A stretch of 64,000 nucleotides of DNA from an archaeon (GTDB taxonomy: Archaea; Iainarchaeota; Iainarchaeia; Iainarchaeales; CSSED10-239). Below are positions 1 through 64,000 of the stretch, piece by piece; the first letter of the stretch is position 1; the number at the start of each line of letters is the position of its first letter. The notes under the pieces are model-generated. The model searched no databases. It saw nothing but the letters and a program-made list of their open reading frames with translations, and was not told where the DNA came from. The position numbers were made by a program, and so were the translations under genes. The stretch covers positions 10,651-74,650 of the forward strand of contig DAOOUC010000001.1 of assembly GCA_035390665.1 (NCBI GenBank), given 5' to 3'.

Positions 1-756
1 TCCTATAAAAACATTTAATGCAGAAGATATTGCGTGTTTTTGAGTTGTTCCTTTTTCTGTTTTTTTTGCAGAGTACATACTTATAGAATCAGATAAAGAA
101 TCTGCAACCGCAACACTAACAATTCCACCAATTACTGCTAATTTTGAGGATGTTGCACTTAATAAACCAATCATAACTCCAAGAGTTGTTAATACCCCTC
201 CAGAAATTCCAAATGCAAATCTGCCTAATTTCTCGAAAACTTTGTGGAATAATATTGAAAAATTATTTTGTGATTTAATAAAAATATCAAGATAACTTTT
301 GATTAATTTAGGCGATATATAGTCTTTAAATTTCTCAGAAACTTTATTTATTAAAATAACGTCTTTTTCTTTCATTGCAGTAAACTCAATATATTTTCCA
401 AAATTATCAATGTCATCTATGTGAATGACAATAGAATCTAAAATTGCAGTAATTCTTTTTTTATGAATGTGTGCTATTTCTTTTGATTTTTCTTCCTTCG
501 TTATTATCTTATATTCAATTTTTTCAACTATTAAATCTTTTTTTATTTCTAAATTTTTTATACTTACTATCTTTTCTTCAATTTCTCCTTCTTTTCTTAT
601 CTTTGTATAAGAAAGAGAATTATCTCCGTTCTCTAAGAAATATCTATCCTCACAAACTACTTCGCTTATGATTTTTGCTCCAATATTAACTAGAAATTCT
701 TTACTTATTTCTTTTTTTAACTTATAGCGTTTTAAATAAACAGTTGTTGCATTCAT
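1..756 (-). CDS. Partial CDS (3' end off-window): CYTH/CyaB-like N-terminal domain fused to a VIT1/CCC1-family membrane transporter domain
   Basis: Absent from the ORF track because there is no stop in the window. Hand translation from ATG 754-756 (minus) gives MNATTVYLKRYKLKKEISKEFLVN...HIDDIDNFGKYIEFTAMKEK (CyaB-like pattern), then FGISGGVLTTLGVMIGLLSA...VAVADSLSDSISMYSAKK (VIT1-like). The frame is open to position 1. Confidence 0.5.
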   Translation of the reverse strand, partial: MNATTVYLKRYKLKKEISKEFLVNIGAKIISEVVCEDRYFLENGDNSLSYTKIRKEGEIEEKIVSIKNLEIKKDLIVEKIEYKIITKEEKSKEIAHIHKKRITAILDSIVIHIDDIDNFGKYIEFTAMKEKDVILINKVSEKFKDYISPKLIKSYLDIFIKSQNNFSILFHKVFEKLGRFAFGISGGVLTTLGVMIGLLSATSSKLAVIGGIVSVAVADSLSDSISMYSAKKTEKGTTQKHAISSALNVFIG

Positions 757-812
757 ATATAGATATAATTAAAATCAATAGTTTTTTAATTGTTAACTTA
801 TAATATCTAATT

Positions 813-1187
813 ATGAATAAAAAGCACAAATTCTTTAGATCAGGGAAAGTAAGTGTTTATGTTTCTATAATTGTATTAAGTGTAATCATTGGAGGGATTA
901 TTTTTTGGTTAACAACTGCTCCAGATAACACAAGCAAATATAAAGATGAAGCAATTGCTAATTGTGTTTCTTTATGTAAAACTGAAATTGCAAAAGGAAC
1001 AATATTAAATAGTGGTCCTTGCTTATCAAACAACATTGCAACCGATTGGGCTTGTGATATTGTAAGTAATCCTAGAAACAAGCTTATTGATGATTTGCCT
1101 GATAATCAATGTAAAGATTATAGAAGTGGGAAGGTTCGTCATTTTGTTGAAATAACTCCAGAATGTAATTATGTAAGATCAAATTAG
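813..1187 (+). CDS. Small membrane-anchored cysteine-containing protein, function unknown
   Basis: N-terminal TM helix VYVSIIVLSVIIGGIIFWL followed by a Cys-containing soluble part. No family recognised. Confidence 0.35.
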   Translation: MNKKHKFFRSGKVSVYVSIIVLSVIIGGIIFWLTTAPDNTSKYKDEAIANCVSLCKTEIAKGTILNSGPCLSNNIATDWACDIVSNPRNKLIDDLPDNQCKDYRSGKVRHFVEITPECNYVRSN

Positions 1188-2021
1188 ATATATCAAAATT
1201 ACAAATATCATCAACACTACTTGAATTGGAAGAGCAGGTAGTGCTTTTATTTTTGCTTTATATCTATCTAAGATATAAAATGTTATAAAAAGTCCAACAA
1301 TTGAAGCAAGCCATACACTAGTAACTGCAAGAATTGAAAATAACATTGTTTTTGTTTTTATTAAAAGCATAAAAAGACTTGTCGAGACAACTGCAGGAAT
1401 TACTATGTCTCCTCCACCAAGTTTATATTCTCTTTTCTTTGATGGAAGTAAAAATATTAAAGACACTTTCTTTGTAATTATCATATTTGCTAAAGTAACC
1501 ATGTGTTTAGTATAAAACACAGCAATAATGTCATAAATTGCAAGAAGAGTTAAAAGTACAATCACGGGGATAATCCCAAGACTTAAACCCATAATTGTTG
1601 CTGCCCCAGATATTGCAACACCTAATAATAAATTATTGTACCATTTTGAATAAATGGTTTCTTCCTTTCTTGTATATTTTACTATCAATAAAAATATTGT
1701 TGCAAGATATGAAAGAAACGGAGAAATAACTAAACTGAAAACTAAAGAAATTCCAGAAAACAATGCAAGAGTTTCAATTATAAATAAGAAGTTTCCACTT
1801 TTAAAGAATTTTTTAAGTATTAAGATTACTATAGTAAAAAATATTATATAACCTACAATAAAAACAGCATTCCAAACACTATTTGGATTTTTATCAATTA
1901 TTGTTAATTGTAAGTTTTGAGGAATCAAGTGTATTGAGATAATTAAACTAAGAATCTGGCAAAACAAAAAAATTCCAAAAAAAGATAATATAAATGTTTT
2001 GTCTTTTAATGCGTTGTTCAT
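1179..2021 (-). CDS. Presenilin/signal-peptide-peptidase family intramembrane aspartyl protease (A22)
   Basis: Polytopic membrane protein with the three family signatures in order: LAIYDIIAVF (YD), KLGGGDIVIPA (GxGD), KALPALPIQ (PAL). Confidence 0.75.
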   Translation of the reverse strand: MNNALKDKTFILSFFGIFLFCQILSLIISIHLIPQNLQLTIIDKNPNSVWNAVFIVGYIIFFTIVILILKKFFKSGNFLFIIETLALFSGISLVFSLVISPFLSYLATIFLLIVKYTRKEETIYSKWYNNLLLGVAISGAATIMGLSLGIIPVIVLLTLLAIYDIIAVFYTKHMVTLANMIITKKVSLIFLLPSKKREYKLGGGDIVIPAVVSTSLFMLLIKTKTMLFSILAVTSVWLASIVGLFITFYILDRYKAKIKALPALPIQVVLMIFVILIYLI

Positions 2022-2025
2022 GTTA

Positions 2026-4149
2026 TCACATAGATGTGTTGTCTATTGGTTTTAAATAACCGTTCTTTGGCTCGTATAGTTCTCCAGATTTCTTTAGTCT
2101 TGAAATTGCATCATTTAATTTGTCTTTACCTATGTTTTGTTTTTCTAAAGTTTCTGAAAGGTCTCCATAGGAAACAGGATTGCCGTTAGTGGTCATATCT
2201 CTTATAATATTTAAAACTCTTTTAATAAATTGTCTTTCGCTTGATGATGTTCCTGTTGTTATTATGTCGATATCTATCTTTCCGGTCTCTTGATCTGTTG
2301 CTGTTTGCTCTAAAGATATTTTAAAAATTCTAATTGCTCTTTGTGCGTCCTCTAATTCTATTTTACTTTTTAATCTTACTTTTGCACTGGCTTCAGAAAG
2401 TCTTATTAGACCTTCTAACTGTCTTGGGGTTGCTGAATAACTTCCGTGCCTTCTTCCAAGATCTCTTAAGTCAATATAATAGTTTAGTATTAGATTTGAG
2501 GCTTCTTTACTTAAGGTAGGTTTTATTCTTTGTCTTGCATAAGCAACATATTTCTTGAAAAGGTTTGCATCAACTTTTGGTAAAACTGTTTCTTCCATTC
2601 TTTCAATTTCTTCTTTTGTTAATTCCATATTTGGAGTTGAAAGTTTTTGGGCAGCTTCTTGAACATCAATAATGTGTTTTCCCATTTCTATATCTAAAGT
2701 TCTGTTCAATGTGTCTTTTATTATAAAATATAAATCAAATCTAGAAAGAAGAGAAAATGGTAAATCAATTTGCTCTATTGGATTTTTTACTTTATCAAAT
2801 CTATTAAACTTTGGATTAGCGGCTGCAAGAATGGAAGTGTCTGCTCTAAACTTAGCATAGAGTCCTGCCTTAGAAACAGAAACTGTTGCTTGAGCCATTG
2901 CTTCGTGAAGGGAACTTCTATCTTCTGGTTCCATCTTATCAAATTCATCAATCATGGCTATACCACCACTAGCAAGAACAACAGCTCCAGCTTTAAGTGT
3001 CCAGCCACCTTCTCCAAAATCGTCTTTAATTGCACTTACTGTTAAACCTGCACCAGATGCGGACTTTCCTGCAACATACATACTTTTTGGTGCAATTGTT
3101 GCTGCGTTTCTTAATAGTTCGGACTTACCTGTTGAGGGGTCACCAACTAGAAGAACATGAATGTTTCCTCTAAACTCTTGTTTGTTTACTTTCTTTTTCA
3201 CACCACCAAACATTTGTAAGGTGATTGCCTCTTTAACAATTTCGTGACCATAAATCTTTGGAGCAATTGATTGTGTTAATAATTCAAAGACATCTTCTTT
3301 TTTTGCAAGTTGTTTAATCTCTTGTTCTTCTTCAGGAGTAATGTCTAATTCTTCAAATTCTTGATCTATTTTTTCTAAATGATTTGCAATTATGAATTTG
3401 TTATAGTTTGCTTCCTTTTGTGGTTTTAATTTTACAACACCTGTAACAATTACTTTATCTCCTGCTGAACAGGTGTTAACAAGATCATCAGAGATATAAA
3501 CTTCTAAATGATTTGCTTGTTCACTTCCTTTTAGATTTTCAATTGATTCTTGAATTTCTAGTTTCTGATAATCAATAAATTTACTTTGTTCTAAATCTAT
3601 ATCGAAATCTCTTGATTTACAATCACATATTGCTGGTTTAGAAAGAGTTGAACTTGTCTGCTTAATAGTGTAAGTGTTCTGACATTTTTTACATACAAAT
3701 AGTCCTTCGGTCATTTTCTGTAATCTTTCTGTTATTCTTCTTATCATTCCTTCAACAGAAATTAAAATCGTTAATTGATCAGAACCAACATCTCTTATTG
3801 GAACTCTAAATTCCTCTGGGAGATTAAAAAACCTTATGTGTGGTTCAAAGTTTTGATCTGTTTGTTCTAAGATACCAACATCTATTTTTTTTAATGCTGC
3901 TTTTGCTGCTTCAAAGATTAGATTTGGATTTTCTATTAATCTTTCTGAAAGATTTAAATCAAATGCTTCAAGTTTTTTAAAATCTAAATTTAGACTTCTT
4001 TTTTCAGGATAATTAGATGCTAAATATTCTATTTCTTTTTTGTAAACAACATTAAAGAAATCTTCAAAAACAGAAATATACTCGTCAAGTCCTGATTCGT
4101 TTACAGAACTAGAATTGTCTTCAAATCCTTCAAAATCAAACTCTGCCAT
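2026..4149 (-). CDS. mcm: MCM replicative helicase
   Basis: 707 aa. Zn finger CKKCQ...CDCKS, Walker A GDPSTGKS, Walker B MIDEFDKM, arginine finger SRFDL, C-terminal winged-helix-like tail. Confidence 0.95.
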   Translation of the reverse strand: MAEFDFEGFEDNSSSVNESGLDEYISVFEDFFNVVYKKEIEYLASNYPEKRSLNLDFKKLEAFDLNLSERLIENPNLIFEAAKAALKKIDVGILEQTDQNFEPHIRFFNLPEEFRVPIRDVGSDQLTILISVEGMIRRITERLQKMTEGLFVCKKCQNTYTIKQTSSTLSKPAICDCKSRDFDIDLEQSKFIDYQKLEIQESIENLKGSEQANHLEVYISDDLVNTCSAGDKVIVTGVVKLKPQKEANYNKFIIANHLEKIDQEFEELDITPEEEQEIKQLAKKEDVFELLTQSIAPKIYGHEIVKEAITLQMFGGVKKKVNKQEFRGNIHVLLVGDPSTGKSELLRNAATIAPKSMYVAGKSASGAGLTVSAIKDDFGEGGWTLKAGAVVLASGGIAMIDEFDKMEPEDRSSLHEAMAQATVSVSKAGLYAKFRADTSILAAANPKFNRFDKVKNPIEQIDLPFSLLSRFDLYFIIKDTLNRTLDIEMGKHIIDVQEAAQKLSTPNMELTKEEIERMEETVLPKVDANLFKKYVAYARQRIKPTLSKEASNLILNYYIDLRDLGRRHGSYSATPRQLEGLIRLSEASAKVRLKSKIELEDAQRAIRIFKISLEQTATDQETGKIDIDIITTGTSSSERQFIKRVLNIIRDMTTNGNPVSYGDLSETLEKQNIGKDKLNDAISRLKKSGELYEPKNGYLKPIDNTSM

Positions 4150-4283
4150 TTTTTATTCCTGTTTTTTTGTTTTTAGTTTATAATATATAAGAGCAAACGC
4201 ATTATATTAAAATGCAGGTAAGAAAACCTTGTGAAATTGCTAAAATACTTAAGAAATATTACAGGAAGTGAAGGGGTTTTTAC

Positions 4284-4616
4284 CTATAATGGCCTTTTTC
4301 TAGACATTCTTTTATGTATTTTCTTCATCCTTTCTATTCCAGGCACAAGTATTTTTCCTACATTGTCTCTTTTTGCATAAATTTTATCTAGATGCCCTTT
4401 TAATTCTGTTCTTAATAATTTCTTAACTGCTTCTTTATCTTTTGGAACTAAATCATTTACAGGTGTGCTCTTTTGAGCATAGTGTTTTCCTGATTTTGTA
4501 GTTATCTCGTAAAGTTCAAAAGTGTCTGGATCAATTGCTAAAGGGTTATGACCATTATTTAAAGTTCTAATTTTATCTTTTAAATGACGAATGTCTTGCT
4601 TTGAAATATGTGGATT
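4284..4616 (-). other. Start-less 110-codon open frame continuing in phase directly after the TAA stop of 4617..5240
   Basis: Hand translation (minus): TAA(4617-4619) then NPHISKQDIRHLKDKIRTLNNGHNPLAIDPDTFELYEITTKSGKHYAQKSTPVNDLVPKDKEAVKKLLRTELKGHLDKIYAKRDNVGKILVPGIERMKKIHKRMSRKRPL, ending at TAG (4284-4286). There is no ATG/GTG/TTG until near the end. A stop-free run this long is unlikely to be non-coding in such AT-rich DNA. Confidence 0.5.
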
Positions 4617-5240
4617 TTATGCAACCCCTGCAGAAGATTTCATAAACATTCTTTTTTCTTTACCATCAATAGTCACTTTTGCTGTTGTTAAGGTGTTTGC
4701 TCTTATTGCTCTTAAAAAACCAAGATAACTTTCTTTACATGATTGATTTCTAGGGGGCGATAACAAATATTCTTCTCTTATTAATCTTCCGCTCTCTAGT
4801 GTTTTTATTATTCTTTGTATTGGTGTGTGTGTTCCTTCAATTTTATATTGCTTACTTAGTTTTTTTAAATTGACTACAAATAAAGAAAGCTTATTAGCTA
4901 GTTCTAATCCGTTGTATTTTTGAGAAAGTTTATTTAATGATTTTATGATTTCTTTTCTTTCTATATAATGCATATTATTAACATAATCTAAAACTTCATT
5001 TGAAAATATCTTTCCAAAATCTAAAAATTGGCCTCTTATTTTTAGTGAACCAAGAACTTCTTTTCTTGACATTAGGAATTCGTAAAAGTCAGAAATAAAA
5101 TCTTTAGAGGTTAATGCAAGTTCATATTTTTCCTTATCAAAAAAATAAAACTCTGCTCTATCTGCTTTTTGTTTTATAACTATATTTTCTTTTTCTTCTT
5201 CAGGAACGTTTTTTCTTGAAAAAATAAATTCTGTTTTCAT
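4617..5240 (-). CDS. Hypothetical protein in the mcm-rpa cluster (RPA-associated role suggested by position only)
   Basis: 207 aa; starts 8 nt after the rpa-like stop, same strand. No motif recognised. Confidence 0.4.
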   Translation of the reverse strand: MKTEFIFSRKNVPEEEKENIVIKQKADRAEFYFFDKEKYELALTSKDFISDFYEFLMSRKEVLGSLKIRGQFLDFGKIFSNEVLDYVNNMHYIERKEIIKSLNKLSQKYNGLELANKLSLFVVNLKKLSKQYKIEGTHTPIQRIIKTLESGRLIREEYLLSPPRNQSCKESYLGFLRAIRANTLTTAKVTIDGKEKRMFMKSSAGVA

Positions 5241-5248
5241 AAACTATC

Positions 5249-6574
5249 TTACTCTAATTCAAAAGTACTTGCCATAAACTCTAATTGATTAGAGAAATCA
5301 TTCATCTTTGCTTTTCCTGTAACTATTACGTGCTTACCAAATAATTTCTTTTCTGCTTTATAATAGATTTCATCTTTTTCTTCAGGAGTTAAATCTTTTT
5401 TAAGTTCTTCTTTTTTTACTTCAAAGGCGTCTTCTAGTAATTGGTTAAAAAGACTTACTTTTATTACTCCTGTGCCGTCATCAATATTAATTGAAGAGAA
5501 GGTGTTCATTGTTGGATCTACAGGTTTATTACAAGCCTCACAAATAAATTCATTATTTATTAAGAAAACTTTTTCTTTACATTCTGGGCATTTAAATGAC
5601 CTTAATGCTCCTTTGTTAATTGTTACAACTGTTCCACTTATCTTGTAGTTGTTATTATTTTCTAAATTGGATATTTTTTCCTCTTTTATATCTGTTGTTG
5701 TTAATTCTGAAAGACTTGGTATCTTTATTTTTGTTTTTGGATTTTTAGTAATTGTTGAGTTCCAGTTGATATATAGTTCTAACTCAGAATCAAAATTTCT
5801 TTCTTTTATTGTTACATCACTTAATCTTACTAAATCGCCTTTTGAAAAACTATTTGAAATCTCTTTAGCAAATGCATCAAAAGCAACACACCTTATGGAT
5901 TTTATTCCATCACTTACTTCAAAGTTAATTACTTGCCTTTCCTTATCTTCTTTTGTAAATGTTTTTATTGGATAAATATTTATTATTCTTGCAATGGTGT
6001 CTACTGGTGATGTTGGTGGGGAATCAATTTCAGAAATCTTAACTGCGGTCTCTTTTATTTTTGGAATGTCTATTCCTTCAGGATCTTTTATTATTTGTCC
6101 GCCTTGTCTTAATGATAGTTCTGTTTTTTCATTATATTGATTTACTCCTGCATCTTTAATAAGTAACAAATCGTTTTTTTCTAAATTTAATTCTTTAACT
6201 ATCTCTGCTTTATCTTGCCATAAATTTAATTTTATAAAACCTGTTTCGTCTTCTAGGTAAAGTGCTTGAATCTTGCCATCACTTCCATCTTTTGATTTGT
6301 ATATTTTTACTGGAGGAATTGATTTTACTCTTGCATATAAAGAAACAGAATCAATGCTTGCTGAAATTTCAGAAACTTTAGTTATTGCACTAGCTTGTTG
6401 TTTTAAATCCAGATCTACTCCAAATTGCTTTGAAAGAAGAATGTTTGCTCCAACATCACTTAAAAGACCTTCGTATTTAGTTTTTATTTCTTCTAATTTT
6501 GTTTGAAGCTCAGAATCAGATTTTCCTGTTTGTTTTTTAATAATATTATAAATTTGTTCACTTGTAAGTTGCAT
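5249..6574 (-). CDS. rpa: RPA-like single-stranded DNA-binding protein (several OB-fold-like segments plus zinc ribbon)
   Basis: 441 aa. C4 zinc ribbon CPECKEKV...CEACNKPV embedded in an OB-like segment, as in archaeal RPA41/RPA70 DBD-C. Adjacent to mcm. Confidence 0.75.
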   Translation of the reverse strand: MQLTSEQIYNIIKKQTGKSDSELQTKLEEIKTKYEGLLSDVGANILLSKQFGVDLDLKQQASAITKVSEISASIDSVSLYARVKSIPPVKIYKSKDGSDGKIQALYLEDETGFIKLNLWQDKAEIVKELNLEKNDLLLIKDAGVNQYNEKTELSLRQGGQIIKDPEGIDIPKIKETAVKISEIDSPPTSPVDTIARIINIYPIKTFTKEDKERQVINFEVSDGIKSIRCVAFDAFAKEISNSFSKGDLVRLSDVTIKERNFDSELELYINWNSTITKNPKTKIKIPSLSELTTTDIKEEKISNLENNNNYKISGTVVTINKGALRSFKCPECKEKVFLINNEFICEACNKPVDPTMNTFSSINIDDGTGVIKVSLFNQLLEDAFEVKKEELKKDLTPEEKDEIYYKAEKKLFGKHVIVTGKAKMNDFSNQLEFMASTFELE

Positions 6575-6658
6575 TATTTTTCACCTAATATATATTTATG
6601 AAAACAATATATTAAAAAGTTACCTGGAGCGGCCACCTTTTGTAATATTTGGAATTTA

Positions 6659-6985
6659 TTATGTAATTATTTCTCTTAATAATTTCTCTAATTCTAAATA
6701 TATTTCTTTTCTTTTGCTATAGCACAAATAACAAATTTTTTGCATAACTGTATGTTTTGGCAACATAAAAATGTAATTTAATTTTAGTATACTTTCTTTT
6801 ATTAACCCATCTCCTTTAGTCAATCTTATTCCAGACATTTTTAAATTACTAGTTATACCAATAACAACAATATTTTCAAAATCAGAAAATAAAACAAAGG
6901 CAGGCCTTATTTTAGAATTAGAATTATCAATAAATGGAACATCTATTAAAACTATTTCTCCTGCTTTGACCTCCATTTTTCCCAA
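6659..6985 (-). CDS. PemK/MazF-family toxin
   Basis: GEIVLIDVPF...KIRPAFVLF...VVIGITSN matches the MazF/PemK pattern. Overlaps the upstream small gene by 34 nt. Confidence 0.65.
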   Translation of the reverse strand: MGKMEVKAGEIVLIDVPFIDNSNSKIRPAFVLFSDFENIVVIGITSNLKMSGIRLTKGDGLIKESILKLNYIFMLPKHTVMQKICYLCYSKRKEIYLELEKLLREIIT

Positions 6986-7200
6986 TCCTCATCTTCTTTA
7001 TTATCCCATAATTCTTTCATTTTTGTTTTTTGAGCGGCAAGCACAATTTTAAGATATTCATCTTTTGCTTTTCTAGACTTTAATAGATTAGATATTACTT
7101 CATCAAAAGATTGCCTTGGGTGCAGCTTTAATTTTTTTAAATTATTTACTACTGTTTTTGACAACTGGATTGTTGTATATTCTTGCATATCTATAATCAC
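6952..7200 (-). CDS. Putative cognate antitoxin of the MazF-like toxin
   Basis: 82 aa, immediately upstream of and overlapping the toxin gene. Assignment rests on gene-pair architecture only. Confidence 0.4.
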   Translation of the reverse strand: MIIDMQEYTTIQLSKTVVNNLKKLKLHPRQSFDEVISNLLKSRKAKDEYLKIVLAAQKTKMKELWDNKEDEDWEKWRSKQEK

Positions 7201-7251
7201 CTATAAGTAATTATAGTTGGATGCTCTTTTAAACCCTATAGTTATATTAGT

Positions 7252-7296
7252 GTTTTTCAAAAGGGCATATTTTTCGGGGGGGTAGCTGTCCAGTGC
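7252..7296. repeat. Copy A (short) of a conserved element: GTTTTTCAAAAGGGCATATTTTTCGGGGGGGTAGCTGTCCAGTGC
   Basis: Near-identical to 16577-16622 and closely similar to 10623-10652. Lies 52 nt upstream of the antitoxin start (minus) and 78 nt upstream of the FlaI-like start (plus). Confidence 0.85.
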
Positions 7297-7373
7297 GAGA
7301 AACCAAAACAAAGAAATATAAATATAAAGTTGTATTATATATTTACTAAAATATATTTTAAGAATGAGAAAAC

Positions 7374-9686
7374 ATGAAGATTGGTAACTATACTGTTGGA
7401 GATTATGTTGTTGATAATGAGGGGGGAAAGAAAAAGCTTGTCTTTGATTGTAGACATTGTGTTTACAATACTTCTATATCTGATGATCCGAGATGTAGAT
7501 ACCACGTCATGAAGATATTAGAAACCGTTGATGCTGATGAAGTTATTTTAGCTGAAGTTTATGAAAGAGTTTATACTCAAAAACAAATTTCATACTTAAG
7601 AGAAATGGTTGATCTTTTGCTTGATTTTGAAAATAGAGCTGTTTGGATTTCATCTCATCTTGGTGTGGATGATATTGATTGTGAAGAGTGCTATCCACAA
7701 AGACATAATAATATTATTAGATTTACAAGAGATCTTTTAGCATATGATCCTATTGCCTCATATATTTCACTTTTAAGAGAAATAGAAAACACAAGAAACA
7801 GAGGAGAAGAACAATCTGATAAACCTTGTTCTAAATGTTTTAAAGCCAATCTAAAACACCTTCTTTCTTTAAGAGAACAATATGATTCTACTGATTTTAT
7901 TAAAGCATTAAAACCAATTCTTACTAAAGTAAAAGACTTTAATGACTTAACTGACATTTATAAAACACTATTTGAAGCACAAATTAAACCTGCTTTTATT
8001 GGCTCACAATTACTTAGAAGTGATGCAGAAAAATTCGAGCTTGTTGACGAATATCCTGTTTTAACATCTAATGTTCAGATTTTTAAACACCCTGAAAAGG
8101 TTGAATTTATTTACAATATCAATCCTCCAGAGTACACTTTGTCTCCGGATCATTATTTTGTTTTATCTAAAACAAAAGAAACTGTTGCTAACTATCAGCC
8201 AGGTAAAGTAACTTTAACTTCTGGAAGTGGAACACGAAAATATTTCCAAAGAATATATCAGAGCACAATTTCTGATGTTGCAAGAAGATATGGAATTAGT
8301 CTTTCACCAGATGACGTTATTTCACTTTCAGAAATTGTTACAAGATATACTATTGGTTACGGGATATTAGAGATGGTTTTATCAGATAGAAGAGTAACAG
8401 ATGTTTATATTGATTCTCCAATTGGTGGTAGACCAATCTATCTTGTGCATTCACAATATGGCCAATGTCAAACAAATATTCTTTATACAGACAAAGAAGC
8501 AGAAAGCCTTATTGGAAAGATGAGAGCAATGTCTGGCAGACCATTTGATGATGCTCATCCAATCTTAGACTTTGATATACCCGATCTTAACACAAGAGTT
8601 GCTGCTATTGGAAGGCCTCTAGCCACTGATGGTAATGCTTTTGCTTTTAGATTACATAAAGATACTCCTTGGACTTTGCCTCAACTTATTAATTTTAAAT
8701 CACTTAGCCCACTAGCTGCAGGATTATTATCTTTTTTTATTGATAATAACTCTACTCTTTTAGTTGCAGGTTCTCGTGGTTCTGGTAAGACTTCTTTAAT
8801 GACAGCTTTAATGCTTGAAATCTTACAGAATAAAAGAATTATTGTTCAGGAAGATACCCTCGAGTTACCAATTATGTATCTTAAAGATATTGGATTTAAT
8901 GCTCAAAGACTTAAAACTAAATCAGCTGTTGGTGCTGGAGAAGAATCTGTTGAAGTTGAACCTGCTGATGCCTTAAGAACTGCTCTAAGACTTGGCGATT
9001 CTGCAATCATTGTTGGTGAAGTTAGAAGTGTTGAAGCAAAAGTTCTTTATGAAGCAATGAGAGTTGGTGCTGCGGGAAACGTTGTTATGGGGACAATACA
9101 CGCAGATTCTGCTTATGCTGTTTGGGATAGAGTTGTTAACGACCTAGAGGTTCCAACAACCTCTTTTAAAGCAACTGATTTGGTTGTTGTTGCAAGACCA
9201 ATAAGATTTAAAGGCTCTTTAAAAAGTTATAGAAGAGTTGTTCAGATTACTGAAGTTAAAAAACATTGGAATCAAGACCCAGATGCAGAAGGCGGACTTC
9301 TTGATATTATGACTTATGATGCAAGTAAAGACTCATTAATACTTAATGAAGATGCACTTAAGGATTCTGATCTTTTTACAAAGATTTCTACTCTTTCAGG
9401 TTTAACTATTGAAGAAATCTGGGATAATATTAAGATGCTTGCAGGAGAAAAAGAATATCAAGTAGAACTTGCAAGAGAACTTAAATGTATTGAGCTACTT
9501 GAAGCAGAAAACACTGTTGCTGCACACAACAAGCTATTGATACTTAAAGAAGAATGGATAGAAGACCATGGAAAAGTCAATTATTCAGAGCTACTTACAG
9601 AATGGAAGAGATGGTATAAAGAAGACTTCTGCCCAAAGATTGTAAAAAGAATAAACGAGAATAAAGAAAAGGAAAAAGAAGAATAA
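7374..9686 (+). CDS. FlaI/ArlI-GspE-VirB11 superfamily secretion or pilus-assembly ATPase with a long N-terminal extension
   Basis: Walker A GSRGSGKTS, Walker B-like IIVGEVR, His box GTIHA. N-terminal cysteine cluster CRHC...CRYH. 770 aa. Confidence 0.85.
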   Translation: MKIGNYTVGDYVVDNEGGKKKLVFDCRHCVYNTSISDDPRCRYHVMKILETVDADEVILAEVYERVYTQKQISYLREMVDLLLDFENRAVWISSHLGVDDIDCEECYPQRHNNIIRFTRDLLAYDPIASYISLLREIENTRNRGEEQSDKPCSKCFKANLKHLLSLREQYDSTDFIKALKPILTKVKDFNDLTDIYKTLFEAQIKPAFIGSQLLRSDAEKFELVDEYPVLTSNVQIFKHPEKVEFIYNINPPEYTLSPDHYFVLSKTKETVANYQPGKVTLTSGSGTRKYFQRIYQSTISDVARRYGISLSPDDVISLSEIVTRYTIGYGILEMVLSDRRVTDVYIDSPIGGRPIYLVHSQYGQCQTNILYTDKEAESLIGKMRAMSGRPFDDAHPILDFDIPDLNTRVAAIGRPLATDGNAFAFRLHKDTPWTLPQLINFKSLSPLAAGLLSFFIDNNSTLLVAGSRGSGKTSLMTALMLEILQNKRIIVQEDTLELPIMYLKDIGFNAQRLKTKSAVGAGEESVEVEPADALRTALRLGDSAIIVGEVRSVEAKVLYEAMRVGAAGNVVMGTIHADSAYAVWDRVVNDLEVPTTSFKATDLVVVARPIRFKGSLKSYRRVVQITEVKKHWNQDPDAEGGLLDIMTYDASKDSLILNEDALKDSDLFTKISTLSGLTIEEIWDNIKMLAGEKEYQVELARELKCIELLEAENTVAAHNKLLILKEEWIEDHGKVNYSELLTEWKRWYKEDFCPKIVKRINENKEKEKEE

Positions 9687-9690
9687 CTAA

Positions 9691-10584
9691 CTAAGCAGAA
9701 TACTTTATTATTTTCTTTTTAGGACTAAGTAATTTCTTTTGCTTCTCTTCTAATTTTTTCTTTTCAGAAAAGTAGTTGTCTTTTGTAACTACTTTTTGAT
9801 AGGTTTTTGATTCTAGTTCTTTTCTTGCATTCTTTGCTATTCCTCCACCAATTATTCCTGACTCTTTGTTTTCTGTAAAACCTGTTGATTTTGTGGATTC
9901 TGCAACTTTTCTTGTTGATAATTCTGCTAGGGCTGTAAAAATAATTTCTGCATCAGTCATGTGATCTCTTAAATTGTCTTTATCTATGCCTTTTAGTTTT
10001 TTATGTTCTTTAACTGTTAAATCTGACCACTCTTGATGTATTATGTTTGTTAATATAGCATATTCCTCTGGAGTTTTAATCTCGTGGTTCTTCCAATAAT
10101 TTGTTAATTTGTTTCTTATTTCTTGACCAAGCATTCTTTGTTGTATCCATTGCTCGTCATAACCTTTTTGTAGCCAGATATTTCTGGCTCTGTTTATGGC
10201 TAATTCTGGATCGATTATTTCTTTTATTCTTTGATTACCAACTCTAGCAAGCCAAAGTTTGAATGGTTCTGCTTTCTTTGAAGGAATTGATTGTATTATT
10301 CTAAATATTCCTTCCAAGTTTGCACAATCTGTTTCATAAAATTTGCCATCAGAAGATTGTAATTTCAGTTGTACGATTTTACCGTACAACTGATTATTAG
10401 TTGTAACCACTTCGCTTCCTTCTTCTTTCAGTTTTATTTTAAGATCTGACCAATATCTCTTTGGCTCAGAACTTTCAGTTAATGCCCTTACCACATCTAC
10501 TACAGAGTACCACCAATCTTCTTGATGCCACATCCGTCTTATATTTTTATCTTCAAAAACCTCAATTTGATTTATATCACTCAT
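9691..10584 (-). CDS. Bro-N (BRO/KilA-N superfamily) DNA-binding domain protein
   Basis: N-terminus FEDKNIRRMWHQEDWWYSVVDVVRALTES fits the Bro-N pattern. ATG at 10584 with upstream GGTGAT is preferred over the TTG at 10596 used by the ORF track. Confidence 0.65.
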   Translation of the reverse strand: MSDINQIEVFEDKNIRRMWHQEDWWYSVVDVVRALTESSEPKRYWSDLKIKLKEEGSEVVTTNNQLYGKIVQLKLQSSDGKFYETDCANLEGIFRIIQSIPSKKAEPFKLWLARVGNQRIKEIIDPELAINRARNIWLQKGYDEQWIQQRMLGQEIRNKLTNYWKNHEIKTPEEYAILTNIIHQEWSDLTVKEHKKLKGIDKDNLRDHMTDAEIIFTALAELSTRKVAESTKSTGFTENKESGIIGGGIAKNARKELESKTYQKVVTKDNYFSEKKKLEEKQKKLLSPKKKIIKYSA

Positions 10585-10617
10585 CTTGATCACCAATAAT
10601 ATAGTAGCGATTATAAG

Positions 10618-10800
10618 AAGGGGGTATTTTCGGGAGGGTAGCTGTCCAGTGCAACCGGTTGCGGTCTCATAAAAAATCCTAATTTTTTAGGATCCTAAAA
10701 AGTCTTTGACTTTTTTTGAGGTTGGCGCCCAGCCTGGTTGTGTGTTGTTCTACTAACCCCTTTAGAAAAGTTGTTGCGATCCCAAAAACTACGATTTAAA
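10618..10800. repeat. Copy B (long) of the conserved element, with an internal hairpin plus T-run
   Basis: Block 1 at 10623-10654 (GGTATTTTCGGGAGGGTAGCTGTCCAGTGCAA). Block 2 at 10734-10773 (CTGGTTGTGTGTTGTTCTACTAACCCCTTTAGAAAAGTTG) matches 16654-16692. 7-bp hairpin at 10676-10693; T7 run at 10711-10717. Confidence 0.8.
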
Positions 10801-10883
10801 GAAATGTTTGTTGTTTTCTTGAGAATTAGACATATGAAAATTTCAAATTAACAAAATTAAAAAAATAGAAAAAAGGAAGAACT

Positions 10884-11114
10884 TTATTTCTTCTTTTTTT
10901 TACTTGATTTTTTTATTTTAGTTTTGGCTTGCTTTTTCTTTTTAGAGAAAACAAAGATATATAGCAATGGCAATATACCTGCAGTATTAAAAATAAAAAT
11001 AAACACAAACCAAATAAGGTGATTATTTTTACCTGCCTTCCATAAAGCTATACCTTTCCAAACCATTTCCCATATTGCTAAAAGAACAAATGCAATTAGA
11101 ACGAATGTATCCAT
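10884..11114 (-). CDS. Small two-TM membrane protein with a lysine-rich tail
   Basis: 76 aa. Two hydrophobic helices and a WKGIALWKAGKNNH loop. No function assignable. Confidence 0.4.
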   Translation of the reverse strand: MDTFVLIAFVLLAIWEMVWKGIALWKAGKNNHLIWFVFIFIFNTAGILPLLYIFVFSKKKKQAKTKIKKSSKKKKK

Positions 11115-11312
11115 AGTAGTTATCCCTCCTTAAAACAATTTAATTAAAAACTTTTAAAAATGGAACTGTAAGCAATATTTTCAGTATATATTTAAAATAT
11201 TTAAAATAAAGATAATAATCTATAATCTGTTTGGTAGAAACAAAAAGAAAGTCAATAAAAGATGAAAACTCTTGACTACGACACCCTGTATCATCTGCAG
11301 AAAAATCTTAAA

Positions 11313-12509
11313 CTAATATAAAAATCCAAATAGAAACAATGGGATTTTATTACCATCACAAGCTAAACTATCTACTACTAAATAGTCTGCTTTTTGCTTG
11401 TTTTTTTTATTTTCTCCACCAACTTCAAAGACTTTATTATTTATCATAAAATCCGCAGATTTCTCTTTACCTGTCTTAATATAACACTCAGCATTACTTA
11501 AATATACAAAAAAATCTTCTCTAAGTGAGCCAAGATTTGGATTTTTATTTAAGGTGTGATTAAAAAAATATCTAAATGGCAAATTAAGAAATATTTTAGG
11601 ATCTGTTCTTATTAGTGGATATCCTGAATTACAAGATCTTAGTTGTTTTAAAATATTTATTTTTTCTAAATCTGCAATTATAGCTACAATTGTATTTCTA
11701 CTCACTCCATTTATAGATTTGGATAAATTTGAATAACTCATTTCAAATGGAGCAGATGTAGATAATAGATATAAAATGTTATATATGTCTGTTTCAACTT
11801 TCGGATTTATAGATCTTAAGTTACTGATGTCTGAATATATTATTTTTTTAAAAATATTATCTATTGATTTATAAAATTCAGAGATATCTTTACTTTTATT
11901 ATATAGAAAACCACCGAATTTGCAATAATCAGTATAATAATCATAATATATTGAATAATTATTTACTAATGTTTTTCTTTTTTTATTATCTAGTAAGTCT
12001 TCTTGCTTTATTGGTTCTATATTTTTATCATACATTATGTTAATGTATTCTCTTAGGGATGCTTGTTTTAATTCATATAATAAAACCCTTCTTGATAAGT
12101 CTGCGCCCTTTAATATATTTAGAGAAGAAGAACTTGTAAAATAAATTTTTACTTTTTCTTCATCATAAATATTTTTTAAATGTTGTTGCCAATTTTCTTT
12201 GTAAGCTATTTCATCTATAAATATGTTTTTATATTCTTTTTTTATTAAAAATTTTAAAATATCATAAAGGCTATATTTAGATAAATATATAGAATCTGCT
12301 GAGAAATAAATTGCATCTTTTTTTTTGTCAAATAATTGTAATAGTAATATTGTTTTACCAATTCCTCGTAAACCAGTTATTCCTATAAAATAATCAGAAT
12401 TATAATTTACTAGATCATTATAAAGATATCTAGTTTTTGGATATCCCTTAACTACTTCTTTTTTATTTTGACTTTCTTGAAACATTTTAGAAAAGATAAC
12501 TTCATTCAT
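11313..12509 (-). CDS. AAA+ ATPase of the COG1373 type (AAA domain plus DUF4143-like C-terminus)
   Basis: Walker A GLRGIGKT, Walker B NIFIDEI. Overall architecture is like the paralogue at 16775..18061. Confidence 0.7.
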   Translation of the reverse strand: MNEVIFSKMFQESQNKKEVVKGYPKTRYLYNDLVNYNSDYFIGITGLRGIGKTILLLQLFDKKKDAIYFSADSIYLSKYSLYDILKFLIKKEYKNIFIDEIAYKENWQQHLKNIYDEEKVKIYFTSSSSLNILKGADLSRRVLLYELKQASLREYINIMYDKNIEPIKQEDLLDNKKRKTLVNNYSIYYDYYTDYCKFGGFLYNKSKDISEFYKSIDNIFKKIIYSDISNLRSINPKVETDIYNILYLLSTSAPFEMSYSNLSKSINGVSRNTIVAIIADLEKINILKQLRSCNSGYPLIRTDPKIFLNLPFRYFFNHTLNKNPNLGSLREDFFVYLSNAECYIKTGKEKSADFMINNKVFEVGGENKKNKQKADYLVVDSLACDGNKIPLFLFGFLY

Positions 12510-12550
12510 TATTATTCACAAATATATATGAGTGAAAAGGTTTTTAAATA

Positions 12551-12675
12551 TGTCAGAGGATTGACAGAAAATGAGTTTTTTTAGTCAATCTCTTGACAAT
12601 ATAGATTAGCCTGTGCTTTTTAAAAGTGTCATTGAAAATGACGCTTTTTTCATTTTTTTGTCATTTAAAGTGACA
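12551..12675. promoter_or_regulatory. Four TGTCA-N6/7-TGACA palindromes upstream of the COG1373 ATPase gene
   Basis: tgtcagaggattgaca (12551-12566), agtcaatctcttgaca (12583-12598), tgtcattgaaaatgac (12627-12642), tgtcatttaaagtgaca (12659-12675). Confidence 0.55.
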
Positions 12676-12824
12676 GATTTAAGTTATTTAAAATTATAAT
12701 AATTTAGTCTTATAGTAAGAATAAAAATAAACTACAGACATAAAAAGAATTAAAATTTAAACTAAAAGAAAAAAGAAAGAAAGTTAATAGAATTTCTTCT
12801 ATTAACTTATATTGTGTTTTCTAC

Positions 12825-15188
12825 TTATTGTATTGCTGTGATGAAAGCTCTTGTAGCTGCACCTGTATCATCTGCAGTGAAACCAGCAACAACTATGTTA
12901 CCTGTTGTAGTATCTTTACCCATTACCCATTGACCTGCTTGTGTTAAGTAATCGTTTGTTACACCAACAGCTAACTTGTTAGCTAAGTGACCACCGACTA
13001 TGATCTTTGTACCAGCAACTGAAGCTAAATCAGACTTTACTAAGTTGATTGGATCAACATTTGCAGGAACTGTTGTTGTGTATGAACCTGTAGTTGCATC
13101 TGTTCCTTCTGTTCCTTCTGTTGTTGTTGTTCCGTTACCTACGAAAACTTTTCCATATAATTTATCTTCAGGAACTGTTGCTGTAAATGTTCCACCGTCT
13201 ACTTCTAACTTAGTACCCCATGTTGTATAACCGAATCTCAAATCGTCTGTTTCTTCTTGATTTAATGTGAATCCTGTTGCTACAACTTGATCTAATCCTG
13301 CTTCGTAAGAGGAGTCGTCTGTATCAACTAATTCTCCAGTATATGCATCAATATATGCTACTGCAGTTTGTGAAGAATCATCTATTGTTAATGAAAACAT
13401 AGATTCCATATCTGTGTCTGTTACTGTTGTTGCGCCAACATTTGTTGCACCAACATATGTATCTGCATTTGCATCATCTGTGCCTATATCGTAGTAGATT
13501 TTACTTACTGTCCATGATTGACTAGATTCTAATGTATCTGTTGCGCCGTCTTTTAAAGCAACAGCTAATTCTGTTATTGTGTCTGTATCTTCGTTTAAGA
13601 ATACACCGTATGCTATCTTTTTAGTCTCGTTGTTATATAATGGGATTGTTATATCTACGAATCCAACGAAATCATCTGCTTCTCCATCTGATGCATTTCC
13701 ATCGAAATAGAATTTTTCTGTAGCTGCAGGGGTTGCTGTAGATTTCCATGACCAACTGCTAGCTGTAGATAAGAATTTACCGTCGTCATTTTCTAATTGA
13801 ACGGTGAAATATCCTGATTCCTTTGTACCGGTTTGTGTTAAATCATCGTCTGTATAGAATTCGAAGTATAAATTTTTTCCATCGATTTCTTTTGTTGTTG
13901 TATAATTGTCTCCATCTGCATAAGTGCTGTCGTCGTGTTCATAGATAAATATATCGTGATCATCGTCGCTTGCATCAGTATATGAAAGATATCCGTTTTC
14001 AACAATTACTTGTTTACTTGATTCATCACTTAATCCTAAGAAATTTATTTTTGCAAAGTTGTTTGGTAATGAAATTTCATCTCCAACTTTAAGTGCATCA
14101 TCATCTTTATAACGTATATCTTGATCATCATTATAGAAACTGATTGTAGTTACTGTGTCTCCAGAAGAATATGACCCCTCTGCATTAAATTGAACTTTCC
14201 ATAATTCGTCTCCTATTTCTGGGAAGTCTTCAACAATTTGTCCATCAGTTAAATCAATTCTTGCACTTGTTCCTGAAACAACAGTTACTCTTGAATTATA
14301 TACTGTGTCTATTTCTGTATCTATGTCTAAGTAATCATCAAAGATAGTATCTCCATCGCCATAGACTTCTGTTGCTAATGTAGTTCCATCTTTACTTATT
14401 GACATTTCAACTTCGTATTGTGTTCCTGATGATGAACTCTCTAATATTTCTTCTATTGTTACAGTATAGTCTTCAACTTCAAAAGATGCACCTACAGTAT
14501 ATGGTATTGTTGCTTTATTTTGTACTAAGGTCATTGTATTTGTGGTATAATCTTCTAATGTATATTGTTTACCGAATATATTGAATTTTAAGTCGGGACT
14601 TCCGTTATCTGTAGCATTTACATCTATTCCTGGAGTAAACTCTATTCTATACTCTATACCTTCTTTATCAATTGCTGCGGTTAAATCTGCTATGTCTTTA
14701 TCGTCATCAAATGAAACAGTGGATGTAATATCTAATTTTTCTTTGACATTTATTGTATCGTCACCAAATTCTTCATCATCTACTCTTACATCATAATCTC
14801 CAAGTAGCGTGTAGTCGCCATCATCTAATTCTAATGTTCTTGAATTGCCTAAATCAAACAAATCGTCACTTAATTTACCGTCTCCGGAAACTGTTGTTGT
14901 TCCTGTTGTTCCTTCTGTGCCTGGAATCTCGTATGTGTGTGTCTCGGTTGTGTATGCTTTAGATGCAATTGCTGCTGCAATGTTACCTGCCCAGATTGAA
15001 TCTGCTGCTTGTGATTCGTTTCCAACTATTATTGTTGCTGTTGGCATTCCGTTTGTGCCGATTACGTCGCCCTTTACTACTGGACTACCGAAATCAACTT
15101 GTGCTGCTACTGCTGCACCTAAGAAACTTGCACCTACTGCAAGTGCTGCTGCGCCAGCAATAACTTTTTTTGTATTTATATTCTTCAT
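12825..15188 (-). CDS. Secreted S-layer-like surface protein
   Basis: Signal peptide KKVIAGAAALAVGASFLGAAVAA. Acidic, Thr/Asp-rich, 787 aa. GGAGG SD about 8 nt upstream. The C-terminal IIVGGHLANKLA segment is reminiscent of methanococcal S-layer proteins. Long upstream leader. Confidence 0.55.
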   Translation of the reverse strand: MKNINTKKVIAGAAALAVGASFLGAAVAAQVDFGSPVVKGDVIGTNGMPTATIIVGNESQAADSIWAGNIAAAIASKAYTTETHTYEIPGTEGTTGTTTVSGDGKLSDDLFDLGNSRTLELDDGDYTLLGDYDVRVDDEEFGDDTINVKEKLDITSTVSFDDDKDIADLTAAIDKEGIEYRIEFTPGIDVNATDNGSPDLKFNIFGKQYTLEDYTTNTMTLVQNKATIPYTVGASFEVEDYTVTIEEILESSSSGTQYEVEMSISKDGTTLATEVYGDGDTIFDDYLDIDTEIDTVYNSRVTVVSGTSARIDLTDGQIVEDFPEIGDELWKVQFNAEGSYSSGDTVTTISFYNDDQDIRYKDDDALKVGDEISLPNNFAKINFLGLSDESSKQVIVENGYLSYTDASDDDHDIFIYEHDDSTYADGDNYTTTKEIDGKNLYFEFYTDDDLTQTGTKESGYFTVQLENDDGKFLSTASSWSWKSTATPAATEKFYFDGNASDGEADDFVGFVDITIPLYNNETKKIAYGVFLNEDTDTITELAVALKDGATDTLESSQSWTVSKIYYDIGTDDANADTYVGATNVGATTVTDTDMESMFSLTIDDSSQTAVAYIDAYTGELVDTDDSSYEAGLDQVVATGFTLNQEETDDLRFGYTTWGTKLEVDGGTFTATVPEDKLYGKVFVGNGTTTTEGTEGTDATTGSYTTTVPANVDPINLVKSDLASVAGTKIIVGGHLANKLAVGVTNDYLTQAGQWVMGKDTTTGNIVVAGFTADDTGAATRAFITAIQ

Positions 15189-15608
15189 TTTATTTCCTCC
15201 ATTGTTGATTTTCTTTTTCTAGAAAAGAAAACCGTTTTGTTTTATGAAGATTGAATCTGCATTTATGTTTTGACCTAAAAAAATAAAACGGTACTAAACA
15301 GATTCACACTAATGTCTCGAAGTAATTACTTCAAGATATAAGACTTTATTGTGGAATAATGTTTATAAATGGTTTGTTTTTGGATTGTTAACAACTGGTG
15401 CTTATAAATGCATGCAGAGAAAGGGATTACAGGAAATATTGGTTGTTTGGTTATGTATAACTAACTACTAAAAAGCTAATTTTTAAAAAAAATTAAAAGT
15501 AAGAGACTAATATATATATAATATATTATAAAAGAGAAATAAGATTACAAAAATCCCTGTAAGACTTATATCTTTTTCTGCCCTTTCTTCTTTAGATATA
15601 TCTCTAAC

Positions 15609-16565
15609 TTAATCTAATCTGTCTAATATGGTTAATGAATCTTTATCTAGTTTTGAAAATGCAACCCATCTTTTGCCAAGATCTTTAATGGATGCACCTA
15701 AATGATATATTTCTTTTTTATCAAGAATTAAAAAACGATCATGGCTTTTAGTAAAGTGCTTTAGTTTAATATTTGAATATTGATTGTTATATTTCTCCAA
15801 ATCAAGTTTAAGTTTTTCTGTAATTTTATCTGTATATATTGTAATTTCTATATTTTTTAGATTTGAAAATAGCACAAGAACTGATTCATCTATGTAGTTA
15901 TCTATAAGAATTATTGATTTATTTGCATTTTTAAAAAGATTATTAATAAATAGGTAAGCGTCAAATATTTGACCATCATAAAAAACACCTTGTGTTTTTA
16001 ACACACTTTTATTTGAAATTGCATCAAATATCTTTTCTACTTTTTTATCAGTTTCTATTTGTTTGTTTTCTAAATTATCTACTCTTACAAACAAATCAGC
16101 ATTTTTGTGTATTAATTGCCTCATAGAAATAAAGGCACGCATTATGTAAATATTTATCAATATTGCCCTTTTACTTTTTAAAACTCCAGAAAGCATTGCT
16201 ATGCCTTGTTCAGTAAAAACGAATGGAAGTTTACGTTTCCCGCCCCATTCTAAACTTGAAGTCACAAATTGTGACTTCAAGATTTTTGAGTTTTGGTTTG
16301 AGATTGCAAATTGTGACATCAAACGATTATCATCAATACTAGCATTTTCAGTTAATTCCATCAGAATTTCAAATTCCTTAGAAGTTAATTGAAACATAAA
16401 ATCTTCAGGAAATCTATCACTGTTTCTCTTAACGGCCTGATTCAATACTTTAGTAGGGACACCATAAAGTTCTGCAAGATCGCTGTCAAGCATTACTTTT
16501 GTGTTTCTTACCGTGTGTATTTTACTAGTTAAGTTTTCTACAAGTACTAAATTATCTGAAGTCAT
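15609..16565 (-). CDS. ORF6N (KilA-N-like) DNA-binding domain protein
   Basis: IHTVRNTKVMLDSDLAELYGVPTKVLNQAVKRNSDRFPEDFMFQL is the ORF6N signature. Conserved C-terminal module HDRFLILD...YHLGASIKDLGKRW. Confidence 0.7.
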   Translation of the reverse strand: MTSDNLVLVENLTSKIHTVRNTKVMLDSDLAELYGVPTKVLNQAVKRNSDRFPEDFMFQLTSKEFEILMELTENASIDDNRLMSQFAISNQNSKILKSQFVTSSLEWGGKRKLPFVFTEQGIAMLSGVLKSKRAILINIYIMRAFISMRQLIHKNADLFVRVDNLENKQIETDKKVEKIFDAISNKSVLKTQGVFYDGQIFDAYLFINNLFKNANKSIILIDNYIDESVLVLFSNLKNIEITIYTDKITEKLKLDLEKYNNQYSNIKLKHFTKSHDRFLILDKKEIYHLGASIKDLGKRWVAFSKLDKDSLTILDRLD

Positions 16566-16576
16566 AAATATATATT

Positions 16577-16782
16577 GTTTTCAAAAAAAGGCATTGTTTT
16601 CGGGGGGGTAGCTGTCCAGTGCAATCTACTGTTTTCTGGTGGGTAATCTGCCCGATTGTGTGTTATTCTAATGGTGCTCCTTTAAAAAATTGCTTTACAC
16701 AAATTTTTGGCTTCTATAAAACCAGACAGTAGAATAACCGGTTTTGCCAGAGATCGGTTGGTAGAGTGCCCGGTTTATTTTT
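16577..16782. repeat. Copy C (long) of the conserved element; candidate structured RNA
   Basis: Block 1 at 16577-16624, block 2 at 16654-16692. A 12-bp long-range helix, ctactgt(ttt)ctggt 16626-16640 pairing with accagacagtag 16721-16732, encloses block 2. Ends in TTTATTTTT (16774-16782). Confidence 0.8.
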
Positions 16783-18061
16783 GAGATAATAGCCACTGAT
16801 ATAATGGAATATAATATATTGTATTTTTGCCAAGCTTTTCTTCTTTAGATAGATCTTTAGTAATTATTGTGCCTTTATCTATATTTAATGAAGCCATAGC
16901 TTCTAGAAGACCATTTATTTCTCTATCTTTTGTAGAGTCATTAAAATCAAAACAAACTTGTATTGCTTCTACTTTGTTATTAGTTACGGCAATAAAATCA
17001 CATTCGCTTTTACCTTTAAAATAGTAAACTTCTTTATTTTTTCTTTTTAGCTCAATAAAAACAAGATTTTCAAAATTCCAGCCATCGTTAGTGCCTGGTC
17101 TTTTAAGTAAACAATTAGAAAGACCTGTATCTATTACATAACATTTTTTAGGATTACTGTTTTGTTTTCTTTTTGAATTTGAATATATTGGTACAAAGAA
17201 AAAATACATTGTGTTATCTATATAATCTGAAAACAAATAAAGTGTGTCTTTACTTATTGCTCTATTTTGAGACTTTAAATAATTATAATAGCTATTTACT
17301 GAAAAACCCCTTGAGTTGTTATTTACTAAATACAAAAGTAAATCTTTAACTATGTCTATTTGCTTTATGTTATATCTTTCTATAATGTCTCTAAAAATTA
17401 GAACATTAAAATAATTTTGTAGAACTTCGCACCTTATTTGTGAATCTATTGCTATTACTTCTGGAAAGCCCCCATTTGTTAGATAGTTTTCTAATTCTCT
17501 AACTAAGACATGCCTTTTAGAAGAATATATAGTTGTATTATCAACCTTAATTCCCTTAAACTCTAAATATTCTATAAAACTAAAAGGATAAACATAAATA
17601 TCATAGGTTCTACCTCTTAATTCTGTTGATATTTCTTTACTTAATAATTTTGCTGAAGAGCCAGTAATAAATATTTTACATCTCTCTTTGTCGTAAATTC
17701 TTCGTATAAATTTTTGCCAACCATCTACACTTTGAATTTCATCAAAGAAAAAATAAATTTCCTCACCTTTATTTTGAGGATATAACTCAAAGTAATAATC
17801 TAAAATCTTTTGAAAATCAGTTATATTAAAATCCGAAAGTCTTTCATCTTCAAAATTTAAATATATTATTTTATCTTTTGAGATATCTTTTAAATCATAT
17901 ATTATCTGATATAGCATACTTGTTTTACCTGATCTTCTTGGGCCAATTATTGTAATTATCTTATTTATATCTGGTATTTTATAATATCTAGGCAATAATT
18001 TTTTTTCAGGACACCCTTCTAATAATATTACTTTAAATAATTCTTTGTCTAACATAAACAC
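16775..18061 (-). CDS. AAA+ ATPase of the COG1373 type (AAA domain plus DUF4143-like C-terminus)
   Basis: Walker A GPRRSGKTS, Walker B FFFDEIQ. 428 aa. Confidence 0.75.
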   Translation of the reverse strand: MFMLDKELFKVILLEGCPEKKLLPRYYKIPDINKIITIIGPRRSGKTSMLYQIIYDLKDISKDKIIYLNFEDERLSDFNITDFQKILDYYFELYPQNKGEEIYFFFDEIQSVDGWQKFIRRIYDKERCKIFITGSSAKLLSKEISTELRGRTYDIYVYPFSFIEYLEFKGIKVDNTTIYSSKRHVLVRELENYLTNGGFPEVIAIDSQIRCEVLQNYFNVLIFRDIIERYNIKQIDIVKDLLLYLVNNNSRGFSVNSYYNYLKSQNRAISKDTLYLFSDYIDNTMYFFFVPIYSNSKRKQNSNPKKCYVIDTGLSNCLLKRPGTNDGWNFENLVFIELKRKNKEVYYFKGKSECDFIAVTNNKVEAIQVCFDFNDSTKDREINGLLEAMASLNIDKGTIITKDLSKEEKLGKNTIYYIPLYQWLLSQK

Positions 18062-18094
18062 ACACCATAATATATTTAGTTACAAACACATTAA

Positions 18095-18152
18095 AAAGGT
18101 TTCCTTCTAAAAAGGAAAGATTTTACTAAAGGTTTCCTTCTAAAAAGGAAAG
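18095..18152. promoter_or_regulatory. Two tandem 25-bp copies of AAAGGTTTCCTTCTAAAAAGGAAAG, each an inverted repeat
   Basis: Copies at 18095-18119 and 18128-18152 (33-bp period), 34-91 nt upstream of the ATPase start at 18061. Inner palindrome TTTCCTT-CTAAAA-AGGAAA. Confidence 0.55.
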
Positions 18153-18171
18153 GATTGAAAAAACATAAGAA

Positions 18172-18840
18172 TTATCTTCTTAGTTTAGATAATTCTGCAT
18201 TTTCTCTTTTTAGATCATATATCATCTGAGCATAACCATGAGTCATTTCTGTTATTATGTGACTTGTTTGTTGAAGATCAGAAATTGTAACTGTGTATTT
18301 ATCTGGTTTTAAGATTTCAACAGAAGTTGCCCCATAAAAGTAAATTAATCTAAATAAAGAACTTATATTTGGGCAACTAAGCTCTGCAGAAATAAAAGTA
18401 GAAAAAAGATCTTCATGAAGTATAATTTCAGCAATATCTAAAGAATATATAGTATAAACTTCATCAGTTTTTAATGCAGAACTAATTTGCTCCATTGCTT
18501 TTCTTAAATCTCCTTTATCATTAGCTTTAGATTCAATTAAAATTGCAACCTTTATTTGGTTCTTATCAGTTTCTGCAATTTTCTTTTTTTCAGATAAACT
18601 TTCTTGAACTTCTTTAGATAAAGAGTACTTTATTGGGTATCCTTCCTTAGTTATTAACTTTAAAAACAACATATTTTTTAGAACCTTAATAAGTTCGTCA
18701 TATTTTGCGCCAGGAATTGCAGACAATAACTCATCTTCGGTTTTAGAACCGTTTTTAAGTTCTTTGCCAACAAGGGTTTGTAACTCTTGTATTGCAACTC
18801 TTTCCTTTAATTGAGAGGATTCATAATCTAATTCAGTCAT
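18172..18840 (-). CDS. Hypothetical protein, possible N-terminal winged helix
   Basis: 222 aa. No diagnostic motif recognised. Confidence 0.3.
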   Translation of the reverse strand: MTELDYESSQLKERVAIQELQTLVGKELKNGSKTEDELLSAIPGAKYDELIKVLKNMLFLKLITKEGYPIKYSLSKEVQESLSEKKKIAETDKNQIKVAILIESKANDKGDLRKAMEQISSALKTDEVYTIYSLDIAEIILHEDLFSTFISAELSCPNISSLFRLIYFYGATSVEILKPDKYTVTISDLQQTSHIITEMTHGYAQMIYDLKRENAELSKLRR

Positions 18841-18911
18841 ATATTTTCACATTTAATATATAATTTATTAGAGATTAAGTATTTAAAAGGTTTATAATCT
18901 AGAAATAATAG

Positions 18912-19145
18912 ATGAACTACTTATATTTACTTACTGGAATTATACTAATAATTGTTGCAATAATTATATTTGGATTATTAAAAAACATCTTACTAAATAG
19001 TATTCTAGGAGCACTTGGGTTTTTAGTTTGCTATTTTATATTTGGAATAAAACTTCCTTTATTACCAACAATAATAGTATCTTCCATTTTTGGACTAGCG
19101 GGCCTTGGAGCAATGCTTGTCTTAAGATTTTTTGGAATTTCTTAA
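18912..19145 (+). CDS. Small multi-TM membrane protein (BofA-like, tentative)
   Basis: 77 aa, glycine-rich hydrophobic helices. Confidence 0.3.
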   Translation: MNYLYLLTGIILIIVAIIIFGLLKNILLNSILGALGFLVCYFIFGIKLPLLPTIIVSSIFGLAGLGAMLVLRFFGIS

Positions 19146-19148
19146 AAA

Positions 19149-19415
19149 TCAAAAATAACCCTTATACCATTTTTCATATTGTGTATGATTTCCTACAAAA
19201 ACAACTGTTCTTGTTTTTGTGATTTTATTTTCAAAAAATGCAATTCTGTATTGCCCAACTTCTAAAATAAAAAAATTTACTTTATTAAAATGTCTAGCAC
19301 AGATATCAAATTGTAATTTATTTATTTTTTTAAAAATGTGTTCTTGGATTGTTTGATCTAAATCATTAAAATAAATATCCCAATTATTATCAAAATTTAT
19401 AGTCCATGTGCCCAT
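19149..19415 (-). CDS. RelE/ParE-superfamily toxin-like protein
   Basis: 88 aa. QYRIAFF...VVFVGNHTQYEKWY resembles the RelE/ParE C-terminal pattern. Paired with an upstream small gene. Confidence 0.5.
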   Translation of the reverse strand: MGTWTINFDNNWDIYFNDLDQTIQEHIFKKINKLQFDICARHFNKVNFFILEVGQYRIAFFENKITKTRTVVFVGNHTQYEKWYKGYF

Positions 19416-19482
19416 AAAAATAGGAATAAATTAAAATATATAATAAAATGTAATTACAACTATTTTGGATAAATGAAAAAAA

Positions 19483-19758
19483 TTACTTCTTTTTTAACAA
19501 ATGCTCGTGCTTTTTCATAACTTCTTCATAAGTTATGTATTTCTGATTATTTGCTTTCATTTCTTTTTCTTTTTTCTTAAATGCAGCGATTAATTTTGGA
19601 TCATTTATTTCTTTTATAGTATCTACTAGTTGATATTTATCATTCAATGTTAGAATGCTAATCTTTAAAGCATCAGTTTTGGATCTAGCAATACCTACTT
19701 CTACTGCTTTTTGTAATACTAATTCTGGAAACCCTTTAATTTCTACTGTTGTTCTCAT
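19483..19758 (-). CDS. Putative antitoxin of the RelE-like toxin
   Basis: 91 aa, upstream on the same strand. Architecture-based assignment only. Confidence 0.35.
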   Translation of the reverse strand: MRTTVEIKGFPELVLQKAVEVGIARSKTDALKISILTLNDKYQLVDTIKEINDPKLIAAFKKKEKEMKANNQKYITYEEVMKKHEHLLKKK

Positions 19759-19808
19759 GCATCAATTCACTATGTATTTAATGCACAGAAATATTTAAAA
19801 AATAATAG

Positions 19809-20672
19809 TTAAATGTTCCCTAAATAAACATTTTCTAAACCTTTGTCTTTTGCTATTTTTTCTGCAAGCTTTAAGGTTTCTATTTTGGTTGGAGTGATGT
19901 GTTTTAGACGATAATGTGGAAAAGATCTAGAAAAATGTAGAGGGATTTTTGGAGAAACAGAAACAATAAAGTCAACAACCTCTTCTATTTCTTCTTTTGA
20001 AGTATTATAATTTTCAATCAAAAGATTTGTTATCTCTATGTGAATGTTGTGGTTGTGTAGCTCTTTAATGTTTTCTTTAATGTGCTTTGTTTGTATGCCT
20101 GGAATTAAAGTATCATAAAATTTTTGTGCCCCTTTTAAATCAACATTAATGGCATCTAAATATGGAAGAATATCTTTTAAATACTCTTTTGAAAAATAAG
20201 CATTACTTACAAAGATATTTTTTATACCTAACTTCTTTGTTTTTTTCATAATATCTAATGCATAGTCTCCAAACACAGTTGGTTCTGTGTAAGTGTAAGA
20301 GATTGATGGACAATTATTTTCAAGAGCCATATTAATTATATCATCAGAAGTAAATTCCTTTAATTTAGATAAATCAATATTCTTGCTGTTTGAGATTGTG
20401 TGATTTTGACAAAATGCGCAATCAAAATTACAACCTGGTGTTCCAAAAGAAAGAGTTCTTGTTTTTGGTAAAAAATGATAAAGTGGCTTTTTTTCTATAG
20501 GATCAATATTAATAGAAATTGGCTTATTATAAACTAAAGAAAAAAGTTTTCCATCAATATTTTTTCTAACCTTACAAAAACCAGTTTCGTTTTCTCTAAT
20601 AACACAAAAACGACAACATAGATTACACAAAACCTTATTATCATCAAGAGATTTAAAATATTTTGATAACAT
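19809..20672 (-). CDS. Radical SAM enzyme of the AmmeMemoRadiSam / PflA-like activase type
   Basis: CNFDCAFCQN (Cx3Cx2C) cluster preceded by an N-terminal CNLCCRFC...C cysteine motif. 287 aa. Confidence 0.75.
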   Translation of the reverse strand: MLSKYFKSLDDNKVLCNLCCRFCVIRENETGFCKVRKNIDGKLFSLVYNKPISINIDPIEKKPLYHFLPKTRTLSFGTPGCNFDCAFCQNHTISNSKNIDLSKLKEFTSDDIINMALENNCPSISYTYTEPTVFGDYALDIMKKTKKLGIKNIFVSNAYFSKEYLKDILPYLDAINVDLKGAQKFYDTLIPGIQTKHIKENIKELHNHNIHIEITNLLIENYNTSKEEIEEVVDFIVSVSPKIPLHFSRSFPHYRLKHITPTKIETLKLAEKIAKDKGLENVYLGNI

Positions 20673-20704
20673 AAAAAAAAGAAAAAATAAGATTAATTAA
20701 AATC

Positions 20705-20955
20705 TTATCTTGGTCTTAGGAAGAAAAAATAACCTACTGCTCCAATAACAACTAAAATTCCACCAATTATTGTTACTACTCCGCCTGGGCTACTTGCAAA
20801 ACCTGCAAAACCTGTTAAGCCACTTGGACTTGGAGTTTCAGCAATTGGAGTTTCTTCTAATTGAGTAGTTTCAATAGGGGTTTCAACAACAGGGGTTAAT
20901 GTTTCTCCATTACCTGCATTTGTATTTTCTGGAACAGGTTGTGGTTGTTCAACTA
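20705..20955. repeat. 251-nt segment near-identical to 21716..21966 (shared C-terminal linker and anchor coding region)
   Basis: Direct comparison shows only 3 substitutions, all synonymous (ttc cta vs ttt tta; gtt vs gtc). Confidence 0.9.
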
Positions 20956-21688
20956 CTGGTTCTGAAACTACTGGAGTCTCTTGAACAGGAGCTTCTGCTG
21001 GTTCAACAACCTCGGTAACTGGAGTTGGTCTAATTCTTCTTCCACCGCCTCCACCTGTTGTTGCAGGAGCAATTACATTAACTGTTCTTGTAACTTCTAT
21101 TGCGCCATTACCTGCTCTGTCTTTAACATTATATGTTATTGTATATGTTCCTACTGTTGTTGTATCTACTGGATTAACTGTTATTACAACGTCTGTGATA
21201 TCTCCGTCTACATCGTCTGTGGCGGTTACACCTGCGTCTGTGTATGTTTCTCCTAAAGTTACATTAACTGTTGCATCGCCTAATAATGTTATTACTGGTG
21301 CAACTTCATCTACTGGTGGTACTGGTGGTTCTATCATTTTTGGAAAGACTCTTACAATTCTTGTAACTTCATCTGCTGCATTACCTGCAGCATCACTTAC
21401 ATTATAAGCAATTGTGTGAGGACCAATAACGGTTGTATCAACAGGTAACCCTGTAACCACTATACGCTCAGTTATATGTTTATCTATGTTATCTTCTGCT
21501 GTTGCGCCGGCATCAACATAAATTCCGCCTTCTTCTATATGAACAACTGCATCTCCTAGTAAAGTTATTACTGGTGCAATTTCATCTAATTCTATAGGTG
21601 GTAGCCCTTCAGATGGATCTGCAAAAATAGGAGATAACAATAGCATAAAAGAAACTATTATCGCGATTATATTTTTTGTGGTTTTCAA
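20705..21688 (-). CDS. Surface protein with two Ig-like (DUF5011-like) repeats, a Pro/Thr/Glu linker and a C-terminal TM anchor
   Basis: Signal peptide. Repeats (I/V)APVITLLGDA...YTDAG(A/V)TA.D...G.(H/Y)TI.YNV.D.AGN...VTR.V.V. Tail GLTGFAGFASSPGGVVTIIGGILVVIGAVGYFFFLRPR. Confidence 0.6.
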   Translation of the reverse strand: MKTTKNIIAIIVSFMLLLSPIFADPSEGLPPIELDEIAPVITLLGDAVVHIEEGGIYVDAGATAEDNIDKHITERIVVTGLPVDTTVIGPHTIAYNVSDAAGNAADEVTRIVRVFPKMIEPPVPPVDEVAPVITLLGDATVNVTLGETYTDAGVTATDDVDGDITDVVITVNPVDTTTVGTYTITYNVKDRAGNGAIEVTRTVNVIAPATTGGGGGRRIRPTPVTEVVEPAEAPVQETPVVSEPVVEQPQPVPENTNAGNGETLTPVVETPIETTQLEETPIAETPSPSGLTGFAGFASSPGGVVTIIGGILVVIGAVGYFFFLRPR

Positions 21689-21715
21689 AATTTTTCACCA
21701 TTTTTTATTTTTATT

Positions 21716-21966
21716 TTATCTTGGTCTTAAAAAGAAAAAATAACCTACTGCTCCAATAACAACTAAAATTCCACCAATTATTGTTACTACTCCGCCTGGG
21801 CTACTTGCAAAACCTGCAAAACCTGTTAAGCCACTTGGACTTGGAGTTTCAGCAATTGGAGTTTCTTCTAATTGAGTAGTTTCAATAGGGGTTTCAACAA
21901 CAGGGGTTAATGTTTCTCCATTACCTGCATTTGTATTTTCTGGGACAGGTTGTGGTTGTTCAACTA
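21716..21966. repeat. Second copy of the 251-nt C-terminal anchor coding repeat
   Basis: See 20705..20955. Confidence 0.9.
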
Positions 21967-23914
21967 TTGGTGTTGGTATTGGGTTTGGAATTTCTGGTGC
22001 TTGTGTCTCTTGTGTTGTAATTGCAGGAGTTATTCTTGTTCCTCCGCCTGTTGAATAAATATTTATTGAATTATCTGCTTCTGTTAGATTTTCGGCTTCA
22101 TCTTTTGCAATAACTTTAACTTCTTGATCTCCTAATGGTAATGTATCGTTAACTTCTACACTCCAGGTTTCCCCAGAAATTGTTGCTTTGTAGGTGTTGC
22201 TATTTATAACAACAGAAACATCTGTTGCATTCTTATCTTTTACTTTTCCTGTAATGACTGGGGTTCTATCTGTTGTAGATAAACTATCCATCTCAATTAT
22301 AGGATTAGTTTTATCAATAATAATCTTTTGAGTTTTTAATATCGCATTTCCATAATTATCTTTCAAACGAACAGACAATAAATATTCTCCCTCTTCTAAA
22401 GGAAGAACTGGTGCCGTTCCAGAAACTGAATTACTTAAGTCAATTTCAAATTTACCATCATTAAATAACACATTATATTTTCTATAATTTAATTGGTTTG
22501 GTTTTGTTGATCTAAGCATTGCAATCATTGTTGTTTCAGCAATAGGATTAACCATTATTTTTCCATTTATTTTCTCTGGAGATGTATTTTTTACTAATCT
22601 TGTACCATTATCTAAATCAAAATAAACTTCTTTTGTACTTATCTTTAATTGAACAGTGACTTCATCAACATTTTGTGCAGAATCATAAGCTTTTACTAAA
22701 ACCTTATATTCCCCATCTTTTAATTTATCTAAATTACAAGTAATATAATTATATCCATTTGCAATACTTGGGCTATATCTTACGACACAATCTTTTAGTT
22801 CCGAATATTCTGTGTCTTGTATTGAATACTTGACAATAATTATTTCATTTAATTTATCTATTATTGTTCCTGTAATATTTATATCTGAAACATTAGATAA
22901 TATTGTTTCTTTATCTAATTCAAGTTCTGGAGCAATTAAATCTTTTTTTAAATCCCCCATATATTCTTTACTTACATTATCATAAGCATCAGAAACAGTT
23001 ATCTTAAATCTAACAAATCCATCATCAAGGGAAGATAAATCTAATCCTTCTAATTTTTCAAAACTTAAAGTATTTACTGAGTCTTCAAATATTAATTTAA
23101 TATTTTTATATTCTTTTGTTGTTTTTATTTTTAAAGAATAATTTTTATAATTTGATGCATTAATATTTGGTGCATCTACTTTTTGTATTTCAGGAAGAAT
23201 TGTATCTTTAATAACATATTGAGAATAATCTGTAGAATTATTTGCTCTATCTACTACTTCTAAATTAATTTTTATTTTACCGTCATCAAAATCCGATAAA
23301 TCAATAATTATTGAAATTGGACAACCGCTAGCTATCATTACTGGATTTGCAAGACATTCCTCAAAATGCCCTCTTAATTCTTCTGATTTTGTTATTGTTT
23401 TTGTTTTACCTGTTATTGTATAATTTAGAATTGAATCTTTTTCAATTTCTTCTAATTTAAAAAATATGGGGTAAGCTTCTTTATTATGATAATTAATTGC
23501 ACCTAAAGACACTACGTCAAACTTTGGTCTTGTTGCATCAATTGATTTTAGAACAATCTCTTCGTTTTCTTTCTCTAAGATTTTTCCATCTTCTAATAAT
23601 CCCTTTATATTTCCTAACTGTAATGGAATTTCTTGAGAACTGTCTCCTTCTTCTACCTTATAAGTAGCAACATATTCTTTAGAGTCTTCTGTTGTCCAAG
23701 TTAGTTCTTTAGAATTATACTCTTTTGGCTCAATTTCTGAAACGATTGCTGGTTCATTTAAAAGAACATAGAAAGAGATTGAATCGCCTATTCCTAAAAA
23801 ACCTTTTTCTTTAGCATCTGAACCCACTTGCATTATATCTGGATCAGCAAAAACCCCAGATATTAATAAAACAAAAATAAATATTACACTTAAATTTTTA
23901 AAAACATTTTTCAT
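21716..23914 (-). CDS. Large secreted surface protein (Ig-like beta-rich repeats) with the same C-terminal anchor as 20705..21688
   Basis: Signal peptide VIFIFVLLISGVFA. 732 aa. The last 82 aa are identical to those of the downstream gene. Confidence 0.55.
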   Translation of the reverse strand: MKNVFKNLSVIFIFVLLISGVFADPDIMQVGSDAKEKGFLGIGDSISFYVLLNEPAIVSEIEPKEYNSKELTWTTEDSKEYVATYKVEEGDSSQEIPLQLGNIKGLLEDGKILEKENEEIVLKSIDATRPKFDVVSLGAINYHNKEAYPIFFKLEEIEKDSILNYTITGKTKTITKSEELRGHFEECLANPVMIASGCPISIIIDLSDFDDGKIKINLEVVDRANNSTDYSQYVIKDTILPEIQKVDAPNINASNYKNYSLKIKTTKEYKNIKLIFEDSVNTLSFEKLEGLDLSSLDDGFVRFKITVSDAYDNVSKEYMGDLKKDLIAPELELDKETILSNVSDINITGTIIDKLNEIIIVKYSIQDTEYSELKDCVVRYSPSIANGYNYITCNLDKLKDGEYKVLVKAYDSAQNVDEVTVQLKISTKEVYFDLDNGTRLVKNTSPEKINGKIMVNPIAETTMIAMLRSTKPNQLNYRKYNVLFNDGKFEIDLSNSVSGTAPVLPLEEGEYLLSVRLKDNYGNAILKTQKIIIDKTNPIIEMDSLSTTDRTPVITGKVKDKNATDVSVVINSNTYKATISGETWSVEVNDTLPLGDQEVKVIAKDEAENLTEADNSINIYSTGGGTRITPAITTQETQAPEIPNPIPTPIVEQPQPVPENTNAGNGETLTPVVETPIETTQLEETPIAETPSPSGLTGFAGFASSPGGVVTIIGGILVVIGAVGYFFFLRPR

Positions 23915-24119
23915 TTATTTTTCACCTAGTTTATTATATAGTTGAAGACTTATTTGAATGATAAAAATAGTAAGTTTGTATGCAAGTAACTTAATATAAA
24001 TTATTGGGCAGAAATGTTTATAAAGAGGAAAACTTTGGAAAATAAATACTAAATGTATATATACTAGTTTTTTAACAAATAACAAACATATTATATATTT
24101 TTTTAATAACTATCTTATT

Positions 24120-25394
24120 ATGAAATACAATATTGACCTACACGTTCATTCTCCTTATGCTGCAGGAGTTTCTAAAAATATGTCTGTTCCTGAACTTTCA
24201 AAAGAGGCAAAATTAAAGGGATTAGATCTATTGGGTACAGGAGATATACTTCACCCTACTTGGTTTGAACATTGCAAGGATAACCTAAAAGAAGAAAATG
24301 GGTGTTTTCATTTTAAAGACGATTTAGGAGAATTAAAAACCTATTTTATACTTTCTACAGAAGTAGAAACAAAAGGACGAGTACATCATCTTCTTTTCTT
24401 TAAAGATTTTAAACAAGTATTAGAATTTAGAAAAGAACTTGAAAAATTCTCAAGCGATATGATGGTTTATGGTGGTGGAAGACCAAGATTGTCAATTGGC
24501 CCTGAAGAACTTCTTGTAATTTGTGTTAGACACAAAGTTATTATCGGACCAGCTCACGCCTTTACTCCTTATTTTGGAATATATGCTAACAATGATTCTT
24601 TAGAAAAAGCATACGGGGGCTTATGGAAAGAAATTAAATTTATTGAACTTGGGCTTTCTGCAGATTCTATTACTGCAAATCTAATACCTGAACTTAAAGA
24701 AATTAAATTTTTTTCATTTTCAGATGCACACTCTCCAAACAGCTATAGGATTGGAAGAGAACACGTGTGTGTTGAAATGGAAAAACCAAATTTTGACTCT
24801 TTAAAAAATCTTTTATATGATAAAGGCAAAAACTACATTATCTATAATGTAGGATATAATCCACAAGAAGGAAAATACAATAGAACAGCATGTAAAAACT
24901 GTAGAAAAATACACTCTCTTGCTGATGCAATTAAATTTAATTGGAAATGCTCTAAATGTAAGGGCCCTTTAAAGAAAGGAGTAGAAGATAGAATTAAAGA
25001 AATTGCAAAAATGCAAGGTAATGTTGAATTAAAACAAATAAGAGAAAGGCCAGAATATAAATATCTAATACCTCTAGCAGAAATCATACAAACAGAAATT
25101 GGGAAAAAAGGAATGTACGATAAACGTGTTTTAGAAAAATACACAAAAATGATTGCCAAATACACAGAAATAGAAATTATGTTAGAATTACCTGAAGAGA
25201 AATTAAATGAGATAGATGTCGATATTGCAAAATTAATAATGGCTTTTAGAAAAGGCCTTGTTGTTTTTAGACCTGGCGGGGCCGGGTACTACGGAGAACC
25301 ATTTATCTGTTTTACTGAAGAAGAAAAACAAAAAAAAGAAGCAGAAATATTAAAAGAACAAGAAATTAAATACTTGCAAAAAACACTATTTTGA
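24120..25394 (+). CDS. Endonuclease Q (PHP-domain nuclease cleaving 5' of deaminated bases)
   Basis: 424 aa, collinear with remembered Pyrococcus EndoQ. Matching segments: DLHVHSPYA, LLGTGDILHPTW, GPAHAFTP, ELGLSADS, FSDAHSP, zinc finger CKNC...CSKC, PLAEII, RPGGAGYYGE. Confidence 0.85.
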   Translation: MKYNIDLHVHSPYAAGVSKNMSVPELSKEAKLKGLDLLGTGDILHPTWFEHCKDNLKEENGCFHFKDDLGELKTYFILSTEVETKGRVHHLLFFKDFKQVLEFRKELEKFSSDMMVYGGGRPRLSIGPEELLVICVRHKVIIGPAHAFTPYFGIYANNDSLEKAYGGLWKEIKFIELGLSADSITANLIPELKEIKFFSFSDAHSPNSYRIGREHVCVEMEKPNFDSLKNLLYDKGKNYIIYNVGYNPQEGKYNRTACKNCRKIHSLADAIKFNWKCSKCKGPLKKGVEDRIKEIAKMQGNVELKQIRERPEYKYLIPLAEIIQTEIGKKGMYDKRVLEKYTKMIAKYTEIEIMLELPEEKLNEIDVDIAKLIMAFRKGLVVFRPGGAGYYGEPFICFTEEEKQKKEAEILKEQEIKYLQKTLF

Positions 25395-25868
25395 TTTAGT
25401 TGCAAGCTTTGCAATCTTAGAAATAAGTTCTGCTCTTGTTCTATTATATGAATCAGCAACAATTTCGGCCTCTGTAAATTTAATAAAATTTAATTCACTT
25501 AGTGCTTTATTTTTTTGAGCAGAAATTGCATTTTCTACAAATTGATTAAAAGGATATAAAAATTGTTTTCTCTTGTTAATCAAAGGCTCAAGAATCTCGT
25601 TTATTTTTGATTCAGACATTTTTTCTGTAATTAAAATGTTCTTTGCAGATTCTATATCTGCTAATGATTTAGAAACAATATCTAACATTTTTTTATATTT
25701 TTCTTTAACTGTTGGTATGTCTTTTTTTAAACCCCTAATTGCATTTTCTATTGCAGCTCTATTTTGTGCAAGCACTACAGAGGTTTTAGAAATAACTTGT
25801 TTTTTTATAATTGGCTTTCTTACTGTTACTCTTTTTAGTTTTGGTTTTAATATCGGCATATTTTTCAC
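25386..25868 (-). CDS. Hypothetical basic, helical protein
   Basis: 160 aa. No motif recognised. Convergent with the EndoQ gene, with a 9-nt overlap. Confidence 0.3.
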   Translation of the reverse strand: MKNMPILKPKLKRVTVRKPIIKKQVISKTSVVLAQNRAAIENAIRGLKKDIPTVKEKYKKMLDIVSKSLADIESAKNILITEKMSESKINEILEPLINKRKQFLYPFNQFVENAISAQKNKALSELNFIKFTEAEIVADSYNRTRAELISKIAKLATKSK

Positions 25869-25923
25869 ATTAAAGATTATATAAAATAAAGTAAATAGAA
25901 ATATTTAAAAAGAAAATAGAAAA

Positions 25924-26253
25924 TTAATCAAATCTAATCTTTAATCCTTTTGGCTCTGCAAGAATACTTACTTTTTTGCCTTTCTTTATTTTATAATGGG
26001 TTACAATATCAGCAGGAAGAGTTATAGCAAGACTTTTGCCTGCCGCAATAACATTTCTTTTAAAAGTAAATTGCTCATGGAGTCTTTTATCTAAAGCAAA
26101 CATTTGCTCGCTTGTACAAAACTGTTCTTTACATTTTTTACATTCATAGTAGGGCTCATCTTTAATTTTAATATTGCCGTCATCCAAAATAATATCTCTA
26201 TATTTAATTACTGCCACTCCTCCGCAAAAATGGCATTTTATTTCGTTTTCCAT
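25924..26253 (-). CDS. Putative antitoxin: YgiT/MqsA-type zinc ribbon fused to an AbrB/SpoVT-like swapped-hairpin domain
   Basis: CHFCGG...CKKCKEQF zinc ribbon, then AAGKSLAITLPADIVTHYKIKKGKKVSI (AbrB-like). Confidence 0.5.
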   Translation of the reverse strand: MENEIKCHFCGGVAVIKYRDIILDDGNIKIKDEPYYECKKCKEQFCTSEQMFALDKRLHEQFTFKRNVIAAGKSLAITLPADIVTHYKIKKGKKVSILAEPKGLKIRFD

Positions 26254-26513
26254 AATCTTTCCTCTTCTTCACTTGATTCCCATAATGTCAAAATTAAAAT
26301 ATATTCTTTAGTTTCTTTCTTAATAATAGTTAAAAATATTGGTGGAATTTTAAAAATTGTTTTAATTTTATCTTCTTCTTTAATCTTTACTTTTTGTTTT
26401 TTAACTTCGAATTCTACATCTCCATAATTAATATTATATTTAGCTACGCGCTCTATAAATCTATCCTGTGCGTGAAGACTCCAAGTTACAATCATATATA
26501 TCATTTGTAACAA
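26238..26513 (-). CDS. Putative toxin (DUF4258-like), upstream partner of the zinc-ribbon/AbrB gene
   Basis: IVTWSLHAQDRFIERV resembles the DUF4258 H..R..R motif. 16-nt overlap with the downstream gene. Confidence 0.4.
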   Translation of the reverse strand: MLQMIYMIVTWSLHAQDRFIERVAKYNINYGDVEFEVKKQKVKIKEEDKIKTIFKIPPIFLTIIKKETKEYILILTLWESSEEEERLWKTK

Positions 26514-26574
26514 AAGTATTAAATAAGCATCTTATTATAATCAGATTATAATAAAAAAAACAAAGAAAAAAAAA

Positions 26575-29241
26575 TTATTTCTTTTCCTTAATTACTGCAT
26601 GAGCTGCCGCAAGTCTTGCAATTGGAACTCTGTATGGAGAACAAGAAACATAGTCAAGACCAAGCTTGTGGCAAAAGATAACAGAATCTGGATCTCCTCC
26701 GTGTTCTCCACAAATTCCAAGCTTTAACTTTGGTTTTATCTTTCTTCCTTTCTCTATTGCTATTTGCATGACTTTACCAACACCTTCTTGATCAATTGTT
26801 GTAAAAGGATCTCTTGCATAAATTCCTAAATCAACATATTCTGGAAGAAACTTTCCGGCGTCATCTCTACTTAAGCCAAGAGTCATTTGCGTTAAATCAT
26901 TAGTACCAAAAGAAAAGAAATCAGCTTCTGTTGCTATCTCATCAGCAGTTATTGCTGCTCTTGGAATCTCAATCATTGTTCCAAATTTGAAATCTAATTT
27001 TGCTTTTTTTTCTTTTAGAACGGCTTCAATTGTTTTGTAAACAATTTCTTTTTGTAAAGTTAGTTCCTTTGTTTTACCAACTAATGGAATCATTATTTCT
27101 GGGACAACTTTCAATCCATTCTTATTTACTTCAATTGCAGCTTCAATGATTGCTCTTGTTTGCATCTCTGTTATTTCTGGAAAAGTTATTCCAAGTCTAC
27201 AACCACGATGCCCTAGCATTGGATTAAACTCAAACAAATCATCAATTTTTTTCTTAAGTTCAGCTACTGGAATTTTCATTTCTCTTGATAACTCTAAGAT
27301 ATCTTTTTCTTCTTTTGGCAAAAATTCGTGAAGAGGAGGATCAAGAAGTCTTATTGTTACTGGCTTATCTTTCATAGCTTTAAAAAGACCTATAAAATCT
27401 CCTCTTTGCATTGGAAGAAGCTTTGCTAAAGCTTTTTTCCTACCTTCTAAATCCCTTGAAAGAATCATCTCTCTTACTGCTTTAATTCTGTCGCCCTCAA
27501 AGAACATATGTTCTGTTCTACAAAGGCCTATTCCGTCTGCTCCAAACTTAATTGCAACTTCTGCATCTTTTGGAGTATCTGCATTTGTTCGTACTTTTAA
27601 TCTTCTTATTGAATCTGCCCAACTCATTAAAGTTTTAAAACTTCCTGAAAGATCTGGATCAACAACATCTAATTGACCTAAGAAAACTTGGCCTGTAGAA
27701 CCATCAAGAGTTATTGTGTCTTTTTCGGTGTAGGTTTTTCCTTTAATTATCATCTTTCTATCATACTCATCAACTAAGATATCAGAACAACCAGCAACGC
27801 AACATTTACCCATACCTCTAGCAACTACTGCTGCATGACTTGTCATTCCCCCTCTTGCGGTTAATATTCCTTGAGCTGAGTGCATTCCTTTAATGTCTTC
27901 TGGAGAAGTTTCAGTTCTAACAAGAATTACTTTTTTCCCTTCTTCAGCTCTATCGACTGCATCTTTTGCTGTAAAAACTATTGTTCCATAGACTGCACCT
28001 GGAGAGGCTGGAAGACCTTTAACAAGCACTTGCGCTTTTGTCTTTGCTTTTGGATCAATTGTTTTATGGAGTAATTGATTTAATGAATTAGGGTCAACTC
28101 TTAAAATTGCTTCATCTTTAGAAATTAATTTTTCAGAAACCATATCTACTGCAATTTGCACTGCTGCCTTTGCTGTTCTTTTACCAACTCTGACTTGAAG
28201 CATGTAAAGTTTTCCATCTTCAATTGTAAACTCCATGTCAAGCATATCTTTGTAGTGTTTTTCAAGTTTTTGGTAAATAGAAACAAATTCTGCATAGACT
28301 TTTGGCATTTTCTTTTGTAAGTCAGTTATTGGTAATGGAGTTCTAATACCTGCAACAACATCTTCGCCTTGAGCATTAAATAATAATTCTCCATATAATT
28401 TATTTTCACCAGTTGAAGGATTTCTTGAAAAACAAACACCTGTTCCTGAATTATCTCCTGTGTTACCAAAAACCATTGCTTGAACATTTACTGCTGTTCC
28501 TAAAAGGCCTGTAATGTTATTTAATTTTCTATAAACAATTGCTCTTTCATTATTCCAAGACTTAAACACTGCATTTATTGCACCATATAATTGTGTTTTT
28601 GGATCTTGTGGGAATTCTTTTTTTGTGTGTTTTTTAATTATTGCTTTGTATTCTATTATTATTTTTTTTAAATCATTTGCAGTTAAATCAGTATCAAACT
28701 TTACTTTTTTATTTAATTTTGCTTTATCTAAAACTTCTTCGAAATGTTTGTGAGGAACTTCTAGAACAACATCTCCATACATTTGTAAAAATCTTCTGTA
28801 TGAATCATAAGCAAATCTTGGATTTTTGGTTTTGTTTGCTAATACTTCTACTGTTTTATCATTTAAACCTAGATTTAGAATTGTATCCATCATTCCAGGC
28901 ATTGAAGATGCTGCACCAGACCTAACAGAAACTAAAAGAGGATTATTTAAATCTCCAAACTTTTTATTCATGCTTTTTTCTAAGATTATTAGATTTTCTC
29001 GCAATTGTTTTTCAAGACCCTCTGGCCATTTTTTATTATCAGAATAATATGCACAAGTTTCAGTTGTTATTGTAAAACCATCTGGAACAGGTAACCCTAA
29101 TGTTTTCATCTCAGCTAGGTTAGCACCTTTCCCGCCAAGAAGATTTTTCATATCTTTGTTCCCTTCAGAAAACTTATAAATCCATTTTTTTTGTTTAGAA
29201 ACTGATGTTTGTTTCTTAATTCTAGAAATTGCTTTTTTCAA
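26575..29241 (-). CDS. ppdK: Pyruvate, phosphate dikinase
   Basis: 888 aa. Phosphohistidine motif GGMTSHAAVVARG, C-terminal PEP-utilizer motif CGEHGGDP, ATP-grasp N-terminus. Confidence 0.95.
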   Translation of the reverse strand: MKKAISRIKKQTSVSKQKKWIYKFSEGNKDMKNLLGGKGANLAEMKTLGLPVPDGFTITTETCAYYSDNKKWPEGLEKQLRENLIILEKSMNKKFGDLNNPLLVSVRSGAASSMPGMMDTILNLGLNDKTVEVLANKTKNPRFAYDSYRRFLQMYGDVVLEVPHKHFEEVLDKAKLNKKVKFDTDLTANDLKKIIIEYKAIIKKHTKKEFPQDPKTQLYGAINAVFKSWNNERAIVYRKLNNITGLLGTAVNVQAMVFGNTGDNSGTGVCFSRNPSTGENKLYGELLFNAQGEDVVAGIRTPLPITDLQKKMPKVYAEFVSIYQKLEKHYKDMLDMEFTIEDGKLYMLQVRVGKRTAKAAVQIAVDMVSEKLISKDEAILRVDPNSLNQLLHKTIDPKAKTKAQVLVKGLPASPGAVYGTIVFTAKDAVDRAEEGKKVILVRTETSPEDIKGMHSAQGILTARGGMTSHAAVVARGMGKCCVAGCSDILVDEYDRKMIIKGKTYTEKDTITLDGSTGQVFLGQLDVVDPDLSGSFKTLMSWADSIRRLKVRTNADTPKDAEVAIKFGADGIGLCRTEHMFFEGDRIKAVREMILSRDLEGRKKALAKLLPMQRGDFIGLFKAMKDKPVTIRLLDPPLHEFLPKEEKDILELSREMKIPVAELKKKIDDLFEFNPMLGHRGCRLGITFPEITEMQTRAIIEAAIEVNKNGLKVVPEIMIPLVGKTKELTLQKEIVYKTIEAVLKEKKAKLDFKFGTMIEIPRAAITADEIATEADFFSFGTNDLTQMTLGLSRDDAGKFLPEYVDLGIYARDPFTTIDQEGVGKVMQIAIEKGRKIKPKLKLGICGEHGGDPDSVIFCHKLGLDYVSCSPYRVPIARLAAAHAVIKEKK

Positions 29242-29328
29242 AAATATTCACACTCCAAATAAAAAGTTTTGTTCTTTTGCTTTTAAGAACATTAATATAA
29301 AGATAGAAAAGAAATAAAAATAGATAAT

Positions 29329-30351
29329 TTAATCCTCATCAAACATCTGGTTGATGGATTGCTTGAATTGTATGCAGTAAATTGCTTTTGCAAAGTAGTC
29401 ACTTATTGGAACAATTGCAAGCCAAGGGTGAGTTTCTGAGAACTCTGGTTCACGAAAAACTGCATCAGTTACTATCACTTTTTCTAGGATATTTTCTTTG
29501 TAAAGTTCATCAATCCTTTCAATTGCTTTTCCATTTAATAGCCCTAGAGAACAAGCAAAATAAACTTTTTTTGCTCCTTTTTCTTTTAAAGTTTTTACTG
29601 CCGAAATTAGTGTTCCACCAGTATCTAGCATGTCGTCTACTAAAAGAACATCCTTGTTTTTTACATTGCCAATAAGTTCCATTGTCTCTACACAATTGGC
29701 TTTAGAATAATCTCTTTCCTTATAAATTGAAACAACCCCTACACCGAGTTTTGAAGCCATCTCTGTTGCTCTTTTCATTCCTCCAAAATCTGGAGAAGAA
29801 ATCACAAGGTTATCTGTTGGAATGTTATCAACTACATATCTTCTTATTGCTCTTTTTGCATAAAGATTTTCTAGAATTGCTTTATCAAAAAAACCAGCTG
29901 TTGCTGGATTATGAATATCAAGAGTTAAAACCCTAGAGACCCCTACCATTTCTAACTCTTTTGCAATTATTCTTGCAGTTAAACATTCTCTTCCCCAAAT
30001 CTTATCTTGACGAGCATATGGGTAAACTGGAATAATTACAGTTATTCTTCTTGCACTTGCAACTCTTGCGGCATCAATTAAAGTAATTAAGGCTCTGATA
30101 TTATCATCAACAGACATTCCGTTTGTACTGTTAGAAACATCTTGAACAATAAAAACATTTGTGCCTCTTATTGATTCTAAAATATTTGATTTGATCTCAG
30201 AATTTGCAAACCTTGTTTCTTGAATTGGCGTTATTGATATTTTCTGATGATTATTAGTTTCTAAAAGATCATTAAGATATTTTAGAATGCTATTTGCGAA
30301 ATGTTCTCCTGATTTACAAGAGAGAAGTCTTATATCGTGCATATTTTTCAC
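29329..30351 (-). CDS. prs: Ribose-phosphate pyrophosphokinase (PRPP synthetase)
   Basis: LDIHNPATAGFFD and the PRPP-binding loop VLLVDDMLDTGGTL. Confidence 0.9.
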   Translation of the reverse strand: MKNMHDIRLLSCKSGEHFANSILKYLNDLLETNNHQKISITPIQETRFANSEIKSNILESIRGTNVFIVQDVSNSTNGMSVDDNIRALITLIDAARVASARRITVIIPVYPYARQDKIWGRECLTARIIAKELEMVGVSRVLTLDIHNPATAGFFDKAILENLYAKRAIRRYVVDNIPTDNLVISSPDFGGMKRATEMASKLGVGVVSIYKERDYSKANCVETMELIGNVKNKDVLLVDDMLDTGGTLISAVKTLKEKGAKKVYFACSLGLLNGKAIERIDELYKENILEKVIVTDAVFREPEFSETHPWLAIVPISDYFAKAIYCIQFKQSINQMFDED

Positions 30352-31730
30352 TATCCTGTAATTACTACCTTTGGTTTTAAACTAAATGCTTTCTTACAAA
30401 GACCTGCACCAACTAAAGAATTGACAACTTCTTTTGATGGCTTGTAAGCATTTGGTTGTTCTTCTCTTAAGGTGTTTTCTGAATGACCTGATAAAAATAT
30501 TTCTTTTTTTAAAAAATCATCTTTTAATTTTTGTGCAGAAACTTTTTCCTTTGCTGCTTTTCTTGAAAGTAATCTTCCACAACCGTGAGCAATTGTTGAA
30601 AGGGTTTCTTTTTCCACTCTTTTTTTTGGTAGAAGAACGTGAGTGGTATCAAGCATTGACCCTGGTAAAATTGCAGGGGCACCACTATCTAAAAATCTTG
30701 AATGCTCTGAAAGATCCTTTGGAAGTAAACATCTTACAGCCCCTTTTCTGTGAACTAAAAGTTGTGTCTTGTTGTGGGTTTCTAGAGTTGCATTGTTGTG
30801 GGTTAGATCATATAAAAGGTCAGTTTTTAAATCTCTGTGTCCAAGATTTAATGTTTTTTTTATAGTATCAGCAACTTTTGTTCTAATTACTGCTCTGTTA
30901 ACAAAAGCATAATTACTTGCTGCACACATACTTGTGTAGTATTGTTGCCCTGCTTTAGAATGAAAATCAAAATAAGAAAATGGAATTTTGTGTTCGCAGT
31001 TTTCAATAAAATCTGTTGCTATCTGGTGCCCAAAACCGCGAGAACCAGAATGAATCATAATCATTAATTGCCCTTTTGAGATTTTGTGAGTTTTACAAAA
31101 CTTTTTATCAGAAATATTATCCACATAAACTAAATCAATAAAATGATTTCCCTCTCCAAGAGTTCCAACTTGAACTTTTCCTCTTTTTATTGCCTCTTTA
31201 GAAATGTGTGAAAAAGACGCAGATCTGTGACTTCCAAGATGATCGGTATATAATTTATCATACTTGTCTGCATAACTATTCTTGTAAGCCCACTCTAAAC
31301 CTTCATAACAAATATCTTGAAGATCATTATTTGTAATCTTTATTCCATTACTCGAAAGTCCAATTGGAAGTTTAGTTAATTCTTTTAAAAGTAAAGAATA
31401 CTCTTTTGTAGAAAAATCAGAAACAAAAAGATTTGTTCTAACAAGTGATACTCCACAATTAATATCAAAGCCAACAGCTTCTGGGCTAATTATTGGAAGA
31501 TTATCAATTTCTGTTGCAAAAGCCGAACCTATAGGAACACCATAACCGACGTGAAGATCAGGAAAACCAATAGCCTCTCCATAAAGGTTAGGAAGTTTAG
31601 AAATATTATTTAATTGCTCAATTGCTTTTTTATCCAGAGTAGAAAATATAGAAGAATTAGATATAATTTTTATTTTATTTTTTCTGTCTAAAAAAATGTT
31701 CTTGCCAGTTATATTTAACATCTTTAACAA
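30351..31730 (-). CDS. rtcB: RNA-splicing ligase RtcB
   Basis: GFDINCGV, GEGNHFIDL, HSGSRGFGHQ and a C-terminal H..G motif typical of RtcB. Confidence 0.9.
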   Translation of the reverse strand: MLKMLNITGKNIFLDRKNKIKIISNSSIFSTLDKKAIEQLNNISKLPNLYGEAIGFPDLHVGYGVPIGSAFATEIDNLPIISPEAVGFDINCGVSLVRTNLFVSDFSTKEYSLLLKELTKLPIGLSSNGIKITNNDLQDICYEGLEWAYKNSYADKYDKLYTDHLGSHRSASFSHISKEAIKRGKVQVGTLGEGNHFIDLVYVDNISDKKFCKTHKISKGQLMIMIHSGSRGFGHQIATDFIENCEHKIPFSYFDFHSKAGQQYYTSMCAASNYAFVNRAVIRTKVADTIKKTLNLGHRDLKTDLLYDLTHNNATLETHNKTQLLVHRKGAVRCLLPKDLSEHSRFLDSGAPAILPGSMLDTTHVLLPKKRVEKETLSTIAHGCGRLLSRKAAKEKVSAQKLKDDFLKKEIFLSGHSENTLREEQPNAYKPSKEVVNSLVGAGLCKKAFSLKPKVVITG

Positions 31731-31775
31731 CTGTTTACTTTTGTAATAACTACAAAAAAAAATTAATTAGAGTAT

Positions 31776-32084
31776 TTAGCTTTTAAGCTCAATACCTATT
31801 TGCAGATCTGCTGGAACATCTACTCTCATTATTCTTCTAAGAGTTTTATCGTCAGCCTTAACATCAATTATTCTTTTATGAATTCTTAATTGATATTTTT
31901 CATATGTTTCAGTTCCACCACCAGAAACTCCTCTTCTTAATGGTACAACTAATTTCTTTGTTTTTAATGGAATTACTCCAGAATGTTTTACTCCACTTTT
32001 AGAAGCAACATCTAGTATTTCCGCGCAGAAATCTGTAACTTTTTTGTAATCCGTTCCTGTAACAATTACTCTTGCTGTTTGCAT
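31776..32084 (-). CDS. rps10: 30S ribosomal protein S10 (uS10)
   Basis: 102 aa, the classic S10 sequence, directly downstream of EF-1alpha as in the archaeal str-like operon. Confidence 0.9.
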   Translation of the reverse strand: MQTARVIVTGTDYKKVTDFCAEILDVASKSGVKHSGVIPLKTKKLVVPLRRGVSGGGTETYEKYQLRIHKRIIDVKADDKTLRRIMRVDVPADLQIGIELKS

Positions 32085-32116
32085 AATTTTTCACTTTATT
32101 TAAATATTAAAGAGAG

Positions 32117-33376
32117 TTACTTAACTCTCTTTTTAATCTCTTGTATTACACCTGCTGCAACAGTCTTACCCATATCTCTGATAGCAAATCTACCAAGTTG
32201 TGGATAATCCTTGAATGTTTCACAAACAAGTGGTTGTGTTGGTTTTATTCTAACAATTGCAGCATCTCCTGTCTTTAAGAATTTTGGATTCTCTTCAACT
32301 GTTGGTGCAACTTTTCTTATAAGTTCAACAATTGAACAAGACATTTGTGCGGTGTGTATGTGGAATACTGGTGTGTATCCTGCTGTAATTGCTGTAGGGT
32401 GGTTTAACACAATTATTTGAGCTAAGAAAGATTCAGCAACTGTTGGTGGATCGTTCTCTGGTCCTACAACAGAACCTCTTTTAATTGCTCCTTTATCTAT
32501 GTTTTTAACATTGAAACCGATGTTATCTCCTGGTAATGCTTCAGGTAATTGTTCGTGATGTGCTTCAACTGTTTTTACTTGTGTTGCAATTCCTTCAGGC
32601 ATTATAATTACTTTATCATTTGGTCTTAAGATTCCTGTTTCAACTCTACCAACTGGAACCATACCAACACCTTTAATTGAATAAACGTCTTGGATTGGTA
32701 ATCTTAATGGCTTACCGGTTAATACTTCTGGTGCCTTGAAATTATTCATTGCTTCGATTAAGCAAGGCCCTTTATACCATGGCATTTTCTCTGATGGTTT
32801 AATTATGTTTTCTCCATTCCATGCTGAAATTGGTATAACAACATATTGATCATCTTTAAATTTACCTTTAAAAAGTGCAGCTATGTCTGTTTTAATTTTA
32901 TTGAAGCCCTCTTCAGTATAATTTACTTCGTCCATTTTATTTACTGCAACAATTATTTGCTTAATTCCCATAACTTGTGCAAGAAATGCGTGTTCTTTTG
33001 TTTGGGACATTATTCCATCTTTTGATGCAACAACTAAAACAGCACCATCTGATTGAGCTGTTCCTGTAATCATGTTTTTAACATAATCTTGGTGGCCAGG
33101 TGCATCAATTACTGTGAAACTATATTTATCTGTATCTAATTTCTTATAGTTTACATCGATTGTGATACCTCTGTCTCTTTCTTCTTTAGTTACATCCATA
33201 AGGTAAGCGAATGCAAAGGTTCCTTTTCCTTTTTCTTCAGCTATTGCTTGTAACTTTCTATAATCTTGTTCGCTTAAGTTTTTTGTGTCATACATTAAAC
33301 GACCAACTGTAGTGGATTTACCGTGATCAATGTGGCCAATGAAAACAACATTAATCTTTGGTTTTGGTGATGCCAT
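32117..33376 (-). CDS. tuf: Translation elongation factor EF-1alpha
   Basis: G motifs GHIDHGKST, DAPGH, NKMD, SAW. 419 aa. Confidence 0.95.
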   Translation of the reverse strand: MASPKPKINVVFIGHIDHGKSTTVGRLMYDTKNLSEQDYRKLQAIAEEKGKGTFAFAYLMDVTKEERDRGITIDVNYKKLDTDKYSFTVIDAPGHQDYVKNMITGTAQSDGAVLVVASKDGIMSQTKEHAFLAQVMGIKQIIVAVNKMDEVNYTEEGFNKIKTDIAALFKGKFKDDQYVVIPISAWNGENIIKPSEKMPWYKGPCLIEAMNNFKAPEVLTGKPLRLPIQDVYSIKGVGMVPVGRVETGILRPNDKVIIMPEGIATQVKTVEAHHEQLPEALPGDNIGFNVKNIDKGAIKRGSVVGPENDPPTVAESFLAQIIVLNHPTAITAGYTPVFHIHTAQMSCSIVELIRKVAPTVEENPKFLKTGDAAIVRIKPTQPLVCETFKDYPQLGRFAIRDMGKTVAAGVIQEIKKRVK

Positions 33377-33597
33377 ACATTATTCCTCCGTTATTTTTAT
33401 AATTAACAAATTTGTAAACTGCTAATATTTTTTTGCTTAAATCAAATATTTAGCTATATAATATATAGAGGGTAAACCTTTATAAAGGGATTATCTATGT
33501 ATTCTAATTAAAGAGATATAAAAAAGTTAAAAATCAAAATATATATAAATAAATTATAGCTATTATATATATAATAAAATAAAAACAAGAATAATAA

Positions 33598-34659
33598 ATG
33601 AACATAACTTTTATTCAAATAATAATTATTACGGTAATAATAATTATCTTTGGTATAGCTATCACTTACATTAATTTGAAAAAACACATGCACGCCCCAG
33701 TAAATCAAGAACAAAATGCTTGGCAAAAGATAGAAGGTCTAAATGATAAAAAAAAAGAACTAATTAGACAGAAGGAAGAAGCCTCTTTTAAATATGGTGC
33801 AAAAAGTATTAGTGACGAAGTCTATTCTAATACCTTAAAATTTATTACCACTGAATTAAATAAAATAGATACAGAAATTAATCAAGAGATTTCAAAATTA
33901 ACTAACCTTCAAAAAACACAAGACACTGGAAGCGACATAAGATTTCAAAACATAAAACTTAAAGGCGAACTTAATGAAACAAAACTAGAAAGAGATAATT
34001 TAAAACAAAGAGTTAAGGAATTAGAAGAATTTATAAAAAATTTATCTGGTTCTAAAAATATTTCTGTTTCTGCTAATGAATCCATAAAAAATAAATACTA
34101 CGAATTAATATTGGACAAATATAAAGATGAAATTAATGAACAAGAAAGAAAAACAATATCTCAAATAAAAGAAACTGTTTCTCCTAATGATTTAACAATA
34201 AGGGGAATTATTTCAAAATATAAGCCAGTTGGTTATGATTATAATAAAGACTATATTGATACTTTAAAAAAAGCATATAATTTTATAAAAAGCGAAATAG
34301 ACGTTATTAAAACAGATCTAAAGATAATGTATTGGATGGATGCAACAACTATATTTAAAAATAAATATTGCGACGATCAAGATGCTGCTGCTTTGTTTTG
34401 TTCTATAATGCAAGGGTTAAATGATTATGATGCACAAGTTTATGTTGTTTTATTAGAGAATGAAACAACGCACTCGTTTGTTAAAACAAAATATAAAAAT
34501 AATTATTATATATTTGATCTTTCCCAGAAATGTCCTTTTGAACTATATGTTTATGCTGATGAAACAAAATTGATTGAAAATTATAAATATAATGGAAATA
34601 AAATAAAAAAAGTAATATACAGATTTAATCAAAATGTATATGTTGATACAGAAGACTGA
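33598..34659 (+). CDS. Membrane-anchored coiled-coil protein with a C-terminal transglutaminase-like cysteine-protease core (tentative)
   Basis: N-terminal TM helix and long heptad-like region. C-terminal C(DDQDAAALF)...THSFV...IFD spacing resembles the Cys-His-Asp triad of the transglutaminase-like fold. Confidence 0.4.
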   Translation: MNITFIQIIIITVIIIIFGIAITYINLKKHMHAPVNQEQNAWQKIEGLNDKKKELIRQKEEASFKYGAKSISDEVYSNTLKFITTELNKIDTEINQEISKLTNLQKTQDTGSDIRFQNIKLKGELNETKLERDNLKQRVKELEEFIKNLSGSKNISVSANESIKNKYYELILDKYKDEINEQERKTISQIKETVSPNDLTIRGIISKYKPVGYDYNKDYIDTLKKAYNFIKSEIDVIKTDLKIMYWMDATTIFKNKYCDDQDAAALFCSIMQGLNDYDAQVYVVLLENETTHSFVKTKYKNNYYIFDLSQKCPFELYVYADETKLIENYKYNGNKIKKVIYRFNQNVYVDTED

Positions 34660-34663
34660 TTTT

Positions 34664-35728
34664 ATGAAAGATATAGAAATTACCAGCACCGCACTTTATT
34701 ACGTTGTTGAAAAAATTAAGCCAGAGATAATTGGAGGATATGTTAATAATGTTCAATTAATTGATAGCTCAGATTATCTTTTGAAATTAAAAATACACAA
34801 ACAAAAAACTAAAGAAATAATTATTGGATCTAAATTTCCTTTTATTTCAGAACATTCTTTGCCTGTTAATTCGAGCCCAGATGGCTTAATAAAATTTTTA
34901 AAAAAGAAACTATACAATCAAAGAATTCAAGAATTTACACAAGATAAAAACAACAGGGTTATTTATCTAAAATTAGATGATTATTTTTTAATATTTGAAT
35001 TGTTTAGTAATTCTAATATCATTCTTACAGATTTAGAATTTACAATTATTACTTCTAAACAAAAAGAAGAATGGAAAGATAGAATAATTAAAAAAAATGA
35101 AAAATATATATTTCCGCAAAATAAAGACATTAAAGAAAAAACAATAAAAGAACTTGAAGAAGAAACAAATGAATTTGATATTAAAAAAACAATTAGTTAT
35201 CTTGTAAAAGAATATAATGTTTCTCCAATATATTTACAAACAGATAATAAGACCGACGCAATAAAATTAGCAAAAAAAATATACAATTATAAATTTCCTT
35301 TAATAGATATAGAAGAAACCGAAAATAAGAAAACAATAATTGTAAAACAAAATAAAAGCGAATTATCAAAAGAAGAATTTTTTAAGCAAATCAATGAGCA
35401 CTATATTGAAAATATTAAGATCGATAATGTAAAAGAAGAAACAACAAAGACAAAAAAACAAAATTCAATTCTAGAAAGTCAACTACAAACAAAAAAAGAA
35501 TATCAAGAAATTGCAGACAAGCTTCAAAAAGAAGGAGAAGCAATTTATTCTTATTTTCAAACAATTGAAAAAATAAATGAACAGATAAGAATTGCAAGAG
35601 ATAAAAAGATTCCAGAAGACGAAATAATTAAAAAATTAAATGACTATTTTTCAAAAAACCAAAATAAATTGAAGATCACAAAAATAAATCTAAAAGATAA
35701 AACATATACTCTTGATATACAAGAATAA
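34664..35728 (+). CDS. NFACT-N (FbpA/Rqc2-like) domain protein, short form
   Basis: ITSTALYYVVEKIKPEIIGGYVNNVQLIDSSDYLLKLKIHK matches the NFACT-N start. ATG at 34664, 5 nt after the upstream stop, is preferred over 34634. No NFACT-R/C part follows. Confidence 0.5.
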   Translation: MKDIEITSTALYYVVEKIKPEIIGGYVNNVQLIDSSDYLLKLKIHKQKTKEIIIGSKFPFISEHSLPVNSSPDGLIKFLKKKLYNQRIQEFTQDKNNRVIYLKLDDYFLIFELFSNSNIILTDLEFTIITSKQKEEWKDRIIKKNEKYIFPQNKDIKEKTIKELEEETNEFDIKKTISYLVKEYNVSPIYLQTDNKTDAIKLAKKIYNYKFPLIDIEETENKKTIIVKQNKSELSKEEFFKQINEHYIENIKIDNVKEETTKTKKQNSILESQLQTKKEYQEIADKLQKEGEAIYSYFQTIEKINEQIRIARDKKIPEDEIIKKLNDYFSKNQNKLKITKINLKDKTYTLDIQE

Positions 35729-35734
35729 ATTATT

Positions 35735-37204
35735 TTATCTAGGGGGGTTATTTATTAAGTGTGGATAACCTTCATTCACACTTGGACTAATCGCCCAAAT
35801 GCTTGAAAAATCCCAGCCGGTAAAAGTATTTTGGGTTTTCATTTCTATTGTTGTTTTTCCTTCCCCATCTGCACTTGTTAATTGACCTGAAGTATTCACA
35901 TCCCAAAAATCATTATTAAATATCTCGCCATAATCTAATCCTACAAATCCGCCGACATCAGTAACTCCATTAACGGCGCTCCAAGAATAACAATTTGATA
36001 TGCCTTCACCAGTAGATAACGTTGTTGCCCCTACAAATCCGCCAGTTGCACTATTCAATCCCGTAACTGAACAATCAGCATAACTGTTATCAATTCCCCT
36101 TGCACCATCATTTGCGCCACTAAAACCGCCTACATAATTCCCTAAACCGTATACTGCCCCTTTTGCAAAACAATTAGAAATATATCCCTTTATAATATTT
36201 TGTCCAACTAATCCGCCCACCATTGATCCAGCACCATATCCTTCAACATTGCCTTCAAAAGAACTATAAAATATAGTTCCCCCAGAATTAACTCCAATTA
36301 ATCCACCAGTATTTGCGTGTCCTCCCCCCAACCCTGTAGCTTTAACATATCCATTAGCATAAGAATTAGAAATTACGCCCAAATTCGCCCCTGCTAAGCT
36401 TCCGATTAAAGTTTTGCCATATATGTTTGTATCATTTAATCCAAGATATTTTATTCCTGAATTTATGTCTGCAAAACCAAATAATCCTATATAATCTGTT
36501 CCTGGCCTGTTAATATATAAATTATTAATTACGTGATTTTGGCCATCAAAAATTCCTTTAAACTTGGTTGTTAAATTCCCTATGGGAATCCACCCGTTAA
36601 CATCTTTTCTAGAAAAACATTGTAAATCAATATCTTTTCCAAGAGAATAATTCCAATCAAGATGTAATCTTACTGCATTTAGATCTTCTGCAGTACAAAT
36701 GATTATTGGATCAACTTCTGTTCCTGTTCCTCCAGATGTACAAACCATTCCTTGATCTTTTGTTTTGATGTCAATGTATGTGTTTTCTGCCGTGATAAGT
36801 TGTATTGTAAGATCTGGAGTTGTTGTACTATATTCATAAAGACATGGAAGTTCTAAAACATTTAAGCTTGGAGATAAGACTACTGATTCTTCTAAAGCAA
36901 TTGGTTCTGTCATTTCTGGAATGTTAATTACTCTGTAATGTGTGATGTTTATATCTTCTGTTATTTGATTTGGCGGAGAATAAGTAAATTGAACTACTCC
37001 GTCTTGTGCAGATTTTGGATAAATGAAATTTGTTGTGTCTGATGCTTTTAAATTTCCAAAATTATTTGTCTTGTTTAAACTATTTGTGGAAAATTCTTTT
37101 CCCCAAGTTAGAATAATTGTTACAAGAATAACTGAAACAACAATCAAAAGAATCGTTGCAATAAGTGGCTCAAGTGCCTTTCGTTTTTTTACTGCATAAA
37201 ACAT
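35735..37204 (-). CDS. Archaeal type IV pilin-like (class III signal peptide) protein with GLUG-motif repeats; candidate adhesin
   Basis: N-terminus KRKALEPLIATILLIVVSVILV (prepilin-peptidase-type signal). C-terminal repeats GGLIG / GGLVG / GGFSG / GGFVG (GLUG). Confidence 0.6.
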   Translation of the reverse strand: MFYAVKKRKALEPLIATILLIVVSVILVTIILTWGKEFSTNSLNKTNNFGNLKASDTTNFIYPKSAQDGVVQFTYSPPNQITEDINITHYRVINIPEMTEPIALEESVVLSPSLNVLELPCLYEYSTTTPDLTIQLITAENTYIDIKTKDQGMVCTSGGTGTEVDPIIICTAEDLNAVRLHLDWNYSLGKDIDLQCFSRKDVNGWIPIGNLTTKFKGIFDGQNHVINNLYINRPGTDYIGLFGFADINSGIKYLGLNDTNIYGKTLIGSLAGANLGVISNSYANGYVKATGLGGGHANTGGLIGVNSGGTIFYSSFEGNVEGYGAGSMVGGLVGQNIIKGYISNCFAKGAVYGLGNYVGGFSGANDGARGIDNSYADCSVTGLNSATGGFVGATTLSTGEGISNCYSWSAVNGVTDVGGFVGLDYGEIFNNDFWDVNTSGQLTSADGEGKTTIEMKTQNTFTGWDFSSIWAISPSVNEGYPHLINNPPR

Positions 37205-37295
37205 AAGTAGATAGTATTACAAAATAAATATAAATAAAACTAATTTTTTAAAATCCAATTAAGAAATAGAAATATATAATCTAAAGAAAAGAAAC

Positions 37296-37574
37296 TTAGT
37301 TAAAAGTTCCTTGATCTTTTGTTAAAAGTTGTCTTTCGTCTATTACGAAAACATCTGAAACTGCCACAACACATTTGTATGGTATTTCAATTAAATTACC
37401 TTGAACATCTAATTGTTTTACAACTTTTGATGCTGGATCTATTTCAACTAATAAAGCTTCGACTTCTCCTGAAACTTCGTTAACCATTAAGTCAACTAAT
37501 CTTCCGATATTATCTCCTCTATTTGTGATTAATTTTTTTGTTGCAAGTTGTCTTGCTATTGCGTATTTGTACAT
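37296..37574 (-). CDS. PRC-barrel domain protein
   Basis: 92 aa. GRLVDLMVNEVSGEVEALLVEI...IPYKCVVAVSDVFVID pattern. Confidence 0.55.
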   Translation of the reverse strand: MYKYAIARQLATKKLITNRGDNIGRLVDLMVNEVSGEVEALLVEIDPASKVVKQLDVQGNLIEIPYKCVVAVSDVFVIDERQLLTKDQGTFN

Positions 37575-37705
37575 ATTTGATAACCTCTCAATTTATTATT
37601 TATTTATTTTAATCTTAAATTTAATTATATAGTTAGCCAATTAGTTTATATATGTTTCTGTTTGTATTTGGGCGCATCAAACGATAGAAAAGTATAAAAA
37701 ACAAA

Positions 37706-38965
37706 CTATATTATTACTTGCCCATCTTGAATAAAAAAGTGCTTTTTAGATATAACTGTTATTAATCTTCCATTTCTGCTCTTATAGCTTAAGGTCTTTT
37801 TGTCTTTATCTACTGACACAACCTCTCCAAGCCACACACCGTATTTAGACACAACTGGAAGACCAACTAATAATTCTGTAATATCTTTAGTAATATCAAA
37901 TACATCAGTAATCCTATGTAATACAAATAAGAATAAAGTCGAAAATATAATTACATAAATAAAAGAAATAAATTCTATTTCTCCTAGCATAAACTGTAAA
38001 GAAAGATCTAAAATACCAGAAAATACAAATACAGCAATTAATGCAAATATTGCTTGACCTAACTTGTAAAGGGCCCTTAAATAAACCAAATCGATTATGT
38101 TACCAACAATATAGAAAGCAGCACATAACACTAAATATAATAATACGGCTCTTAAAACGAATACAACCCTTTGCCAAAATATAAAGCTAGAGTTTGCGAT
38201 AAATAGATTAATCCCAGTAACTCCTGCAAATATTAAGAAAAATAAACTTGCAATATAGAATGGAAAACTTATTCTTGTAATTGAAAATCTAAAGAATATT
38301 GTTTTAATAAAATTAATTAATTTAACATCTAGATTAAATCCCCTCATTAAAAAATAAACTCCTAAAACCAAAGCCAATATCTGAAATGCAAGGGCCTTGA
38401 AAAAGAAAAATAATAATAAAACAACTGCAGGGATACCAAATATTATTCTTGAAAATGCTGGATCGTTTATTGCTTTCTTTACAGTATAAAACATACTTTC
38501 TATTGCTTTTGATTGTTTAACTATAACTAGCTCTTTTGAGATAATTGGACCAAAATTTTGCAATATTGGTATTACTTGATCATCTTCTGCGCCATCTGTA
38601 ACAAAAACAAATGCGCTTGCTGGAAATTCTTCTAAAACGGATTTTAATTGCAAAGAAATGTTTTTATCTGCAAAAAATAAATTTTCTTTAGAGTGCCCAG
38701 TCAAACTTGCAATCTCAACAACATAGTCTTTTTTTAAATCAGCATATTTTTTTAATGCCGCAAAAATTGCATTTGCGTCTGATTCTTCTGGATCTTTTAA
38801 AATCAAATCATTTGCTAATTTTAAATTATTATCATAACCTACTATTGGCCCAGAAATTCCTAACAATTTACCGATATCATTATCTCTATCAACTGTAAGA
38901 ATAAGTAATCTTTCTTGATTAGTGTGTTTTTCTACTAAAACATCTTCATCTGGTTTTTTCTTCAA
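37706..38965 (-). CDS. DUF373-family integral membrane protein
   Basis: Soluble N-terminal domain LLILTVDRDNDIGK followed by about 7 TM helices, as remembered for archaeal DUF373. Confidence 0.55.
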   Translation of the reverse strand: MKKKPDEDVLVEKHTNQERLLILTVDRDNDIGKLLGISGPIVGYDNNLKLANDLILKDPEESDANAIFAALKKYADLKKDYVVEIASLTGHSKENLFFADKNISLQLKSVLEEFPASAFVFVTDGAEDDQVIPILQNFGPIISKELVIVKQSKAIESMFYTVKKAINDPAFSRIIFGIPAVVLLLFFFFKALAFQILALVLGVYFLMRGFNLDVKLINFIKTIFFRFSITRISFPFYIASLFFLIFAGVTGINLFIANSSFIFWQRVVFVLRAVLLYLVLCAAFYIVGNIIDLVYLRALYKLGQAIFALIAVFVFSGILDLSLQFMLGEIEFISFIYVIIFSTLFLFVLHRITDVFDITKDITELLVGLPVVSKYGVWLGEVVSVDKDKKTLSYKSRNGRLITVISKKHFFIQDGQVII

Positions 38966-39102
38966 AATAACAACACCATTATAAATTGTTTTATATATTT
39001 ATTATTTATTAATTATAATTAATTAATGTTAGTTTGTAATAATATATATAAATAGTAATATACAAAAGTATTTATAATAATATCTTAAAAGAAAGAAAAA
39101 AA

Positions 39103-40062
39103 ATGAACGAGCAGAAAACCAAAAATATTTTCTTTACAATGATTGTTTTTATTTTATTTGGGATAATTACCTTATTCTTAATTGCAAATGAAACACTTAA
39201 GCAAATAATCTTAATTATACTAATTATTGCTGCACTTATTTATTTATTGTTTATTTCAGAAACTATTTTACAACTTAAAGACTACGAAAGAGCGGTGATT
39301 TTTAGATTTGGAAAAGTAAATAGAGTCGGCGGTCCAGGTTGGACTATTGTTTTACCATTTATTGAAAAGCCAACACACGTTACATTAAGAACACAAGTAA
39401 TTGATGTTCCAACACAACAAATTATAACAAAAGATAATATAAGAGTAACAATTGATGCAATACTTTTCATATCTGTAGATTCTGCAAAAGAAAGTGTAAT
39501 TAATTCTGTTGTTAAAGTTGAAGATTATAAAAAAGCGGCTACTTTCTATGTAATTGCAATGCTTAGAGATATCTTGGGTGAATTTGATTTAATAGATGTA
39601 ATATCTAGCACCGAAAGCATAAACAAAAGACTTACAGAAGCACTTAAAGGAGTAGCAAAAGAATGGGGAATAAAAATAAACTCTGTTGAAATAAGCGATA
39701 TTCAAATACCTGATGAAATTGTTGAATCAATGCACAAACAAAAGGCAGCAGTTCAGAAGAAACTTGCAATATTTGAAGAAGCAGAATCTGAAAGAGCAAA
39801 AATTAATGCAATTAGAGAAGCAACAGAATCTTTATCTGATAAAACAATATTATACTATTATATTAAAGCACTAGAGAAAGTTGGAGAAGGACAATCTTCA
39901 AAGATTATTTTTCCAATGGAACTTACTAATCTTTTAGGGTCAATTTCTGATAAAATAAATTCAGGGAAAACCCCTAAAATTACTAGAACAGAAAAAGAAA
40001 AACTTACAGAATATCTTCCTTTAATTCAAAACTATCTTGAAAATACAAAAAGAAAAAAATAA
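39103..40062 (+). CDS. SPFH/band-7 (stomatin/prohibitin-like) membrane protein
   Basis: N-terminal TM helices, then YERAVIFRFGK...ITKDNIRVTIDAILF, typical of the SPFH domain. Confidence 0.85.
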   Translation: MNEQKTKNIFFTMIVFILFGIITLFLIANETLKQIILIILIIAALIYLLFISETILQLKDYERAVIFRFGKVNRVGGPGWTIVLPFIEKPTHVTLRTQVIDVPTQQIITKDNIRVTIDAILFISVDSAKESVINSVVKVEDYKKAATFYVIAMLRDILGEFDLIDVISSTESINKRLTEALKGVAKEWGIKINSVEISDIQIPDEIVESMHKQKAAVQKKLAIFEEAESERAKINAIREATESLSDKTILYYYIKALEKVGEGQSSKIIFPMELTNLLGSISDKINSGKTPKITRTEKEKLTEYLPLIQNYLENTKRKK

Positions 40063-40662
40063 TTATTTGAATTTTTTTATAAAATTTTTTTCAAATAATT
40101 CTAATTTTTTAAAATTAGATTCTAATTTTTCATTTGATATATCTATTAACAATTTTAAATAATCATCAGGAACTAATTGCTTATTATCAATCTTTACTAA
40201 TGTAGAAATATATACTGTATTAGTTACCTCGCAAGTAAACCGGCCATCTTTTGCACTAATTATCCCTGCTTTTTTTAACCCGTGGTCTCTGCAAAAATCA
40301 AGTATTTCTTTTGCCTTATCGTAATCTTTTGTTGCGAAATGAAAAATAAATGGTTCTACCTTTAACCAAAGATATCCGTCTTTAAAATTATCAATATCTT
40401 TTTTTATCTCATCATAAGTTACTAATCTGTGATATCTATTTTCAAATTCTGAAAATTTCTTGTTTTCGTCTTTATCTCCGTGTAGTAATAAAAGACGACC
40501 AGAACAACTGCTTGATGTGTAGATGTCTGGAATCTTAACAACATCTAATAAAAATGGAATAACTGGAGAATCTACTAATCCTTTATCCATTGCATCTTTT
40601 AATGTTTGTGTGTGGTGCTTCTTTAACATCTTAAATCTAGCGTCAGTTATGTCTTGAGTCAT
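40063..40662 (-). CDS. taw3: tRNA wyosine-derivative methyltransferase Taw3/TYW3
   Basis: SSCSGRLLLLH motif and overall length. Start moved to MTQDITDARF; the track start at 40716 adds a hydrophobic, non-conserved leader. Confidence 0.65.
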   Translation of the reverse strand: MTQDITDARFKMLKKHHTQTLKDAMDKGLVDSPVIPFLLDVVKIPDIYTSSSCSGRLLLLHGDKDENKKFSEFENRYHRLVTYDEIKKDIDNFKDGYLWLKVEPFIFHFATKDYDKAKEILDFCRDHGLKKAGIISAKDGRFTCEVTNTVYISTLVKIDNKQLVPDDYLKLLIDISNEKLESNFKKLELFEKNFIKKFK

Positions 40663-40750
40663 TATAATCACATTAATTAGGTTTATAAACAATTTAGTAT
40701 ATATTATATATAACAAAAATAATATATATTAGTAAGAAAAAGTGATATTT

Positions 40751-41596
40751 ATGTACAAAAAATTAATGATTTTTATATTCGGTTTATTTATTATACCTCA
40801 AATCTTTTCATTGCAAATGCTTGAACCAGTAATGGTTGATTTAGAGTATAACGATTCTGTAGAAATCGGGGTTGTTGCACCCGGAGAATATTTTTTACTT
40901 AGTTTTTTCTTAGATGAACCAAATCAATACGATACAATTGCAACAGACGGATTTGGAGCAAACTATATCTCTTTTGAAAACACACAAACAACAGGAGAAA
41001 GTATCTATACGGTTGCAAGAATAAATGATAATGCCTCCGGAGAAAAGCAAATTAAAATTATTTTAAAAAATAAAACAACAGGAAATACAGTAGAGATATA
41101 TTTAAAGGCAAGAATCGAAAGTAATGTTATATCTACTTTTGTTCTGCCATATGATAAGAATAGTAAATTCGGAGAAACAAAAGATATTAAAATAAAAATA
41201 ATAAACAAATCTATTACAACTAAAAAAATTACAATCTCTTCTAATCTTCCAGCAACGTGGTTTGAATCAAAAAATAAATTAAATAAAGAGAAGGTTGTTT
41301 ATTTGCAACCTGCTGGAACAACAGAAGTAACTTATTCTTTTATTCCAAAAAATATCGGGGAGAAAGAAATTGAATTGTATATCTATACTGACTTTGATGA
41401 AACACAAGTTAATAACTTTACTCCAAACTTTTTGAAGAAAATAATATATGAAAGAAATGAAGAAAAAGTAAACATCTACGTATTAAAGAATCTTAGTGCA
41501 TTGTATGGATCAAACTTATATAATTTTCCAACATTTGGATTAAATTCAATTCCAGTATATTTCTTCAATAATGTTGTTAGAATAATTACAAGTTAA
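40751..41596 (+). CDS. Secreted beta-rich surface protein (COG1470/NEW3-like fold, tentative)
   Basis: Signal peptide MYKKLMIFIFGLFIIPQIFS. The pattern KDIKIKIINKS...LPATWF...TTEVTYSFIPKNIGEKEIELYIY is like archaeal cell-surface Ig-like domains. Confidence 0.4.
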   Translation: MYKKLMIFIFGLFIIPQIFSLQMLEPVMVDLEYNDSVEIGVVAPGEYFLLSFFLDEPNQYDTIATDGFGANYISFENTQTTGESIYTVARINDNASGEKQIKIILKNKTTGNTVEIYLKARIESNVISTFVLPYDKNSKFGETKDIKIKIINKSITTKKITISSNLPATWFESKNKLNKEKVVYLQPAGTTEVTYSFIPKNIGEKEIELYIYTDFDETQVNNFTPNFLKKIIYERNEEKVNIYVLKNLSALYGSNLYNFPTFGLNSIPVYFFNNVVRIITS

Positions 41597-41601
41597 ATTC
41601 T

Positions 41602-43146
41602 ATGAACACGAAATATAAAACTGAAATTATTAAGTTCTTCACGGATTGTATAAATAAGAAAATCACAAAACAACAATTTGAAAATAAAAAAGTTGAATTT
41701 TCTAAAAAATACAAACTTAAAAAACTTATATTAACTTCAGATGTTTTTATGGCTCTGGGTATTACTAACCCTCCTGAATTTCTAATTACTAAACCGACTA
41801 GGACTCTTTCAGGGGTCACTATTGTTGCAATTATGACTAGGCCAGGAGATTGTCCGGGTAAATGCATCTATTGCCCTAATTGGAGTAATGCGCCCAGAAG
41901 CTATACCGGATTTGAACCTGCTGCTCTTAGGGCTAAAAGAAATAATTTTGATCCTAAAAAACAAATAAGCGACAGATTAAAGCAATTAAAAAATACTGGG
42001 CACCCCATTAACAAAATTGAACTTATTGTTATGGGCGGGACATTTCCTGCAACTGATGTGAAATATCAAGATGATTTTGTTAAAGGCATCTATCAAGAAA
42101 TTACAGATTCTAAAGAAAAAGACCTTATTAAACTTAAAAAAAAAGCAATGACTTCCAAAAACAGAATAATCGGAATAACTTTTGAGACGCGCCCAGATTT
42201 TTGTGACAAAGAAACAATAAAAAGACTACTTGATTTTGGGGGTACACGTGTTGAATTGGGGGCACAAATAATAAATGAAGATGTGCTGCTTAAAATTAAC
42301 AGAGGACACGGGGTTGATGCAATTATTAATGCAACTCAAGATTTAAAAGATGCGGGATTTAAGGTTTTATATCACGTAATGCTTAATTTGCCTGGAAGTA
42401 ATTACGAGAAAGACTTAGAATCATTGAAAGAAATATTTACTAATCCTAAATTTAAACCAGATATGATTAAGATATATCCTTGTCTTGTCACTAGTGGAAC
42501 AAAATTAGAAAAAATGTATTATGATAAGAAATATGAACACTATGGCTTGGATAAAACAGTTAAGTTAATTGCAGATATAAAAGAAATGGTGCCGCCATGG
42601 GTAAGAATAATGAGAATACAAAGAGATATTCCTGCAGATAAAATAATTGCAGGAATTAAAAAAAGCAACCTGAGACAACTTGTAGAAGAAGAACTAAAAA
42701 GAAGAGGAACAAGATGTAATTGTATAAGGTGCCTAGAACCGAAAAGCCAATTAAAATCTATAGCAAATTATAAAATAGAAGTTACAGAATATGATGCCCA
42801 AAAAAGCAAAGAATATTTTATTTCTGCAAAAAAAGGTAATTATCTTCTTGGTTTTATTAGATTAAGATTTCCATTTAATACATTTATTAAACAAATAGAT
42901 AAGAAAACAAGCATTATTAGAGAACTTCATGTTTATGGGCAAACAACTAATTTTGATGACCAAAACATACAACACAGAGGGATTGGAAAGAAATTACTTA
43001 AGAAAGCAGAAGAAATTTCTTTGAAAAACAAATATACTAGGGTCGCAGTTATTAGTGGTGTAGGCGTAAGAGAATATTACAAGAAACAAGGTTATAAATT
43101 GATTGAACCATATATGATTAAGGAGCTAAAAAATGAGCGAAAATAA
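41602..43146 (+). CDS. elp3: Elp3-type tRNA U34 modification enzyme (radical SAM plus GNAT)
   Basis: CPGKCIYCP (Cx3Cx2C) radical SAM cluster, C-terminal GNAT motif QHRGIGKKLL. 514 aa. Confidence 0.9.
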   Translation: MNTKYKTEIIKFFTDCINKKITKQQFENKKVEFSKKYKLKKLILTSDVFMALGITNPPEFLITKPTRTLSGVTIVAIMTRPGDCPGKCIYCPNWSNAPRSYTGFEPAALRAKRNNFDPKKQISDRLKQLKNTGHPINKIELIVMGGTFPATDVKYQDDFVKGIYQEITDSKEKDLIKLKKKAMTSKNRIIGITFETRPDFCDKETIKRLLDFGGTRVELGAQIINEDVLLKINRGHGVDAIINATQDLKDAGFKVLYHVMLNLPGSNYEKDLESLKEIFTNPKFKPDMIKIYPCLVTSGTKLEKMYYDKKYEHYGLDKTVKLIADIKEMVPPWVRIMRIQRDIPADKIIAGIKKSNLRQLVEEELKRRGTRCNCIRCLEPKSQLKSIANYKIEVTEYDAQKSKEYFISAKKGNYLLGFIRLRFPFNTFIKQIDKKTSIIRELHVYGQTTNFDDQNIQHRGIGKKLLKKAEEISLKNKYTRVAVISGVGVREYYKKQGYKLIEPYMIKELKNERK

Positions 43147-43456
43147 AGACTTATTACTGAAAATGCTTGCTGATGAACCTAAATTATATAATATAATTAA
43201 TTCTAAAGAACATTTATTAGTTTTGGAAATACTTGAAAAAGACAATAAAAACTTTCAATTTATAAAAAATGTGCTAGAGAAAGATATATATATTAAGAAA
43301 GATATAATAATATATAATATATTAGATAGTTTAATTGACAACGACCTAATAAAAAAAATAAAAGTAAACGAAAGTGACATTTATTTTCTTACAGAAAAAG
43401 GAAAGAGTTTCTTGAAACTCTTTAAACAAACTAAACAAGAATTTAGTTTGATGTGA
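43133..43456 (+). CDS. Small winged-helix DNA-binding protein (tentative)
   Basis: 107 aa. LVLEILEKDNKNFQFIKNVL...IYNILDSLIDNDLIKKI...YFLTEKGKSFL resembles an ArsR/PadR-like wHTH. Confidence 0.4.
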   Translation: MSENKDLLLKMLADEPKLYNIINSKEHLLVLEILEKDNKNFQFIKNVLEKDIYIKKDIIIYNILDSLIDNDLIKKIKVNESDIYFLTEKGKSFLKLFKQTKQEFSLM

Positions 43457-43472
43457 TTAAAAAGGTGGAATA

Positions 43473-43823
43473 ATGAAGGCATTTTTAGGAATATTAAGCA
43501 CAGGAAAAGGCACTTGGGGGCAGGTTGCTCACATTATAGATAATGTTGAGTATGATAAAGTGTATCTTATTTCAAATGAATGGGCCCAAGATAAATTTAA
43601 TTGTACTAAACCAATAAATTGGATTATAATAGACCCAAGAAAGGGATTAAGTGAAATTATGGCAGATTTAGAAAAACAAATACCGACAGATGCAAAAGAA
43701 ATTGATCTTAATATACATTCTGGTAGTGGTAAAGAACACAGTGCTGTTTTAGCATTACTTTTACAGAAGAAAGTTAAATTTAATATTATTACAATAAATG
43801 CACAAGGAATTGTAAAATATTAA
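43473..43823 (+). CDS. Hypothetical small Rossmann-like protein (weak CARF-like pattern)
   Basis: 116 aa. ILSTGKGTW near the N-terminus and NIHSGSGKEHSAVLALL later. Similarity to the CARF strand-loop motifs is my impression only. Confidence 0.25.
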   Translation: MKAFLGILSTGKGTWGQVAHIIDNVEYDKVYLISNEWAQDKFNCTKPINWIIIDPRKGLSEIMADLEKQIPTDAKEIDLNIHSGSGKEHSAVLALLLQKKVKFNIITINAQGIVKY

Positions 43824-43901
43824 TTTTTACATTCTTTTTTCTTATTTTTACAAAAAAATGAACAATGCATCTTTATATTTCTAAAAATCTAGAAATATTT
43901 G

Positions 43902-46900
43902 ATGAAAAAAATAATAATCTTCTTACTTATATTAAGTATAGTTCTACTTAGTGGTTGTTTAGATGTTATATCAACAAGACAGAAACAACTTTGTAAATCA
44001 GCTACACACGAATCTAATACTTCTATTTTTGAATGCACAAAAACAAGCGAGTGCTTCAAGAAAGTTAATTCTGCTGGATTAAATGTTTCTGATAAATTAG
44101 ATTTGAATCTTAAAAATCAATTTTTAATATATAAAAATAATATATCTTCGGCTATATTTTACTTTAATTCAGCACATAAAAATATTCAAAAAATAAATGA
44201 TTTCTGTTCTGGAGAGAAAGATGTAGAAATAATTAAGAATATGAATGAATTGTTCTTTAATATTTCAAAAATTTTTGAATATCAAGACAAATCCTGGCAG
44301 AAGAGCATTGAAATTTTAAAAGATTATGCAATATTTCTTAAAGAAAATGGGGTAGAAGAGATACCTGAAGAAAAGATATATGATTCTTATGTGATTATTA
44401 ACCAAAATATTAACGAATTAAGATCTGAAGAAAATTTAACCTCAAATTATGTTTCTTTACTCAAAATAGAATCTAAGAATGCAAATGAACTTGCAAAAAA
44501 ATTTGGATTTAATCAAAGCTATATGACCGAATATGGATATGTCGATCTTTATGCTTATTATTCAGAATATATTGAAAATCCTAAAAAAGAAATAAAATTG
44601 CCTTTAATTTCTAAATCAAGTAATTATGTTTTTGCAAGATTGTCTACTATTGAGAATTTTATTAAAATAAATACTAATCTTTCCGGAGCAGACAACTATA
44701 ATTTATATATTTTATTTGATAAAGAGTTTGGGGCACAGGACTCTTTATTTACTATGTTTATAGAACTAAATAACGAAATTAGTGAAAATCTAGATCAAAT
44801 ATTTATCACCATTAACGATTATGAAAAAAATATACTGGAAAATATAGATTATCTAGATGAAGAACACAGACTTGAATTTCAAAGATTAAATTATATGTAT
44901 AGTCACGATAATATCGGATTCGGAAATTATCTTGCACAATTAAAAATAATAGAATCTATAATTTTAGAAAATAAAAATATCGAAGAAGAAACTAATCTAG
45001 AAATTGCAAATAAAATTTCTGCGTGTGATGAGATTGCTAAAGAAGCTAAATCTTACAATAATAATTATTTTAAAAAACTATTAACTGATTATTATGCAGA
45101 AGAAAATTTGTTACGCAAAGAAGAACACTGTAATAAACTAAAGAACAGTTTAGATCAAAAGGATTGCTTTTTTATTTATACTTCGGCCGTAGAAATTGGA
45201 TTAATAGAAAACGTGTCCGATCTAAACGATTTTGAATGCAAAGATATAATTAATCAACTTAATTACGAATTAGAAGATGATGATCGAATTTTGCTTTTCA
45301 GAAAAATAATACTAGAATCTAAAAATCTATTAGCTGAATTAAAAAAATTAGAATTAGATTTATTTGAAGAATTGGCGATGATAGAATTAAACGAGAAAAC
45401 AAATGATTACTATAACAAAAGCAATATCGAATTAATCTTAGATATAGATAAAACACTAGCTGATGCTTTAGAAAGTAATAAAAAAATAAAAGAGTTATTA
45501 GAAACGACAGTAATTAAAGATATAACTAAGAATGCAATATTAGAGTATAACTCCAATGAAATTTTTTTAAAAATTAATAACAAAACTAACAAAACCCTGG
45601 ATATTTGTGTGGAATTAAATATTAACGACATTGTATCTTTGACAGACGACCTTCAATTTTCTGGTGGGCTGGCTTGTATTGAAAAATTATATTCTGGAAT
45701 AAATTATTTTAAAGTAAAATATGAAAATCAGAGAACAATAAAAACCATTCTTTTAGAATTAGATTTAGAGTGGGGGTTGTATGAAACAACCATAGAAAAT
45801 AAGGTGCTTAATTTACCTGACACATTATTTCTTGGACAAATTTTGATATTAGACCCCGTTAAATATGAATTAGATGAAAACCTATGTGTGCATTATCTTA
45901 CAGAATCTAAAAATAAAATATTATATACCAAAAAAACATTGTCTAAAACACAAATAAACATAACCACGAACAAAAATTCAAACGATTATTTACTAACAGA
46001 CATTTTTAGATTAAAAAATATGACCTCTGAAAAGATTTGTAATAAAATTATTTTGATAAAAGATTGCTTTGATTGTATAACTTTATTAAAAGAAAATGGC
46101 CTTATAAAACCAACAAGAATAGAAAATGGGCACTTAAAAAATGAAACTTGTTTTGAACCCTATGAAGAAAAATTATTTGAATTAAATAAAATAATAAGTA
46201 CCGGTTCGATTATTGAAGACATAGATGACACTAGGTGGAAATTAAATTCGCTTTTAAATTGCGAATTTGAAGAAATAAGACAAGAAGGTAAGCAAAAACA
46301 ACAAATTTTAGAAAAAATAAATGTTGATGATTTAACCGTTGATGCCATTACTGATTTCTATAAATTAAAAATAGAAATAGATAAATTGCATCAAGATTAT
46401 TTGTTATTAGTTTCTAAATTAGAAAATGTGAATTTAATATTGTCTAAATTAATTTTGTTAAATTTAAATTCTGAAGAAAAGAAAATATTTGAAGAAATAG
46501 AAAACAAGAAATTTACAGACATTGAACAAGCATTTAAGAACGCGACAAATCTTTATTCTGATGTTTTAAATCGTATAGATTCTGAAGAAGGCATATATAA
46601 TTCAGATTTTAAAAATAAAATAAATAAATTAATTGAAGATGGGCGAATCGCGGGCGTTATAGACGAATCAGAAATTAATAAATTAAATTCGTTGTCATTT
46701 AGAGAATCAGAAATTAATGAATTTAAAGTATTAGAAGAAAGAATAAATAATAAAATTCAAGAAAAAGCAAAAAATGTTAATGAAATAATAGGAAATCTAA
46801 AGGGCCTAGACATTAAAGAAATAAACAAAACTATAGAAGAGATAGAATATCTTTATTCTAATATAGACTTAAAAGAACTTTACAATGTAAAATATTACCC

Positions 46901-47411
46901 GCCAGTAACATTATTAGACACTGAAAGACTAAAGAAAAAGAAAGATTATCTTCAAACAATTAGTTTTATGCAAAGCGCTTCTAAATTTGAAACAAATTAC
47001 AATGAAGAGGATTATCTTGCTTCCATTAAAAACCTAGATGCCTCTGCTCTTGAAAGACTTATCGATATAAATAAGGAATATCAATTGTTAAAATCTGGAT
47101 TAACCCAAATAAAAAAAGATGCAAATACTGAAATTGTTTCATTAACTAAATATAATAAAACCAAAGATACTGGTATTAAACAAACTATATTAGATATTAG
47201 ATCAGAATTTGATAAGGGAAACTATCTTTATTCAATTTATTTAATTAGAATTTTAAATCAGCCCGTAATTATGCCAAAAAAAACAAACTATCAAGTTTTT
47301 GTGCTTTTGGGGCTTGTTTCTGTAATTTCTGTTGGATTTTTAAAATTTAACAAAAAAAAGAAAAAACTTAATTCTGAAGAAAAGAAACAAAGAATATTGA
47401 GGCAATATTGA
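43902..47411 (+). CDS. Giant lipoprotein-like, coiled-coil-rich surface protein with a C-terminal TM anchor
   Basis: Signal plus lipobox-like LLSGC. About 1170 aa, Asn/Lys/Glu-rich. C-terminal TM helix VFVLLGLVSVISVGFL followed by a KKKKK tail. Confidence 0.45.
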   Translation: MKKIIIFLLILSIVLLSGCLDVISTRQKQLCKSATHESNTSIFECTKTSECFKKVNSAGLNVSDKLDLNLKNQFLIYKNNISSAIFYFNSAHKNIQKINDFCSGEKDVEIIKNMNELFFNISKIFEYQDKSWQKSIEILKDYAIFLKENGVEEIPEEKIYDSYVIINQNINELRSEENLTSNYVSLLKIESKNANELAKKFGFNQSYMTEYGYVDLYAYYSEYIENPKKEIKLPLISKSSNYVFARLSTIENFIKINTNLSGADNYNLYILFDKEFGAQDSLFTMFIELNNEISENLDQIFITINDYEKNILENIDYLDEEHRLEFQRLNYMYSHDNIGFGNYLAQLKIIESIILENKNIEEETNLEIANKISACDEIAKEAKSYNNNYFKKLLTDYYAEENLLRKEEHCNKLKNSLDQKDCFFIYTSAVEIGLIENVSDLNDFECKDIINQLNYELEDDDRILLFRKIILESKNLLAELKKLELDLFEELAMIELNEKTNDYYNKSNIELILDIDKTLADALESNKKIKELLETTVIKDITKNAILEYNSNEIFLKINNKTNKTLDICVELNINDIVSLTDDLQFSGGLACIEKLYSGINYFKVKYENQRTIKTILLELDLEWGLYETTIENKVLNLPDTLFLGQILILDPVKYELDENLCVHYLTESKNKILYTKKTLSKTQINITTNKNSNDYLLTDIFRLKNMTSEKICNKIILIKDCFDCITLLKENGLIKPTRIENGHLKNETCFEPYEEKLFELNKIISTGSIIEDIDDTRWKLNSLLNCEFEEIRQEGKQKQQILEKINVDDLTVDAITDFYKLKIEIDKLHQDYLLLVSKLENVNLILSKLILLNLNSEEKKIFEEIENKKFTDIEQAFKNATNLYSDVLNRIDSEEGIYNSDFKNKINKLIEDGRIAGVIDESEINKLNSLSFRESEINEFKVLEERINNKIQEKAKNVNEIIGNLKGLDIKEINKTIEEIEYLYSNIDLKELYNVKYYPPVTLLDTERLKKKKDYLQTISFMQSASKFETNYNEEDYLASIKNLDASALERLIDINKEYQLLKSGLTQIKKDANTEIVSLTKYNKTKDTGIKQTILDIRSEFDKGNYLYSIYLIRILNQPVIMPKKTNYQVFVLLGLVSVISVGFLKFNKKKKKLNSEEKKQRILRQY

Positions 47412-47481
47412 TTCTATTCTAACCAATAAGATATTTAAATAATTACTATATATTATATATATACTTAAATATGTGAATGCT

Positions 47482-48645
47482 ATGATTAAAAAAATAATTA
47501 CTTTATTATTGGTTTTATGCTCTTTAAATATTGTTTCAGCTAGTGTGTTGGATCAAAGAGATTTTATAGACTCTGGAGATTTTAGTATTGAAAGAGGCAA
47601 TACATTATGTAAGACTTACGAATTTGATAAATTAAACTATACGGATAACTCCGAAATAATATTTAATTTAATCATAGAAAATTACATTTCTACAAAAGCA
47701 GATTTAGATATTAATGTTTCTTTAAACGGAGATTTAATTAAAACAATTATTGGCCAAGATTTATTAGAAGAAAATATAATATATATTAATGAACCAATGA
47801 TTGAAAAAAATAAATTAAATGTGTGCGTAAAAAATAATGCATTACCTAAAATCACAATATCCAAGAAAAGCACAATTGGCACTTATCTTTTAGGGAATAT
47901 CAGAGAGGGTGTTGATTTCTATCAAAAAGTTTTAACTAATGAAACCTATAGCAGTTCTCTTATTCCTATAGAAGTTTATGTTTATAATAGTGGCCAAGAT
48001 TCTTTAAATATTAATCTTAATTATGCTAGTGAGACTTTTTTGAAAAATTCAAATCTAGAAACTGTGTCTGGACAAACAAATTATTATGGAAAAATTGATG
48101 CAGGACAAACAATAACAATAAAGTATTATTTAAAAACAAATAAAAATTTAGAATTTTCAACACCAAGGGCTGAATTAAAATATATAGATGATTTTGGAAC
48201 AGAAAATACACTTTATGCTAAACAAGAAATAATAAATGTTACAGAAAATCAAAATAAAATTGAAGTTTATGTTGATTTGGAAAAAAATGCACTTGTTAAT
48301 GAATCAAAAACAGGCAAAATTATTTTAAAAAATATATCTCAAACAGATATTAAAAATGTAACAATAGAGACTAATTTCGATGGAAAAATTATTGTATCCC
48401 AAAGACAAATTCCGGTTTTAAGAAAATTCGAAGTTACTGAGATTCCTTTTGAAATAACAACAGATGAAATTAGAGAATATACCTTTACTGCCACCGTTTA
48501 TTATAATCTAGGAGAAAAAGAAAACGGAGTTAATTCTCAAACCATTATAATCAATGCAGCAAATAAAAAAGACTATGTTAAAGAAACCATTGGTGTTTTT
48601 TTAATAATTGCAATTGCAATATACATTTGGCTTGTAAGATTGTAA
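47482..48645 (+). CDS. Secreted beta-rich surface protein with a C-terminal TM anchor
   Basis: Signal peptide MIKKIITLLLVLCSLNIVSA, Ig-like segments, C-terminal TM helix IGVFLIIAIAIYIWLV. Confidence 0.4.
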   Translation: MIKKIITLLLVLCSLNIVSASVLDQRDFIDSGDFSIERGNTLCKTYEFDKLNYTDNSEIIFNLIIENYISTKADLDINVSLNGDLIKTIIGQDLLEENIIYINEPMIEKNKLNVCVKNNALPKITISKKSTIGTYLLGNIREGVDFYQKVLTNETYSSSLIPIEVYVYNSGQDSLNINLNYASETFLKNSNLETVSGQTNYYGKIDAGQTITIKYYLKTNKNLEFSTPRAELKYIDDFGTENTLYAKQEIINVTENQNKIEVYVDLEKNALVNESKTGKIILKNISQTDIKNVTIETNFDGKIIVSQRQIPVLRKFEVTEIPFEITTDEIREYTFTATVYYNLGEKENGVNSQTIIINAANKKDYVKETIGVFLIIAIAIYIWLVRL

Positions 48646-50364
48646 TTATACAATCCTTTTAAACATTTTTTCTAATTCTTTTTTATTATATATTAACATT
48701 GTTGGTCTACCGTGCGCACAAATTGCTTTGTCTTTGCATTCTTCTAATTGTTTAATTAGATTAATCATTTGAGAAATAGATAGCGGGTCGTTTGCTTTAA
48801 TTGATTCTTTACAAGACTTTAACTTTAAAATTTTATCTTTTATTTTATCTAATTTTTCTTTAGGATTCTCTTCTATATCTTTTATAATCTCATAAAAGAA
48901 ATCTATTGTAAAGTATCTTTCTAAGAATTCAGGTATTGTAATTAAGTAAATTTTCTCATTATCTTCTTGAATAATAAACCCCAGATTCTTGAAAAGAGGT
49001 TGATTATTTAAAATAAATTCTTTAGTTTCTAAATCCAGATTTATAAGCTCTGTTGGCGCAATTAAATTTTGAACTTTTACATAATCAGAAAAATACTCTC
49101 TGTTTTTTTCTAAATTAATTCTTTCTTCTGCTGCGTGTTGATCTATAAGCATCATGCCTTCGTCTATTTCACAAACAATAAATGTGTTTAAGATTTGCCC
49201 TAAAATGGATTTTATTTTTTGATTATTTAATATAAGTTCTTTCTGTGGCAAAACAGATATAATTGGCTTATATCTAAAATCCTCTATTTTATCTTGCAAT
49301 TGTGCTGGAGAATTATTTTCAAAATAATAAGATTGCTGATTATTAACGGTCTCGGAATTTTCTAAAAAAGAGGAAATTGTGGTTGTGCTTTTTAACTCTG
49401 GAATTTCTTGATTTGAAAAAATTTTATTTAATTCTTCTTTTAATTGACTAATGAAAACAAATTCGTTTTGAATTCTTATTGTTCTTTTTTTCGGGTGCAC
49501 ATTAATATCTAACGATTTAGAATCCAAATCAAAGAAAAGAACAAAAAATGGTTTTTGCTGAATCATCAAATAATCTTTATATGCCTCGGCGATTTGCTTG
49601 TTTATTTGTGGACTAAAAACAGGTCTTTTATTTATATATAAAAAATTATTTGGAAAATAAAAATAATTAGTTGGTTTACATAGAATACCTGATAATTTAA
49701 ATATTTTATTTTCTATATTTAGTGTGATTGTTTTAGAGACTATGTCTTTACCAAAAACTTGAATATACCTGCCAACGCTTGTTGTTCTTGGAAAAATTTC
49801 ATTTTTCTTTTCAGAAATAAATTGAAATTTAATGTCTGGATTTAATAATACAAATTCCAAAAAAGTATTGTAGATTTTTGAAAATTCAGTAAAAAGAGAT
49901 CTTAAGAATTTCTTTCTTACCGGGATATTATAAAATAAATCTTTAACTATTATTGTTGTGCCTCTAGAAAAAGGTATTTCTTTTATTGAATTATTTTCTA
50001 AAATATACCCTATTCCATCTTCATTATCAGAACTTTGTATTTTTAATTTACTTACTGTGTTAATACTTGATAATGCTTCTCCTCTAAATCCAAAAGTTTC
50101 TATTGAATAAAGATCATCTATTTTTTCTAATTTGCTTGTCGCATGTCTTTCTATTGTTAATGGTAAATCTTCTTTAGATATGCCTGTTCCATCATCCTTT
50201 ATTTCAATTAAATCTATTCCTGAATTCTTTATTGATAAAGTTATTGATTTTGCTTTTGCATCAATTGCATTTTCAATTAATTCTTTGATTATGTCTGCAG
50301 GACACTCTATTACTTCTCCTGCACTAATTAAATTAATTGTTTCTTTTTCTAGTTTTTTTATCAT
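48646..50364 (-). CDS. mutL: DNA mismatch repair protein MutL (endonuclease type)
   Basis: GHKL N-terminus (ELIENAIDA, GFRGEAL). C-terminal endonuclease motif DQHAAEERINLE (DQHAx2Ex4E) and CAHGRPT. Confidence 0.9.
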   Translation of the reverse strand: MIKKLEKETINLISAGEVIECPADIIKELIENAIDAKAKSITLSIKNSGIDLIEIKDDGTGISKEDLPLTIERHATSKLEKIDDLYSIETFGFRGEALSSINTVSKLKIQSSDNEDGIGYILENNSIKEIPFSRGTTIIVKDLFYNIPVRKKFLRSLFTEFSKIYNTFLEFVLLNPDIKFQFISEKKNEIFPRTTSVGRYIQVFGKDIVSKTITLNIENKIFKLSGILCKPTNYFYFPNNFLYINKRPVFSPQINKQIAEAYKDYLMIQQKPFFVLFFDLDSKSLDINVHPKKRTIRIQNEFVFISQLKEELNKIFSNQEIPELKSTTTISSFLENSETVNNQQSYYFENNSPAQLQDKIEDFRYKPIISVLPQKELILNNQKIKSILGQILNTFIVCEIDEGMMLIDQHAAEERINLEKNREYFSDYVKVQNLIAPTELINLDLETKEFILNNQPLFKNLGFIIQEDNEKIYLITIPEFLERYFTIDFFYEIIKDIEENPKEKLDKIKDKILKLKSCKESIKANDPLSISQMINLIKQLEECKDKAICAHGRPTMLIYNKKELEKMFKRIV

Positions 50365-50370
50365 AATTTA

Positions 50371-52821
50371 TCAATCATCTTTTTGATTCAAGCTAGATTT
50401 TATTATTTTACCAGGGGTTTTAAGAAAAGAGTCATTTTCTAAATCCCTTTGAATTACCTGTGCTTTTTCTATTATTTCTTTGTTGATCCCTGCAAGCCTT
50501 GCAACCTGTAAACCGTAACTTTTGTTTATTCCGCCCTTTTGAAGCTTATGATAGAAATGAAGAGAATCTCCTTCTTCTTTTGCAGTTACATGGAAATTAT
50601 TTATTCCTGCATATATCTCTTCCATTTTGTTTAATATGTGATAGTGTGTTGCAACAAGAGATTTACATTGTGTTTTGTTATTTAGATAATCTACTATTGA
50701 CCAGGCTATACTTATACCATCAAAAGTACTTGTTCCTCTTCCAACTTCATCTAAAATTACAAGGCTGTTTTTTGTTGCATTATTAATAATATAAGCAACT
50801 TCTGACATCTCTACTAAAAACGTACTTTGCCCTCTTGAAATATCGTCTGATGCTCCGATTCGTGTAAATATGCCGTCTATTTTTCCGATTTTGGCAAAAG
50901 ACGCCGGTATAAAAGAACCAGTGTGTCCAAGAATTAGTGCAATACACACACTTCGCATATAACTACTTTTGCCAGCCATATTTGGACCAGTAATAATCAT
51001 TGTTCTATTATTAGAATCTAATACACAATCATTTGGTATAAATGAAGTTTGTTGCTCAATTAAAGGGTGCCTTAAATCTTTTAAGATTAATTCGTCAGTA
51101 TGTGTGTGTTCTGGAGAGATATAATCGTATTGATTACCAATAAATGCAAAAGAAAAATATTCGTCTAAAGAGCCAAGTAATGTTGCTGTCTTTTTAATCT
51201 CTTCTTGATGAATTATTATTTGCTTACAAACGTCTGTAAAAATATTAAATTCTAATTCTTCTCTTCTTTCTTTTGCGTGTAACACCATAGATTCTTTTTC
51301 ACTTAATTCTTTGGTGGTGTATCTTTCACAATTAACTAAAGTTTGCTTTCTGTCAAGATAGTCAGGAATATTTGTTGTTTGAGCTTTTGGTATTTCTATG
51401 TAATATCCAAAAATTTTATTAAATTTTAACTTTATAGATTTAATATTTGTCTTTTGTTTTAATTCTGCTTCATATTCTAATAGCCAGGAATTTGTTGTTT
51501 TATTAATATTAACTAAATCAAAAAGCTCTTTAGAAAAACTTGGTTCAATAAAGCCCCCTTCTCTTACACTTATTGGCGGCTCATTAATAATTGCAGAATC
51601 AATTAATTCTACAACTGCATTTAAATTAGATAGGTTGTTTCTTATTTCTTGTAATTTAATTGATTCGGTTTCTTTTAATATTACTCTTAGGTTTGGAAGA
51701 ACTTCCAGACTTTGTTTTAAAGCAATTAAATCTCTTGGATTTGCATTTCCAAATCCTATTTTACTTATGATCTTGTCTAAATCACCAATATAAGATAATT
51801 GCTGCTTTAATTCCTCAATAATAAACACATTTTCTTTAATTGCTTTTACTGCTTCATTAATTTTTATTATTTCTTCTTTGTTTGTTAATGGGTGCAATAA
51901 ATCAAAATACAATTTTCTATAGCCCATTGCCGTTCTTGTTTCGTTAATTAAATCAAATAAACTATTTTTTTGTTGTTTATCTCTTATATTAGAAACAAGT
52001 TCTAAATTATTTACGGTCTTATTATCTAATCTTATAAATTTGTTAAGATTGTATTGTTTTATTTCAGAAATATATTTAAGATCAGAAAATTGCGTATCTT
52101 TAAGATATTTTAATGCATTATAAGAAGAAAGAATTATTTCATTTTTGTCTACTAATCCAAAAGCAGCTAAAGATTTAGTATTGAAATGCTCTAATAATTT
52201 ATTTGCGGATTGTGCAACATCTTGATTATCGGTGTAATTTATAATTACGTTTGGAATTGTTCTTTTAATATTTTCAATTATACTAAAATCATTTAAAATA
52301 TTTTTAGATAAAATAATTTCTTTTGGTTTTATTAAAAGAAGCTCATTTAATATTTCGTTAAAATTATCAAAAGAATTAATTTTGAATTCTCCTGTTGTTA
52401 TATCTACTAGAGAAAAACCAAATAATTCTTTTAATTTAACAATAGAACAAAGATAATTATTTTCATAACTGTCTGTAAATAGTGTGCTTGGTGTGATTAT
52501 TCTTGTTACTGCTCTTTTTACTAATCCTTTTGCAAGCTTTGGATCTTCTATTTGTTCGCAGATAATTACTTTCTTCCCGTATTTTATTAATTTTGTAATA
52601 TATGGATCAATAGAATGATATGGAATTCCTGCAAGCGGTGCTTCTGTTTCTCCTTTGCCTCTTTTTGTTAAAGTAATGTTTAATAATTGAGAAGCAATTT
52701 TAGCATCATCGTAGAACATCTCATAGAAATCCCCTGCTCTAAATAATAATATTCCATCTGGGTATTCTTTTTTAGTTTCCAGATATTGTTTCATCATTGG
52801 GGTTAGATTTTGTTTTTCCAT
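50371..52821 (-). CDS. mutS: DNA mismatch repair protein MutS (bacterial MutS1 type)
   Basis: TPMMKQYLETKKEYPDGILLFRAGDFYEMF (mismatch-binding Phe-x-Glu), Walker A GPNMAGKSS, DEVGRGTSTFDG. Start set at MEKQ (52821) because the track start at 52875 overlaps tRNA-Phe. Confidence 0.92.
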   Translation of the reverse strand: MEKQNLTPMMKQYLETKKEYPDGILLFRAGDFYEMFYDDAKIASQLLNITLTKRGKGETEAPLAGIPYHSIDPYITKLIKYGKKVIICEQIEDPKLAKGLVKRAVTRIITPSTLFTDSYENNYLCSIVKLKELFGFSLVDITTGEFKINSFDNFNEILNELLLIKPKEIILSKNILNDFSIIENIKRTIPNVIINYTDNQDVAQSANKLLEHFNTKSLAAFGLVDKNEIILSSYNALKYLKDTQFSDLKYISEIKQYNLNKFIRLDNKTVNNLELVSNIRDKQQKNSLFDLINETRTAMGYRKLYFDLLHPLTNKEEIIKINEAVKAIKENVFIIEELKQQLSYIGDLDKIISKIGFGNANPRDLIALKQSLEVLPNLRVILKETESIKLQEIRNNLSNLNAVVELIDSAIINEPPISVREGGFIEPSFSKELFDLVNINKTTNSWLLEYEAELKQKTNIKSIKLKFNKIFGYYIEIPKAQTTNIPDYLDRKQTLVNCERYTTKELSEKESMVLHAKERREELEFNIFTDVCKQIIIHQEEIKKTATLLGSLDEYFSFAFIGNQYDYISPEHTHTDELILKDLRHPLIEQQTSFIPNDCVLDSNNRTMIITGPNMAGKSSYMRSVCIALILGHTGSFIPASFAKIGKIDGIFTRIGASDDISRGQSTFLVEMSEVAYIINNATKNSLVILDEVGRGTSTFDGISIAWSIVDYLNNKTQCKSLVATHYHILNKMEEIYAGINNFHVTAKEEGDSLHFYHKLQKGGINKSYGLQVARLAGINKEIIEKAQVIQRDLENDSFLKTPGKIIKSSLNQKDD

Positions 52822-52850
52822 CTGCTTTTCTCTTTGTTTAAAAAAAGTTA

Positions 52851-52924
52851 TGAGATCGGTGGGATTTGGACCCACGACACATAGGTCTTCAGCCTATTGC
52901 TCTCCCAGGCTGAGCTACGATCTC
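52851..52924 (-). tRNA. tRNA-Phe (GAA)
   Basis: Hand-folded cloverleaf: GAGATCG/CGATCTC acceptor stem, anticodon arm ATAGG-CTGAAGA-CCTAT, T arm GTGGG-TCCAAAT-CCCAC. 74 nt, no encoded CCA, T-run downstream. Confidence 0.9.
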
Positions 52925-52936
52925 ATTAGAGAAATT

Positions 52937-53010
52937 TGAGCCCGATGGGATTTGAACCCACGACACCAAGATTAAGAGTCTTGTGCTCTACCAAGCTGAG
53001 CTACGAGCCC
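52937..53010 (-). tRNA. tRNA-Lys (CUU)
   Basis: Acceptor stem GGGCTCG/CGGGCTC (with G-U pairs), anticodon arm CAAGA-CTCTTAA-TCTTG, T loop TTCAAAT. 74 nt. Confidence 0.9.
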
Positions 53011-53024
53011 AAACTACATTATTC

Positions 53025-53098
53025 TGAACCTGGAGGGATTTGAACCCTCGACACCGGGATTAAAAGTCCCGTGCTCTACCAAGCTGAGCTACAGATCC
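53025..53098 (-). tRNA. tRNA-Lys (UUU)
   Basis: Acceptor stem GGATCTG/CAGGTTC, anticodon arm CGGGA-CTTTTAA-TCCCG, T arm GAGGG-TTCAAAT-CCCTC. 74 nt. Confidence 0.9.
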
Positions 53099-53160
53099 AT
53101 AATATTTTCTTTGGTCGAATAACAATAGCTTATTTAATTAAATAGGATAATATAATATTT

Positions 53161-53703
53161 ATGACTCAAAATGTTTATAAACTTACTATCTTAAGATTAG
53201 ATCACCGTCCTTTTAGAGATAAACGAATAACCACACATTGTGCTTTAGTTTCTAGGGCTTTTGGGGCTAAAAAATTTTATTTTTCTGGGGTTGAAGATAA
53301 TACTATATTAGAAGTTTTAGAAAAAATTAAAGCAAAATGGGGCGGGGATTTTGAAATGGAATTTATTGAAGAACCTTTAGAATTTGTTAAAAGTTTTAAA
53401 GAAAACAACGGAGTTGTTATACATTTGACAATGTATGGTAAAAATATTGTTGATGAAATAGAATCTATTAAAAAAATCACAAATAAAGAAATATTATTAA
53501 TTGTCGGTGGTTCTAAGGTTCCAAAAGAATACTATGAACTTGCAGATTATAATGTGGCTATTGGAAATCAACCACACAGTGAAGTTTCTGCTCTTGGTAT
53601 AATCTTATATATGCTTGATAATAATTGTCTTATAAAAGAATTCAAAGATACTAAGATTAAAATAATTCCAAGTAACACTTATAAAAAAGTAATTAATTTA
53701 TAA
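53161..53703 (+). CDS. trm56: tRNA (cytidine56-2'-O)-methyltransferase aTrm56 (SPOUT)
   Basis: 180 aa. The N-terminus LRLDHRPFRDKRITTHCALVSRAFGA closely matches the remembered aTrm56 signature. Confidence 0.8.
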   Translation: MTQNVYKLTILRLDHRPFRDKRITTHCALVSRAFGAKKFYFSGVEDNTILEVLEKIKAKWGGDFEMEFIEEPLEFVKSFKENNGVVIHLTMYGKNIVDEIESIKKITNKEILLIVGGSKVPKEYYELADYNVAIGNQPHSEVSALGIILYMLDNNCLIKEFKDTKIKIIPSNTYKKVINL

Positions 53704-53758
53704 GTAGTTTGGTACTTAATTATATTATAATTCTAATTTCTGAAAAGAGGGGTAAACT

Positions 53759-54337
53759 GTGAGTCTTAATAAATTAAAAAAAGAAATACTACTTGATAAA
53801 ACAACAAAACAGCATTTAGAACAAATCGCTGGTCCTTTGGCTCCAGAAATTATTAAAATATATGATGCTGAAAAAACATTTTCCCCAGAAGAAATTGCTG
53901 CTAAATTAAAAAAAAAAATTACAAATATTAGATCTACATTAAATAGCCTACATTACAGAGGAATTGCTTGTTATAAGAAAGTTAGAAATCAAAATAATAT
54001 GTTTGAGTTTTATTGGGAAATAAAGTTCAAAAAAATCATAGAAATTATTATTGAAAGTGAATTAGAAACCTTAAAACAATTAGATGAACAAATAAATCAA
54101 CAACAAGGAAGAGATTATTTCTTTTGCCCTAAAAAATGCATAGAAGCTCCTTTTGAAGTAGCTGCTGCTTATAATTTTAGGTGCCCTAATTGTGATAAAC
54201 CGCTTGAGATGCAAGATTCTAAAAAATCAAATGAACAACTTAAGAAAAAGAAGACGCAAATTACTAAAACCGTAAAAAGATTACAAGAAATACTTGGTAA
54301 AATTGAAGACAAAACCACAGGATATATCTGCGATTAA
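53759..54337 (+). CDS. tfe: Transcription factor E (TFE alpha)
   Basis: N-terminal winged helix plus zinc ribbon CPKKC...CPNC. GTG start with GAGGGG SD 8 nt upstream. Confidence 0.7.
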   Translation: MSLNKLKKEILLDKTTKQHLEQIAGPLAPEIIKIYDAEKTFSPEEIAAKLKKKITNIRSTLNSLHYRGIACYKKVRNQNNMFEFYWEIKFKKIIEIIIESELETLKQLDEQINQQQGRDYFFCPKKCIEAPFEVAAAYNFRCPNCDKPLEMQDSKKSNEQLKKKKTQITKTVKRLQEILGKIEDKTTGYICD

Positions 54338-54465
54338 AATTTTCTTTTTTTATTTTAATGAATACATTTTATTTATATAAGTTTTGTATTATATATATAT
54401 TATAACCTTCAAGAATTTCTTTATTTAAAATTACATAATTAATTTATTTTATATAAAAAAATAAT

Positions 54466-54540
54466 AGCGGGGTGGGGCAGTCTGGAGTGCCCGTCGGGCT
54501 CATAACCCGAAGGTCGATGGTTCAAATCCATCCTCCGCTA
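54466..54540 (+). tRNA. Initiator tRNA-Met (CAU)
   Basis: 75 nt. A1:U72 acceptor end (AGCGGGG/CTCCGCT). Anticodon arm TCGGG-CTCATAA-CCCGA with three G:C pairs next to the loop, which is the archaeal initiator hallmark. Confidence 0.85.
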
Positions 54541-54779
54541 TTTTCTAATTTCTTAAAATTATTATTCTATAAATTGATTATTTCTATTAAAAAATATTTG
54601 ATGAAAAACACTAAATCTTGGACAAATTTAGATAATAATTCGAGGACTTAAATTTTAGTTAATATCCCTTAAAATTACTTTATTTTATAAATTAAGACAT
54701 TTAATCTAATTAAAAACACAAATGGGGTTTTTTTACCTATTAAATTAAAATTAAACAGATTTAATTGCTTTTTTATCTG

Positions 54780-54975
54780 GTAATTACTAAAAATTAATGG
54801 TAATTACTACTAATTTTTTACGTAATTACTTATATAAAAATTTAGTTTATACATAATAATAATTATAATATGTCTTATAAAAATAATCTCTACATAGTAA
54901 TTACTGTAATGACCAAAACAAGGCAATTATAATTACTGTAATTACCAATCTATTTATAATAATTACGGTAATTAC
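54780..54975. repeat. Array of the 8-bp perfect palindrome GTAATTAC (6 perfect plus 3 degenerate copies)
   Basis: Perfect copies at 54780, 54800, 54822, 54897, 54938 and 54968. Degenerate copies at 54906 (gtaatgac), 54929 and 54958 (ataattac). Several form TAATTAC-N1/2-GTAATTAC doublets. The array ends 12 nt before the ATG at 54987. Confidence 0.85.
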
Positions 54976-54986
54976 TATATTATAGT

Positions 54987-55532
54987 ATGAGCAATCTATT
55001 TACCAAATTATTATCTAAATTAGGAATAATTAAAGACAAAAAAAAAGATAATAATTATACAAAAACTTATGAAGAAACTATTAAACAAAATGATAATCAT
55101 ACAAATAATTTAACCAATCTAAAATACAATTACGAAAACAATCAAACACAGTCTAATCAGAAAATAATAGAACAACAACCCACATTAAATTATAATCAAA
55201 ATATAAATTCTAAAATTGAAATTAAAGAAACAACAAAGATTTATGACATAACGAGAATTGATAAAACAAAAATAAATACTATTTGGGATATAATAAAAGC
55301 AAAAGAAAATACACAAGCAGAACACATATTAAATTGTCTCCCTGAAGATCAATGGATTGATATGGAAGAATTAAAACAAAGAATTAAACTTCAATATAAT
55401 ATAGAATACCAAAATGAGAAAAGTTTATATCCTTACATAAAAACATTAACTGATATTAATCTTATAAAACTAAATAATGCAGGAAAGAAAAGAACTTGGA
55501 AGAAAAATATTATTTTGATTGAAAAAGAATAA
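54987..55532 (+). CDS. Hypothetical Asn-rich protein with a possible C-terminal winged helix
   Basis: 181 aa. C-terminal DQWIDMEELKQRIKLQYNIEY...YPYIKTLTDINLIKLNNAGKKRTW looks wHTH-like. Lies immediately downstream of the palindrome array. Confidence 0.35.
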   Translation: MSNLFTKLLSKLGIIKDKKKDNNYTKTYEETIKQNDNHTNNLTNLKYNYENNQTQSNQKIIEQQPTLNYNQNINSKIEIKETTKIYDITRIDKTKINTIWDIIKAKENTQAEHILNCLPEDQWIDMEELKQRIKLQYNIEYQNEKSLYPYIKTLTDINLIKLNNAGKKRTWKKNIILIEKE

Positions 55533-55548
55533 TTTATTAATTAAAAAA

Positions 55549-56250
55549 TTAGATGATATTTTCTTTTTCATCTTGTTTGATTTCTTCTTGTTCTTTTATA
55601 CTGTTATTAACTATAATTGTATTAACATTATTTGGATTCTTAATATTATTAAATTTATCCTTAATAATATTTATTTTATTTATAAAATCTAAAATTAATT
55701 CAGATTTATTTTTGCATTTAACAAACCAATCACTTGAAATAATATTATTTAATTTATTTATTAAATTATCTTTATTTGCTTTTTTGTATTTAGATAAATA
55801 TTCTACATCATTAATAATTAAATCTAATTCATTAATTAATTTATTATTATTACCATCTATAGAAATAATATAATAATTATTAATAAAATCTTCAATACAT
55901 TTAATTATTTCAATATCATTTATTTCAACTTTATCTATTGTATACTCTATAGAATAATCTCCTTTTTCTCTAAAATTATGAGTTGTACTTTTACCTGTAT
56001 TAAAAAAATTAATTAATTTGTGCTCTGTATTAATTGGAAGAATTAAACAATTCTTACCTGGTCTTAAATAAGGTAAATCTTCTATTACCCCTTTTCTATG
56101 ATATTGATATACTTGCTTATTCTTTTTTGTAACATTTTGAGTGTACCCATAAATAGATCTAAAGACTTTTTGATAAAGATAAGAACTATGTTTTATATTA
56201 TTATTAAATATAAACTTATATTTTATATAATTAGATATAATTTTATCCAT
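55549..56250 (-). CDS. Hypothetical protein in the AT-rich islet
   Basis: 233 aa, Asn/Ile/Lys-rich. No motif recognised. Confidence 0.3.
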   Translation of the reverse strand: MDKIISNYIKYKFIFNNNIKHSSYLYQKVFRSIYGYTQNVTKKNKQVYQYHRKGVIEDLPYLRPGKNCLILPINTEHKLINFFNTGKSTTHNFREKGDYSIEYTIDKVEINDIEIIKCIEDFINNYYIISIDGNNNKLINELDLIINDVEYLSKYKKANKDNLINKLNNIISSDWFVKCKNKSELILDFINKINIIKDKFNNIKNPNNVNTIIVNNSIKEQEEIKQDEKENII

Positions 56251-56485
56251 ATAGACACCCCATACTTCTTGTATTGATTATTATAATAATAATAAATAAT
56301 AGTTATGTATAATATATAATATAATATATATATTAATTATTATATTATTATTTAAATTTTACTTTAATTATAATTATGTATAATCTTTATTTAAAGCTTT
56401 CTATAAAAAAAGTTATAAACTATTACAAGAACTAAAGGGTATGTGTATTTAATTTAAATAAAAAAATAGAAAAAGAAAAATTTAT

Positions 56486-56851
56486 TTATCTTCTTCCTGC
56501 TGTTGAATATTTACTTTTATATCCAATATATTTCTTTCTAATCTTTGAATCGTAGCTGTTGTCTGGTTCATCTGAAACAGGTTCTCTAACTACTTCCCTT
56601 TCAGCTACTGGAACATTACCTGAGTTAATTAAGATAATATCATCAACTGATATAACCTTCTTATAAGGTATACTATGTTCTGTCATTATTTTTTTAGCTT
56701 CTTTCTTTGAACTTACTTTTAATGGTTGAGTTGTAATAGTTTCAATTATACCTGATTCTAAGTTAACAACTAAATCATAAACCTTGCCTCTATAAGTTGC
56801 ATTTGTTTCGTATAAGTCCATACCGAAAAGTTTTGATATTCTCATTGTCAT
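56486..56851 (-). CDS. PRC-barrel domain protein
   Basis: FGMDLYETNATYRGKVYDLVVNLESGIIETI...ISVDDIILI pattern. GGAGG SD upstream. Confidence 0.5.
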   Translation of the reverse strand: MTMRISKLFGMDLYETNATYRGKVYDLVVNLESGIIETITTQPLKVSSKKEAKKIMTEHSIPYKKVISVDDIILINSGNVPVAEREVVREPVSDEPDNSYDSKIRKKYIGYKSKYSTAGRR

Positions 56852-57016
56852 GTTTAATCTTTCCTCCGAATATTAAATATTATTTTAAGTATACTAAAAG
56901 GTTATACAAAGGGTTTATATATGTTACTATTTAAATAAGTAAATTTTAAGTTATTTTAAGTTGTTTTTTCAAACCACAGAAATATGTGAATACAGGAAGT
57001 GTAGGGGTATAAATCT

Positions 57017-57871
57017 CTATTTATTAATATTATCTAAAGGATTTACAATTTCTTTAAGTTTGTTGGTATTAACCTTTGTATATATTTGAGTAGTATTAAG
57101 ATTTGCGTGTCCCAAAAGTTGTTGAATATATCTAATATTAACGTCATTTTCTAAAAGACTTGTTGCAAATGAATGCCTAAGCTTATGTGGGCTAATCTTT
57201 TTTGTAATTCCTGCTTTACTTGCAGAAATTTTTAAAAATTTTTGAATAGTATCAACTGATAATGCTTTACCACTATCAGAGCAAAATAAATATTCTGATT
57301 TAATTTTTTTTCCTCTTTCTTCTAAATATTTTTTATAATCTTCTACCCATTTTTTAGATAATATAATTATTCTATCTTTATTTCCTTTTCCACCAATAAC
57401 ATTTCCTGTGTGTTCTTCAAAATTAAGATCAGTAATCTTCATATTTACACATTCCGATACTCTAACACCAGTAGAGAACATGAATTCTATTATTAGTTTA
57501 TTTCTATAATTAGCAGTATTTTCAATTAAATCAACAATTTCTTTAGGTGTTAAAACAATAGGAATTTTCTTAGCTTTCTTTGGTAATTTAATATCTATAA
57601 TTAAATTTAATTTTAAAAATTCTTTATAAAAATGTTTAATAGCAGAAAGTACAAGATTCATTGTAGCGGAACCTGATTTTTTCTCTTGCTTTAAATAAGA
57701 TAGAAATGAAACAACATCATCAGAATTAACTTCTTTTAAATCTTTTTTAACATGTTCTGAAAATATATTTAAATAAATTAAGTAAGTTTCAATTGTTTTT
57801 TGACTATAACCTACAATATTTAGTTCATTTTCGAATTTTTTAAGAAGTTCTTTGTTTTTTTCTTCTATCAT
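57017..57871 (-). CDS. xerA: Tyrosine recombinase, XerA/XerCD-like
   Basis: 284 aa. N-terminal SAM-like core-binding domain. Catalytic residues in TGVRVSE (Arg), HKLRHSFAT (His-x-x-Arg) and LLGHANLNTTQIYTKV (His, Tyr). Confidence 0.85.
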   Translation of the reverse strand: MIEEKNKELLKKFENELNIVGYSQKTIETYLIYLNIFSEHVKKDLKEVNSDDVVSFLSYLKQEKKSGSATMNLVLSAIKHFYKEFLKLNLIIDIKLPKKAKKIPIVLTPKEIVDLIENTANYRNKLIIEFMFSTGVRVSECVNMKITDLNFEEHTGNVIGGKGNKDRIIILSKKWVEDYKKYLEERGKKIKSEYLFCSDSGKALSVDTIQKFLKISASKAGITKKISPHKLRHSFATSLLENDVNIRYIQQLLGHANLNTTQIYTKVNTNKLKEIVNPLDNINK

Positions 57872-58115
57872 ACTAATAAAAATTATAAGAAATTATTAAA
57901 AAAGGAGCACATTATGCCGAATTCAAATTTATGTATAAATTTACAATGTAAAATATATCTGATGATTTGTTTCACAATCTAAACTAATAGTTAAAAAAAT
58001 ATCCTTTAGATTCAGATTTTATCTAACTTTAGAGACAAAACCGATTGCCTTTATAAACATAATGACCTTTAGTAGTATTACTTTTTTTAAAATAAAATTA
58101 TCAAAGGTTTTATCA

Positions 58116-61115
58116 ATGGCAACAAAACAAATTATTAACAGAAAAGAAGAAAAAATTGATTATAATATTTACAAAATAAAACTTGCAATACTTAAAGCCC
58201 TTGATGCAATTGATAATCCAGATATTGATTTAGCAGATTATCTTACAAAAAAAATAGATATTAATTTAACAGAAAATTATTTTGATAAAAATAGATGTCC
58301 AACAATTGATGAAATTCAAGACACTGTAGAAGATATATTAATTAAAGAAGGATTGACTAAATTAGTAAAAGCATATGTAATTTATAGAAAACAACACGAT
58401 GATTTTAGAAACATTTCAAAACTCATAGACAGTACAAATGCAGTTGAGAGTTACATAAATATTTCAGATTGGCAAGTTAAGGAAAACAGTAATATGGATT
58501 ATTCATTACAAGGATTAAATAATTATTTATCAACAAAAGTAATATCTGATTATTGGATAAAAAAAATATATCCTTCAGAAATTAGAGAAGCACACGAGAA
58601 AAGGCAACTTCATTTACACGATCTAAATACATTAGGTTCATATTGTGTTGGTTGGGATCTTCAATCTGTTCTACAAACTGGTTTTAGAGGATCTCCAGGT
58701 AAAGTTGTGGCATCTCCACCAAAACATTTAGATACAGCATTAGGACAAATAGTTAATTTTATTTTTACACTTCAAGGAGAATCAGCAGGTGCTCAAGCCT
58801 TTAGTAATTTTGATACCCTTCTTGCCCCATTTATAAGATACGATAATCTTGATTACAAGCAGGTAAGAGCATCCTTAGAGAAATTTATTTATAATATGAA
58901 TGTGCCTACAAGAGTTGGTTTTCAATGTATGTCCCAAGATACAGAAATTCTTACAGAAAATGGGTGGCTTACATATAATGATTTAAAAGTAGGAGATATA
59001 ATAAAAACATTTAACACTAATACAGGTAAAATAGAAGATCTTCCTATAAAAAAATTATTTGCAAGGGAGTACTCTGGCAAAATGTACAATTTAAAAAACA
59101 GAATACAAGATCAGTTAATTTCTCCTAAACACAGAGTTGTAAGAAAAATATTCAATACTAAAAATAAATTTATATTAGAAGAAATTGAAGTTGTTAAAAA
59201 ATATAAATCAGATATTGTTATTCCAATTGCGGGAGATACAAACTACAGAGGAATAAATTGGAGTGATGAAAAAATTAAAATGGTTGCGTGGATTATTGCA
59301 GAAGGAAGTTCCGAGCAGCCTTATCATAAAAATAAAAACTCAAGAAACATAAAAATTTATCAATCTGAAATAAAAAACAATAAAGAATATAAAGAAATAA
59401 AGTCTTTATTAGAATATTTTAAATTTAAATATTCTGAAACCAAACACACAGGACTTGGCGCACCAGTTAATGCAATCAAATTAAATGCTGAATCTTCAAG
59501 AACCATACACTCTTGGTTTGATGATGAAAGCAATATCAAATTTATTCCCATAGATTTATTTAAAGCCAATAAAAAACAAGCAAGATTATTTTTAGAAACC
59601 TATAACAAAGGAGATGGAACAGAGGAATTTAAAATTTCTACAACTTCTGTTGATATACTTTATGGTTTGCAACACATGTGTGTGTTAGCAGGTTATGGTT
59701 TTACTACGCTTTTTAGAAAACCAACCATTGGTACAAAGCCAATTTTTGTTTTAAGAATTATACAACACACAGACACAACAATAACTCAAATTAAAGAAAT
59801 TGATTATAAGGGAATTATATGGTGTCCGAACACAGATAATGAAACTGTTATTGCAAAAAGAAATGGCAAGGTTTTTATTACAGGTAACACCCCATTTTCA
59901 AATATCACTCTTGATTTAACTGTACCATCTACATTTAAAGATACACCAGTTATAATAGCAGGGAAACCACAAGATAAAACATATGGCGAATTCCAAAAAG
60001 AGATGGATATTTTTAATATGGCTTTATTAGATATAATGTACGATGGAGATGCATCTGGAAATATGTTCTCTTTTCCGATACCTACAATTAATGTAACAAA
60101 AGAATTTGATTGGTCAACGCCACTAGCTGATAAATTAATTGATTTAACAATAAAATACGGCACTCCATATTTTGCAAACTTTGTAAATTCTGATATGAAA
60201 CCAGAAGATGCAAGAAGTATGTGTTGTAGATTAAGATTAGATAATAGAGAACTACAAAAAAGAGGAGGAGGATTATTTGGTTCTAATCCTTTAACTGGTT
60301 CTATTGGAGTTGTAACAATAAATCTTGCTCAATTAGGCTATCTATCAAAATCAGAAGAAGAATATTTTGAAAATTTAGGTCATCTAATGGATCTTGCTAA
60401 AAAATCTTTAGATATAAAAAGAAAAATTGTAGAAAAATATACTGATGATGGGTTATATCCTTATTCTAAATTTAATTTAAAAAGTATAAAAGACAGATTT
60501 GGTACTTATTGGAAGAATCATTTCTCAACTATAGGTTTACTTGGTTTAAATGAATCCGCAATAAATTTTATGGGAGAAGGAATATATACAGAAAAAGGGC
60601 TAGCTTTTGCAAATAAAGTTATGGACTTTATGAGAGAGAAAATACAAAAGTATCAAGAAGAGACTGGAGCCTTATATAATCTTGAAGCAACACCAGGAGA
60701 AGGAACAACCTATAGATTTGCAAGTTATGATAAAAAGAAATATCCTTCTATAGTTGTTGCAAATGAAGAAAATTACAAGAATAATGGAGCACAACCATAT
60801 TATACAAATTCATCTATGCTTCCAGTAACTTATACAAATGATATATTTGAAGTTTTAGAATTACAAGACGAATTGCAATGTAAATATACAGGTGGAACAG
60901 TAATACACATATTTATTGGAGAAAAAAAACCATCAAGAGAAGCAATTAAATCATTAATACAAAAAATAACAACCAATTATAAATTACCTTACTTTACATT
61001 TACGCCTACATTTTCGGTGTGTCCAAAACACGGGTATATTTTTGGAGAACATGAATATTGTCCATTATGTGATGAAGAAATAGGTTATAAGGAAAATAAA
61101 AATACGGGGGAATAA
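58116..61115 (+). CDS. nrdD: Anaerobic (class III) ribonucleoside-triphosphate reductase NrdD, intein-containing, ending before the glycyl-radical loop
   Basis: ATP-cone-like N-terminus. The NrdD core is collinear to the C-terminal zinc ribbon CPKH...CPLC. Start preferred at MATKQ (58116). Stops at TAA 61113-61115 without an RVxGY motif. Confidence 0.85.
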   Translation: MATKQIINRKEEKIDYNIYKIKLAILKALDAIDNPDIDLADYLTKKIDINLTENYFDKNRCPTIDEIQDTVEDILIKEGLTKLVKAYVIYRKQHDDFRNISKLIDSTNAVESYINISDWQVKENSNMDYSLQGLNNYLSTKVISDYWIKKIYPSEIREAHEKRQLHLHDLNTLGSYCVGWDLQSVLQTGFRGSPGKVVASPPKHLDTALGQIVNFIFTLQGESAGAQAFSNFDTLLAPFIRYDNLDYKQVRASLEKFIYNMNVPTRVGFQCMSQDTEILTENGWLTYNDLKVGDIIKTFNTNTGKIEDLPIKKLFAREYSGKMYNLKNRIQDQLISPKHRVVRKIFNTKNKFILEEIEVVKKYKSDIVIPIAGDTNYRGINWSDEKIKMVAWIIAEGSSEQPYHKNKNSRNIKIYQSEIKNNKEYKEIKSLLEYFKFKYSETKHTGLGAPVNAIKLNAESSRTIHSWFDDESNIKFIPIDLFKANKKQARLFLETYNKGDGTEEFKISTTSVDILYGLQHMCVLAGYGFTTLFRKPTIGTKPIFVLRIIQHTDTTITQIKEIDYKGIIWCPNTDNETVIAKRNGKVFITGNTPFSNITLDLTVPSTFKDTPVIIAGKPQDKTYGEFQKEMDIFNMALLDIMYDGDASGNMFSFPIPTINVTKEFDWSTPLADKLIDLTIKYGTPYFANFVNSDMKPEDARSMCCRLRLDNRELQKRGGGLFGSNPLTGSIGVVTINLAQLGYLSKSEEEYFENLGHLMDLAKKSLDIKRKIVEKYTDDGLYPYSKFNLKSIKDRFGTYWKNHFSTIGLLGLNESAINFMGEGIYTEKGLAFANKVMDFMREKIQKYQEETGALYNLEATPGEGTTYRFASYDKKKYPSIVVANEENYKNNGAQPYYTNSSMLPVTYTNDIFEVLELQDELQCKYTGGTVIHIFIGEKKPSREAIKSLIQKITTNYKLPYFTFTPTFSVCPKHGYIFGEHEYCPLCDEEIGYKENKNTGE
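58926..59888 (+). mobile_element. Intein (321 aa) with a LAGLIDADG homing-endonuclease domain inside nrdD
   Basis: Begins with Cys (CMSQDTEILTENG) after extein ...RVGFQ. Block B-like SPKH. LAGLIDADG-like VAWIIAEGSS and FLETYNKGDG. Ends VFITGN, followed by Thr+1 (TPFSNITLD). The joined exteins read GFQ-TPFSN. Confidence 0.85.
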
Positions 61116-61118
61116 AAG

Positions 61119-61265
61119 ATGAATAATGAAATAGAAGCAAAAAGACAGAAATGTGAAATTTATTCTAGAGTTGTAGGATATGTTAGAAGAATAGATGCCT
61201 GGAATTATGGTAAACAAGCAGAATTTCACGATAGAAAATTATTTTCTGTTCCAGAAAACAAATAA
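61119..61265 (+). CDS. 48-aa ORF encoding the NrdD glycyl-radical loop
   Basis: MNNEIEAKRQKCEIYSRVVGYVRRIDAWNYGKQAEFHDRKLFSVPENK contains the SRVVGY (RVxGY) glycyl-radical motif. It is in the same frame as nrdD, 2 codons after its TAA. A GGGGG run at 61106-61110 lies 8 nt before the ATG. Confidence 0.75.
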   Translation: MNNEIEAKRQKCEIYSRVVGYVRRIDAWNYGKQAEFHDRKLFSVPENK

Positions 61266-61278
61266 TGGTAATTAAAAT

Positions 61279-61944
61279 ATGCCTTTAAGAATAGGAGCAA
61301 TTGAAAAGTTTAGTACAATAGATTATCCAAATAAAATTGCTTGTGTTATTTTTTTAAAGGGGTGTAATTTCAATTGTGGTTTTTGTTATAATAAGCAATT
61401 GGTATTACCTGAGCTTTTCGATTCCAAACCAGACGTTCTTGAAAGTGAAATACACTATTTCTTGGACAAACGAAAAGGTCTTCTCGATGCTGTTGTTATT
61501 ACAGGCGGAGAACCCACAATTTTTGGAAAAGATTTAATTGATTTTATAAAAAAAATTAAAGAAAAAAGTTACCTTGTAAAACTAGATACAAATGGGTCTA
61601 ATCCCGAAATATTAAAAGAAATATTAGACAATAATCTTGTAGATTATGTTGCTATGGATTTAAAAGATATTTTTGAAAATTATAATAACTATACAAAAGT
61701 TCCAAATAAAAATATCAAGACTTCATTTGAGCTATTAAAAAATTCAAAAATTCCCCACGAATTTAGAATTACTACGCACCCCGAGCTGACGTTGAATAAT
61801 TTTAATAAAATAATAGAAACAGCAAAAGGAGAAAAAATATTTGTCCAAGATTTCGTAAACACTAATACTATAAAAGAATATAAAGAAAATAAAACTATAT
61901 ATTCAAAACTTTCAAAAGCAAGTAAAGATTATATTTTAAGATAA
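61279..61944 (+). CDS. nrdG: Anaerobic RNR activating enzyme NrdG (radical SAM)
   Basis: GCNFNCGFCYN (Cx3Cx2C) near the N-terminus, GGEPT SAM-binding motif. 221 aa, adjacent to nrdD. Confidence 0.85.
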   Translation: MPLRIGAIEKFSTIDYPNKIACVIFLKGCNFNCGFCYNKQLVLPELFDSKPDVLESEIHYFLDKRKGLLDAVVITGGEPTIFGKDLIDFIKKIKEKSYLVKLDTNGSNPEILKEILDNNLVDYVAMDLKDIFENYNNYTKVPNKNIKTSFELLKNSKIPHEFRITTHPELTLNNFNKIIETAKGEKIFVQDFVNTNTIKEYKENKTIYSKLSKASKDYILR

Positions 61945-61958
61945 ATAAGTGATTAAAA

Positions 61959-64000
61959 ATGGTTTTTGTAAATACAATTAAAAATAAAAATGGAGAAACA
62001 GAAGAGTTTTCAAAAGAAAGACTAGCAATAATGTTGTTTGAAAACATGTGTAATCTTGGAGAACCTAATCTTAATCTAGCAGAAAAGTTAGCATTTTTAA
62101 TCTATGATAAAGTAAATGCCAAATTTTCAAAGGAAATTTTACAAGAAAAATTAGACGAGATAATTAAAGAAACCCTTCATCAAGAAAATCAAGGAGAGCT
62201 CCTACAAGCATATATTTTTAAAAAAAACAAACCAGAAGCCGCTCAAGCAGATAGTGAATTAAAAGAAATTATTCTAAAACAAATAATAAATATTGACGAA
62301 TCCGATAATTTATCAACTAAATTAGTAAATATTCATTCTCAAATAAATAAATTACAAAATAATCAACACGAAAAGATAAATAAAAAGATTTTTGAATATA
62401 TCAGAGATGGAGTATTTTATCCTAGTTCAACTTTTTTAAGAGAAATAAGTTTGAATCAACAATTGTCTTCAAGTTATTCATTTAAAATCCAAGATTCAAT
62501 TGAAAGCATTTTTGATACATTATCTCAATCAAGTATTGTTCAAAAATATGGTTCTTCAATTTCAATAGATTTATCAAGAATTAGATCAGAAAAAGAAAAA
62601 GTAAAATCTATAAACAGAAATGCCTGTGGACCAATAAGAGTAATTGATCTTTTTGTTTCTGCAAAATCAATGATTGGTTATAATACAAACAGTTCAAATA
62701 ATCTTTATTATATTTCTATAGAACACCCGGATATTGTCTCTTTCTTAAATCACTCAGCTACGACTAAAGAAAATTATGCAGTGTTAATTCCAGATAGATT
62801 CATGAAATCCTTAACAGAAAATTCAGATTATTTTATTGAGATCAATTCTGAAAATAAAATAAAAATTTCTCCTTTAGCATTAATTGATTTAATTTCTTCT
62901 AAAATAATTACTGGAGAAAATATAAATTTAATATTCATAGATTCAATAAATAAAAAGAATCCATTTTTAGATAACTATAAACCATTTACAATATCTTCTA
63001 TAGGATTACAACCTGTTTTTGAAGATAATTCTTTTGCTAGTGGCGTAATCGATGTTTCTAAGTTTGTAAATATTCTAGGAAATACTAAAACCTTTGATTG
63101 GGCAAAATTAAAAGTAGTTATTTGGGACACTTTAGAGTTTCTAGATAATTCAATTGATTTAACTAAAACAATAAATGAGAAATACACACAAGAACTAAAA
63201 GAAACAAGACAAGTCTATATTTCAATTACAGGTTTTTATTCTTTATTATCTAAACTAGGCATTGCTTACGAAAGTGATGATGCAATTTATTTTGCTGATG
63301 CATTGTCTGATTATATTAATTATTATTCAAAACTTAAATCAACAGAACTTGCAAAAGAAAGAGGGCCATTTTTTAAATTTATAAAAAGTAAATACGAATT
63401 GCCTAATTTTTCTTTTGATAAGGCCCCAATTCAAAAAACATTATTTTCTAATGATTTAAATCAAACAAAAAAACTACTTAAAAACATGCCCACAATTGAT
63501 TGGACAGAACTAAGAAACAACATTAAGAAATATGGTTTAAGAAATTCAACAACATTTTCAATAATATTTTCTGATTTTTATTCTGTTGCTAATGAATGTA
63601 GTAATGGAATAGATGCAATTATAAGTTATAAATCTACAATTTGGGTAAATGGCCACAAGTTTGAAAAAATAAATAAAGAACTTAATACACAAGTTTCTGA
63701 TTTAAAATCTAATTGGACACAAAATGAGATTGAATCGTCAGTTCCAGACATCATAAAATCTAAGTTACCACTTGCAAGATCAATATCCCCGCAATTCTTT
63801 ATAAGATTACAATCTGTTTTTGAAAAAAACACAGATGGTTGTACTAACCTAAAGGTTTATTTTACAGATTGCACAAGTATTCAAGACATTAAAAATATTA
63901 TTCTAGAGACACACAGAATAGGAAACACTATTTTTTGTGCAGAAAAAATAAATGGTCATCAAAAAGACTTTAACACAGAAAATAAAAAAGGATTAATGAG
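61959..64000 (+). CDS. Partial CDS (open at window end): ATP-cone plus class II RNR-like protein lacking the canonical catalytic residues
   Basis: Not in the ORF track. Hand translation from ATG 61959 gives 680 codons without a stop. ATP-cone-like IKNKNGETEEFSKERLAIML, then RNR-collinear blocks (GSSISIDLSRIRS, NACGPIRVIDLF, LIFIDSINKKNP, YGLRNSTTFSI). The active-site positions are substituted. Confidence 0.7.
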   Translation, partial: MVFVNTIKNKNGETEEFSKERLAIMLFENMCNLGEPNLNLAEKLAFLIYDKVNAKFSKEILQEKLDEIIKETLHQENQGELLQAYIFKKNKPEAAQADSELKEIILKQIINIDESDNLSTKLVNIHSQINKLQNNQHEKINKKIFEYIRDGVFYPSSTFLREISLNQQLSSSYSFKIQDSIESIFDTLSQSSIVQKYGSSISIDLSRIRSEKEKVKSINRNACGPIRVIDLFVSAKSMIGYNTNSSNNLYYISIEHPDIVSFLNHSATTKENYAVLIPDRFMKSLTENSDYFIEINSENKIKISPLALIDLISSKIITGENINLIFIDSINKKNPFLDNYKPFTISSIGLQPVFEDNSFASGVIDVSKFVNILGNTKTFDWAKLKVVIWDTLEFLDNSIDLTKTINEKYTQELKETRQVYISITGFYSLLSKLGIAYESDDAIYFADALSDYINYYSKLKSTELAKERGPFFKFIKSKYELPNFSFDKAPIQKTLFSNDLNQTKKLLKNMPTIDWTELRNNIKKYGLRNSTTFSIIFSDFYSVANECSNGIDAIISYKSTIWVNGHKFEKINKELNTQVSDLKSNWTQNEIESSVPDIIKSKLPLARSISPQFFIRLQSVFEKNTDGCTNLKVYFTDCTSIQDIKNIILETHRIGNTIFCAEKINGHQKDFNTENKKGLM

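Follow-up and report, generated by a model that had tools for sequence, protein, structure and literature searches.

A recurrent intergenic module upstream of unrelated genes in a group of uncultured archaea: a candidate portable promoter/operator

What kind of element is shared by three non-homologous genes in a 64,000-nucleotide stretch of archaeal DNA (hereafter the window)? A preliminary description, made from the letters alone, had singled out the interval 16577-16782 as the best of three copies of a conserved, relatively G+C-rich element. It had proposed three models for the element: a family of small structured RNAs, a shared upstream operator or leader, and a recombination or cassette-boundary scar. 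Here we ask where the element begins and ends, which genes it accompanies, in which organisms it occurs, and which of these readings best accounts for it.

The module and its copies

At the heart of the element lies a 26-nt core, TTTTCGGGRGGGTAGCTGTCCAGTGC, which occurs at 7271-7296, 10627-10652 and 16597-16622, always on the plus strand and without a single mismatch. None would be expected by chance against the three found, and no exact match appeared in any of 100 shuffles. Similarity extends beyond the core, copies 1 and 3 being 78% identical across 59 nt, and once the tRNAs and one coding repeat are set aside the core family is the strongest repeat of the window. The preliminary description had reported a block of about 45 nt in three copies, with no other noncoding repeat like it, an A/T box about 30 nt before the G-run and a minus-strand gene start adjoining each copy. 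All four observations stand, and the features concerned are as follows.

7237 to 7296, plus strand: module copy 1, with the A/T box at about 7237-7250 and the core at 7271-7296.
6952 to 7188, minus strand: antitoxin gene headed by copy 1, VapB/RHH-like and slightly under the Pfam cut-off, ATG at 7188.
6659 to 6985, minus strand: MazF/PemK-like toxin gene, in an operon with the antitoxin (6659 to 7188) headed by copy 1.
10595 to 10652, plus strand: module copy 2, with A/T box AATAATATA (10595-10603) adjoining the complement of the Bro-N ribosome-binding site (GGTGA, 10590-10594), GGGGG at 10620-10624, the pyrimidine-purine (Y-R) step at 10625-10626 and the core at 10627-10652.
9691 to 10584, minus strand: Bro-N-domain gene (Pfam) headed by copy 2, ATG at 10584.
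16564 to 16622, plus strand: module copy 3, the best copy of the preliminary description, with the A/T box (16564-16575) overlapping the ORF6N start codon (complement of 16563-16565), a spacer with an A-run, the Y-R step at 16595-16596 and the invariant core at 16597-16622, which reads TTTTC GGGGGGG TAGCTGTCCAGTGC.
15609 to 16565, minus strand: ORF6N-domain gene (Pfam ORF6N, E=7.6e-34) headed by copy 3, ATG at 16565.

The start codon of the ORF6N gene lies 36 nt from the G-run and is not preceded by a Shine-Dalgarno sequence; that of the Bro-N gene lies 47 nt away and has the Shine-Dalgarno sequence GGTGAT. At copy 1, a separate canonical BRE/TATA, GGGTTTAAAAGA in the minus-strand reading, is found between the module and the antitoxin start. 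Copy 1 has orthologues in the related contigs L014, L027, L034 and L037, the antitoxin-MazF pair together with its module having an orthologous counterpart in L027, and copy 3 is nearly identical in contig L046, there with a GGGTGGG variant. Homologues of the ORF6N protein with 50-65% identity are found in many archaea and bacteria, and some Bro-N homologues carry the JGI label 'DNA-damage-inducible protein D'.

A search for further copies in related genomes, as the preliminary description had suggested, recovered 30 distinct ones in contigs of related uncultured archaea. Their comparison defines a conserved unit of about 60 nt, consisting of an A/T box, a spacer of about 20 nt, GGGG, the Y-R step and the core, and conservation breaks off sharply past GTGC (+RA) in the 30 copies. 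The A/T box keeps the same position in all 30, at about -29 to -21, centred some 25 nt upstream of the Y-R step. This step lies 6 nt ahead of the G-run, position -7 being a pyrimidine and position -6 a purine in 27 of 30 copies each. Within the core, the variable positions are those of GGG(G/A/T)GGG and TAG(C/A/G)TG, of which all combinations were seen. The pattern scans recover near-exact copies only, so the apparent over-conservation of the core compared with usual operators is in part ascertainment bias. Along a contig the copies lie 3-40 kb apart, one per intergenic region and mostly in one shared orientation.

A composite interval and the question of a structured RNA

To the right of copy 3, the window holds native sequence and then an insertion, and a comparable right-hand region follows copy 2.

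16623 to 16689, plus strand: native sequence right of copy 3, common to the window and L046, containing the 5' arm of a claimed long-range helix (16626-16640), a small GGG/CCC hairpin and block 2 (16654-16689).
16690 to 18121, minus strand: insertion of 1.43 kb outside the module, missing from the near-identical L046.
16775 to 18055, minus strand: AAA_14/DUF4143 ATPase gene (Pfam) inside the insertion.
10653 to 10800, plus strand: optional G+C-rich module M2, straight after the core of copy 2 and including its block 2 (10734-10773).

The contig L046 matches 14934-16689 with 93% identity and 18122-20511 with 99%, the stretch between the two having no counterpart, and the right junction is marked by a 33-nt tandem duplication. 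The insertion at 16690-18121 is recent, and three parts of the interval first described come from it: the helix's 3' arm, the stretch rich in G+C and the TTTATTTTT run, the last of which overlaps the AAA_14 stop codon at 16775. The preliminary description had taken the G+C-rich stretch and the run as the end of the element; both belong to the insertion and are absent from L046. It had also described a 12-bp long-range helix enclosing block 2. Both arms do exist, but the region folds with a z of only -0.62 and the 3' arm (16721-16732) lies in the insertion. We discount this helix because it pairs native DNA with a recent insertion. The interval 16577-16782 thus joins a putative control module to the tail of a recent insertion, and its reading as an RNA gene is not supported.

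Block 2 had been put forward as a second block shared by the two long copies. Taken by itself the match, 17 nt long with 1 mismatch, is marginal, 0.43 such matches being expected by chance when up to 3 mismatches are allowed, but it recurs as part of M2 in L018, L046 and L048. On the minus strand, block 2 of copy 2 resembles a canonical BRE/TATA, TTTTCTAAAGGGG, followed about 22 nt later by ACACACAA, and would be a promoter directed toward the core and the gene; block 2 of copy 3 likewise has a TATA-like TTTTTTAAAGGAG upstream of ACACACAA. M2 of copy 2 also contains a palindrome-bearing insert of 53 nt (10667-10719), which L018 lacks.

The first of the earlier models, a structured plus-strand RNA of 100-180 nt, does not agree with these data. 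Rfam scans returned only tRNAs in the window at the gathering threshold, a single 13-bit chance match in 16500-16900 at E<=10, and nothing relevant in seven related loci; the preliminary description had likewise recognized no known RNA family. Folding of the 186-196 nt focal region gave z of -0.62 and -1.32, like shuffles, the core plus modules gave -0.1 to -1.7, and the 63-nt unit, as DNA or RNA, gave +1.2, +1.3, +0.5 and 0.0, no better than shuffles. All-against-all BLAST of the 500 nt past each core produced short chance matches only, so that nothing conserved follows GTGC. Covariation gave no support, and the closest relative, L046, is without the 3' arm of the long-range helix. A small peptide was also considered and rejected, since neither a start codon nor a reading frame through the core is conserved.

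The run GGGGGGG-UA-GCU resembles an acceptor stem followed by U8, A9 and the beginning of a D-stem. The core might on this account be a relic, either a tRNA promoter and the first ~20 nt of its gene, persisting as copies of an integration site, or an archaeal origin recognition box (ORB), and we regard this as highly improbable. ARAGORN and the Rfam tRNA model find nothing at any copy, none of 48 copies continues as a tRNA, position 11 is freely C, A or G, and real tRNA genes have different upstream regions; a split tRNA or an att fragment was dropped as well, there being no tRNA at any copy. As for an ORB, an element that reviews mention along with a G-string, TCCAGTG(G) resembles the dyad of the presumed ORB consensus, but relative to that consensus the G-run is on the wrong side of the dyad. 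An origin would have several boxes, inverted about an A/T-rich unwinding region and close to orc1/cdc6, whereas the copies here lie singly in intergenic regions, are spaced 3-40 kb apart and mostly share one orientation, and no Orc1/Cdc6 family was found among the 40 window ORFs scanned.

Genes served, lineage and gene gain or loss

Among the 30 distinct copies, three (the L005 copy at 48, L022 and L036) have flanks too short for the ORF script to score. At every scorable copy, an opposite-strand gene has its start 35-96 nt from the G-run. This orientation rule is seen in at least 15 independent gene contexts, and the genes served belong to at least eight unrelated families. The preliminary description had raised the question of whether other copies also flank Bro-N, ORF6N or toxin-antitoxin (TA) genes; they do, and they also serve KilA-N, the YhcG nuclease, RadC, RadA and a few unknowns in addition to the antitoxin-MazF pair. 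In two genomes the ORF6N gene with its module lies directly upstream of uvrA-uvrC, and in several genomes stable copies adjoin radA and a conserved 486-aa gene without any cassette. On its other flank the core faces either the stop codon of a gene on the same strand or the beginning of an oppositely directed gene.

The distances to the start codon fall into three classes: 35-37 nt without a Shine-Dalgarno sequence, 45-53 nt with GGTGAT, and 79-96 nt with an additional canonical BRE/TATA. The flanking boxes of the module resemble the ordinary promoters of the host genome, in which CC plus TTTTTAAT is followed by ATATATTA and then GGTGA.

The gene set is partly coherent (Rad51/RadA, RadC, YhcG, KilA-N and ORF6N-uvrA-uvrC), which is suggestive only. 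The coherence is weaker than it first appeared because the Bro-N resemblance to DinD is marginal and the 486-aa neighbour has no family match. A parallel with SOS via DinD was dropped, BLASTP of the Bro-N protein against E. coli K-12 DinD giving E=0.04 over 48 aa, as was the idea of the 486-aa neighbour as a split family-B DNA polymerase, for which no Pfam, NCBIfam or PDB match was found. Two small core-adjacent proteins in L012 and L032, considered as autoregulated regulators, showed no detectable relation to each other and have no homologue in the window.

The module is specific to a lineage, a small group of uncultured archaea, and not to the gene. Bacterial Bro-N homologues (~60% identical; L041, L043) have upstream regions without it, and archaeal homologues with 64-87% identity (L039, L040, L045) have it whole, half-kept or decayed. 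The decay is bipartite, Woesearchaeota relatives retaining GTAxTTGTCCAGTG alone. Two Woesearchaeota contigs keep only this half B, GTA(G/C)TTGTCCAGTG, before a Bro-N gene in L038 and an ORF6N gene in L051. In both contigs exactly 8 nt separate it from a canonical TATTTAAA box downstream, itself 21-22 nt before the ATG. By its placement, half B there appears to occupy the position of an upstream operator for a leaderless gene, and it would lie outside any plus-strand transcript.

This arrangement bears on the possibility that the plus strand is transcribed. If the A/T box were a TATA box of a divergent promoter and transcription started at the Y-R step, RNAs would begin with RUUUUCGGGRGGGUAGCUGUCCAGUGC and then become variable, and the 27 nt would serve as a 5' tag (e.g., a protein handle) or begin a transcript antisense or convergent to the 3' end of the neighbour. 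The fixed spacing of the A/T box, the nearly constant Y and R positions, the onset of the strongest conservation exactly downstream of the Y-R step, and the G+C-rich hairpin modules M1 and M2 straight after the core in several copies are consistent with such a start. Beyond +28, however, nothing is conserved and there is no common terminator, and neither structure nor an Rfam match is found. An autonomous RNA gene would not require each scorable copy to have a divergent gene starting within 100 nt, another TATA box lies immediately past the core in ~9 copies, and half B of the Woesearchaeota falls between the TATA and any plus-strand start, hence outside the RNA. We therefore consider a divergent RNA unlikely.

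Transcription in the other direction could instead place the core in the 5' UTR of the left gene, as GCACUGGACAGCUACCCYCCCGAAAA, where a post-transcriptional regulator would bind it after transcription from right-hand promoters or by read-through. Block 2 (window copies 2 and 3, L018, L046 and L048) has the form of a canonical BRE/TATA and start region pointing through the core, and about half of the copies have the end of a same-strand gene 7-260 nt upstream, from which read-through would take in the core. On the other hand, the distance of promoters to the right of the core is inconsistent, the sequence is unstructured, and half B of the Woesearchaeota, placed ahead of a leaderless gene's TATA, would not be co-transcribed with that gene. 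A regulated 5' UTR seems to us quite doubtful.

Gene-plus-core units are polymorphic for presence and absence between syntenic genomes. The syntenic contig L027 lacks the Bro-N gene, copy 2 and M2, and has a small gene with a core that is missing from the window; a YhcG gene lies between two cores in L032 and L018. The core could thus be a junction at which units are inserted or exchanged, through the trans action of a site-specific recombinase or through core-core homologous recombination, outside any integron. The one-gene units of L032 and L018 have two direct cores and duplicated right flanks (in L018 a 63-nt duplicated tail), one right flank accompanies different left genes (window copy 2 and L018 at 8446), and the insertion point of optional modules is exactly behind GTGC (L021 compared with L006). 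Captured genes transferred horizontally across domains and the mostly uniform orientation of copies on a contig would also fit. The empty sites in syntenic genomes, however, have no core (window 6575-6660; the L027 interval that separates the ATPase gene from the DUF5652 gene), inverted repeats and hairpins are absent from the module, the copies beside radA and the 486-aa gene are stable, and the AAA_14 insertion beside copy 3 used TTTAAAAAA and not the core.

Among the 40 window ORFs scanned, the sole Phage_integrase match is a 284-aa Xer-like protein (57017-57871), the only tyrosine recombinase of the window and 40 kb away. An attC-type fold on both single strands of copies 2 and 3 reached -0.5 to -2.1 kcal/mol, no better than shuffles, and the element sits at the 5' side of the gene, whereas in an integron every cassette ORF has the recombination site at its 3' end. 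With nhmmer on both strands, only same-orientation single copies and no inverted IS or MITE partner were found; phage and plasmid collections gave no match and viral contigs one chance match only. An IS, MITE, phage or plasmid origin was rejected on these grounds, and a literature search with the sequence gave only two papers, on rabbit primers and without relation to it. Of the earlier cassette-boundary model, the gain and loss of gene-plus-core units survives, but the coreless empty sites and the lack of a hairpin or an adjacent recombinase do not fit it. We rate a recombination site as rather improbable. Somewhat more doubtful still is its boldest form, a novel archaeal gene-capture system in which foreign genes, many of them bacterial (Bro-N, ORF6N, YhcG, TA), would be recombined at or beside a 27-bp site that brings an archaeal promoter, the resulting small arrays of cassettes having neither attC hairpins nor an integron integrase.

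A candidate portable promoter/operator and its relation to known systems

A near-invariant module in one orientation upstream of unrelated genes argues for a promoter/operator rather than a structured RNA. The reading we prefer, and to which we would give about an even chance, is a lineage-specific, portable promoter/operator bound by a putative sequence-specific protein. Among the earlier models, the shared upstream operator or leader for unrelated genes fits best, given the fixed orientation, the lineage specificity and the set distance of half B from the TATA. Toward the gene, the proposed layout would comprise GCACTGGACAGCTA (half B), CCCYCCCGAAAA (half A), a purine-pyrimidine step, CCCC, a T/A-rich box, the ATATATTAT box, an optional Shine-Dalgarno sequence and the ATG. 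The 27-bp core, near-invariant, unstructured and asymmetric, would be the site of a putative DNA-binding protein acting as a repressor/roadblock or as an activator, and the flanking C-run and A/T boxes may supply or overlap the basal promoter. In this way a small gene set (Bro-N, ORF6N(-uvrA-uvrC), KilA-N, YhcG, RadC, antitoxin-MazF, RadA and a few unknowns) could come under common control. The module would travel with its gene on the gain or loss of cassette-like units, genes of bacterial origin carrying it only in this archaeal lineage.

Several observations weigh against the operator reading. The position of the TATA relative to the core is not uniform: it abuts the right edge in ~9 copies, 5 copies have a promoter-like block 2 on the right at 40-110 nt from the core, and in the Woesearchaeota form the TATA is on the other side of the core from that in the main family. 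The candidate leftward TATA boxes inside the module do not have the canonical spacing of other genes, and the plus-strand geometry, with an A/T box ~25 nt before a Y-R step, is equally good. Moreover, at 27 nt the asymmetric site exceeds typical transcription-factor operators in both length and conservation.

If the element is an operator, the 27-bp core provides a concrete bait for its regulator. A small regulon would then tie radA, ORF6N-uvrA-uvrC, radC and a nuclease to genes of mobile-element type, and bacterial imports would be wired into archaeal transcription by gaining a portable, lineage-specific promoter/operator. Such an operator would bear on regulation in DPANN-type uncultured archaea and on the control of DNA-repair and defence genes in archaea at large, which are not known to have LexA. 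The element would be even more out of the ordinary as a recombination site or an RNA tag. The G+C-rich intergenic interval 16577-16782 should not be annotated as an RNA gene.

Operators or upstream activating sites next to BRE/TATA are familiar from the archaeal regulators Ptr2, TFB-RF1, Phr and the TrmB family. Their sites lie immediately upstream of the TATA or between the TATA and the start site, and half B of the Woesearchaeota is placed alike. Known archaeal operators are mostly 12-20 bp and often palindromic, whereas the core described here is 27 bp, asymmetric and has a G7 run.

Motif-defined regulons comparable to the present gene set include RDRM/DdrO of Deinococcus and PafBC of mycobacteria. 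A further non-LexA DNA-damage and defence regulon with a conserved promoter motif is that of DdaA (WYL) in Moraxellaceae (PMC12392091). As in that type of regulon, one motif precedes both repair genes and defence or mobile-type genes, here radA, radC, ORF6N-uvrA-uvrC, YhcG and toxin-antitoxin. Unlike there, the motif is longer and asymmetric, and most carriers are Bro-N, ORF6N or KilA-N genes, the link to repair being suggestive only.

Integron cassette arrays with attC sites have been reported in Archaea too (PMC9668308). Both systems show short same-orientation gene arrays with a repeated element between the genes, units gained and lost in the manner of cassettes, toxin-antitoxin pairs as cargo and genes common to different domains. 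They differ in that the present element lies 5' of the gene, is conserved in sequence and not in structure, has no hairpin or adjacent IntI, and is missing from empty sites.

Finally, putative mobile promoters, or promoter reuse, have been described for prokaryotic genomes generally by Nijveen, Matus-Garcia and van Passel, with cross-taxon sharing described for bacteria (PMC3575422). The two cases are alike in that highly similar upstream sequences precede non-homologous genes, several per genome and across related genomes, and move independently of recognized transposable elements. In contrast to the mobile promoters as set out there, the carrier here is an uncultured archaeal lineage, the genes served always belong to a restricted class, and the invariant part is a 27-bp core, not itself promoter-like, held between promoter-like boxes.

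The conserved module and the genes beside it

A 26-nt core, TTTTCGGGRGGGTAGCTGTCCAGTGC, occurs three times without mismatch in the window, a stretch of archaeal chromosome of ~28% G+C that encodes MCM, RPA, PPDK, RtcB and EF-1alpha. No match to it was found in 100 dinucleotide-preserving shuffles of the window, even at 3 mismatches, and copies 1 and 3 share 78% identity across 59 nt.

Core copies in the window
7271-7296, plus strand: copy 1, adjoining the start of a minus-strand VapB/RHH-like antitoxin gene, followed by a PemK/MazF toxin gene
10627-10652, plus strand: copy 2, adjoining the start of a minus-strand Bro-N gene
16597-16622, plus strand: copy 3, adjoining the start of a minus-strand ORF6N gene

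The three-copy element proposed in the preliminary description is therefore real, and all three copies lie, as it claimed, at the 5' ends of these minus-strand genes. A scan of one genome per species found the module nine times in five 'uncultured archaeon' MAGs, besides one chance hit, a slightly degenerate pattern gave 26 metagenomic loci, all genuine, and a viral collection returned a chance hit only. Further variants with 1-3 changes each came from nhmmer, and more diverged versions from contigs encoding homologues of core-adjacent genes. The search of related genomes that had been called for thus yielded 30 distinct copies after removal of near-duplicates. Copies are dispersed, mostly on the same strand, with six on one 293-kb contig and three each on two others (spacings 37 and 28 kb).

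The consensus of the 30 copies, aatAtAttat..t.tt..AAA.agggGtt.TTTTCGGGgGGGTAGCTGTCCAGTGCgA, comprises an A/T box, a spacer of ~20 nt, a G-run, a pyrimidine and a purine (27/30 each) and the invariant core; conservation ends abruptly with GTGC and two purine-rich positions, and nothing beyond is conserved. Because the scans recovered near-exact cores only, invariance inside the searched 21 nt is partly ascertainment; TTTTC, the Y-R step, GGGG and the A/T box lie outside the search patterns, so their conservation is independent evidence.

At every copy with an ORF-scorable left flank, an opposite-strand gene starts 35-96 nt from the G-run; no left gene was returned for three copies with very short flanks (the copy at 48 in L005, and those in L022 and L036, L numbers denoting related loci from other genomes or metagenomes). 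The left genes belong to unrelated families: Bro-N, ORF6N, KilA-N, YhcG/DUF1016 nuclease, RadC, Rad51/RadA, the antitoxin-MazF pair, small proteins without assignment, and a conserved 486-aa protein without family match in Pfam, NCBIfam or PDB. The anticipated association with Bro-N, ORF6N and toxin-antitoxin genes was found, but the set is broader than claimed. The 486-aa gene is in every case adjacent to a core (L004 4589-6049, L005, L013). In two archaeal genomes, uvrA and uvrC directly follow an ORF6N gene that carries the module, and uvrB lies near this cluster (L049 10001-15655; L050; L053 1305-5284; L054), which suggests a link between an antirepressor-like ORF6N protein and nucleotide excision repair.

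The distances from G-run to gene start fall into three groups, in step with translation signals: they are 35-37 nt where no Shine-Dalgarno sequence is present, 45-53 nt where there is a GGTGAT, and 79-96 nt where an additional canonical BRE/TATA lies in between. The right side follows no rule, showing either a same-strand stop codon 7-260 nt off or the promoter of an opposite gene. At least 15 independent gene contexts share the divergent start; for an autonomous element, such constancy would be very unlikely (chance estimate 0.5^15, ~3e-5, on the simple assumption of equal odds for either orientation).

Promoter geometry and lineage specificity

Ordinary genes of the window carry C/G-rich bases and TTTTTAAT or TTTAAAAG ~38-48 nt before the ATG, the TATA-type box being followed by ATATATTA and then GGTGA. 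On the gene strand the module reads core, C-run, GAAAAYR, CCCC, a TTTTGAAAA-like box, ATATATTAT, an optional Shine-Dalgarno sequence and ATG; judged by this order of boxes, it resembles a promoter/5' region with the invariant core in front. None of its internal A/T boxes is at exactly canonical spacing. In ~9 copies the core is immediately followed on its right by a good TATA, and would then occupy the stretch from TATA to start. In five copies block 2, a second conserved block within M2 (an optional G+C-rich module), reads on the gene strand as a BRE/TATA and start region aimed through the core, which would suit an RNA element in the 5'-UTR; we regard such an element as distinctly improbable.

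Plus-strand archaeal promoter geometry, also claimed earlier, is present and equally well formed, with an A/T box ~25 nt before the Y-R step. It would suit transcription of a divergent plus-strand RNA whose 5' leader is conserved. However, two Woesearchaeota contigs keep only GTA(G/C)TTGTCCAGTG (half B of the core), upstream of Bro-N (L038) and ORF6N (L051). In both, a canonical TATTTAAA box, itself 21-22 nt ahead of the ATG, follows half B in gene direction at a distance of exactly 8 nt. Half B there is therefore outside any plus-strand transcript, and the divergent transcript is rather unlikely. The arrangement has the geometry expected of an archaeal promoter for a leaderless gene, in which the BRE is flanked by an operator or upstream site.

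Many bacteria and archaea encode homologues of the Bro-N and ORF6N proteins at 50-65% identity, so both genes pass between domains. Bacterial loci L041 and L043 lack any trace of the module. Among archaeal loci, syntenic L045 (87% identical) holds a decayed copy, L039 (64%) has the whole module with a single change, and in L040 (66%) just TTTTCGGGGGGGTA (half A) is left, with an unrelated palindrome after it.

A composite interval and mobile neighbours

A small structured RNA family had been proposed for 16577-16782. No Rfam family matched the module in the window, the focal region or seven related loci. Folding of 16590-16785 was no better than shuffles on either strand (z -0.62 and -1.32), and the 63-nt unit folded worse than shuffles. 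Comparison with the very close relative L046 was the decisive test: it matches 18122-20511 at 99% and 14934-16689 at 93% and has none of the sequence between them, which identifies an insertion.

16690-18121: insertion of 1.43 kb with an AAA_14/DUF4143 ATPase gene, missing from near-identical L046

From the insertion come the 3' arm of the proposed 12-bp long-range helix, the G+C-rich stretch, and the TTTATTTTT run overlapping the stop codon of the ATPase gene; core, helix 5' arm and block 2 are native. The interval 16577-16782 thus joins native DNA to one end of a recent insertion, and neither helix nor RNA family survives. The left junction falls within a TTTAAAAAA box (16681-16689), and next to the right one is a 33-nt tandem duplication (18095-18127 / 18128-18160). 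The window has another, diverged AAA_14 gene at 11313-12509.

Compared with syntenic L027, the window has acquired Bro-N, core 2 and M2 between secretion-type ATPase and DUF5652 genes, and L027 has a small gene with a core downstream of MazF that is missing from the window; both empty sites are core-free. In L032 and L018, a YhcG gene lies between two direct cores with duplicated right flanks. Given these gains and losses, core-free sites and duplications, the core travels together with its gene, and recombination around it shuffles the neighbours. The earlier idea of a cassette-boundary scar is borne out in the gain and loss of gene plus core, but not in resident-site behaviour, a hairpin or an adjacent recombinase. 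The core does not act as a resident attachment site would: empty sites lack it, the module has no hairpin, and the sole recombinase gene found in the window, that of a Xer-like tyrosine recombinase (57017-57871), is 40 kb away. The same observations make a recombination or capture junction quite unlikely, although the YhcG arrangement would fit one.

M1 and M2, the optional G+C-rich modules, are positioned only directly after GTGC. M1 (GAGAGCCGGTTTCGCTCAGCTCGCGCGCAATG; L001 1820-1900, L021, L025, L028, L039, L003 2090-2130) pairs with the final bases of the core to form a hairpin and, except for a reversed copy in L003, occurs only immediately right of cores. Within M2, a 53-nt insert (10667-10719) with an 18-nt palindrome (AAAATCCTAA/TTAGGATTTT type) is missing from otherwise matching L018 sequence. 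Palindromes of 19 nt, of the form NNNNNCAAATTGNNNNN, vary in their arms but keep complementarity (window 16259-16277; L001, L003, L006, L018, L019, L021, L024, L025, L028); some lie inside Bro-N/ORF6N coding regions, the window one encoding K-S-Q-I-V-T, and others in non-coding DNA right of cores. These palindromes may represent either inserts able to form hairpins or sites bound by proteins. In L027, a 38-nt duplication of the secretion-type ATPase gene's 3' end (7838-7875 and 8050-8087) flanks a ~175-nt insert with internal repeats and looks like a long target duplication of another insertion mechanism. Elsewhere in the window are a 268-nt direct repeat (20693-20960 and 21704-21971, 97% identity) in two adjacent Ig-like surface protein genes, and bacterial-type MutL and MutS genes (48646-52875), with a three-tRNA gene cluster abutting mutS.

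Interpretation and known systems

The best-supported reading, to which we give about an even chance, is that of a promoter/operator module, portable and specific to this lineage. Its 27-bp core would be a putative protein-binding site through which a small number of mobile-element-type and DNA-transaction genes may be regulated together. A relic tRNA or an ORB is hardly credible as an explanation. The module gives a tangible starting point for work on regulation in an uncultured group of archaea.

A literature search for the core sequence found no description. Integrons in Archaea (PMC9668308) are like the module in outline, but it fails every defining integron test. The closest described phenomena are 'mobile promoters' (PMC3575422) and motif-defined DNA-damage/defence regulons, such as that of DdaA in Moraxellaceae (PMC12392091).

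Follow-up and report, generated by a model that had tools for sequence, protein, structure and literature searches.

The nrdD locus and its predicted products

The window, a 64,000-nucleotide stretch of archaeal DNA (GCA_035390665.1 DAOOUC010000001.1:10651-74650), contains an operon in which a large class III RNR body gene is followed by a small separate gene for a glycyl-radical module and then by nrdG (Table 1). Taken mechanically, the body ORF spans 58062..61115, with M19 as the likely true start, and its translation ends in ...CPKHGYIFGEHEYCPLCDEEIGYKENKNTGE before the stop; the module ORF translates as MNNEIEAKRQKCEIYSRVVGYVRRIDAWNYGKQAEFHDRKLFSVPENK. The body measures 999 aa unspliced and 678 aa after intein removal; the choice of M19 and the mature length were read off an alignment with the intein-less relatives P0235 and P0237, and the body gene called in a locus of the same strain (L087) is also 999 aa long. 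The start of nrdG lies 13 nt 3' of the module gene. The second RNR gene is 682 aa in L087 (4841..6889, corresponding to window 61959..64007), and its synteny recurs in L001-L004.

Table 1. Features of the locus, in window coordinates
Feature	Position	Strand	Basis or remark
nrdD body gene, no glycyl-radical loop	58116..61115	+	ATP-cone, class III RNR barrel, C-terminal zinc ribbon; HMM matches
Intein, 321 aa, body residues 289-609	58926..59888	+	Gap against intein-less relatives
Zinc ribbon CPKH-x9-CPLC, then split-specific tail motif D-E-E-I-G-Y	61020..61070	+	Aligned to T. maritima NrdD 4COI
GGGGG Shine-Dalgarno-like run, within final codons of body gene	61106..61110	+	8 nt 5' of module ATG
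Body-gene stop codon TAA	61113..61115	+	Same in independent assemblies L087-L094
Glycyl-radical module gene, 48 aa plus stop, RVVGY loop, C-terminal WNxGKQAEFxDR segment	61119..61265	+	
nrdG, radical-SAM activase of class III RNR	61279..61944	+	TIGR02495 NrdG2 E 1e-52; Radical_SAM E 3e-20
Second RNR catalytic-subunit gene, ATP-cone and Ribonuc_red_lgC	61959..64000, beyond window end	+	L087 gene mapping

Family models recognise the body above their cut-offs: PF13597 scores 561 bits (cut-off 26, E 3e-168), PRK08270 954 bits (cut-off 548) and TIGR02487 478 bits (cut-off 326), and there is an ATP-cone match (E 9e-13). Across a 32-sequence alignment (A3), the finger loop S380-M381-C382-C383-x-L-R-L (SMCCRLRL) is invariant at the level of sequence, as are the zinc-ribbon residues C648, H651, C661 and C664. 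The zinc ribbon, whose CxxH...CxxC form recurs in 119 of the 120 closest body homologues, is the final conserved structural element of the body. No RVxGY loop is found on the same polypeptide, and the locus does not have the single-chain NrdD architecture. The PF13597 match of the body stops at profile position 529 of 562 and that of the module covers positions 530-562 (E 5e-9), so the break falls exactly at the boundary between zinc ribbon and Gly loop; an NCBIfam search is in accord on the break point. The first-pass annotation had placed the end of the NrdD body at the TAA past its zinc ribbon and the RVxGY motif in a separate 48-codon ORF, and the sequence bears this out.

The module matches NRDD-family models only in Pfam and NCBIfam, with no PFL-type Gly_radical match, and it carries no zinc ribbon. 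Its radical glycine, Gly20, is encoded at 61176-61178 within the motif SRVVGY, and the peptide shows a weak alignment (E 0.13) to the 743-residue NrdD of P. copri, over that chain's residues 710-736. It has 87 stand-alone homologues of 37-84 aa; S16, R17, V18, V19, G20, G31, K32, A34, E35 and R39 are invariant in 26 stand-alone homologues. Neither Pfam nor NCBIfam contains a dedicated model for the module, and databases give such small ORFs either the full enzyme's name or that of a hypothetical protein, so loop-less bodies in uncultured lineages may be misread as truncated or non-functional.

The intein lies between Q288 and T610, at the join of the conserved segments PTRVGFQ and TPFSNITLD, as an exact gap against P0235 and P0237. 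It has the residues of an intein at its ends (Cys289 at position 1, C-terminal Asn609 and Thr610 at +1), with a penultimate Gly rather than His. The insert is present in some relatives (L001, 997 aa) and missing from others (L004, 676 aa). The sole Pfam match is a faint one to Hint_2 (E 0.11), and the boundaries were set by alignment to the intein-less relatives instead.

The junction in this genome and its relatives

The body stop is followed by one sense codon, AAG (61116-61118), and then by the module ATG (61119-61121) in the same frame. The GGGGG run that the first-pass annotation had seen 8 nt upstream of this ATG is indeed there. There are 18 plus-strand copies of GGGGG in the window, 2 of them near an ATG, and on these counts the run by itself was dropped as a start signal; because it is unspecific within the window, the Shine-Dalgarno argument stands on conservation across species. 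All close relatives have a purine-rich Shine-Dalgarno sequence (GGGGG, AGGAGG or AGGTGA) at the same distance from the ATG, be it in a spacer or in the body gene, and a Shine-Dalgarno-like motif precedes the module in 40 of 56 split loci (71%) compared with 20% of control ATGs.

The junction is identical in at least eight independent assemblies (L087-L094; Logan, JGI, ENA and NCBI), and the exact module peptide with its junction was found on 9 contigs, which derive from independent samples and assemblers; a 96%-identical lineage has the same layout on 4 more contigs. This identity across independent assemblies rules out an assembly error. For the peptide core, dN/dS is 0.03-0.09, measured against relatives that are close to saturation at synonymous positions, and on this codon-level evidence the module is under strong purifying selection. 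The split is retained in archaeal and bacterial phyla even where peptide identity falls to about 50%, which, together with the purifying selection on the peptide, rules out a fresh break. A sequencing error or new pseudogene might seem plausible in a window that also carries a real strain-specific nonsense mutation, at position 4617; set against the shared junction, the reach of the split, the dN/dS values and the predominance of loop-less bodies described below, an artefactual stop or a recent inactivation has next to no probability in our judgement.

We collected 56 non-redundant split loci, each with a loop-less body and a stand-alone module, including loci from DPANN archaea, Thermoplasmatota, Patescibacteria, Bipolaricaulota and the cultured Halanaerobium kushneri. 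Their body genes stop at TAA (36), TGA (16) or TAG (4), and the modules lie in frame with the body in 12 cases and in the two other frames in 23 and 21. Every module has a start codon, and the two genes are separated by a spacer, overlap (15 of the 56 pairs) or have nrdG between them. In L001, for example, a 44-nt AT-rich spacer and then AGGGGG lie between the TAATAA that ends the body and the module ATG, which is in a different frame, and H. kushneri ATCC 700103 has the body, then nrdG, then a 43-aa module, an order shared by L098. The Bipolaricaulota/Acetothermia/Thermotogae-type loci invariably place the module at +1, overlapping the body; frameshifting was considered for them and rejected, as they have the motif AAGGAGG and start at GTG or TTG, which points to ordinary overlapping genes. 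An extra short copy in L069 was also discarded as a spurious motif match in a non-coding frame.

Because the module-found loci were picked with patterns derived from split sequences, proportions among them are biased. A second sample was taken from the body side, the 120 closest of at least 8,000 homologues, of which 102 are loop-less and 18 fused. Three loop-less bodies were picked from this sample, and all three have an NRDD ORF of 49-59 aa in the same operon. Of the 102 split bodies, 86 carry the tail motif D-x-E-[IM]-G-Y, and none of the 18 fused ones does. On these sequence comparisons, the split layout predominates in a large microbial group that is mostly uncultured, and is the majority form in a large NrdD clade that takes in CPR bacteria, DPANN archaea and Halanaerobiales. 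The comparison of orthologous nrdD loci that the first-pass annotation had proposed thus finds the split, the start codon and the Shine-Dalgarno sequence conserved, and the stop is not unique to this genome.

The same loci bear on programmed readthrough of the TAA at 61113, by which a single fused NrdD would be made and the downstream ATG and Shine-Dalgarno sequence would be irrelevant. This explanation draws on the two ORFs being in frame with a lone AAG codon between them, and on the presence of another in-frame TAA at 4617. However, the module is out of frame in 44 of the 56 relatives, and its start codon and Shine-Dalgarno sequence are conserved. The use of all three stops and all three frames among relatives, the double stops with AT-rich spacers, the overlaps and the nrdG gene lying between the two genes rule out a readthrough mechanism. 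Recoding of TAA was rejected as well, since TAA is the usual stop here and ends 26 of 38 long ORFs. The first-pass annotation had also attached weight to the in-frame position and to a TAA-AA context shared with 4617; both are incidental, as an in-frame module is seen in 12 of 56 relatives where about a third would be expected by chance, and on the comparative evidence the in-frame stop in this genome is a coincidence. Programmed readthrough is thus very improbable, although a minor readthrough product may be made in this genome, given that the in-frame ORFs are one codon apart.

Nor does the TAA at 4617, which is present in the sequence, hold up as a parallel case. A protein-database search with the concatenated product settled the matter: the gene is continuous in five of five relatives, and the stop comes from a single G>T change, which, judged from this alignment, is a strain-specific GAA>TAA nonsense mutation and not a shared recoding site. 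In a metagenome-contig scan, the 110-codon frame after 4617 had no relatives. Termination at this TAA would leave a truncated product of 207 aa. The mutation does mean that this lineage has at least one broken gene.

A neighbour-joining tree, a rough distance tree that carries no support values, has fused and split forms mixed among one another. Three fused forms with long linkers (L021, L036 and L025) are nested among split relatives and carry both the body tail and the module leader, which indicates that the covalent link is dispensable.

A probable class III RNR of two polypeptides

From the comparative evidence we conclude, with a probability of roughly 85%, that two separate polypeptides are the natural form in which this class III RNR is encoded and made. 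The first-pass annotation had offered four options, namely readthrough, an assembly error, a freshly broken gene and a two-piece enzyme, and only the last is favoured by the comparison with relatives. The large subunit would be the 678-aa spliced chain, comprising the ATP-cone, the barrel with its Cys finger loop and the zinc ribbon. The second subunit would be the 48-residue peptide, translated from its own Shine-Dalgarno sequence and ATG, which would supply the buried Gly loop with Gly20 and the C-terminal tail. We envision that the peptide docks non-covalently into the barrel beside the zinc ribbon, that NrdG takes a hydrogen off Gly20, be the peptide free or already bound in the complex, and that the radical then passes from the glycine to the finger-loop cysteine, as in fused enzymes. 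An AlphaFold2 model of a chimera of the spliced body and the module, built with 32 fused and split homologues, has a mean pLDDT of 76 over the body, and values below 50 over the body tail (672-680) and the module (690-726), where only 9 alignment rows cover the module; the proposed docking thus draws no support from this model.

The two chains might in principle be joined after translation, by ligation or trans-splicing, to regenerate a single-chain NrdD, and the cis-splicing intein places splicing chemistry in this very protein. However, the body tail (14 aa) and the module leader (about 10 aa) are far below split-intein size, their lengths vary among relatives, and a Pfam search returned no Hint or intein signal at the junction; we regard such joining as hardly credible. 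A class III RNR that works as two separate chains, if confirmed, would make the separately translated radical site of about 48 residues the smallest radical-bearing subunit known. It could also serve as a tool in which a synthetic isotope-labelled peptide is combined with recombinant body, and which would probe activase access to the glycine, radical stabilisation and the repair of oxygen damage by subunit exchange.

Comparison with known systems

In all characterised NrdDs that we know of, the Gly loop and C-terminal tail end the same chain as the zinc ribbon, and the only exception known to us in which the radical is supplied in trans is GrcA, for pyruvate formate-lyase. The window enzyme resembles canonical NrdDs (phage T4, E. 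coli, Thermotoga maritima 4COI/4U3E and Prevotella copri 8P23) in its family HMMs, ATP-cone, barrel, SMCCRLRL finger loop, zinc ribbon, RVxGY loop with WNxGK tail and adjacent NrdG activase. It differs in that the Gly loop of fused relatives lies 4-10 residues past the second CxxC, whereas here a stop, a new start and extra tails intervene, and in that the body has the split-specific D-x-E-I-G-Y tail. We found no published description of a split class III RNR in full-text open-access papers and bioRxiv, a scope that leaves aside subscription journals.

In the split class II enzyme NrdJa/NrdJb, an RNR catalytic subunit is likewise encoded by two adjacent genes whose products must assemble (PMC9669993). 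That enzyme, however, is of class II and uses adenosylcobalamin, has no glycyl radical, breaks at another point and consists of two large pieces. A looser likeness is to the split genes of DPANN archaea and other reduced genomes, where mostly uncultured lineages with small genomes have two ORFs for what is otherwise a conserved single-chain protein. Such genes are frequent in DPANN genomes, and Nanoarchaeum equitans reportedly has split protein-coding genes. The RNR differs from them in that its pieces are adjacent in one operon, the split reaches many bacterial phyla and a free-living cultured Halanaerobium, and one piece is only about 48 aa long and would bear the catalytic radical.

The closest functional parallel is GrcA/YfiD, an autonomous glycyl-radical cofactor or 'spare part' of pyruvate formate-lyase (PMC13450708; PMC8683613). 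Like the window module as read here, it is a small stand-alone RVxG-loop protein that brings a radical to a large barrel in trans, presumably armed by the parent enzyme's activase. GrcA/YfiD, however, has about 127 aa and is homologous to the PFL C-terminus, whereas the module has 48 aa, is of NrdD type and matches PF13597 only. GrcA/YfiD is also found alongside an intact PFL and comes into play only once oxygen has done damage; the module is the body's sole Gly loop. In the 64-kb window the module is obligate and not a spare, as the adjoining body has no loop of its own; the genome beyond may hold a fused nrdD. Closer analogues of GrcA are stand-alone proteins of 87-130 aa with a zinc ribbon and a Gly loop, found in L084, L068 and Desulfobacterales. 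L084 and L068 each have an additional 87-aa module after a complete NrdD, and these modules, taken with the orphans of Desulfobacterales and further lineages, suggest that NrdD bodies can take a radical domain in trans.

By this analogy, which the first-pass annotation had drawn as a cheap way to mend O2-damaged NrdD, the split could be adaptive, with the 48-aa peptide acting as a consumable, exchangeable radical cofactor, a fresh copy of which would re-arm the 678-aa body. Oxygen would cleave the chain at the glycyl radical, and the split enzyme would lose the 48-aa peptide alone. GrcA does this for pyruvate formate-lyase (PMC8683613; PMC13450708), and even fused NrdD has a highly mobile glycyl-radical domain (PMC11226230). 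In L084 and L068, NrdD-type modules that include a zinc ribbon lie between complete nrdD and nrdG genes, further ones lie away from any nrdD in Desulfobacterales and other lineages, and the split is dominant among small-genome symbionts, where synthesis cost counts. On the other side, nothing in the sequence demands exchange, the repeated fission and re-fusion is just as compatible with near-neutral change, DPANN genomes generally have many split genes, and a tightly buried loop is perhaps not exchangeable. We consider an adaptive role in exchange possible but lean against it. An equally tentative extension, to which we would give well under even odds, is that class III RNRs own an autonomous glycyl-radical cofactor family, in which NrdG-armed peptides of about 48 aa are swapped after oxygen cleavage and the proteins of 87-130 aa are GrcA-type spares. 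If true, this would overturn the statement that spare-part proteins exist only for formate-lyases.

The nrdD junction and the enzyme body

Re-reading the sequence bore out the first-pass annotation of the junction: a GGGGG run, the TAA that closes the NrdD (class III RNR) body and an ATG opening a 48-codon ORF with the glycyl-radical loop (the module), with a single sense codon, AAG, between stop and ATG (Table). In the Pfam NRDD model (562 positions) the body matches as far as 529 and the module from 530 to 562, and the NCBIfam NrdD models divide at the same place, so the break lies exactly between zinc ribbon and loop.

Table. Features of the nrdD region, the interrupted gene and the tRNAs
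Feature	Position	Strand	Basis or remark
nrdD body ORF	58062..61115	+	C-terminal end ...CPKHGYIFGEHEYCPLCDEEIGYKENKNTGE, then stop
Probable true body start, M19	58116	+	alignment to intein-less relatives P0235, P0237
Insert, residues 289-609	58926-59888	+	same alignment
GGGGG run	61106-61110	+	read from sequence
TAA stop of body ORF	61113-61115	+	read from sequence
Module ORF, 48 codons	61119..61265	+	reads MNNEIEAKRQKCEIYSRVVGYVRRIDAWNYGKQAEFHDRKLFSVPENK
nrdG, NrdG2-type activase	13 nt downstream of module		TIGR02495, E 1e-52
Second RNR catalytic subunit	61959-64000		ATP-cone + Ribonuc_red_lgC; runs off window end
Interrupted conserved gene, ~318 aa, no known function	4287-5240, stop 4617-4619	-	relatives' continuous proteins
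tRNA-Phe(GAA), -Lys(CTT), -Lys(TTT)	52850-53099	-	cluster
tRNA-Met(CAT)	54465-54541	+	

The insert in the body spans 321 residues and sits precisely between Q288 and T610, within the conserved motif PTRVGFQ-TPFSNITLD. It begins with Cys, ends with Asn and is followed by Thr, hallmarks that mark it, by sequence, as an intein; the penultimate residue is Gly rather than His, and Pfam barely detects the element (Hint_2, E 0.11). Close relatives of both kinds occur, with the insert (locus L001) and without it (L004). Splicing would leave a body of 678 aa. An alignment of 32 homologues shows no variation in the finger-loop motif SMCCRLRL or in the zinc ligands C648, H651, C661 and C664, and the body appears intact apart from the missing loop.

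The gene directly downstream of nrdG encodes another RNR catalytic subunit, 682 aa long in locus L087 of the same strain, so genes for two RNR classes are clustered in this organism. Relatives keep the order integrase, nrdD body, module, nrdG, second RNR and CDC48.

Origin and spread of the split

An assembly error or a freshly broken gene had been offered as explanations of the stop, and we reject both. The exact 48-aa protein, with the TAA-AAG-ATG junction unchanged, is encoded on 9 contigs whose samples and assemblers are independent, and a 96%-identical lineage has the same layout in four further assemblies. With the peptide as query, 87 homologues were retrieved from archaeal and bacterial MAGs, all stand-alone (37–84 aa, 59–98% identity), and an exhaustive representative search gave 2176 matches, the best 150 of which were all 44–149 aa, some of them perhaps fragments cut at contig ends. 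The peptide core has a dN/dS of 0.03–0.09, with synonymous sites of the compared relatives near saturation, and ten residues (S-R-V-V-G, G-K, A-E, R) are invariant in 26 diverse stand-alone homologues.

We ran the peptide family against one genome per GTDB species and sorted the loci by script, which yielded 56 non-redundant loci where a loop-less NrdD body ends just past the zinc ribbon and is accompanied by a short loop-bearing ORF. Readthrough of the TAA into a fused NrdD, a further suggestion for this stop, is contradicted by these relatives. Their bodies end in TAA (36), TGA (16) or TAG (4); all three frame offsets are used (12, 23 and 21 loci), so the in-frame layout of the window is incidental; and 15 of the 56 pairs overlap, the median gap being 14.5 nt. 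No module lacks a start codon, and in 71% a Shine-Dalgarno-like motif is present between -17 and -4, a figure slightly inflated by a start-picker that preferred such candidates, versus 20% of control ATGs. In L001 the body ends in TAATAA, followed by a 44-nt AT-rich spacer, AGGGGG and an ATG in another frame, and in the cultured isolate Halanaerobium kushneri ATCC 700103 nrdG lies between the body (682 aa) and the module (43 aa). Among the tRNAs of the window (Table), no suppressor-like tRNA was seen.

Modules from Bipolaricaulota, Acetothermia and Thermotogae MAGs (L020, L027, L038, L074, L076, L081) share an N-terminal extension, LNYKEDxDGNLxLEDGTVIP...; most start with GTG or TTG after AAGGAGG and overlap the body 3' end by 23–29 nt, always in the +1 frame.

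Because the 56 loci were found via the module, we added a body-led search. Among the closest 120 C-extein homologues (63–92% identity; best 120 of at least 8000), 102 stop soon after the zinc ribbon without a loop and 18 are fused; all three loop-less bodies looked up have a 49–59-aa NRDD-family ORF in the same operon, ordered body-module-nrdG or body-nrdG-module. The stop is not unique to the window, and close relatives keep the start and a constant SD-to-ATG distance, whether the SD falls in a spacer or within the last part of the body gene. Lineages with the split in the GTDB survey include DPANN archaea (Woese-, Nano-, Micr-, Iain- and Aenigmarchaeota), Thermoplasmatota, many Patescibacteria, Bipolaricaulota/Acetothermia, Thermotogae MAGs, Gammaproteobacteria MAGs and Halanaerobiales.

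A D-x-E-[IM]-G-Y motif directly follows the zinc ribbon in 86/102 split bodies and 0/18 fused ones. Canonical fused relatives have only 4–10 residues between the second CxxC and CEVYSRVVGY. Three fused forms (L021, L036, L025) are placed within split relatives by a rough NJ tree; their linkers of 21–34 residues include the tail of a split-type body as well as the leader of the module, and they resemble re-fusions or intermediates from before fission. The covalent connection was evidently lost or regained on more than one occasion, and is dispensable in this clade.

The two genes need not be neighbours: in a Falkowbacteria MAG and a Gammaproteobacteria MAG (L034, L045), modules of 50–53 aa have unrelated genes around them and no NrdD body within 4 kb. 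One stand-alone module (P0089, 66 aa) holds two tandem loop copies (…CEVYSRVVGYLSPVSHWNEGKKEEWEVYSRVVGYLSPVSHWNEGKKEEW…), either an internal duplication or an assembly artefact.

The in-frame stop at 4617

A second in-frame TAA does exist, as first noted, in a minus-strand ORF (5240..4617, 207 aa) between RPA (5249..6574) and MCM (2026..4149), with the frame open for 110 further codons. The proposed parallel with nrdD did not hold. All five relatives (52–98% identity) encode one continuous protein of 315–319 aa, the two closest have Glu at the stop position, and the window differs from 98%-identical P0355 by a single G>T (GAA to TAA), the 110 downstream codons being identical. The same truncated ORF was found on 7 contigs from independent samples, which makes the stop a genuine feature of this strain lineage. 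By these comparisons a conserved gene has here acquired a nonsense mutation specific to the strain; the ancient NrdD split is a different kind of event. TAA closes 26 of 38 long ORFs here, a normal stop with no sign of recoding.

A probable two-chain NrdD and known systems

Comparative genomics gives strong support (probability about 0.85) to a class III RNR made as two polypeptides, an option already raised in the first-pass annotation and backed by the split loci, the loop-less bodies, purifying dN/dS and the modules' own starts. The zinc site would remain on the body, the buried loop and tail alone coming in trans; the peptide would dock non-covalently, NrdG would make the radical on its Gly20 and catalysis would then run as usual. 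In an AlphaFold2 model of body plus module, the module has pLDDT < 50, too low to inform on docking. Against Prevotella copri NrdD the module gives a weak alignment (E 0.13) at the very C-terminal end (residues 710–736 of 743), where that enzyme's RVxGY-type motif falls; its glycyl-radical domain as a whole is highly mobile (PMC11226230).

The activase of pyruvate formate-lyase can act on short peptides, and oxygen cuts activated NrdD at the glycine that bears the radical; together these facts make a free, replaceable radical peptide plausible. That the peptide is an adaptive replaceable module is an idea that we consider less likely than not.

The only split RNR found in the literature is the class II NrdJa/NrdJb (PMC9669993); full-text searches of open-access papers and bioRxiv returned no description of a split NrdD, and the module has no model of its own in Pfam or NCBIfam. 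Split NrdD is widespread and, it appears, so far undescribed, and is directly testable in a cultured organism.

The split system matches class III RNR in every tested feature except single-chain architecture. The suggested parallel with GrcA/YfiD, the stand-alone spare part of pyruvate formate-lyase, stands insofar as the module is predicted to supply the radical loop in trans; it fails in that the module is no family member but NrdD-type by sequence, 48 aa long and the sole loop available to its body. In two MAGs, one of Bdellovibrionales and one of Patescibacteria (L084, 4214-4477; L068, about 3060-3400), an extra 87-aa gene lies between a complete fused nrdD and nrdG; its product has its own CxxC...CxxC zinc ribbon and TEVYSRVVGY loop and, judged by sequence, comes closest to a GrcA-type spare part for RNR. 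Stand-alone proteins of ~110–130 aa (MTVERLHxLFDE...CHDC...C..C...CEVYSRVVGYLRPV...) with an NrdD-type loop are encoded more than 4 kb from any nrdD, for the most part in MAGs of Desulfobacterales and Thermodesulfobacteriota (L026, L030, L041, L042, L066, L070; frames near 3500-4130). Like the 87-aa proteins, they combine zinc ribbon and loop and are nearer to GrcA than the window module is.

What the first reader, a model, noticed from the sequence alone, without database searches (positions are those of the whole stretch)
61959..64000. ATP-cone plus class II RNR homologue with every alignable catalytic residue substituted (candidate RNR pseudoenzyme)
This long frame is missing from the ORF track because it is open at the window end. 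It has an ATP-cone-like N-terminus and is clearly collinear with adenosylcobalamin-type RNR cores. The active-site positions differ, however. Where class II enzymes have QLS-x-CFV, this protein reads QLSSSYSF (62463-62483). Where they have TNPCGEQPLLPYESCNLGS, it reads ISSIGLQPVFEDNSFASG (62991-63044). That corresponds to Asn->Ser, thiyl-radical Cys->Ile (codon 63000-63002), Glu->Leu, and both redox-pair Cys residues ->Ser/Phe. The alignment is from my memory of the Thermotoga/Pyrococcus motifs (N320, C322, E324, C333, C134 numbering). The frame is intact for 680 codons, so it does not look like a decaying pseudogene. An RNR fold that keeps the nucleotide-sensing ATP cone but cannot do chemistry, sitting next to a real nrdD-nrdG pair, suggests a dNTP/ATP-sensing regulator or an allosteric partner.
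Basis: partly seen in the sequence, partly recalled or inferred. Interest (0 to 1): 0.62.

Follow-up and report, generated by a model that had tools for sequence, protein, structure and literature searches.

The report
Conserved dead B12-type ribonucleotide reductase paralogue
A small group of uncultured, AT-rich archaea from anaerobic digesters keeps a full-length copy of a vitamin-B12-type ribonucleotide reductase directly behind its working anaerobic reductase genes; the copy has lost every catalytic residue but is still under strong selection, so it probably acts as a nucleotide-binding helper rather than an enzyme.

Summary
Window 61959-64000 (+) encodes 680 of the 682 codons of an ATP-cone plus RNR-barrel protein. 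Its closest solved structure is Thermotoga maritima NrdJ.

Three independent alignments place non-catalytic residues at all five catalytic columns:
- C134 to S
- N320 to S
- C322 to I
- E324 to L
- C333 to F

The loop-2 arginine, the substrate-phosphate loop (PTG to FSD) and the betaJ motif are also lost. All 23 homologue clusters (99% down to 37% identity) show the same losses.

The gene is not decaying. dN/dS is 0.07-0.13, similar to the neighbouring nrdG. It sits 12-20 nt behind nrdG in every context recovered. Metatranscriptome contigs match it.

The three side chains that anchor the allosteric dNTP effector in T. maritima NrdJ (D141, K158, R171) are invariant. This fits retained dNTP binding but does not prove it. 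The ATP-cone is divergent and its nucleotide binding is undecided.

Best reading: a selected RNR pseudoenzyme, probably a nucleotide-binding accessory or regulator of the class III system. I found no description in the literature held. Other agents of this scan have noted the same family in other genomes.

The parts
61959..64000 (+). Catalytically dead class II RNR-like gene: 680 of 682 codons. The last two codons (Ser-Leu) and the stop lie beyond the window end.
   Evidence: ORF list and translation. Full length from the identical locus L010 and from P0002. Fold is closest to T. maritima NrdJ.
61977..62225 (+). Divergent ATP-cone domain (aa 7-89). The K-R hairpin reads N-K. The segment EPNLNLAEKLAFLI is almost invariant in the family.
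   Evidence: Pfam PF03477, 28.7 bits against a cut-off of 25.8. Family alignment. AF2 pLDDT is 81-94 over aa 1-80.
62469..63923 (+). RNR ten-stranded barrel domain (aa 171-655).
   Evidence: Pfam PF02867, 190.6 bits. Foldseek to 1xje/3o0q, E about 1e-33, TM-score 0.71-0.74 normalised to the target.
62472..62474 (+). Ser172 at the column of the betaA redox cysteine (T. maritima C134). The family has S15/G6/T2.
62493..62585 (+). Retained specificity-site anchors D179, K196 and R209, equivalent to T. maritima D141, K158 and R171. All three are invariant in 23 of 23 family clusters.
   Evidence: Column table. Roles of the T. maritima residues from PMC4728125 Table 4.
62580..62633 (+). Loop-1 equivalent IRSEKEKVKSINRNACGP. 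It is strongly conserved in the family and rich in lysine.
   Evidence: region 216-240 has mean pairwise identity 0.66
62676..62708 (+). Loop-2 equivalent GYNTNSSNNLY. The conserved RRRG, including R207 that contacts the substrate phosphate, is replaced.
   Evidence: Role of R207 from PMC4728125 Table 4.
62991..63044 (+). Former finger loop ISSIGLQPVFEDNSFASG: N320->S346, C322->I348, E324->L350, C333->F359. The replacements are hydrophobic across the family (I/V; L/F/Y/M; F).
63567..63575 (+). F-S-D in place of the conserved P-T-G loop (T. maritima 490-492). The Asp is invariant in the family.
63924..63947 (+). betaJ region NTIFCAEK in place of the class II motif (C)KG(I/V)T(V/I)YR.
   Evidence: The betaJ/finger-loop space is the adenosyl pocket in class II RNRs according to 10.1101/2022.04.23.489257.
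58062..61115 (+). nrdD (class III RNR, ATP-cone, MCCR finger loop) with a 321-aa intein at 58926-59888. First gene of the same operon.
61119..61265 (+). Separate 48-aa ORF carrying the glycyl-radical motif (YSRVVGY) of NrdD.
   Evidence: The same split is seen in relatives.
61279..61944 (+). nrdG (radical-SAM activase). It ends 14 nt before the dead RNR start codon, and a GTGAT Shine-Dalgarno-like motif lies in the gap.

Best explanation
The gene encodes a pseudoenzyme derived from an ATP-cone-bearing dimeric class II (B12-type) ribonucleotide reductase.

Shown:
- The protein keeps the whole NrdJ fold.
- It has lost every residue needed for radical nucleotide reduction: the thiyl Cys, both redox Cys, Asn and Glu.
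- It has also lost the loop-2 arginine, the substrate-phosphate loop and the betaJ motif next to the adenosyl pocket.
- The former active site now carries hydrophobic side chains.
- The gene is transcribed and is kept by purifying selection about as strong as that on nrdG.
- It is always the gene directly after nrdD, the glycyl-radical peptide gene and nrdG.

Inferred:
- It still forms the RNR-type dimer.
- It binds a dNTP at the retained specificity-site anchors (D179, K196, R209 and a Lys-rich loop 1).
- It serves the co-transcribed class III RNR system as a nucleotide-sensing accessory or regulator. It could do this by binding NrdD, for example through the two ATP-cones, or by buffering or reporting dNTP levels.
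- It does not make deoxyribonucleotides.
For: Homology and fold:
- Pfam barrel 190.6 bits.
- phmmer to 1xje, E 2e-27.
- AF2 model with mean pLDDT 87 and pTM 0.81.
- Foldseek best hits are all T. maritima NrdJ, E about 1e-33.

Loss of the catalytic machinery:
- All 23 family clusters lack the five catalytic residues.
- Of 45 columns that are at least 95% conserved in 54 intact NrdJ, 26 are lost. These include C134, N320, C322, E324, C333, R207, P490-T491-G492, G390/G392 and K597/N600.
- All NCBIfam RNR models score far below their cut-offs, e.g. NrdJ_Z 191.7 against 399.95.

Selection:
- dN/dS is 0.07-0.13 over pairs from 99% to 70% identity, against 0.10-0.16 for nrdG and 0.04-0.11 for cdc48.
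- Intact orthologues of 646-700 aa exist down to 37% identity.

Operon:
- nrdG ends 12-20 nt upstream in the window and in L001-L012, including the most divergent member.

Transcription:
- Contigs of 151-179 nt from RNA-Seq-labelled runs of 3 independent data sets (4 studies, two with identical contigs; two runs are metatranscriptomic) match the gene at 97-99%.

Specificity site:
- D141, K158 and R171 anchor the effector in T. maritima NrdJ (PMC4728125 Table 4). Their equivalents are invariant here.
- D141 and R171 are also kept in seven other Cys-less NrdJ-like lineages.
Against: - Nucleotide binding has not been shown.
- D141 and R171 are among the most conserved columns of all RNRs, and 42% of such columns are retained anyway. 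Their survival may therefore be structural.
- Loop 2, which reads the effector base and relays it to the active site, is rebuilt.
- The ATP-cone lacks the first basic residue of the K-R pair.
- No physical link to NrdD is shown. Gene order around the operon is conserved over more than 20 kb in these genomes, so the adjacency is partly inherited synteny within one lineage and is not independent co-occurrence.
Confidence: 0.55

Rival explanations
1. The dead barrel is a docking or carrier protein for the free-standing 48-aa glycyl-radical peptide of the split NrdD. The emptied cofactor and active-site region would hold the peptide, for example for activation by NrdG, for protection, or for delivery to NrdD.
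For: - The glycyl-radical motif is on a separate ORF in every genome that carries the dead RNR.
- All of these genes lie in one tight operon.
- The cofactor-side motifs of the barrel are rebuilt but conserved within the family.
- An earlier agent of this scan raised the same idea (e1-1470392). That is a lead and not evidence.
Against: - According to an earlier scan note (e1-2518131, not checked here), split NrdD occurs widely in lineages that lack this protein. The peptide would therefore not generally need such a partner.
- The dead family is confined to about 4-6 clusters at 50% identity.
- No interaction evidence exists, and no multimer prediction was possible with these tools.
Confidence: 0.1
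2. The protein is a neo-functionalised enzyme. The barrel would catalyse a different, non-radical reaction, using family-specific invariant polar residues such as S346, Y420, S422, T424, D539, N545, Y557 and K558.
For: Of the 183 columns that are invariant within the family, about 95 carry a residue that is rare in real RNRs. Several of these are polar and lie at former active-site motifs. Conservation is spread evenly over the whole barrel.
Against: - The thiyl-Cys, Glu and second redox-Cys columns became hydrophobic (I/V, L/F/Y/M, F). The 324-equivalent position also varies within the family. This looks like a filled pocket and not a new catalytic centre.
- No other Pfam or NCBIfam family matches.
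Confidence: 0.12
3. The gene is a functionless relic of an NrdJ that became useless after loss of B12 supply, and it is decaying slowly.
For: The catalytic residues are lost. The family sits on a very long stem branch in the tree.
Against: - dN/dS is 0.07-0.13, similar to neighbouring essential genes.
- Full-length intact frames are found in every recovered member down to 37% identity.
- 183 columns are invariant within the family.
- Transcripts are detected.
Confidence: 0.03
4. The protein is still a ribonucleotide reductase that uses an unconventional radical route or reductant.
For: The fold and the operon context are both RNR-related.
Against: - There is no cysteine anywhere in the finger loop.
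- The substrate 3'-OH ligands N320 and E324, the phosphate contact R207 and the P-T-G loop are all replaced. An invariant Asp now sits in the former P-T-G loop.
Confidence: 0.02

Closest known systems
Dimeric class II (adenosylcobalamin-dependent) RNR, NrdJ, e.g. Thermotoga maritima NrdJ (PDB 1xje, 3o0n-3o0q)
   Same: Same overall fold and collinear sequence. Shared structural motifs include HPD, FLDN-ID, RN(S/A) and NKxNP. The effector anchors D141, K158 and R171 are shared.
   Different: - All five catalytic residues, loop-2 R207, the PTG loop, the GGGxG, GLG and SKTxN motifs, and the betaJ motif are replaced.
- There is no C-terminal Cys pair.
- The NCBIfam NrdJ_Z score is half its cut-off.
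ATP-cone-bearing NrdJ of DPANN archaea (e.g. P0028 at 703 aa; P0027, named by NCBI as adenosylcobalamin-dependent RNR of Candidatus Woesearchaeota)
   Same: Same architecture (N-terminal ATP-cone followed by the barrel) and nearly the same length. These are among the closest catalytically equipped relatives in the databases at 24-29% identity; intein-bearing NrdJs score slightly higher.
   Different: These relatives keep the thiyl Cys and Glu, and most keep the full C-N-C-E-C set. They also match PF00317, the all-alpha domain, which the dead family no longer matches.
Known RNR pseudoenzymes: yeast Rnr4 (an inactive beta-type subunit that pairs with Rnr2) and the betaherpesvirus R1 homologues M45/UL45 (inactive alpha subunits with other roles).
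   Same: An RNR subunit fold is kept under selection after catalytic or cofactor residues are lost, and it takes on an accessory or unrelated role.
   Different: Those are class I subunits of eukaryotes and their viruses. This one is a class II alpha chain of archaea, encoded inside a class III operon, with its allosteric dNTP anchors intact.
NrdR (an ATP-cone transcriptional repressor of nrd operons; PMC9110341, listed)
   Same: A non-catalytic, ATP-cone-containing protein tied genetically to RNR genes, thought to read nucleotide levels.
   Different: NrdR is small and has a zinc-ribbon DNA-binding domain. This protein has no DNA-binding domain and carries a whole RNR barrel.

Membership tests
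Class II RNR (NrdJ) | Ten-stranded alpha/beta barrel of the RNR catalytic subunit | tested here: met
   PF02867 at 190.6 bits. Foldseek best hits are T. maritima NrdJ, E about 1e-33, TM-score 0.71-0.74.
Class II RNR (NrdJ) | [quoted passage not shown] | tested here: not met
   Ile348 here and I12/V11 in the family. There is no Cys in the loop.
Class II RNR (NrdJ) | Redox cysteine pair (C134, C333) and the substrate 3'-OH ligands N320 and E324 | tested here: not met
   The residues here are S172, F359, S346 and L350. Roles are taken from PMC4728125 Table 4.
Class II RNR (NrdJ) | Curated model score (NCBIfam TIGR02504 NrdJ_Z, cut-off 399.95) | tested here: not met
   191.7 bits. All other RNR models also score far below their cut-offs.
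Class II RNR (NrdJ) | Adenosylcobalamin binding | not testable with these tools
   The betaJ motif beside the adenosyl pocket is replaced, but binding itself was not tested.
RNR allosteric specificity site (s-site) | Side chains that anchor the effector ribose and phosphates (T. maritima D141, K158, R171) | tested here: met
   D179, K196 and R209 are invariant in 23 of 23 clusters.
RNR allosteric specificity site (s-site) | Loop 2 that reads the effector base and relays it to the active site (includes R207) | tested here: not met
   KQGxRRRGA is replaced by GYNTNSSNN.
ATP-cone domain (PF03477) | Pfam gathering score | tested here: met
   28.7 bits against 25.8, which is marginal. The domain is not recorded for 6 of the 24 family clusters.
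ATP-cone domain (PF03477) | Basic residues that hold the triphosphates (P. copri NrdD Lys7, Arg8, Arg87, Arg91; PMC11226230) | tested here: inconclusive
   The first basic residue is absent in all 18 members aligned. The second is K or R in 14 of those 18. The last helix keeps Y and K-K. The neighbouring NrdD cone also reads N-R.
Pseudoenzyme (a catalytically dead homologue kept by selection) | Homology to an enzyme, loss of catalytic residues, and purifying selection | tested here: met
Pseudoenzyme (a catalytically dead homologue kept by selection) | Experimentally shown lack of the parental activity | not testable with these tools
   This needs an RNR assay on purified protein.
NCBIfam NF005401 (PRK06948, 'ribonucleotide reductase-like protein') | Curated model score (cut-off 906) | tested here: not met
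   80.1 bits.

The most novel reading that the evidence does not exclude
The dead NrdJ barrel is a dedicated protein partner of the split class III RNR. It would either hold and present the free 48-aa glycyl-radical peptide, or form a nucleotide-gated hetero-oligomer with NrdD through the two ATP-cones. In either case a class II scaffold would have been recruited as a regulatory subunit of a class III enzyme.
Probability: 0.12. Interest if true: 0.85.

Novelty: new variant of a known kind. Interest (0 to 1): 0.55.

Why it matters
RNR is one of the best-studied allosteric enzymes. Dead RNR subunits are known from yeast and herpesviruses, but in the literature I could search there is no described prokaryotic class II alpha chain that is kept purely for a non-catalytic role. 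If this protein still binds dNTPs at the specificity site, it would be a natural separation-of-function variant: allostery without chemistry. That would be useful for studying how RNR effector sites work. It would also point to an unrecognised layer of dNTP control in genome-reduced archaea that depend on a single anaerobic RNR. In practical terms, pipelines annotate these genes as 'ribonucleoside-diphosphate reductase alpha chain'. That wrongly credits these organisms with a second RNR, and one that works independently of oxygen.

Tried and rejected
I could not ask whether the genome has an intact class I or II RNR, cobalamin genes or nrdR.
- Six literature searches found nothing on prokaryotic dead class II RNRs. 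The search was too loose to be useful.
- The large RNR phylogeny paper and the RNRdb paper do not discuss catalytically dead members.
- The review PMC3267527 gave no residue-level data on the s-site. PMC4728125 Table 4 did.
- I asked whether retention of the effector anchors is statistically special. It is not: 19 of 45 top-conserved columns are retained, so I lowered the weight of that argument.
- I tested whether the downstream 2TM mini-ORF is an obligatory partner and rejected the idea. It is missing in L006 and L012.
- I tested whether other Cys-less NrdJ-like proteins (P0078, P0071) also sit by nrdDG. In the short contigs available they do not.
- I rejected simple decay because of the dN/dS values.
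- A multimer or ligand-bound structure prediction was not possible with the tool. The model coordinates cannot be inspected, so the pocket geometry and the docking place of the C-terminal tail remain unknown.
Full report
**What is in the sequence**

The frame 61959-63998 (+) is open for 680 codons and runs off the window end. A metagenome contig, L010, matches the window exactly over all 2042 overlapping bases. It shows that only Ser-Leu and the stop codon are missing, so the protein is 682 aa long and ends ...NTENKKGLMSL.

Pfam finds an ATP-cone at aa 7-89 (28.7 bits, cut-off 25.8) and the RNR barrel domain at aa 171-655 (190.6 bits). Every curated NCBIfam RNR model scores far below its cut-off. 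The best class II model, NrdJ_Z, gives 191.7 bits against 399.95.

The window has 28% G+C. Sequencing runs that hold this stretch come from anaerobic digesters, sludge and wastewater. Sources name the homologues only as '[archaeon]'.

**The catalytic columns**

phmmer against all PDB sequences puts T. maritima NrdJ (1xje) first (E 2e-27). It gives these replacements:
- C134 to S172
- N320 to S346
- C322 to I348
- E324 to L350
- C333 to F359

A 24-sequence MAFFT alignment and a 93-sequence L-INS-i alignment give the same columns. The second alignment includes the T. maritima fragment taken.

The functional roles of N320, E324 and R207 in T. maritima NrdJ are listed in Table 4 of PMC4728125; those of the three cysteines follow from their E. 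coli equivalents in that paper and from general RNR knowledge.

**How far the loss goes**

I took 54 NrdJ representatives that carry the full C-N-C-E-C set. In them, 45 alignment columns are at least 95% conserved. The dead family keeps 19 of these columns and has lost 26. The lost columns include:
- all five catalytic residues
- loop-2 R207, which contacts the substrate phosphate
- the P490-T491-G492 loop, now F-S-D with an invariant Asp
- G162/G164 of the GGGxG motif
- G390/G392 of the GLG motif
- K597/N600 of the SKTxN motif
- the betaJ motif KG-T-YR (conserved at 81-88%, below the 95% cut)

A published RNR phylogeny paper describes the space between betaJ and the finger-loop cysteine as the adenosyl pocket of class II enzymes.

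The replacements at the thiyl-Cys, Glu and second redox-Cys columns are hydrophobic (I/V; L/F/Y/M; F), and the 324-equivalent position varies within the family. This looks like a filled pocket and not like a new catalytic centre.

**Fold**

AlphaFold2 on the family alignment gives a confident model (mean pLDDT 87.1, pTM 0.81). Foldseek against the PDB returns T. maritima NrdJ entries as the top 14 hits (E about 1e-33, TM-score 0.70-0.74 normalised to the target). Class I alpha subunits follow.

**It is a family and not an accident**

The word-indexed search found 24 clusters of 646-700 aa, from 99% down to 37% identity. There is then a gap to genuine NrdJ proteins at 23-29% identity.

The exhaustive HMMER search of 1.84 billion representatives shows that the family amounts to only about four to six clusters at 50% identity. 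After those, the next hits are ordinary, often intein-bearing, NrdJ proteins.

All 23 clusters examined have the same substitutions. In a FastTree phylogeny the family is monophyletic and sits on a very long stem.

**Selection and expression**

Nei-Gojobori estimates on codon alignments give dN/dS of 0.07-0.13 for the dead RNR, over pairs from 99% to 70% protein identity. The same genome pairs give 0.10-0.16 for nrdG and 0.04-0.11 for cdc48. dS is saturated for the distant pairs. The unsaturated pair (dS 0.048) gives 0.076, but it rests on few changes.

Contigs of 151-179 nt from RNA-Seq-labelled runs of 3 independent data sets (4 studies, two with identical contigs; two runs are metatranscriptomic) match the gene at 97-99%. 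This is weak but positive evidence of transcription, because DNA carry-over cannot be excluded.

**Context**

In the window the gene order is:
- a xerA-like recombinase gene on the minus strand
- nrdD (58062-61115), with a 321-aa intein and an MCCR finger loop
- a separate 48-aa ORF with the glycyl-radical motif (61119-61265)
- nrdG (61279-61944)
- the dead RNR

The gaps between these genes are 3, 13 and 14 nt. A GTGAT motif lies in front of the dead RNR start codon.

The same order holds in every recovered locus where upstream DNA is held. This includes the most divergent member, P0025 (37-40% identity). Its upstream partial ORF is 59% identical to the window's NrdG and ends 12 nt before the gene.

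One caveat applies. Gene order is conserved over more than 20 kb around the operon in these genomes (mutS, trm56, tfe, cdc48, topA and others). The adjacency is therefore partly inherited synteny within one lineage.

**What may still work**

PMC4728125 Table 4 lists the T. maritima side chains that hold the specificity effector: D141 contacts the ribose 3'-OH, and K158 and R171 contact the phosphates. Their equivalents, D179, K196 and R209, are invariant in all 23 clusters.

The loop-1 equivalent (IRSEKEKVKSINRNACGP) is one of the best-conserved stretches in the family and is rich in lysine. D141 and R171 also survive in seven other NrdJ-like representatives that lack the thiyl cysteine.

This fits a retained dNTP site at the dimer interface. 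I do not treat it as proof, for two reasons. First, 42% of the top-conserved columns survive anyway. Second, loop 2, which reads the effector base, is rebuilt.

The ATP-cone folds confidently in the model, and its segment EPNLNLAEKLAFLI is almost invariant. However, in P. copri NrdD the triphosphates are held by Lys7, Arg8, Arg87 and Arg91 (PMC11226230). The first of these basic residues is missing in every aligned member of the dead family. The neighbouring NrdD cone also reads N-R at that place, so this point is undecided.

**Interpretation**

The mechanism is inferred. I think it is most likely a dimeric, dNTP-binding (and perhaps ATP/dATP-binding) accessory or regulator of the class III system.

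The rivals are:
- a dock for the free glycyl-radical peptide
- a new enzyme
- a functionless relic, which the selection data contradict
- an unconventional RNR, which the missing finger-loop cysteine and substrate ligands contradict

**Comparison with what is known, and novelty**

The closest known proteins are dimeric NrdJ enzymes, especially the ATP-cone NrdJ proteins of DPANN archaea. These have the same architecture and length but keep the chemistry.

Conceptually the closest cases are the eukaryotic and viral RNR pseudoenzymes Rnr4 and M45/UL45. I cite these from my own knowledge.

Six full-text searches and three RNR survey papers gave no description of a prokaryotic dead class II alpha chain.

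Other agents of this scan have reported the same family in other genomes and reached similar conclusions. I treat these notes as leads. Everything I use from them was re-derived here. They mean the family is no longer new to this scan, although it appears undescribed in the literature held.

**Limits**

The presence of other RNRs, cobalamin genes or nrdR in this genome therefore remains unknown.

Model coordinates could not be inspected, and no multimer or ligand prediction was available.

Noticed in passing
window 61113-61265: nrdD ends at a stop codon right after its zinc ribbon. The glycyl-radical motif (YSRVVGY) lies on a separate 48-aa ORF that starts 3 nt later. Relatives have the same split, but in other frames or overlapping the upstream ORF (L002, L003, L006), so the split is real and not a read-through. 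An earlier agent of this scan has already followed this up (e1-2518131).
   Followed up: partly
window 58926-59888: A 321-aa intein (CMSQDTEIL...KVFITGN) interrupts the NrdD core. Some relatives have an intein-free nrdD of 676-677 aa (L002, L012).
   Followed up: partly
proteins P0071, P0078, P0107, P0132, P0143, P0162, P0182; loci L013, L015: Seven other cluster representatives at 50% identity are NrdJ-like proteins that lack the thiyl cysteine and most other catalytic residues, while keeping D141 and R171. They branch near the base of the tree and outside the window's family. In the short contigs available, P0078 and P0071 are not next to nrdDG. Loss of catalysis in class II-like RNRs therefore seems to be recurrent.
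   Followed up: partly
proteins P0027, P0069, P0119, P0144, P0171, P0208: These NrdJ-like proteins keep the thiyl Cys but differ at other catalytic columns. Five of the six lack one or both redox cysteines (P0171 keeps both), and Asn320 is Asp in five and Gly in one. One of them is annotated as an AdoCbl-dependent RNR of Woesearchaeota. They may use a different reductant or have a different role.
   Followed up: no
L010 8020-8049 (the C-terminus, just beyond the window end): All family members but one end in (M/K/T/N)-S-Leu, preceded by F-(N/S/T)-(T/S/I)-(E/D/N) 8-10 residues upstream. In the AF2 model the last residues regain confidence (pLDDT about 81) and form a beta-bridge. The tail tip may therefore dock onto the protein, but where it docks could not be seen.
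   Followed up: no
L010 8069-8344; L001 7142-7417: A small ORF of about 91 aa with a weak 2TM-domain match follows the dead RNR on the same strand in most relatives. It is absent in L006 and L012, so it is probably not an obligatory partner.
   Followed up: partly
window 58120-58400 (NrdD ATP-cone): The ATP-cone of the functional NrdD also reads N-R where canonical cones have K-R. This resembles the N-K of the dead RNR cone.
   Followed up: no
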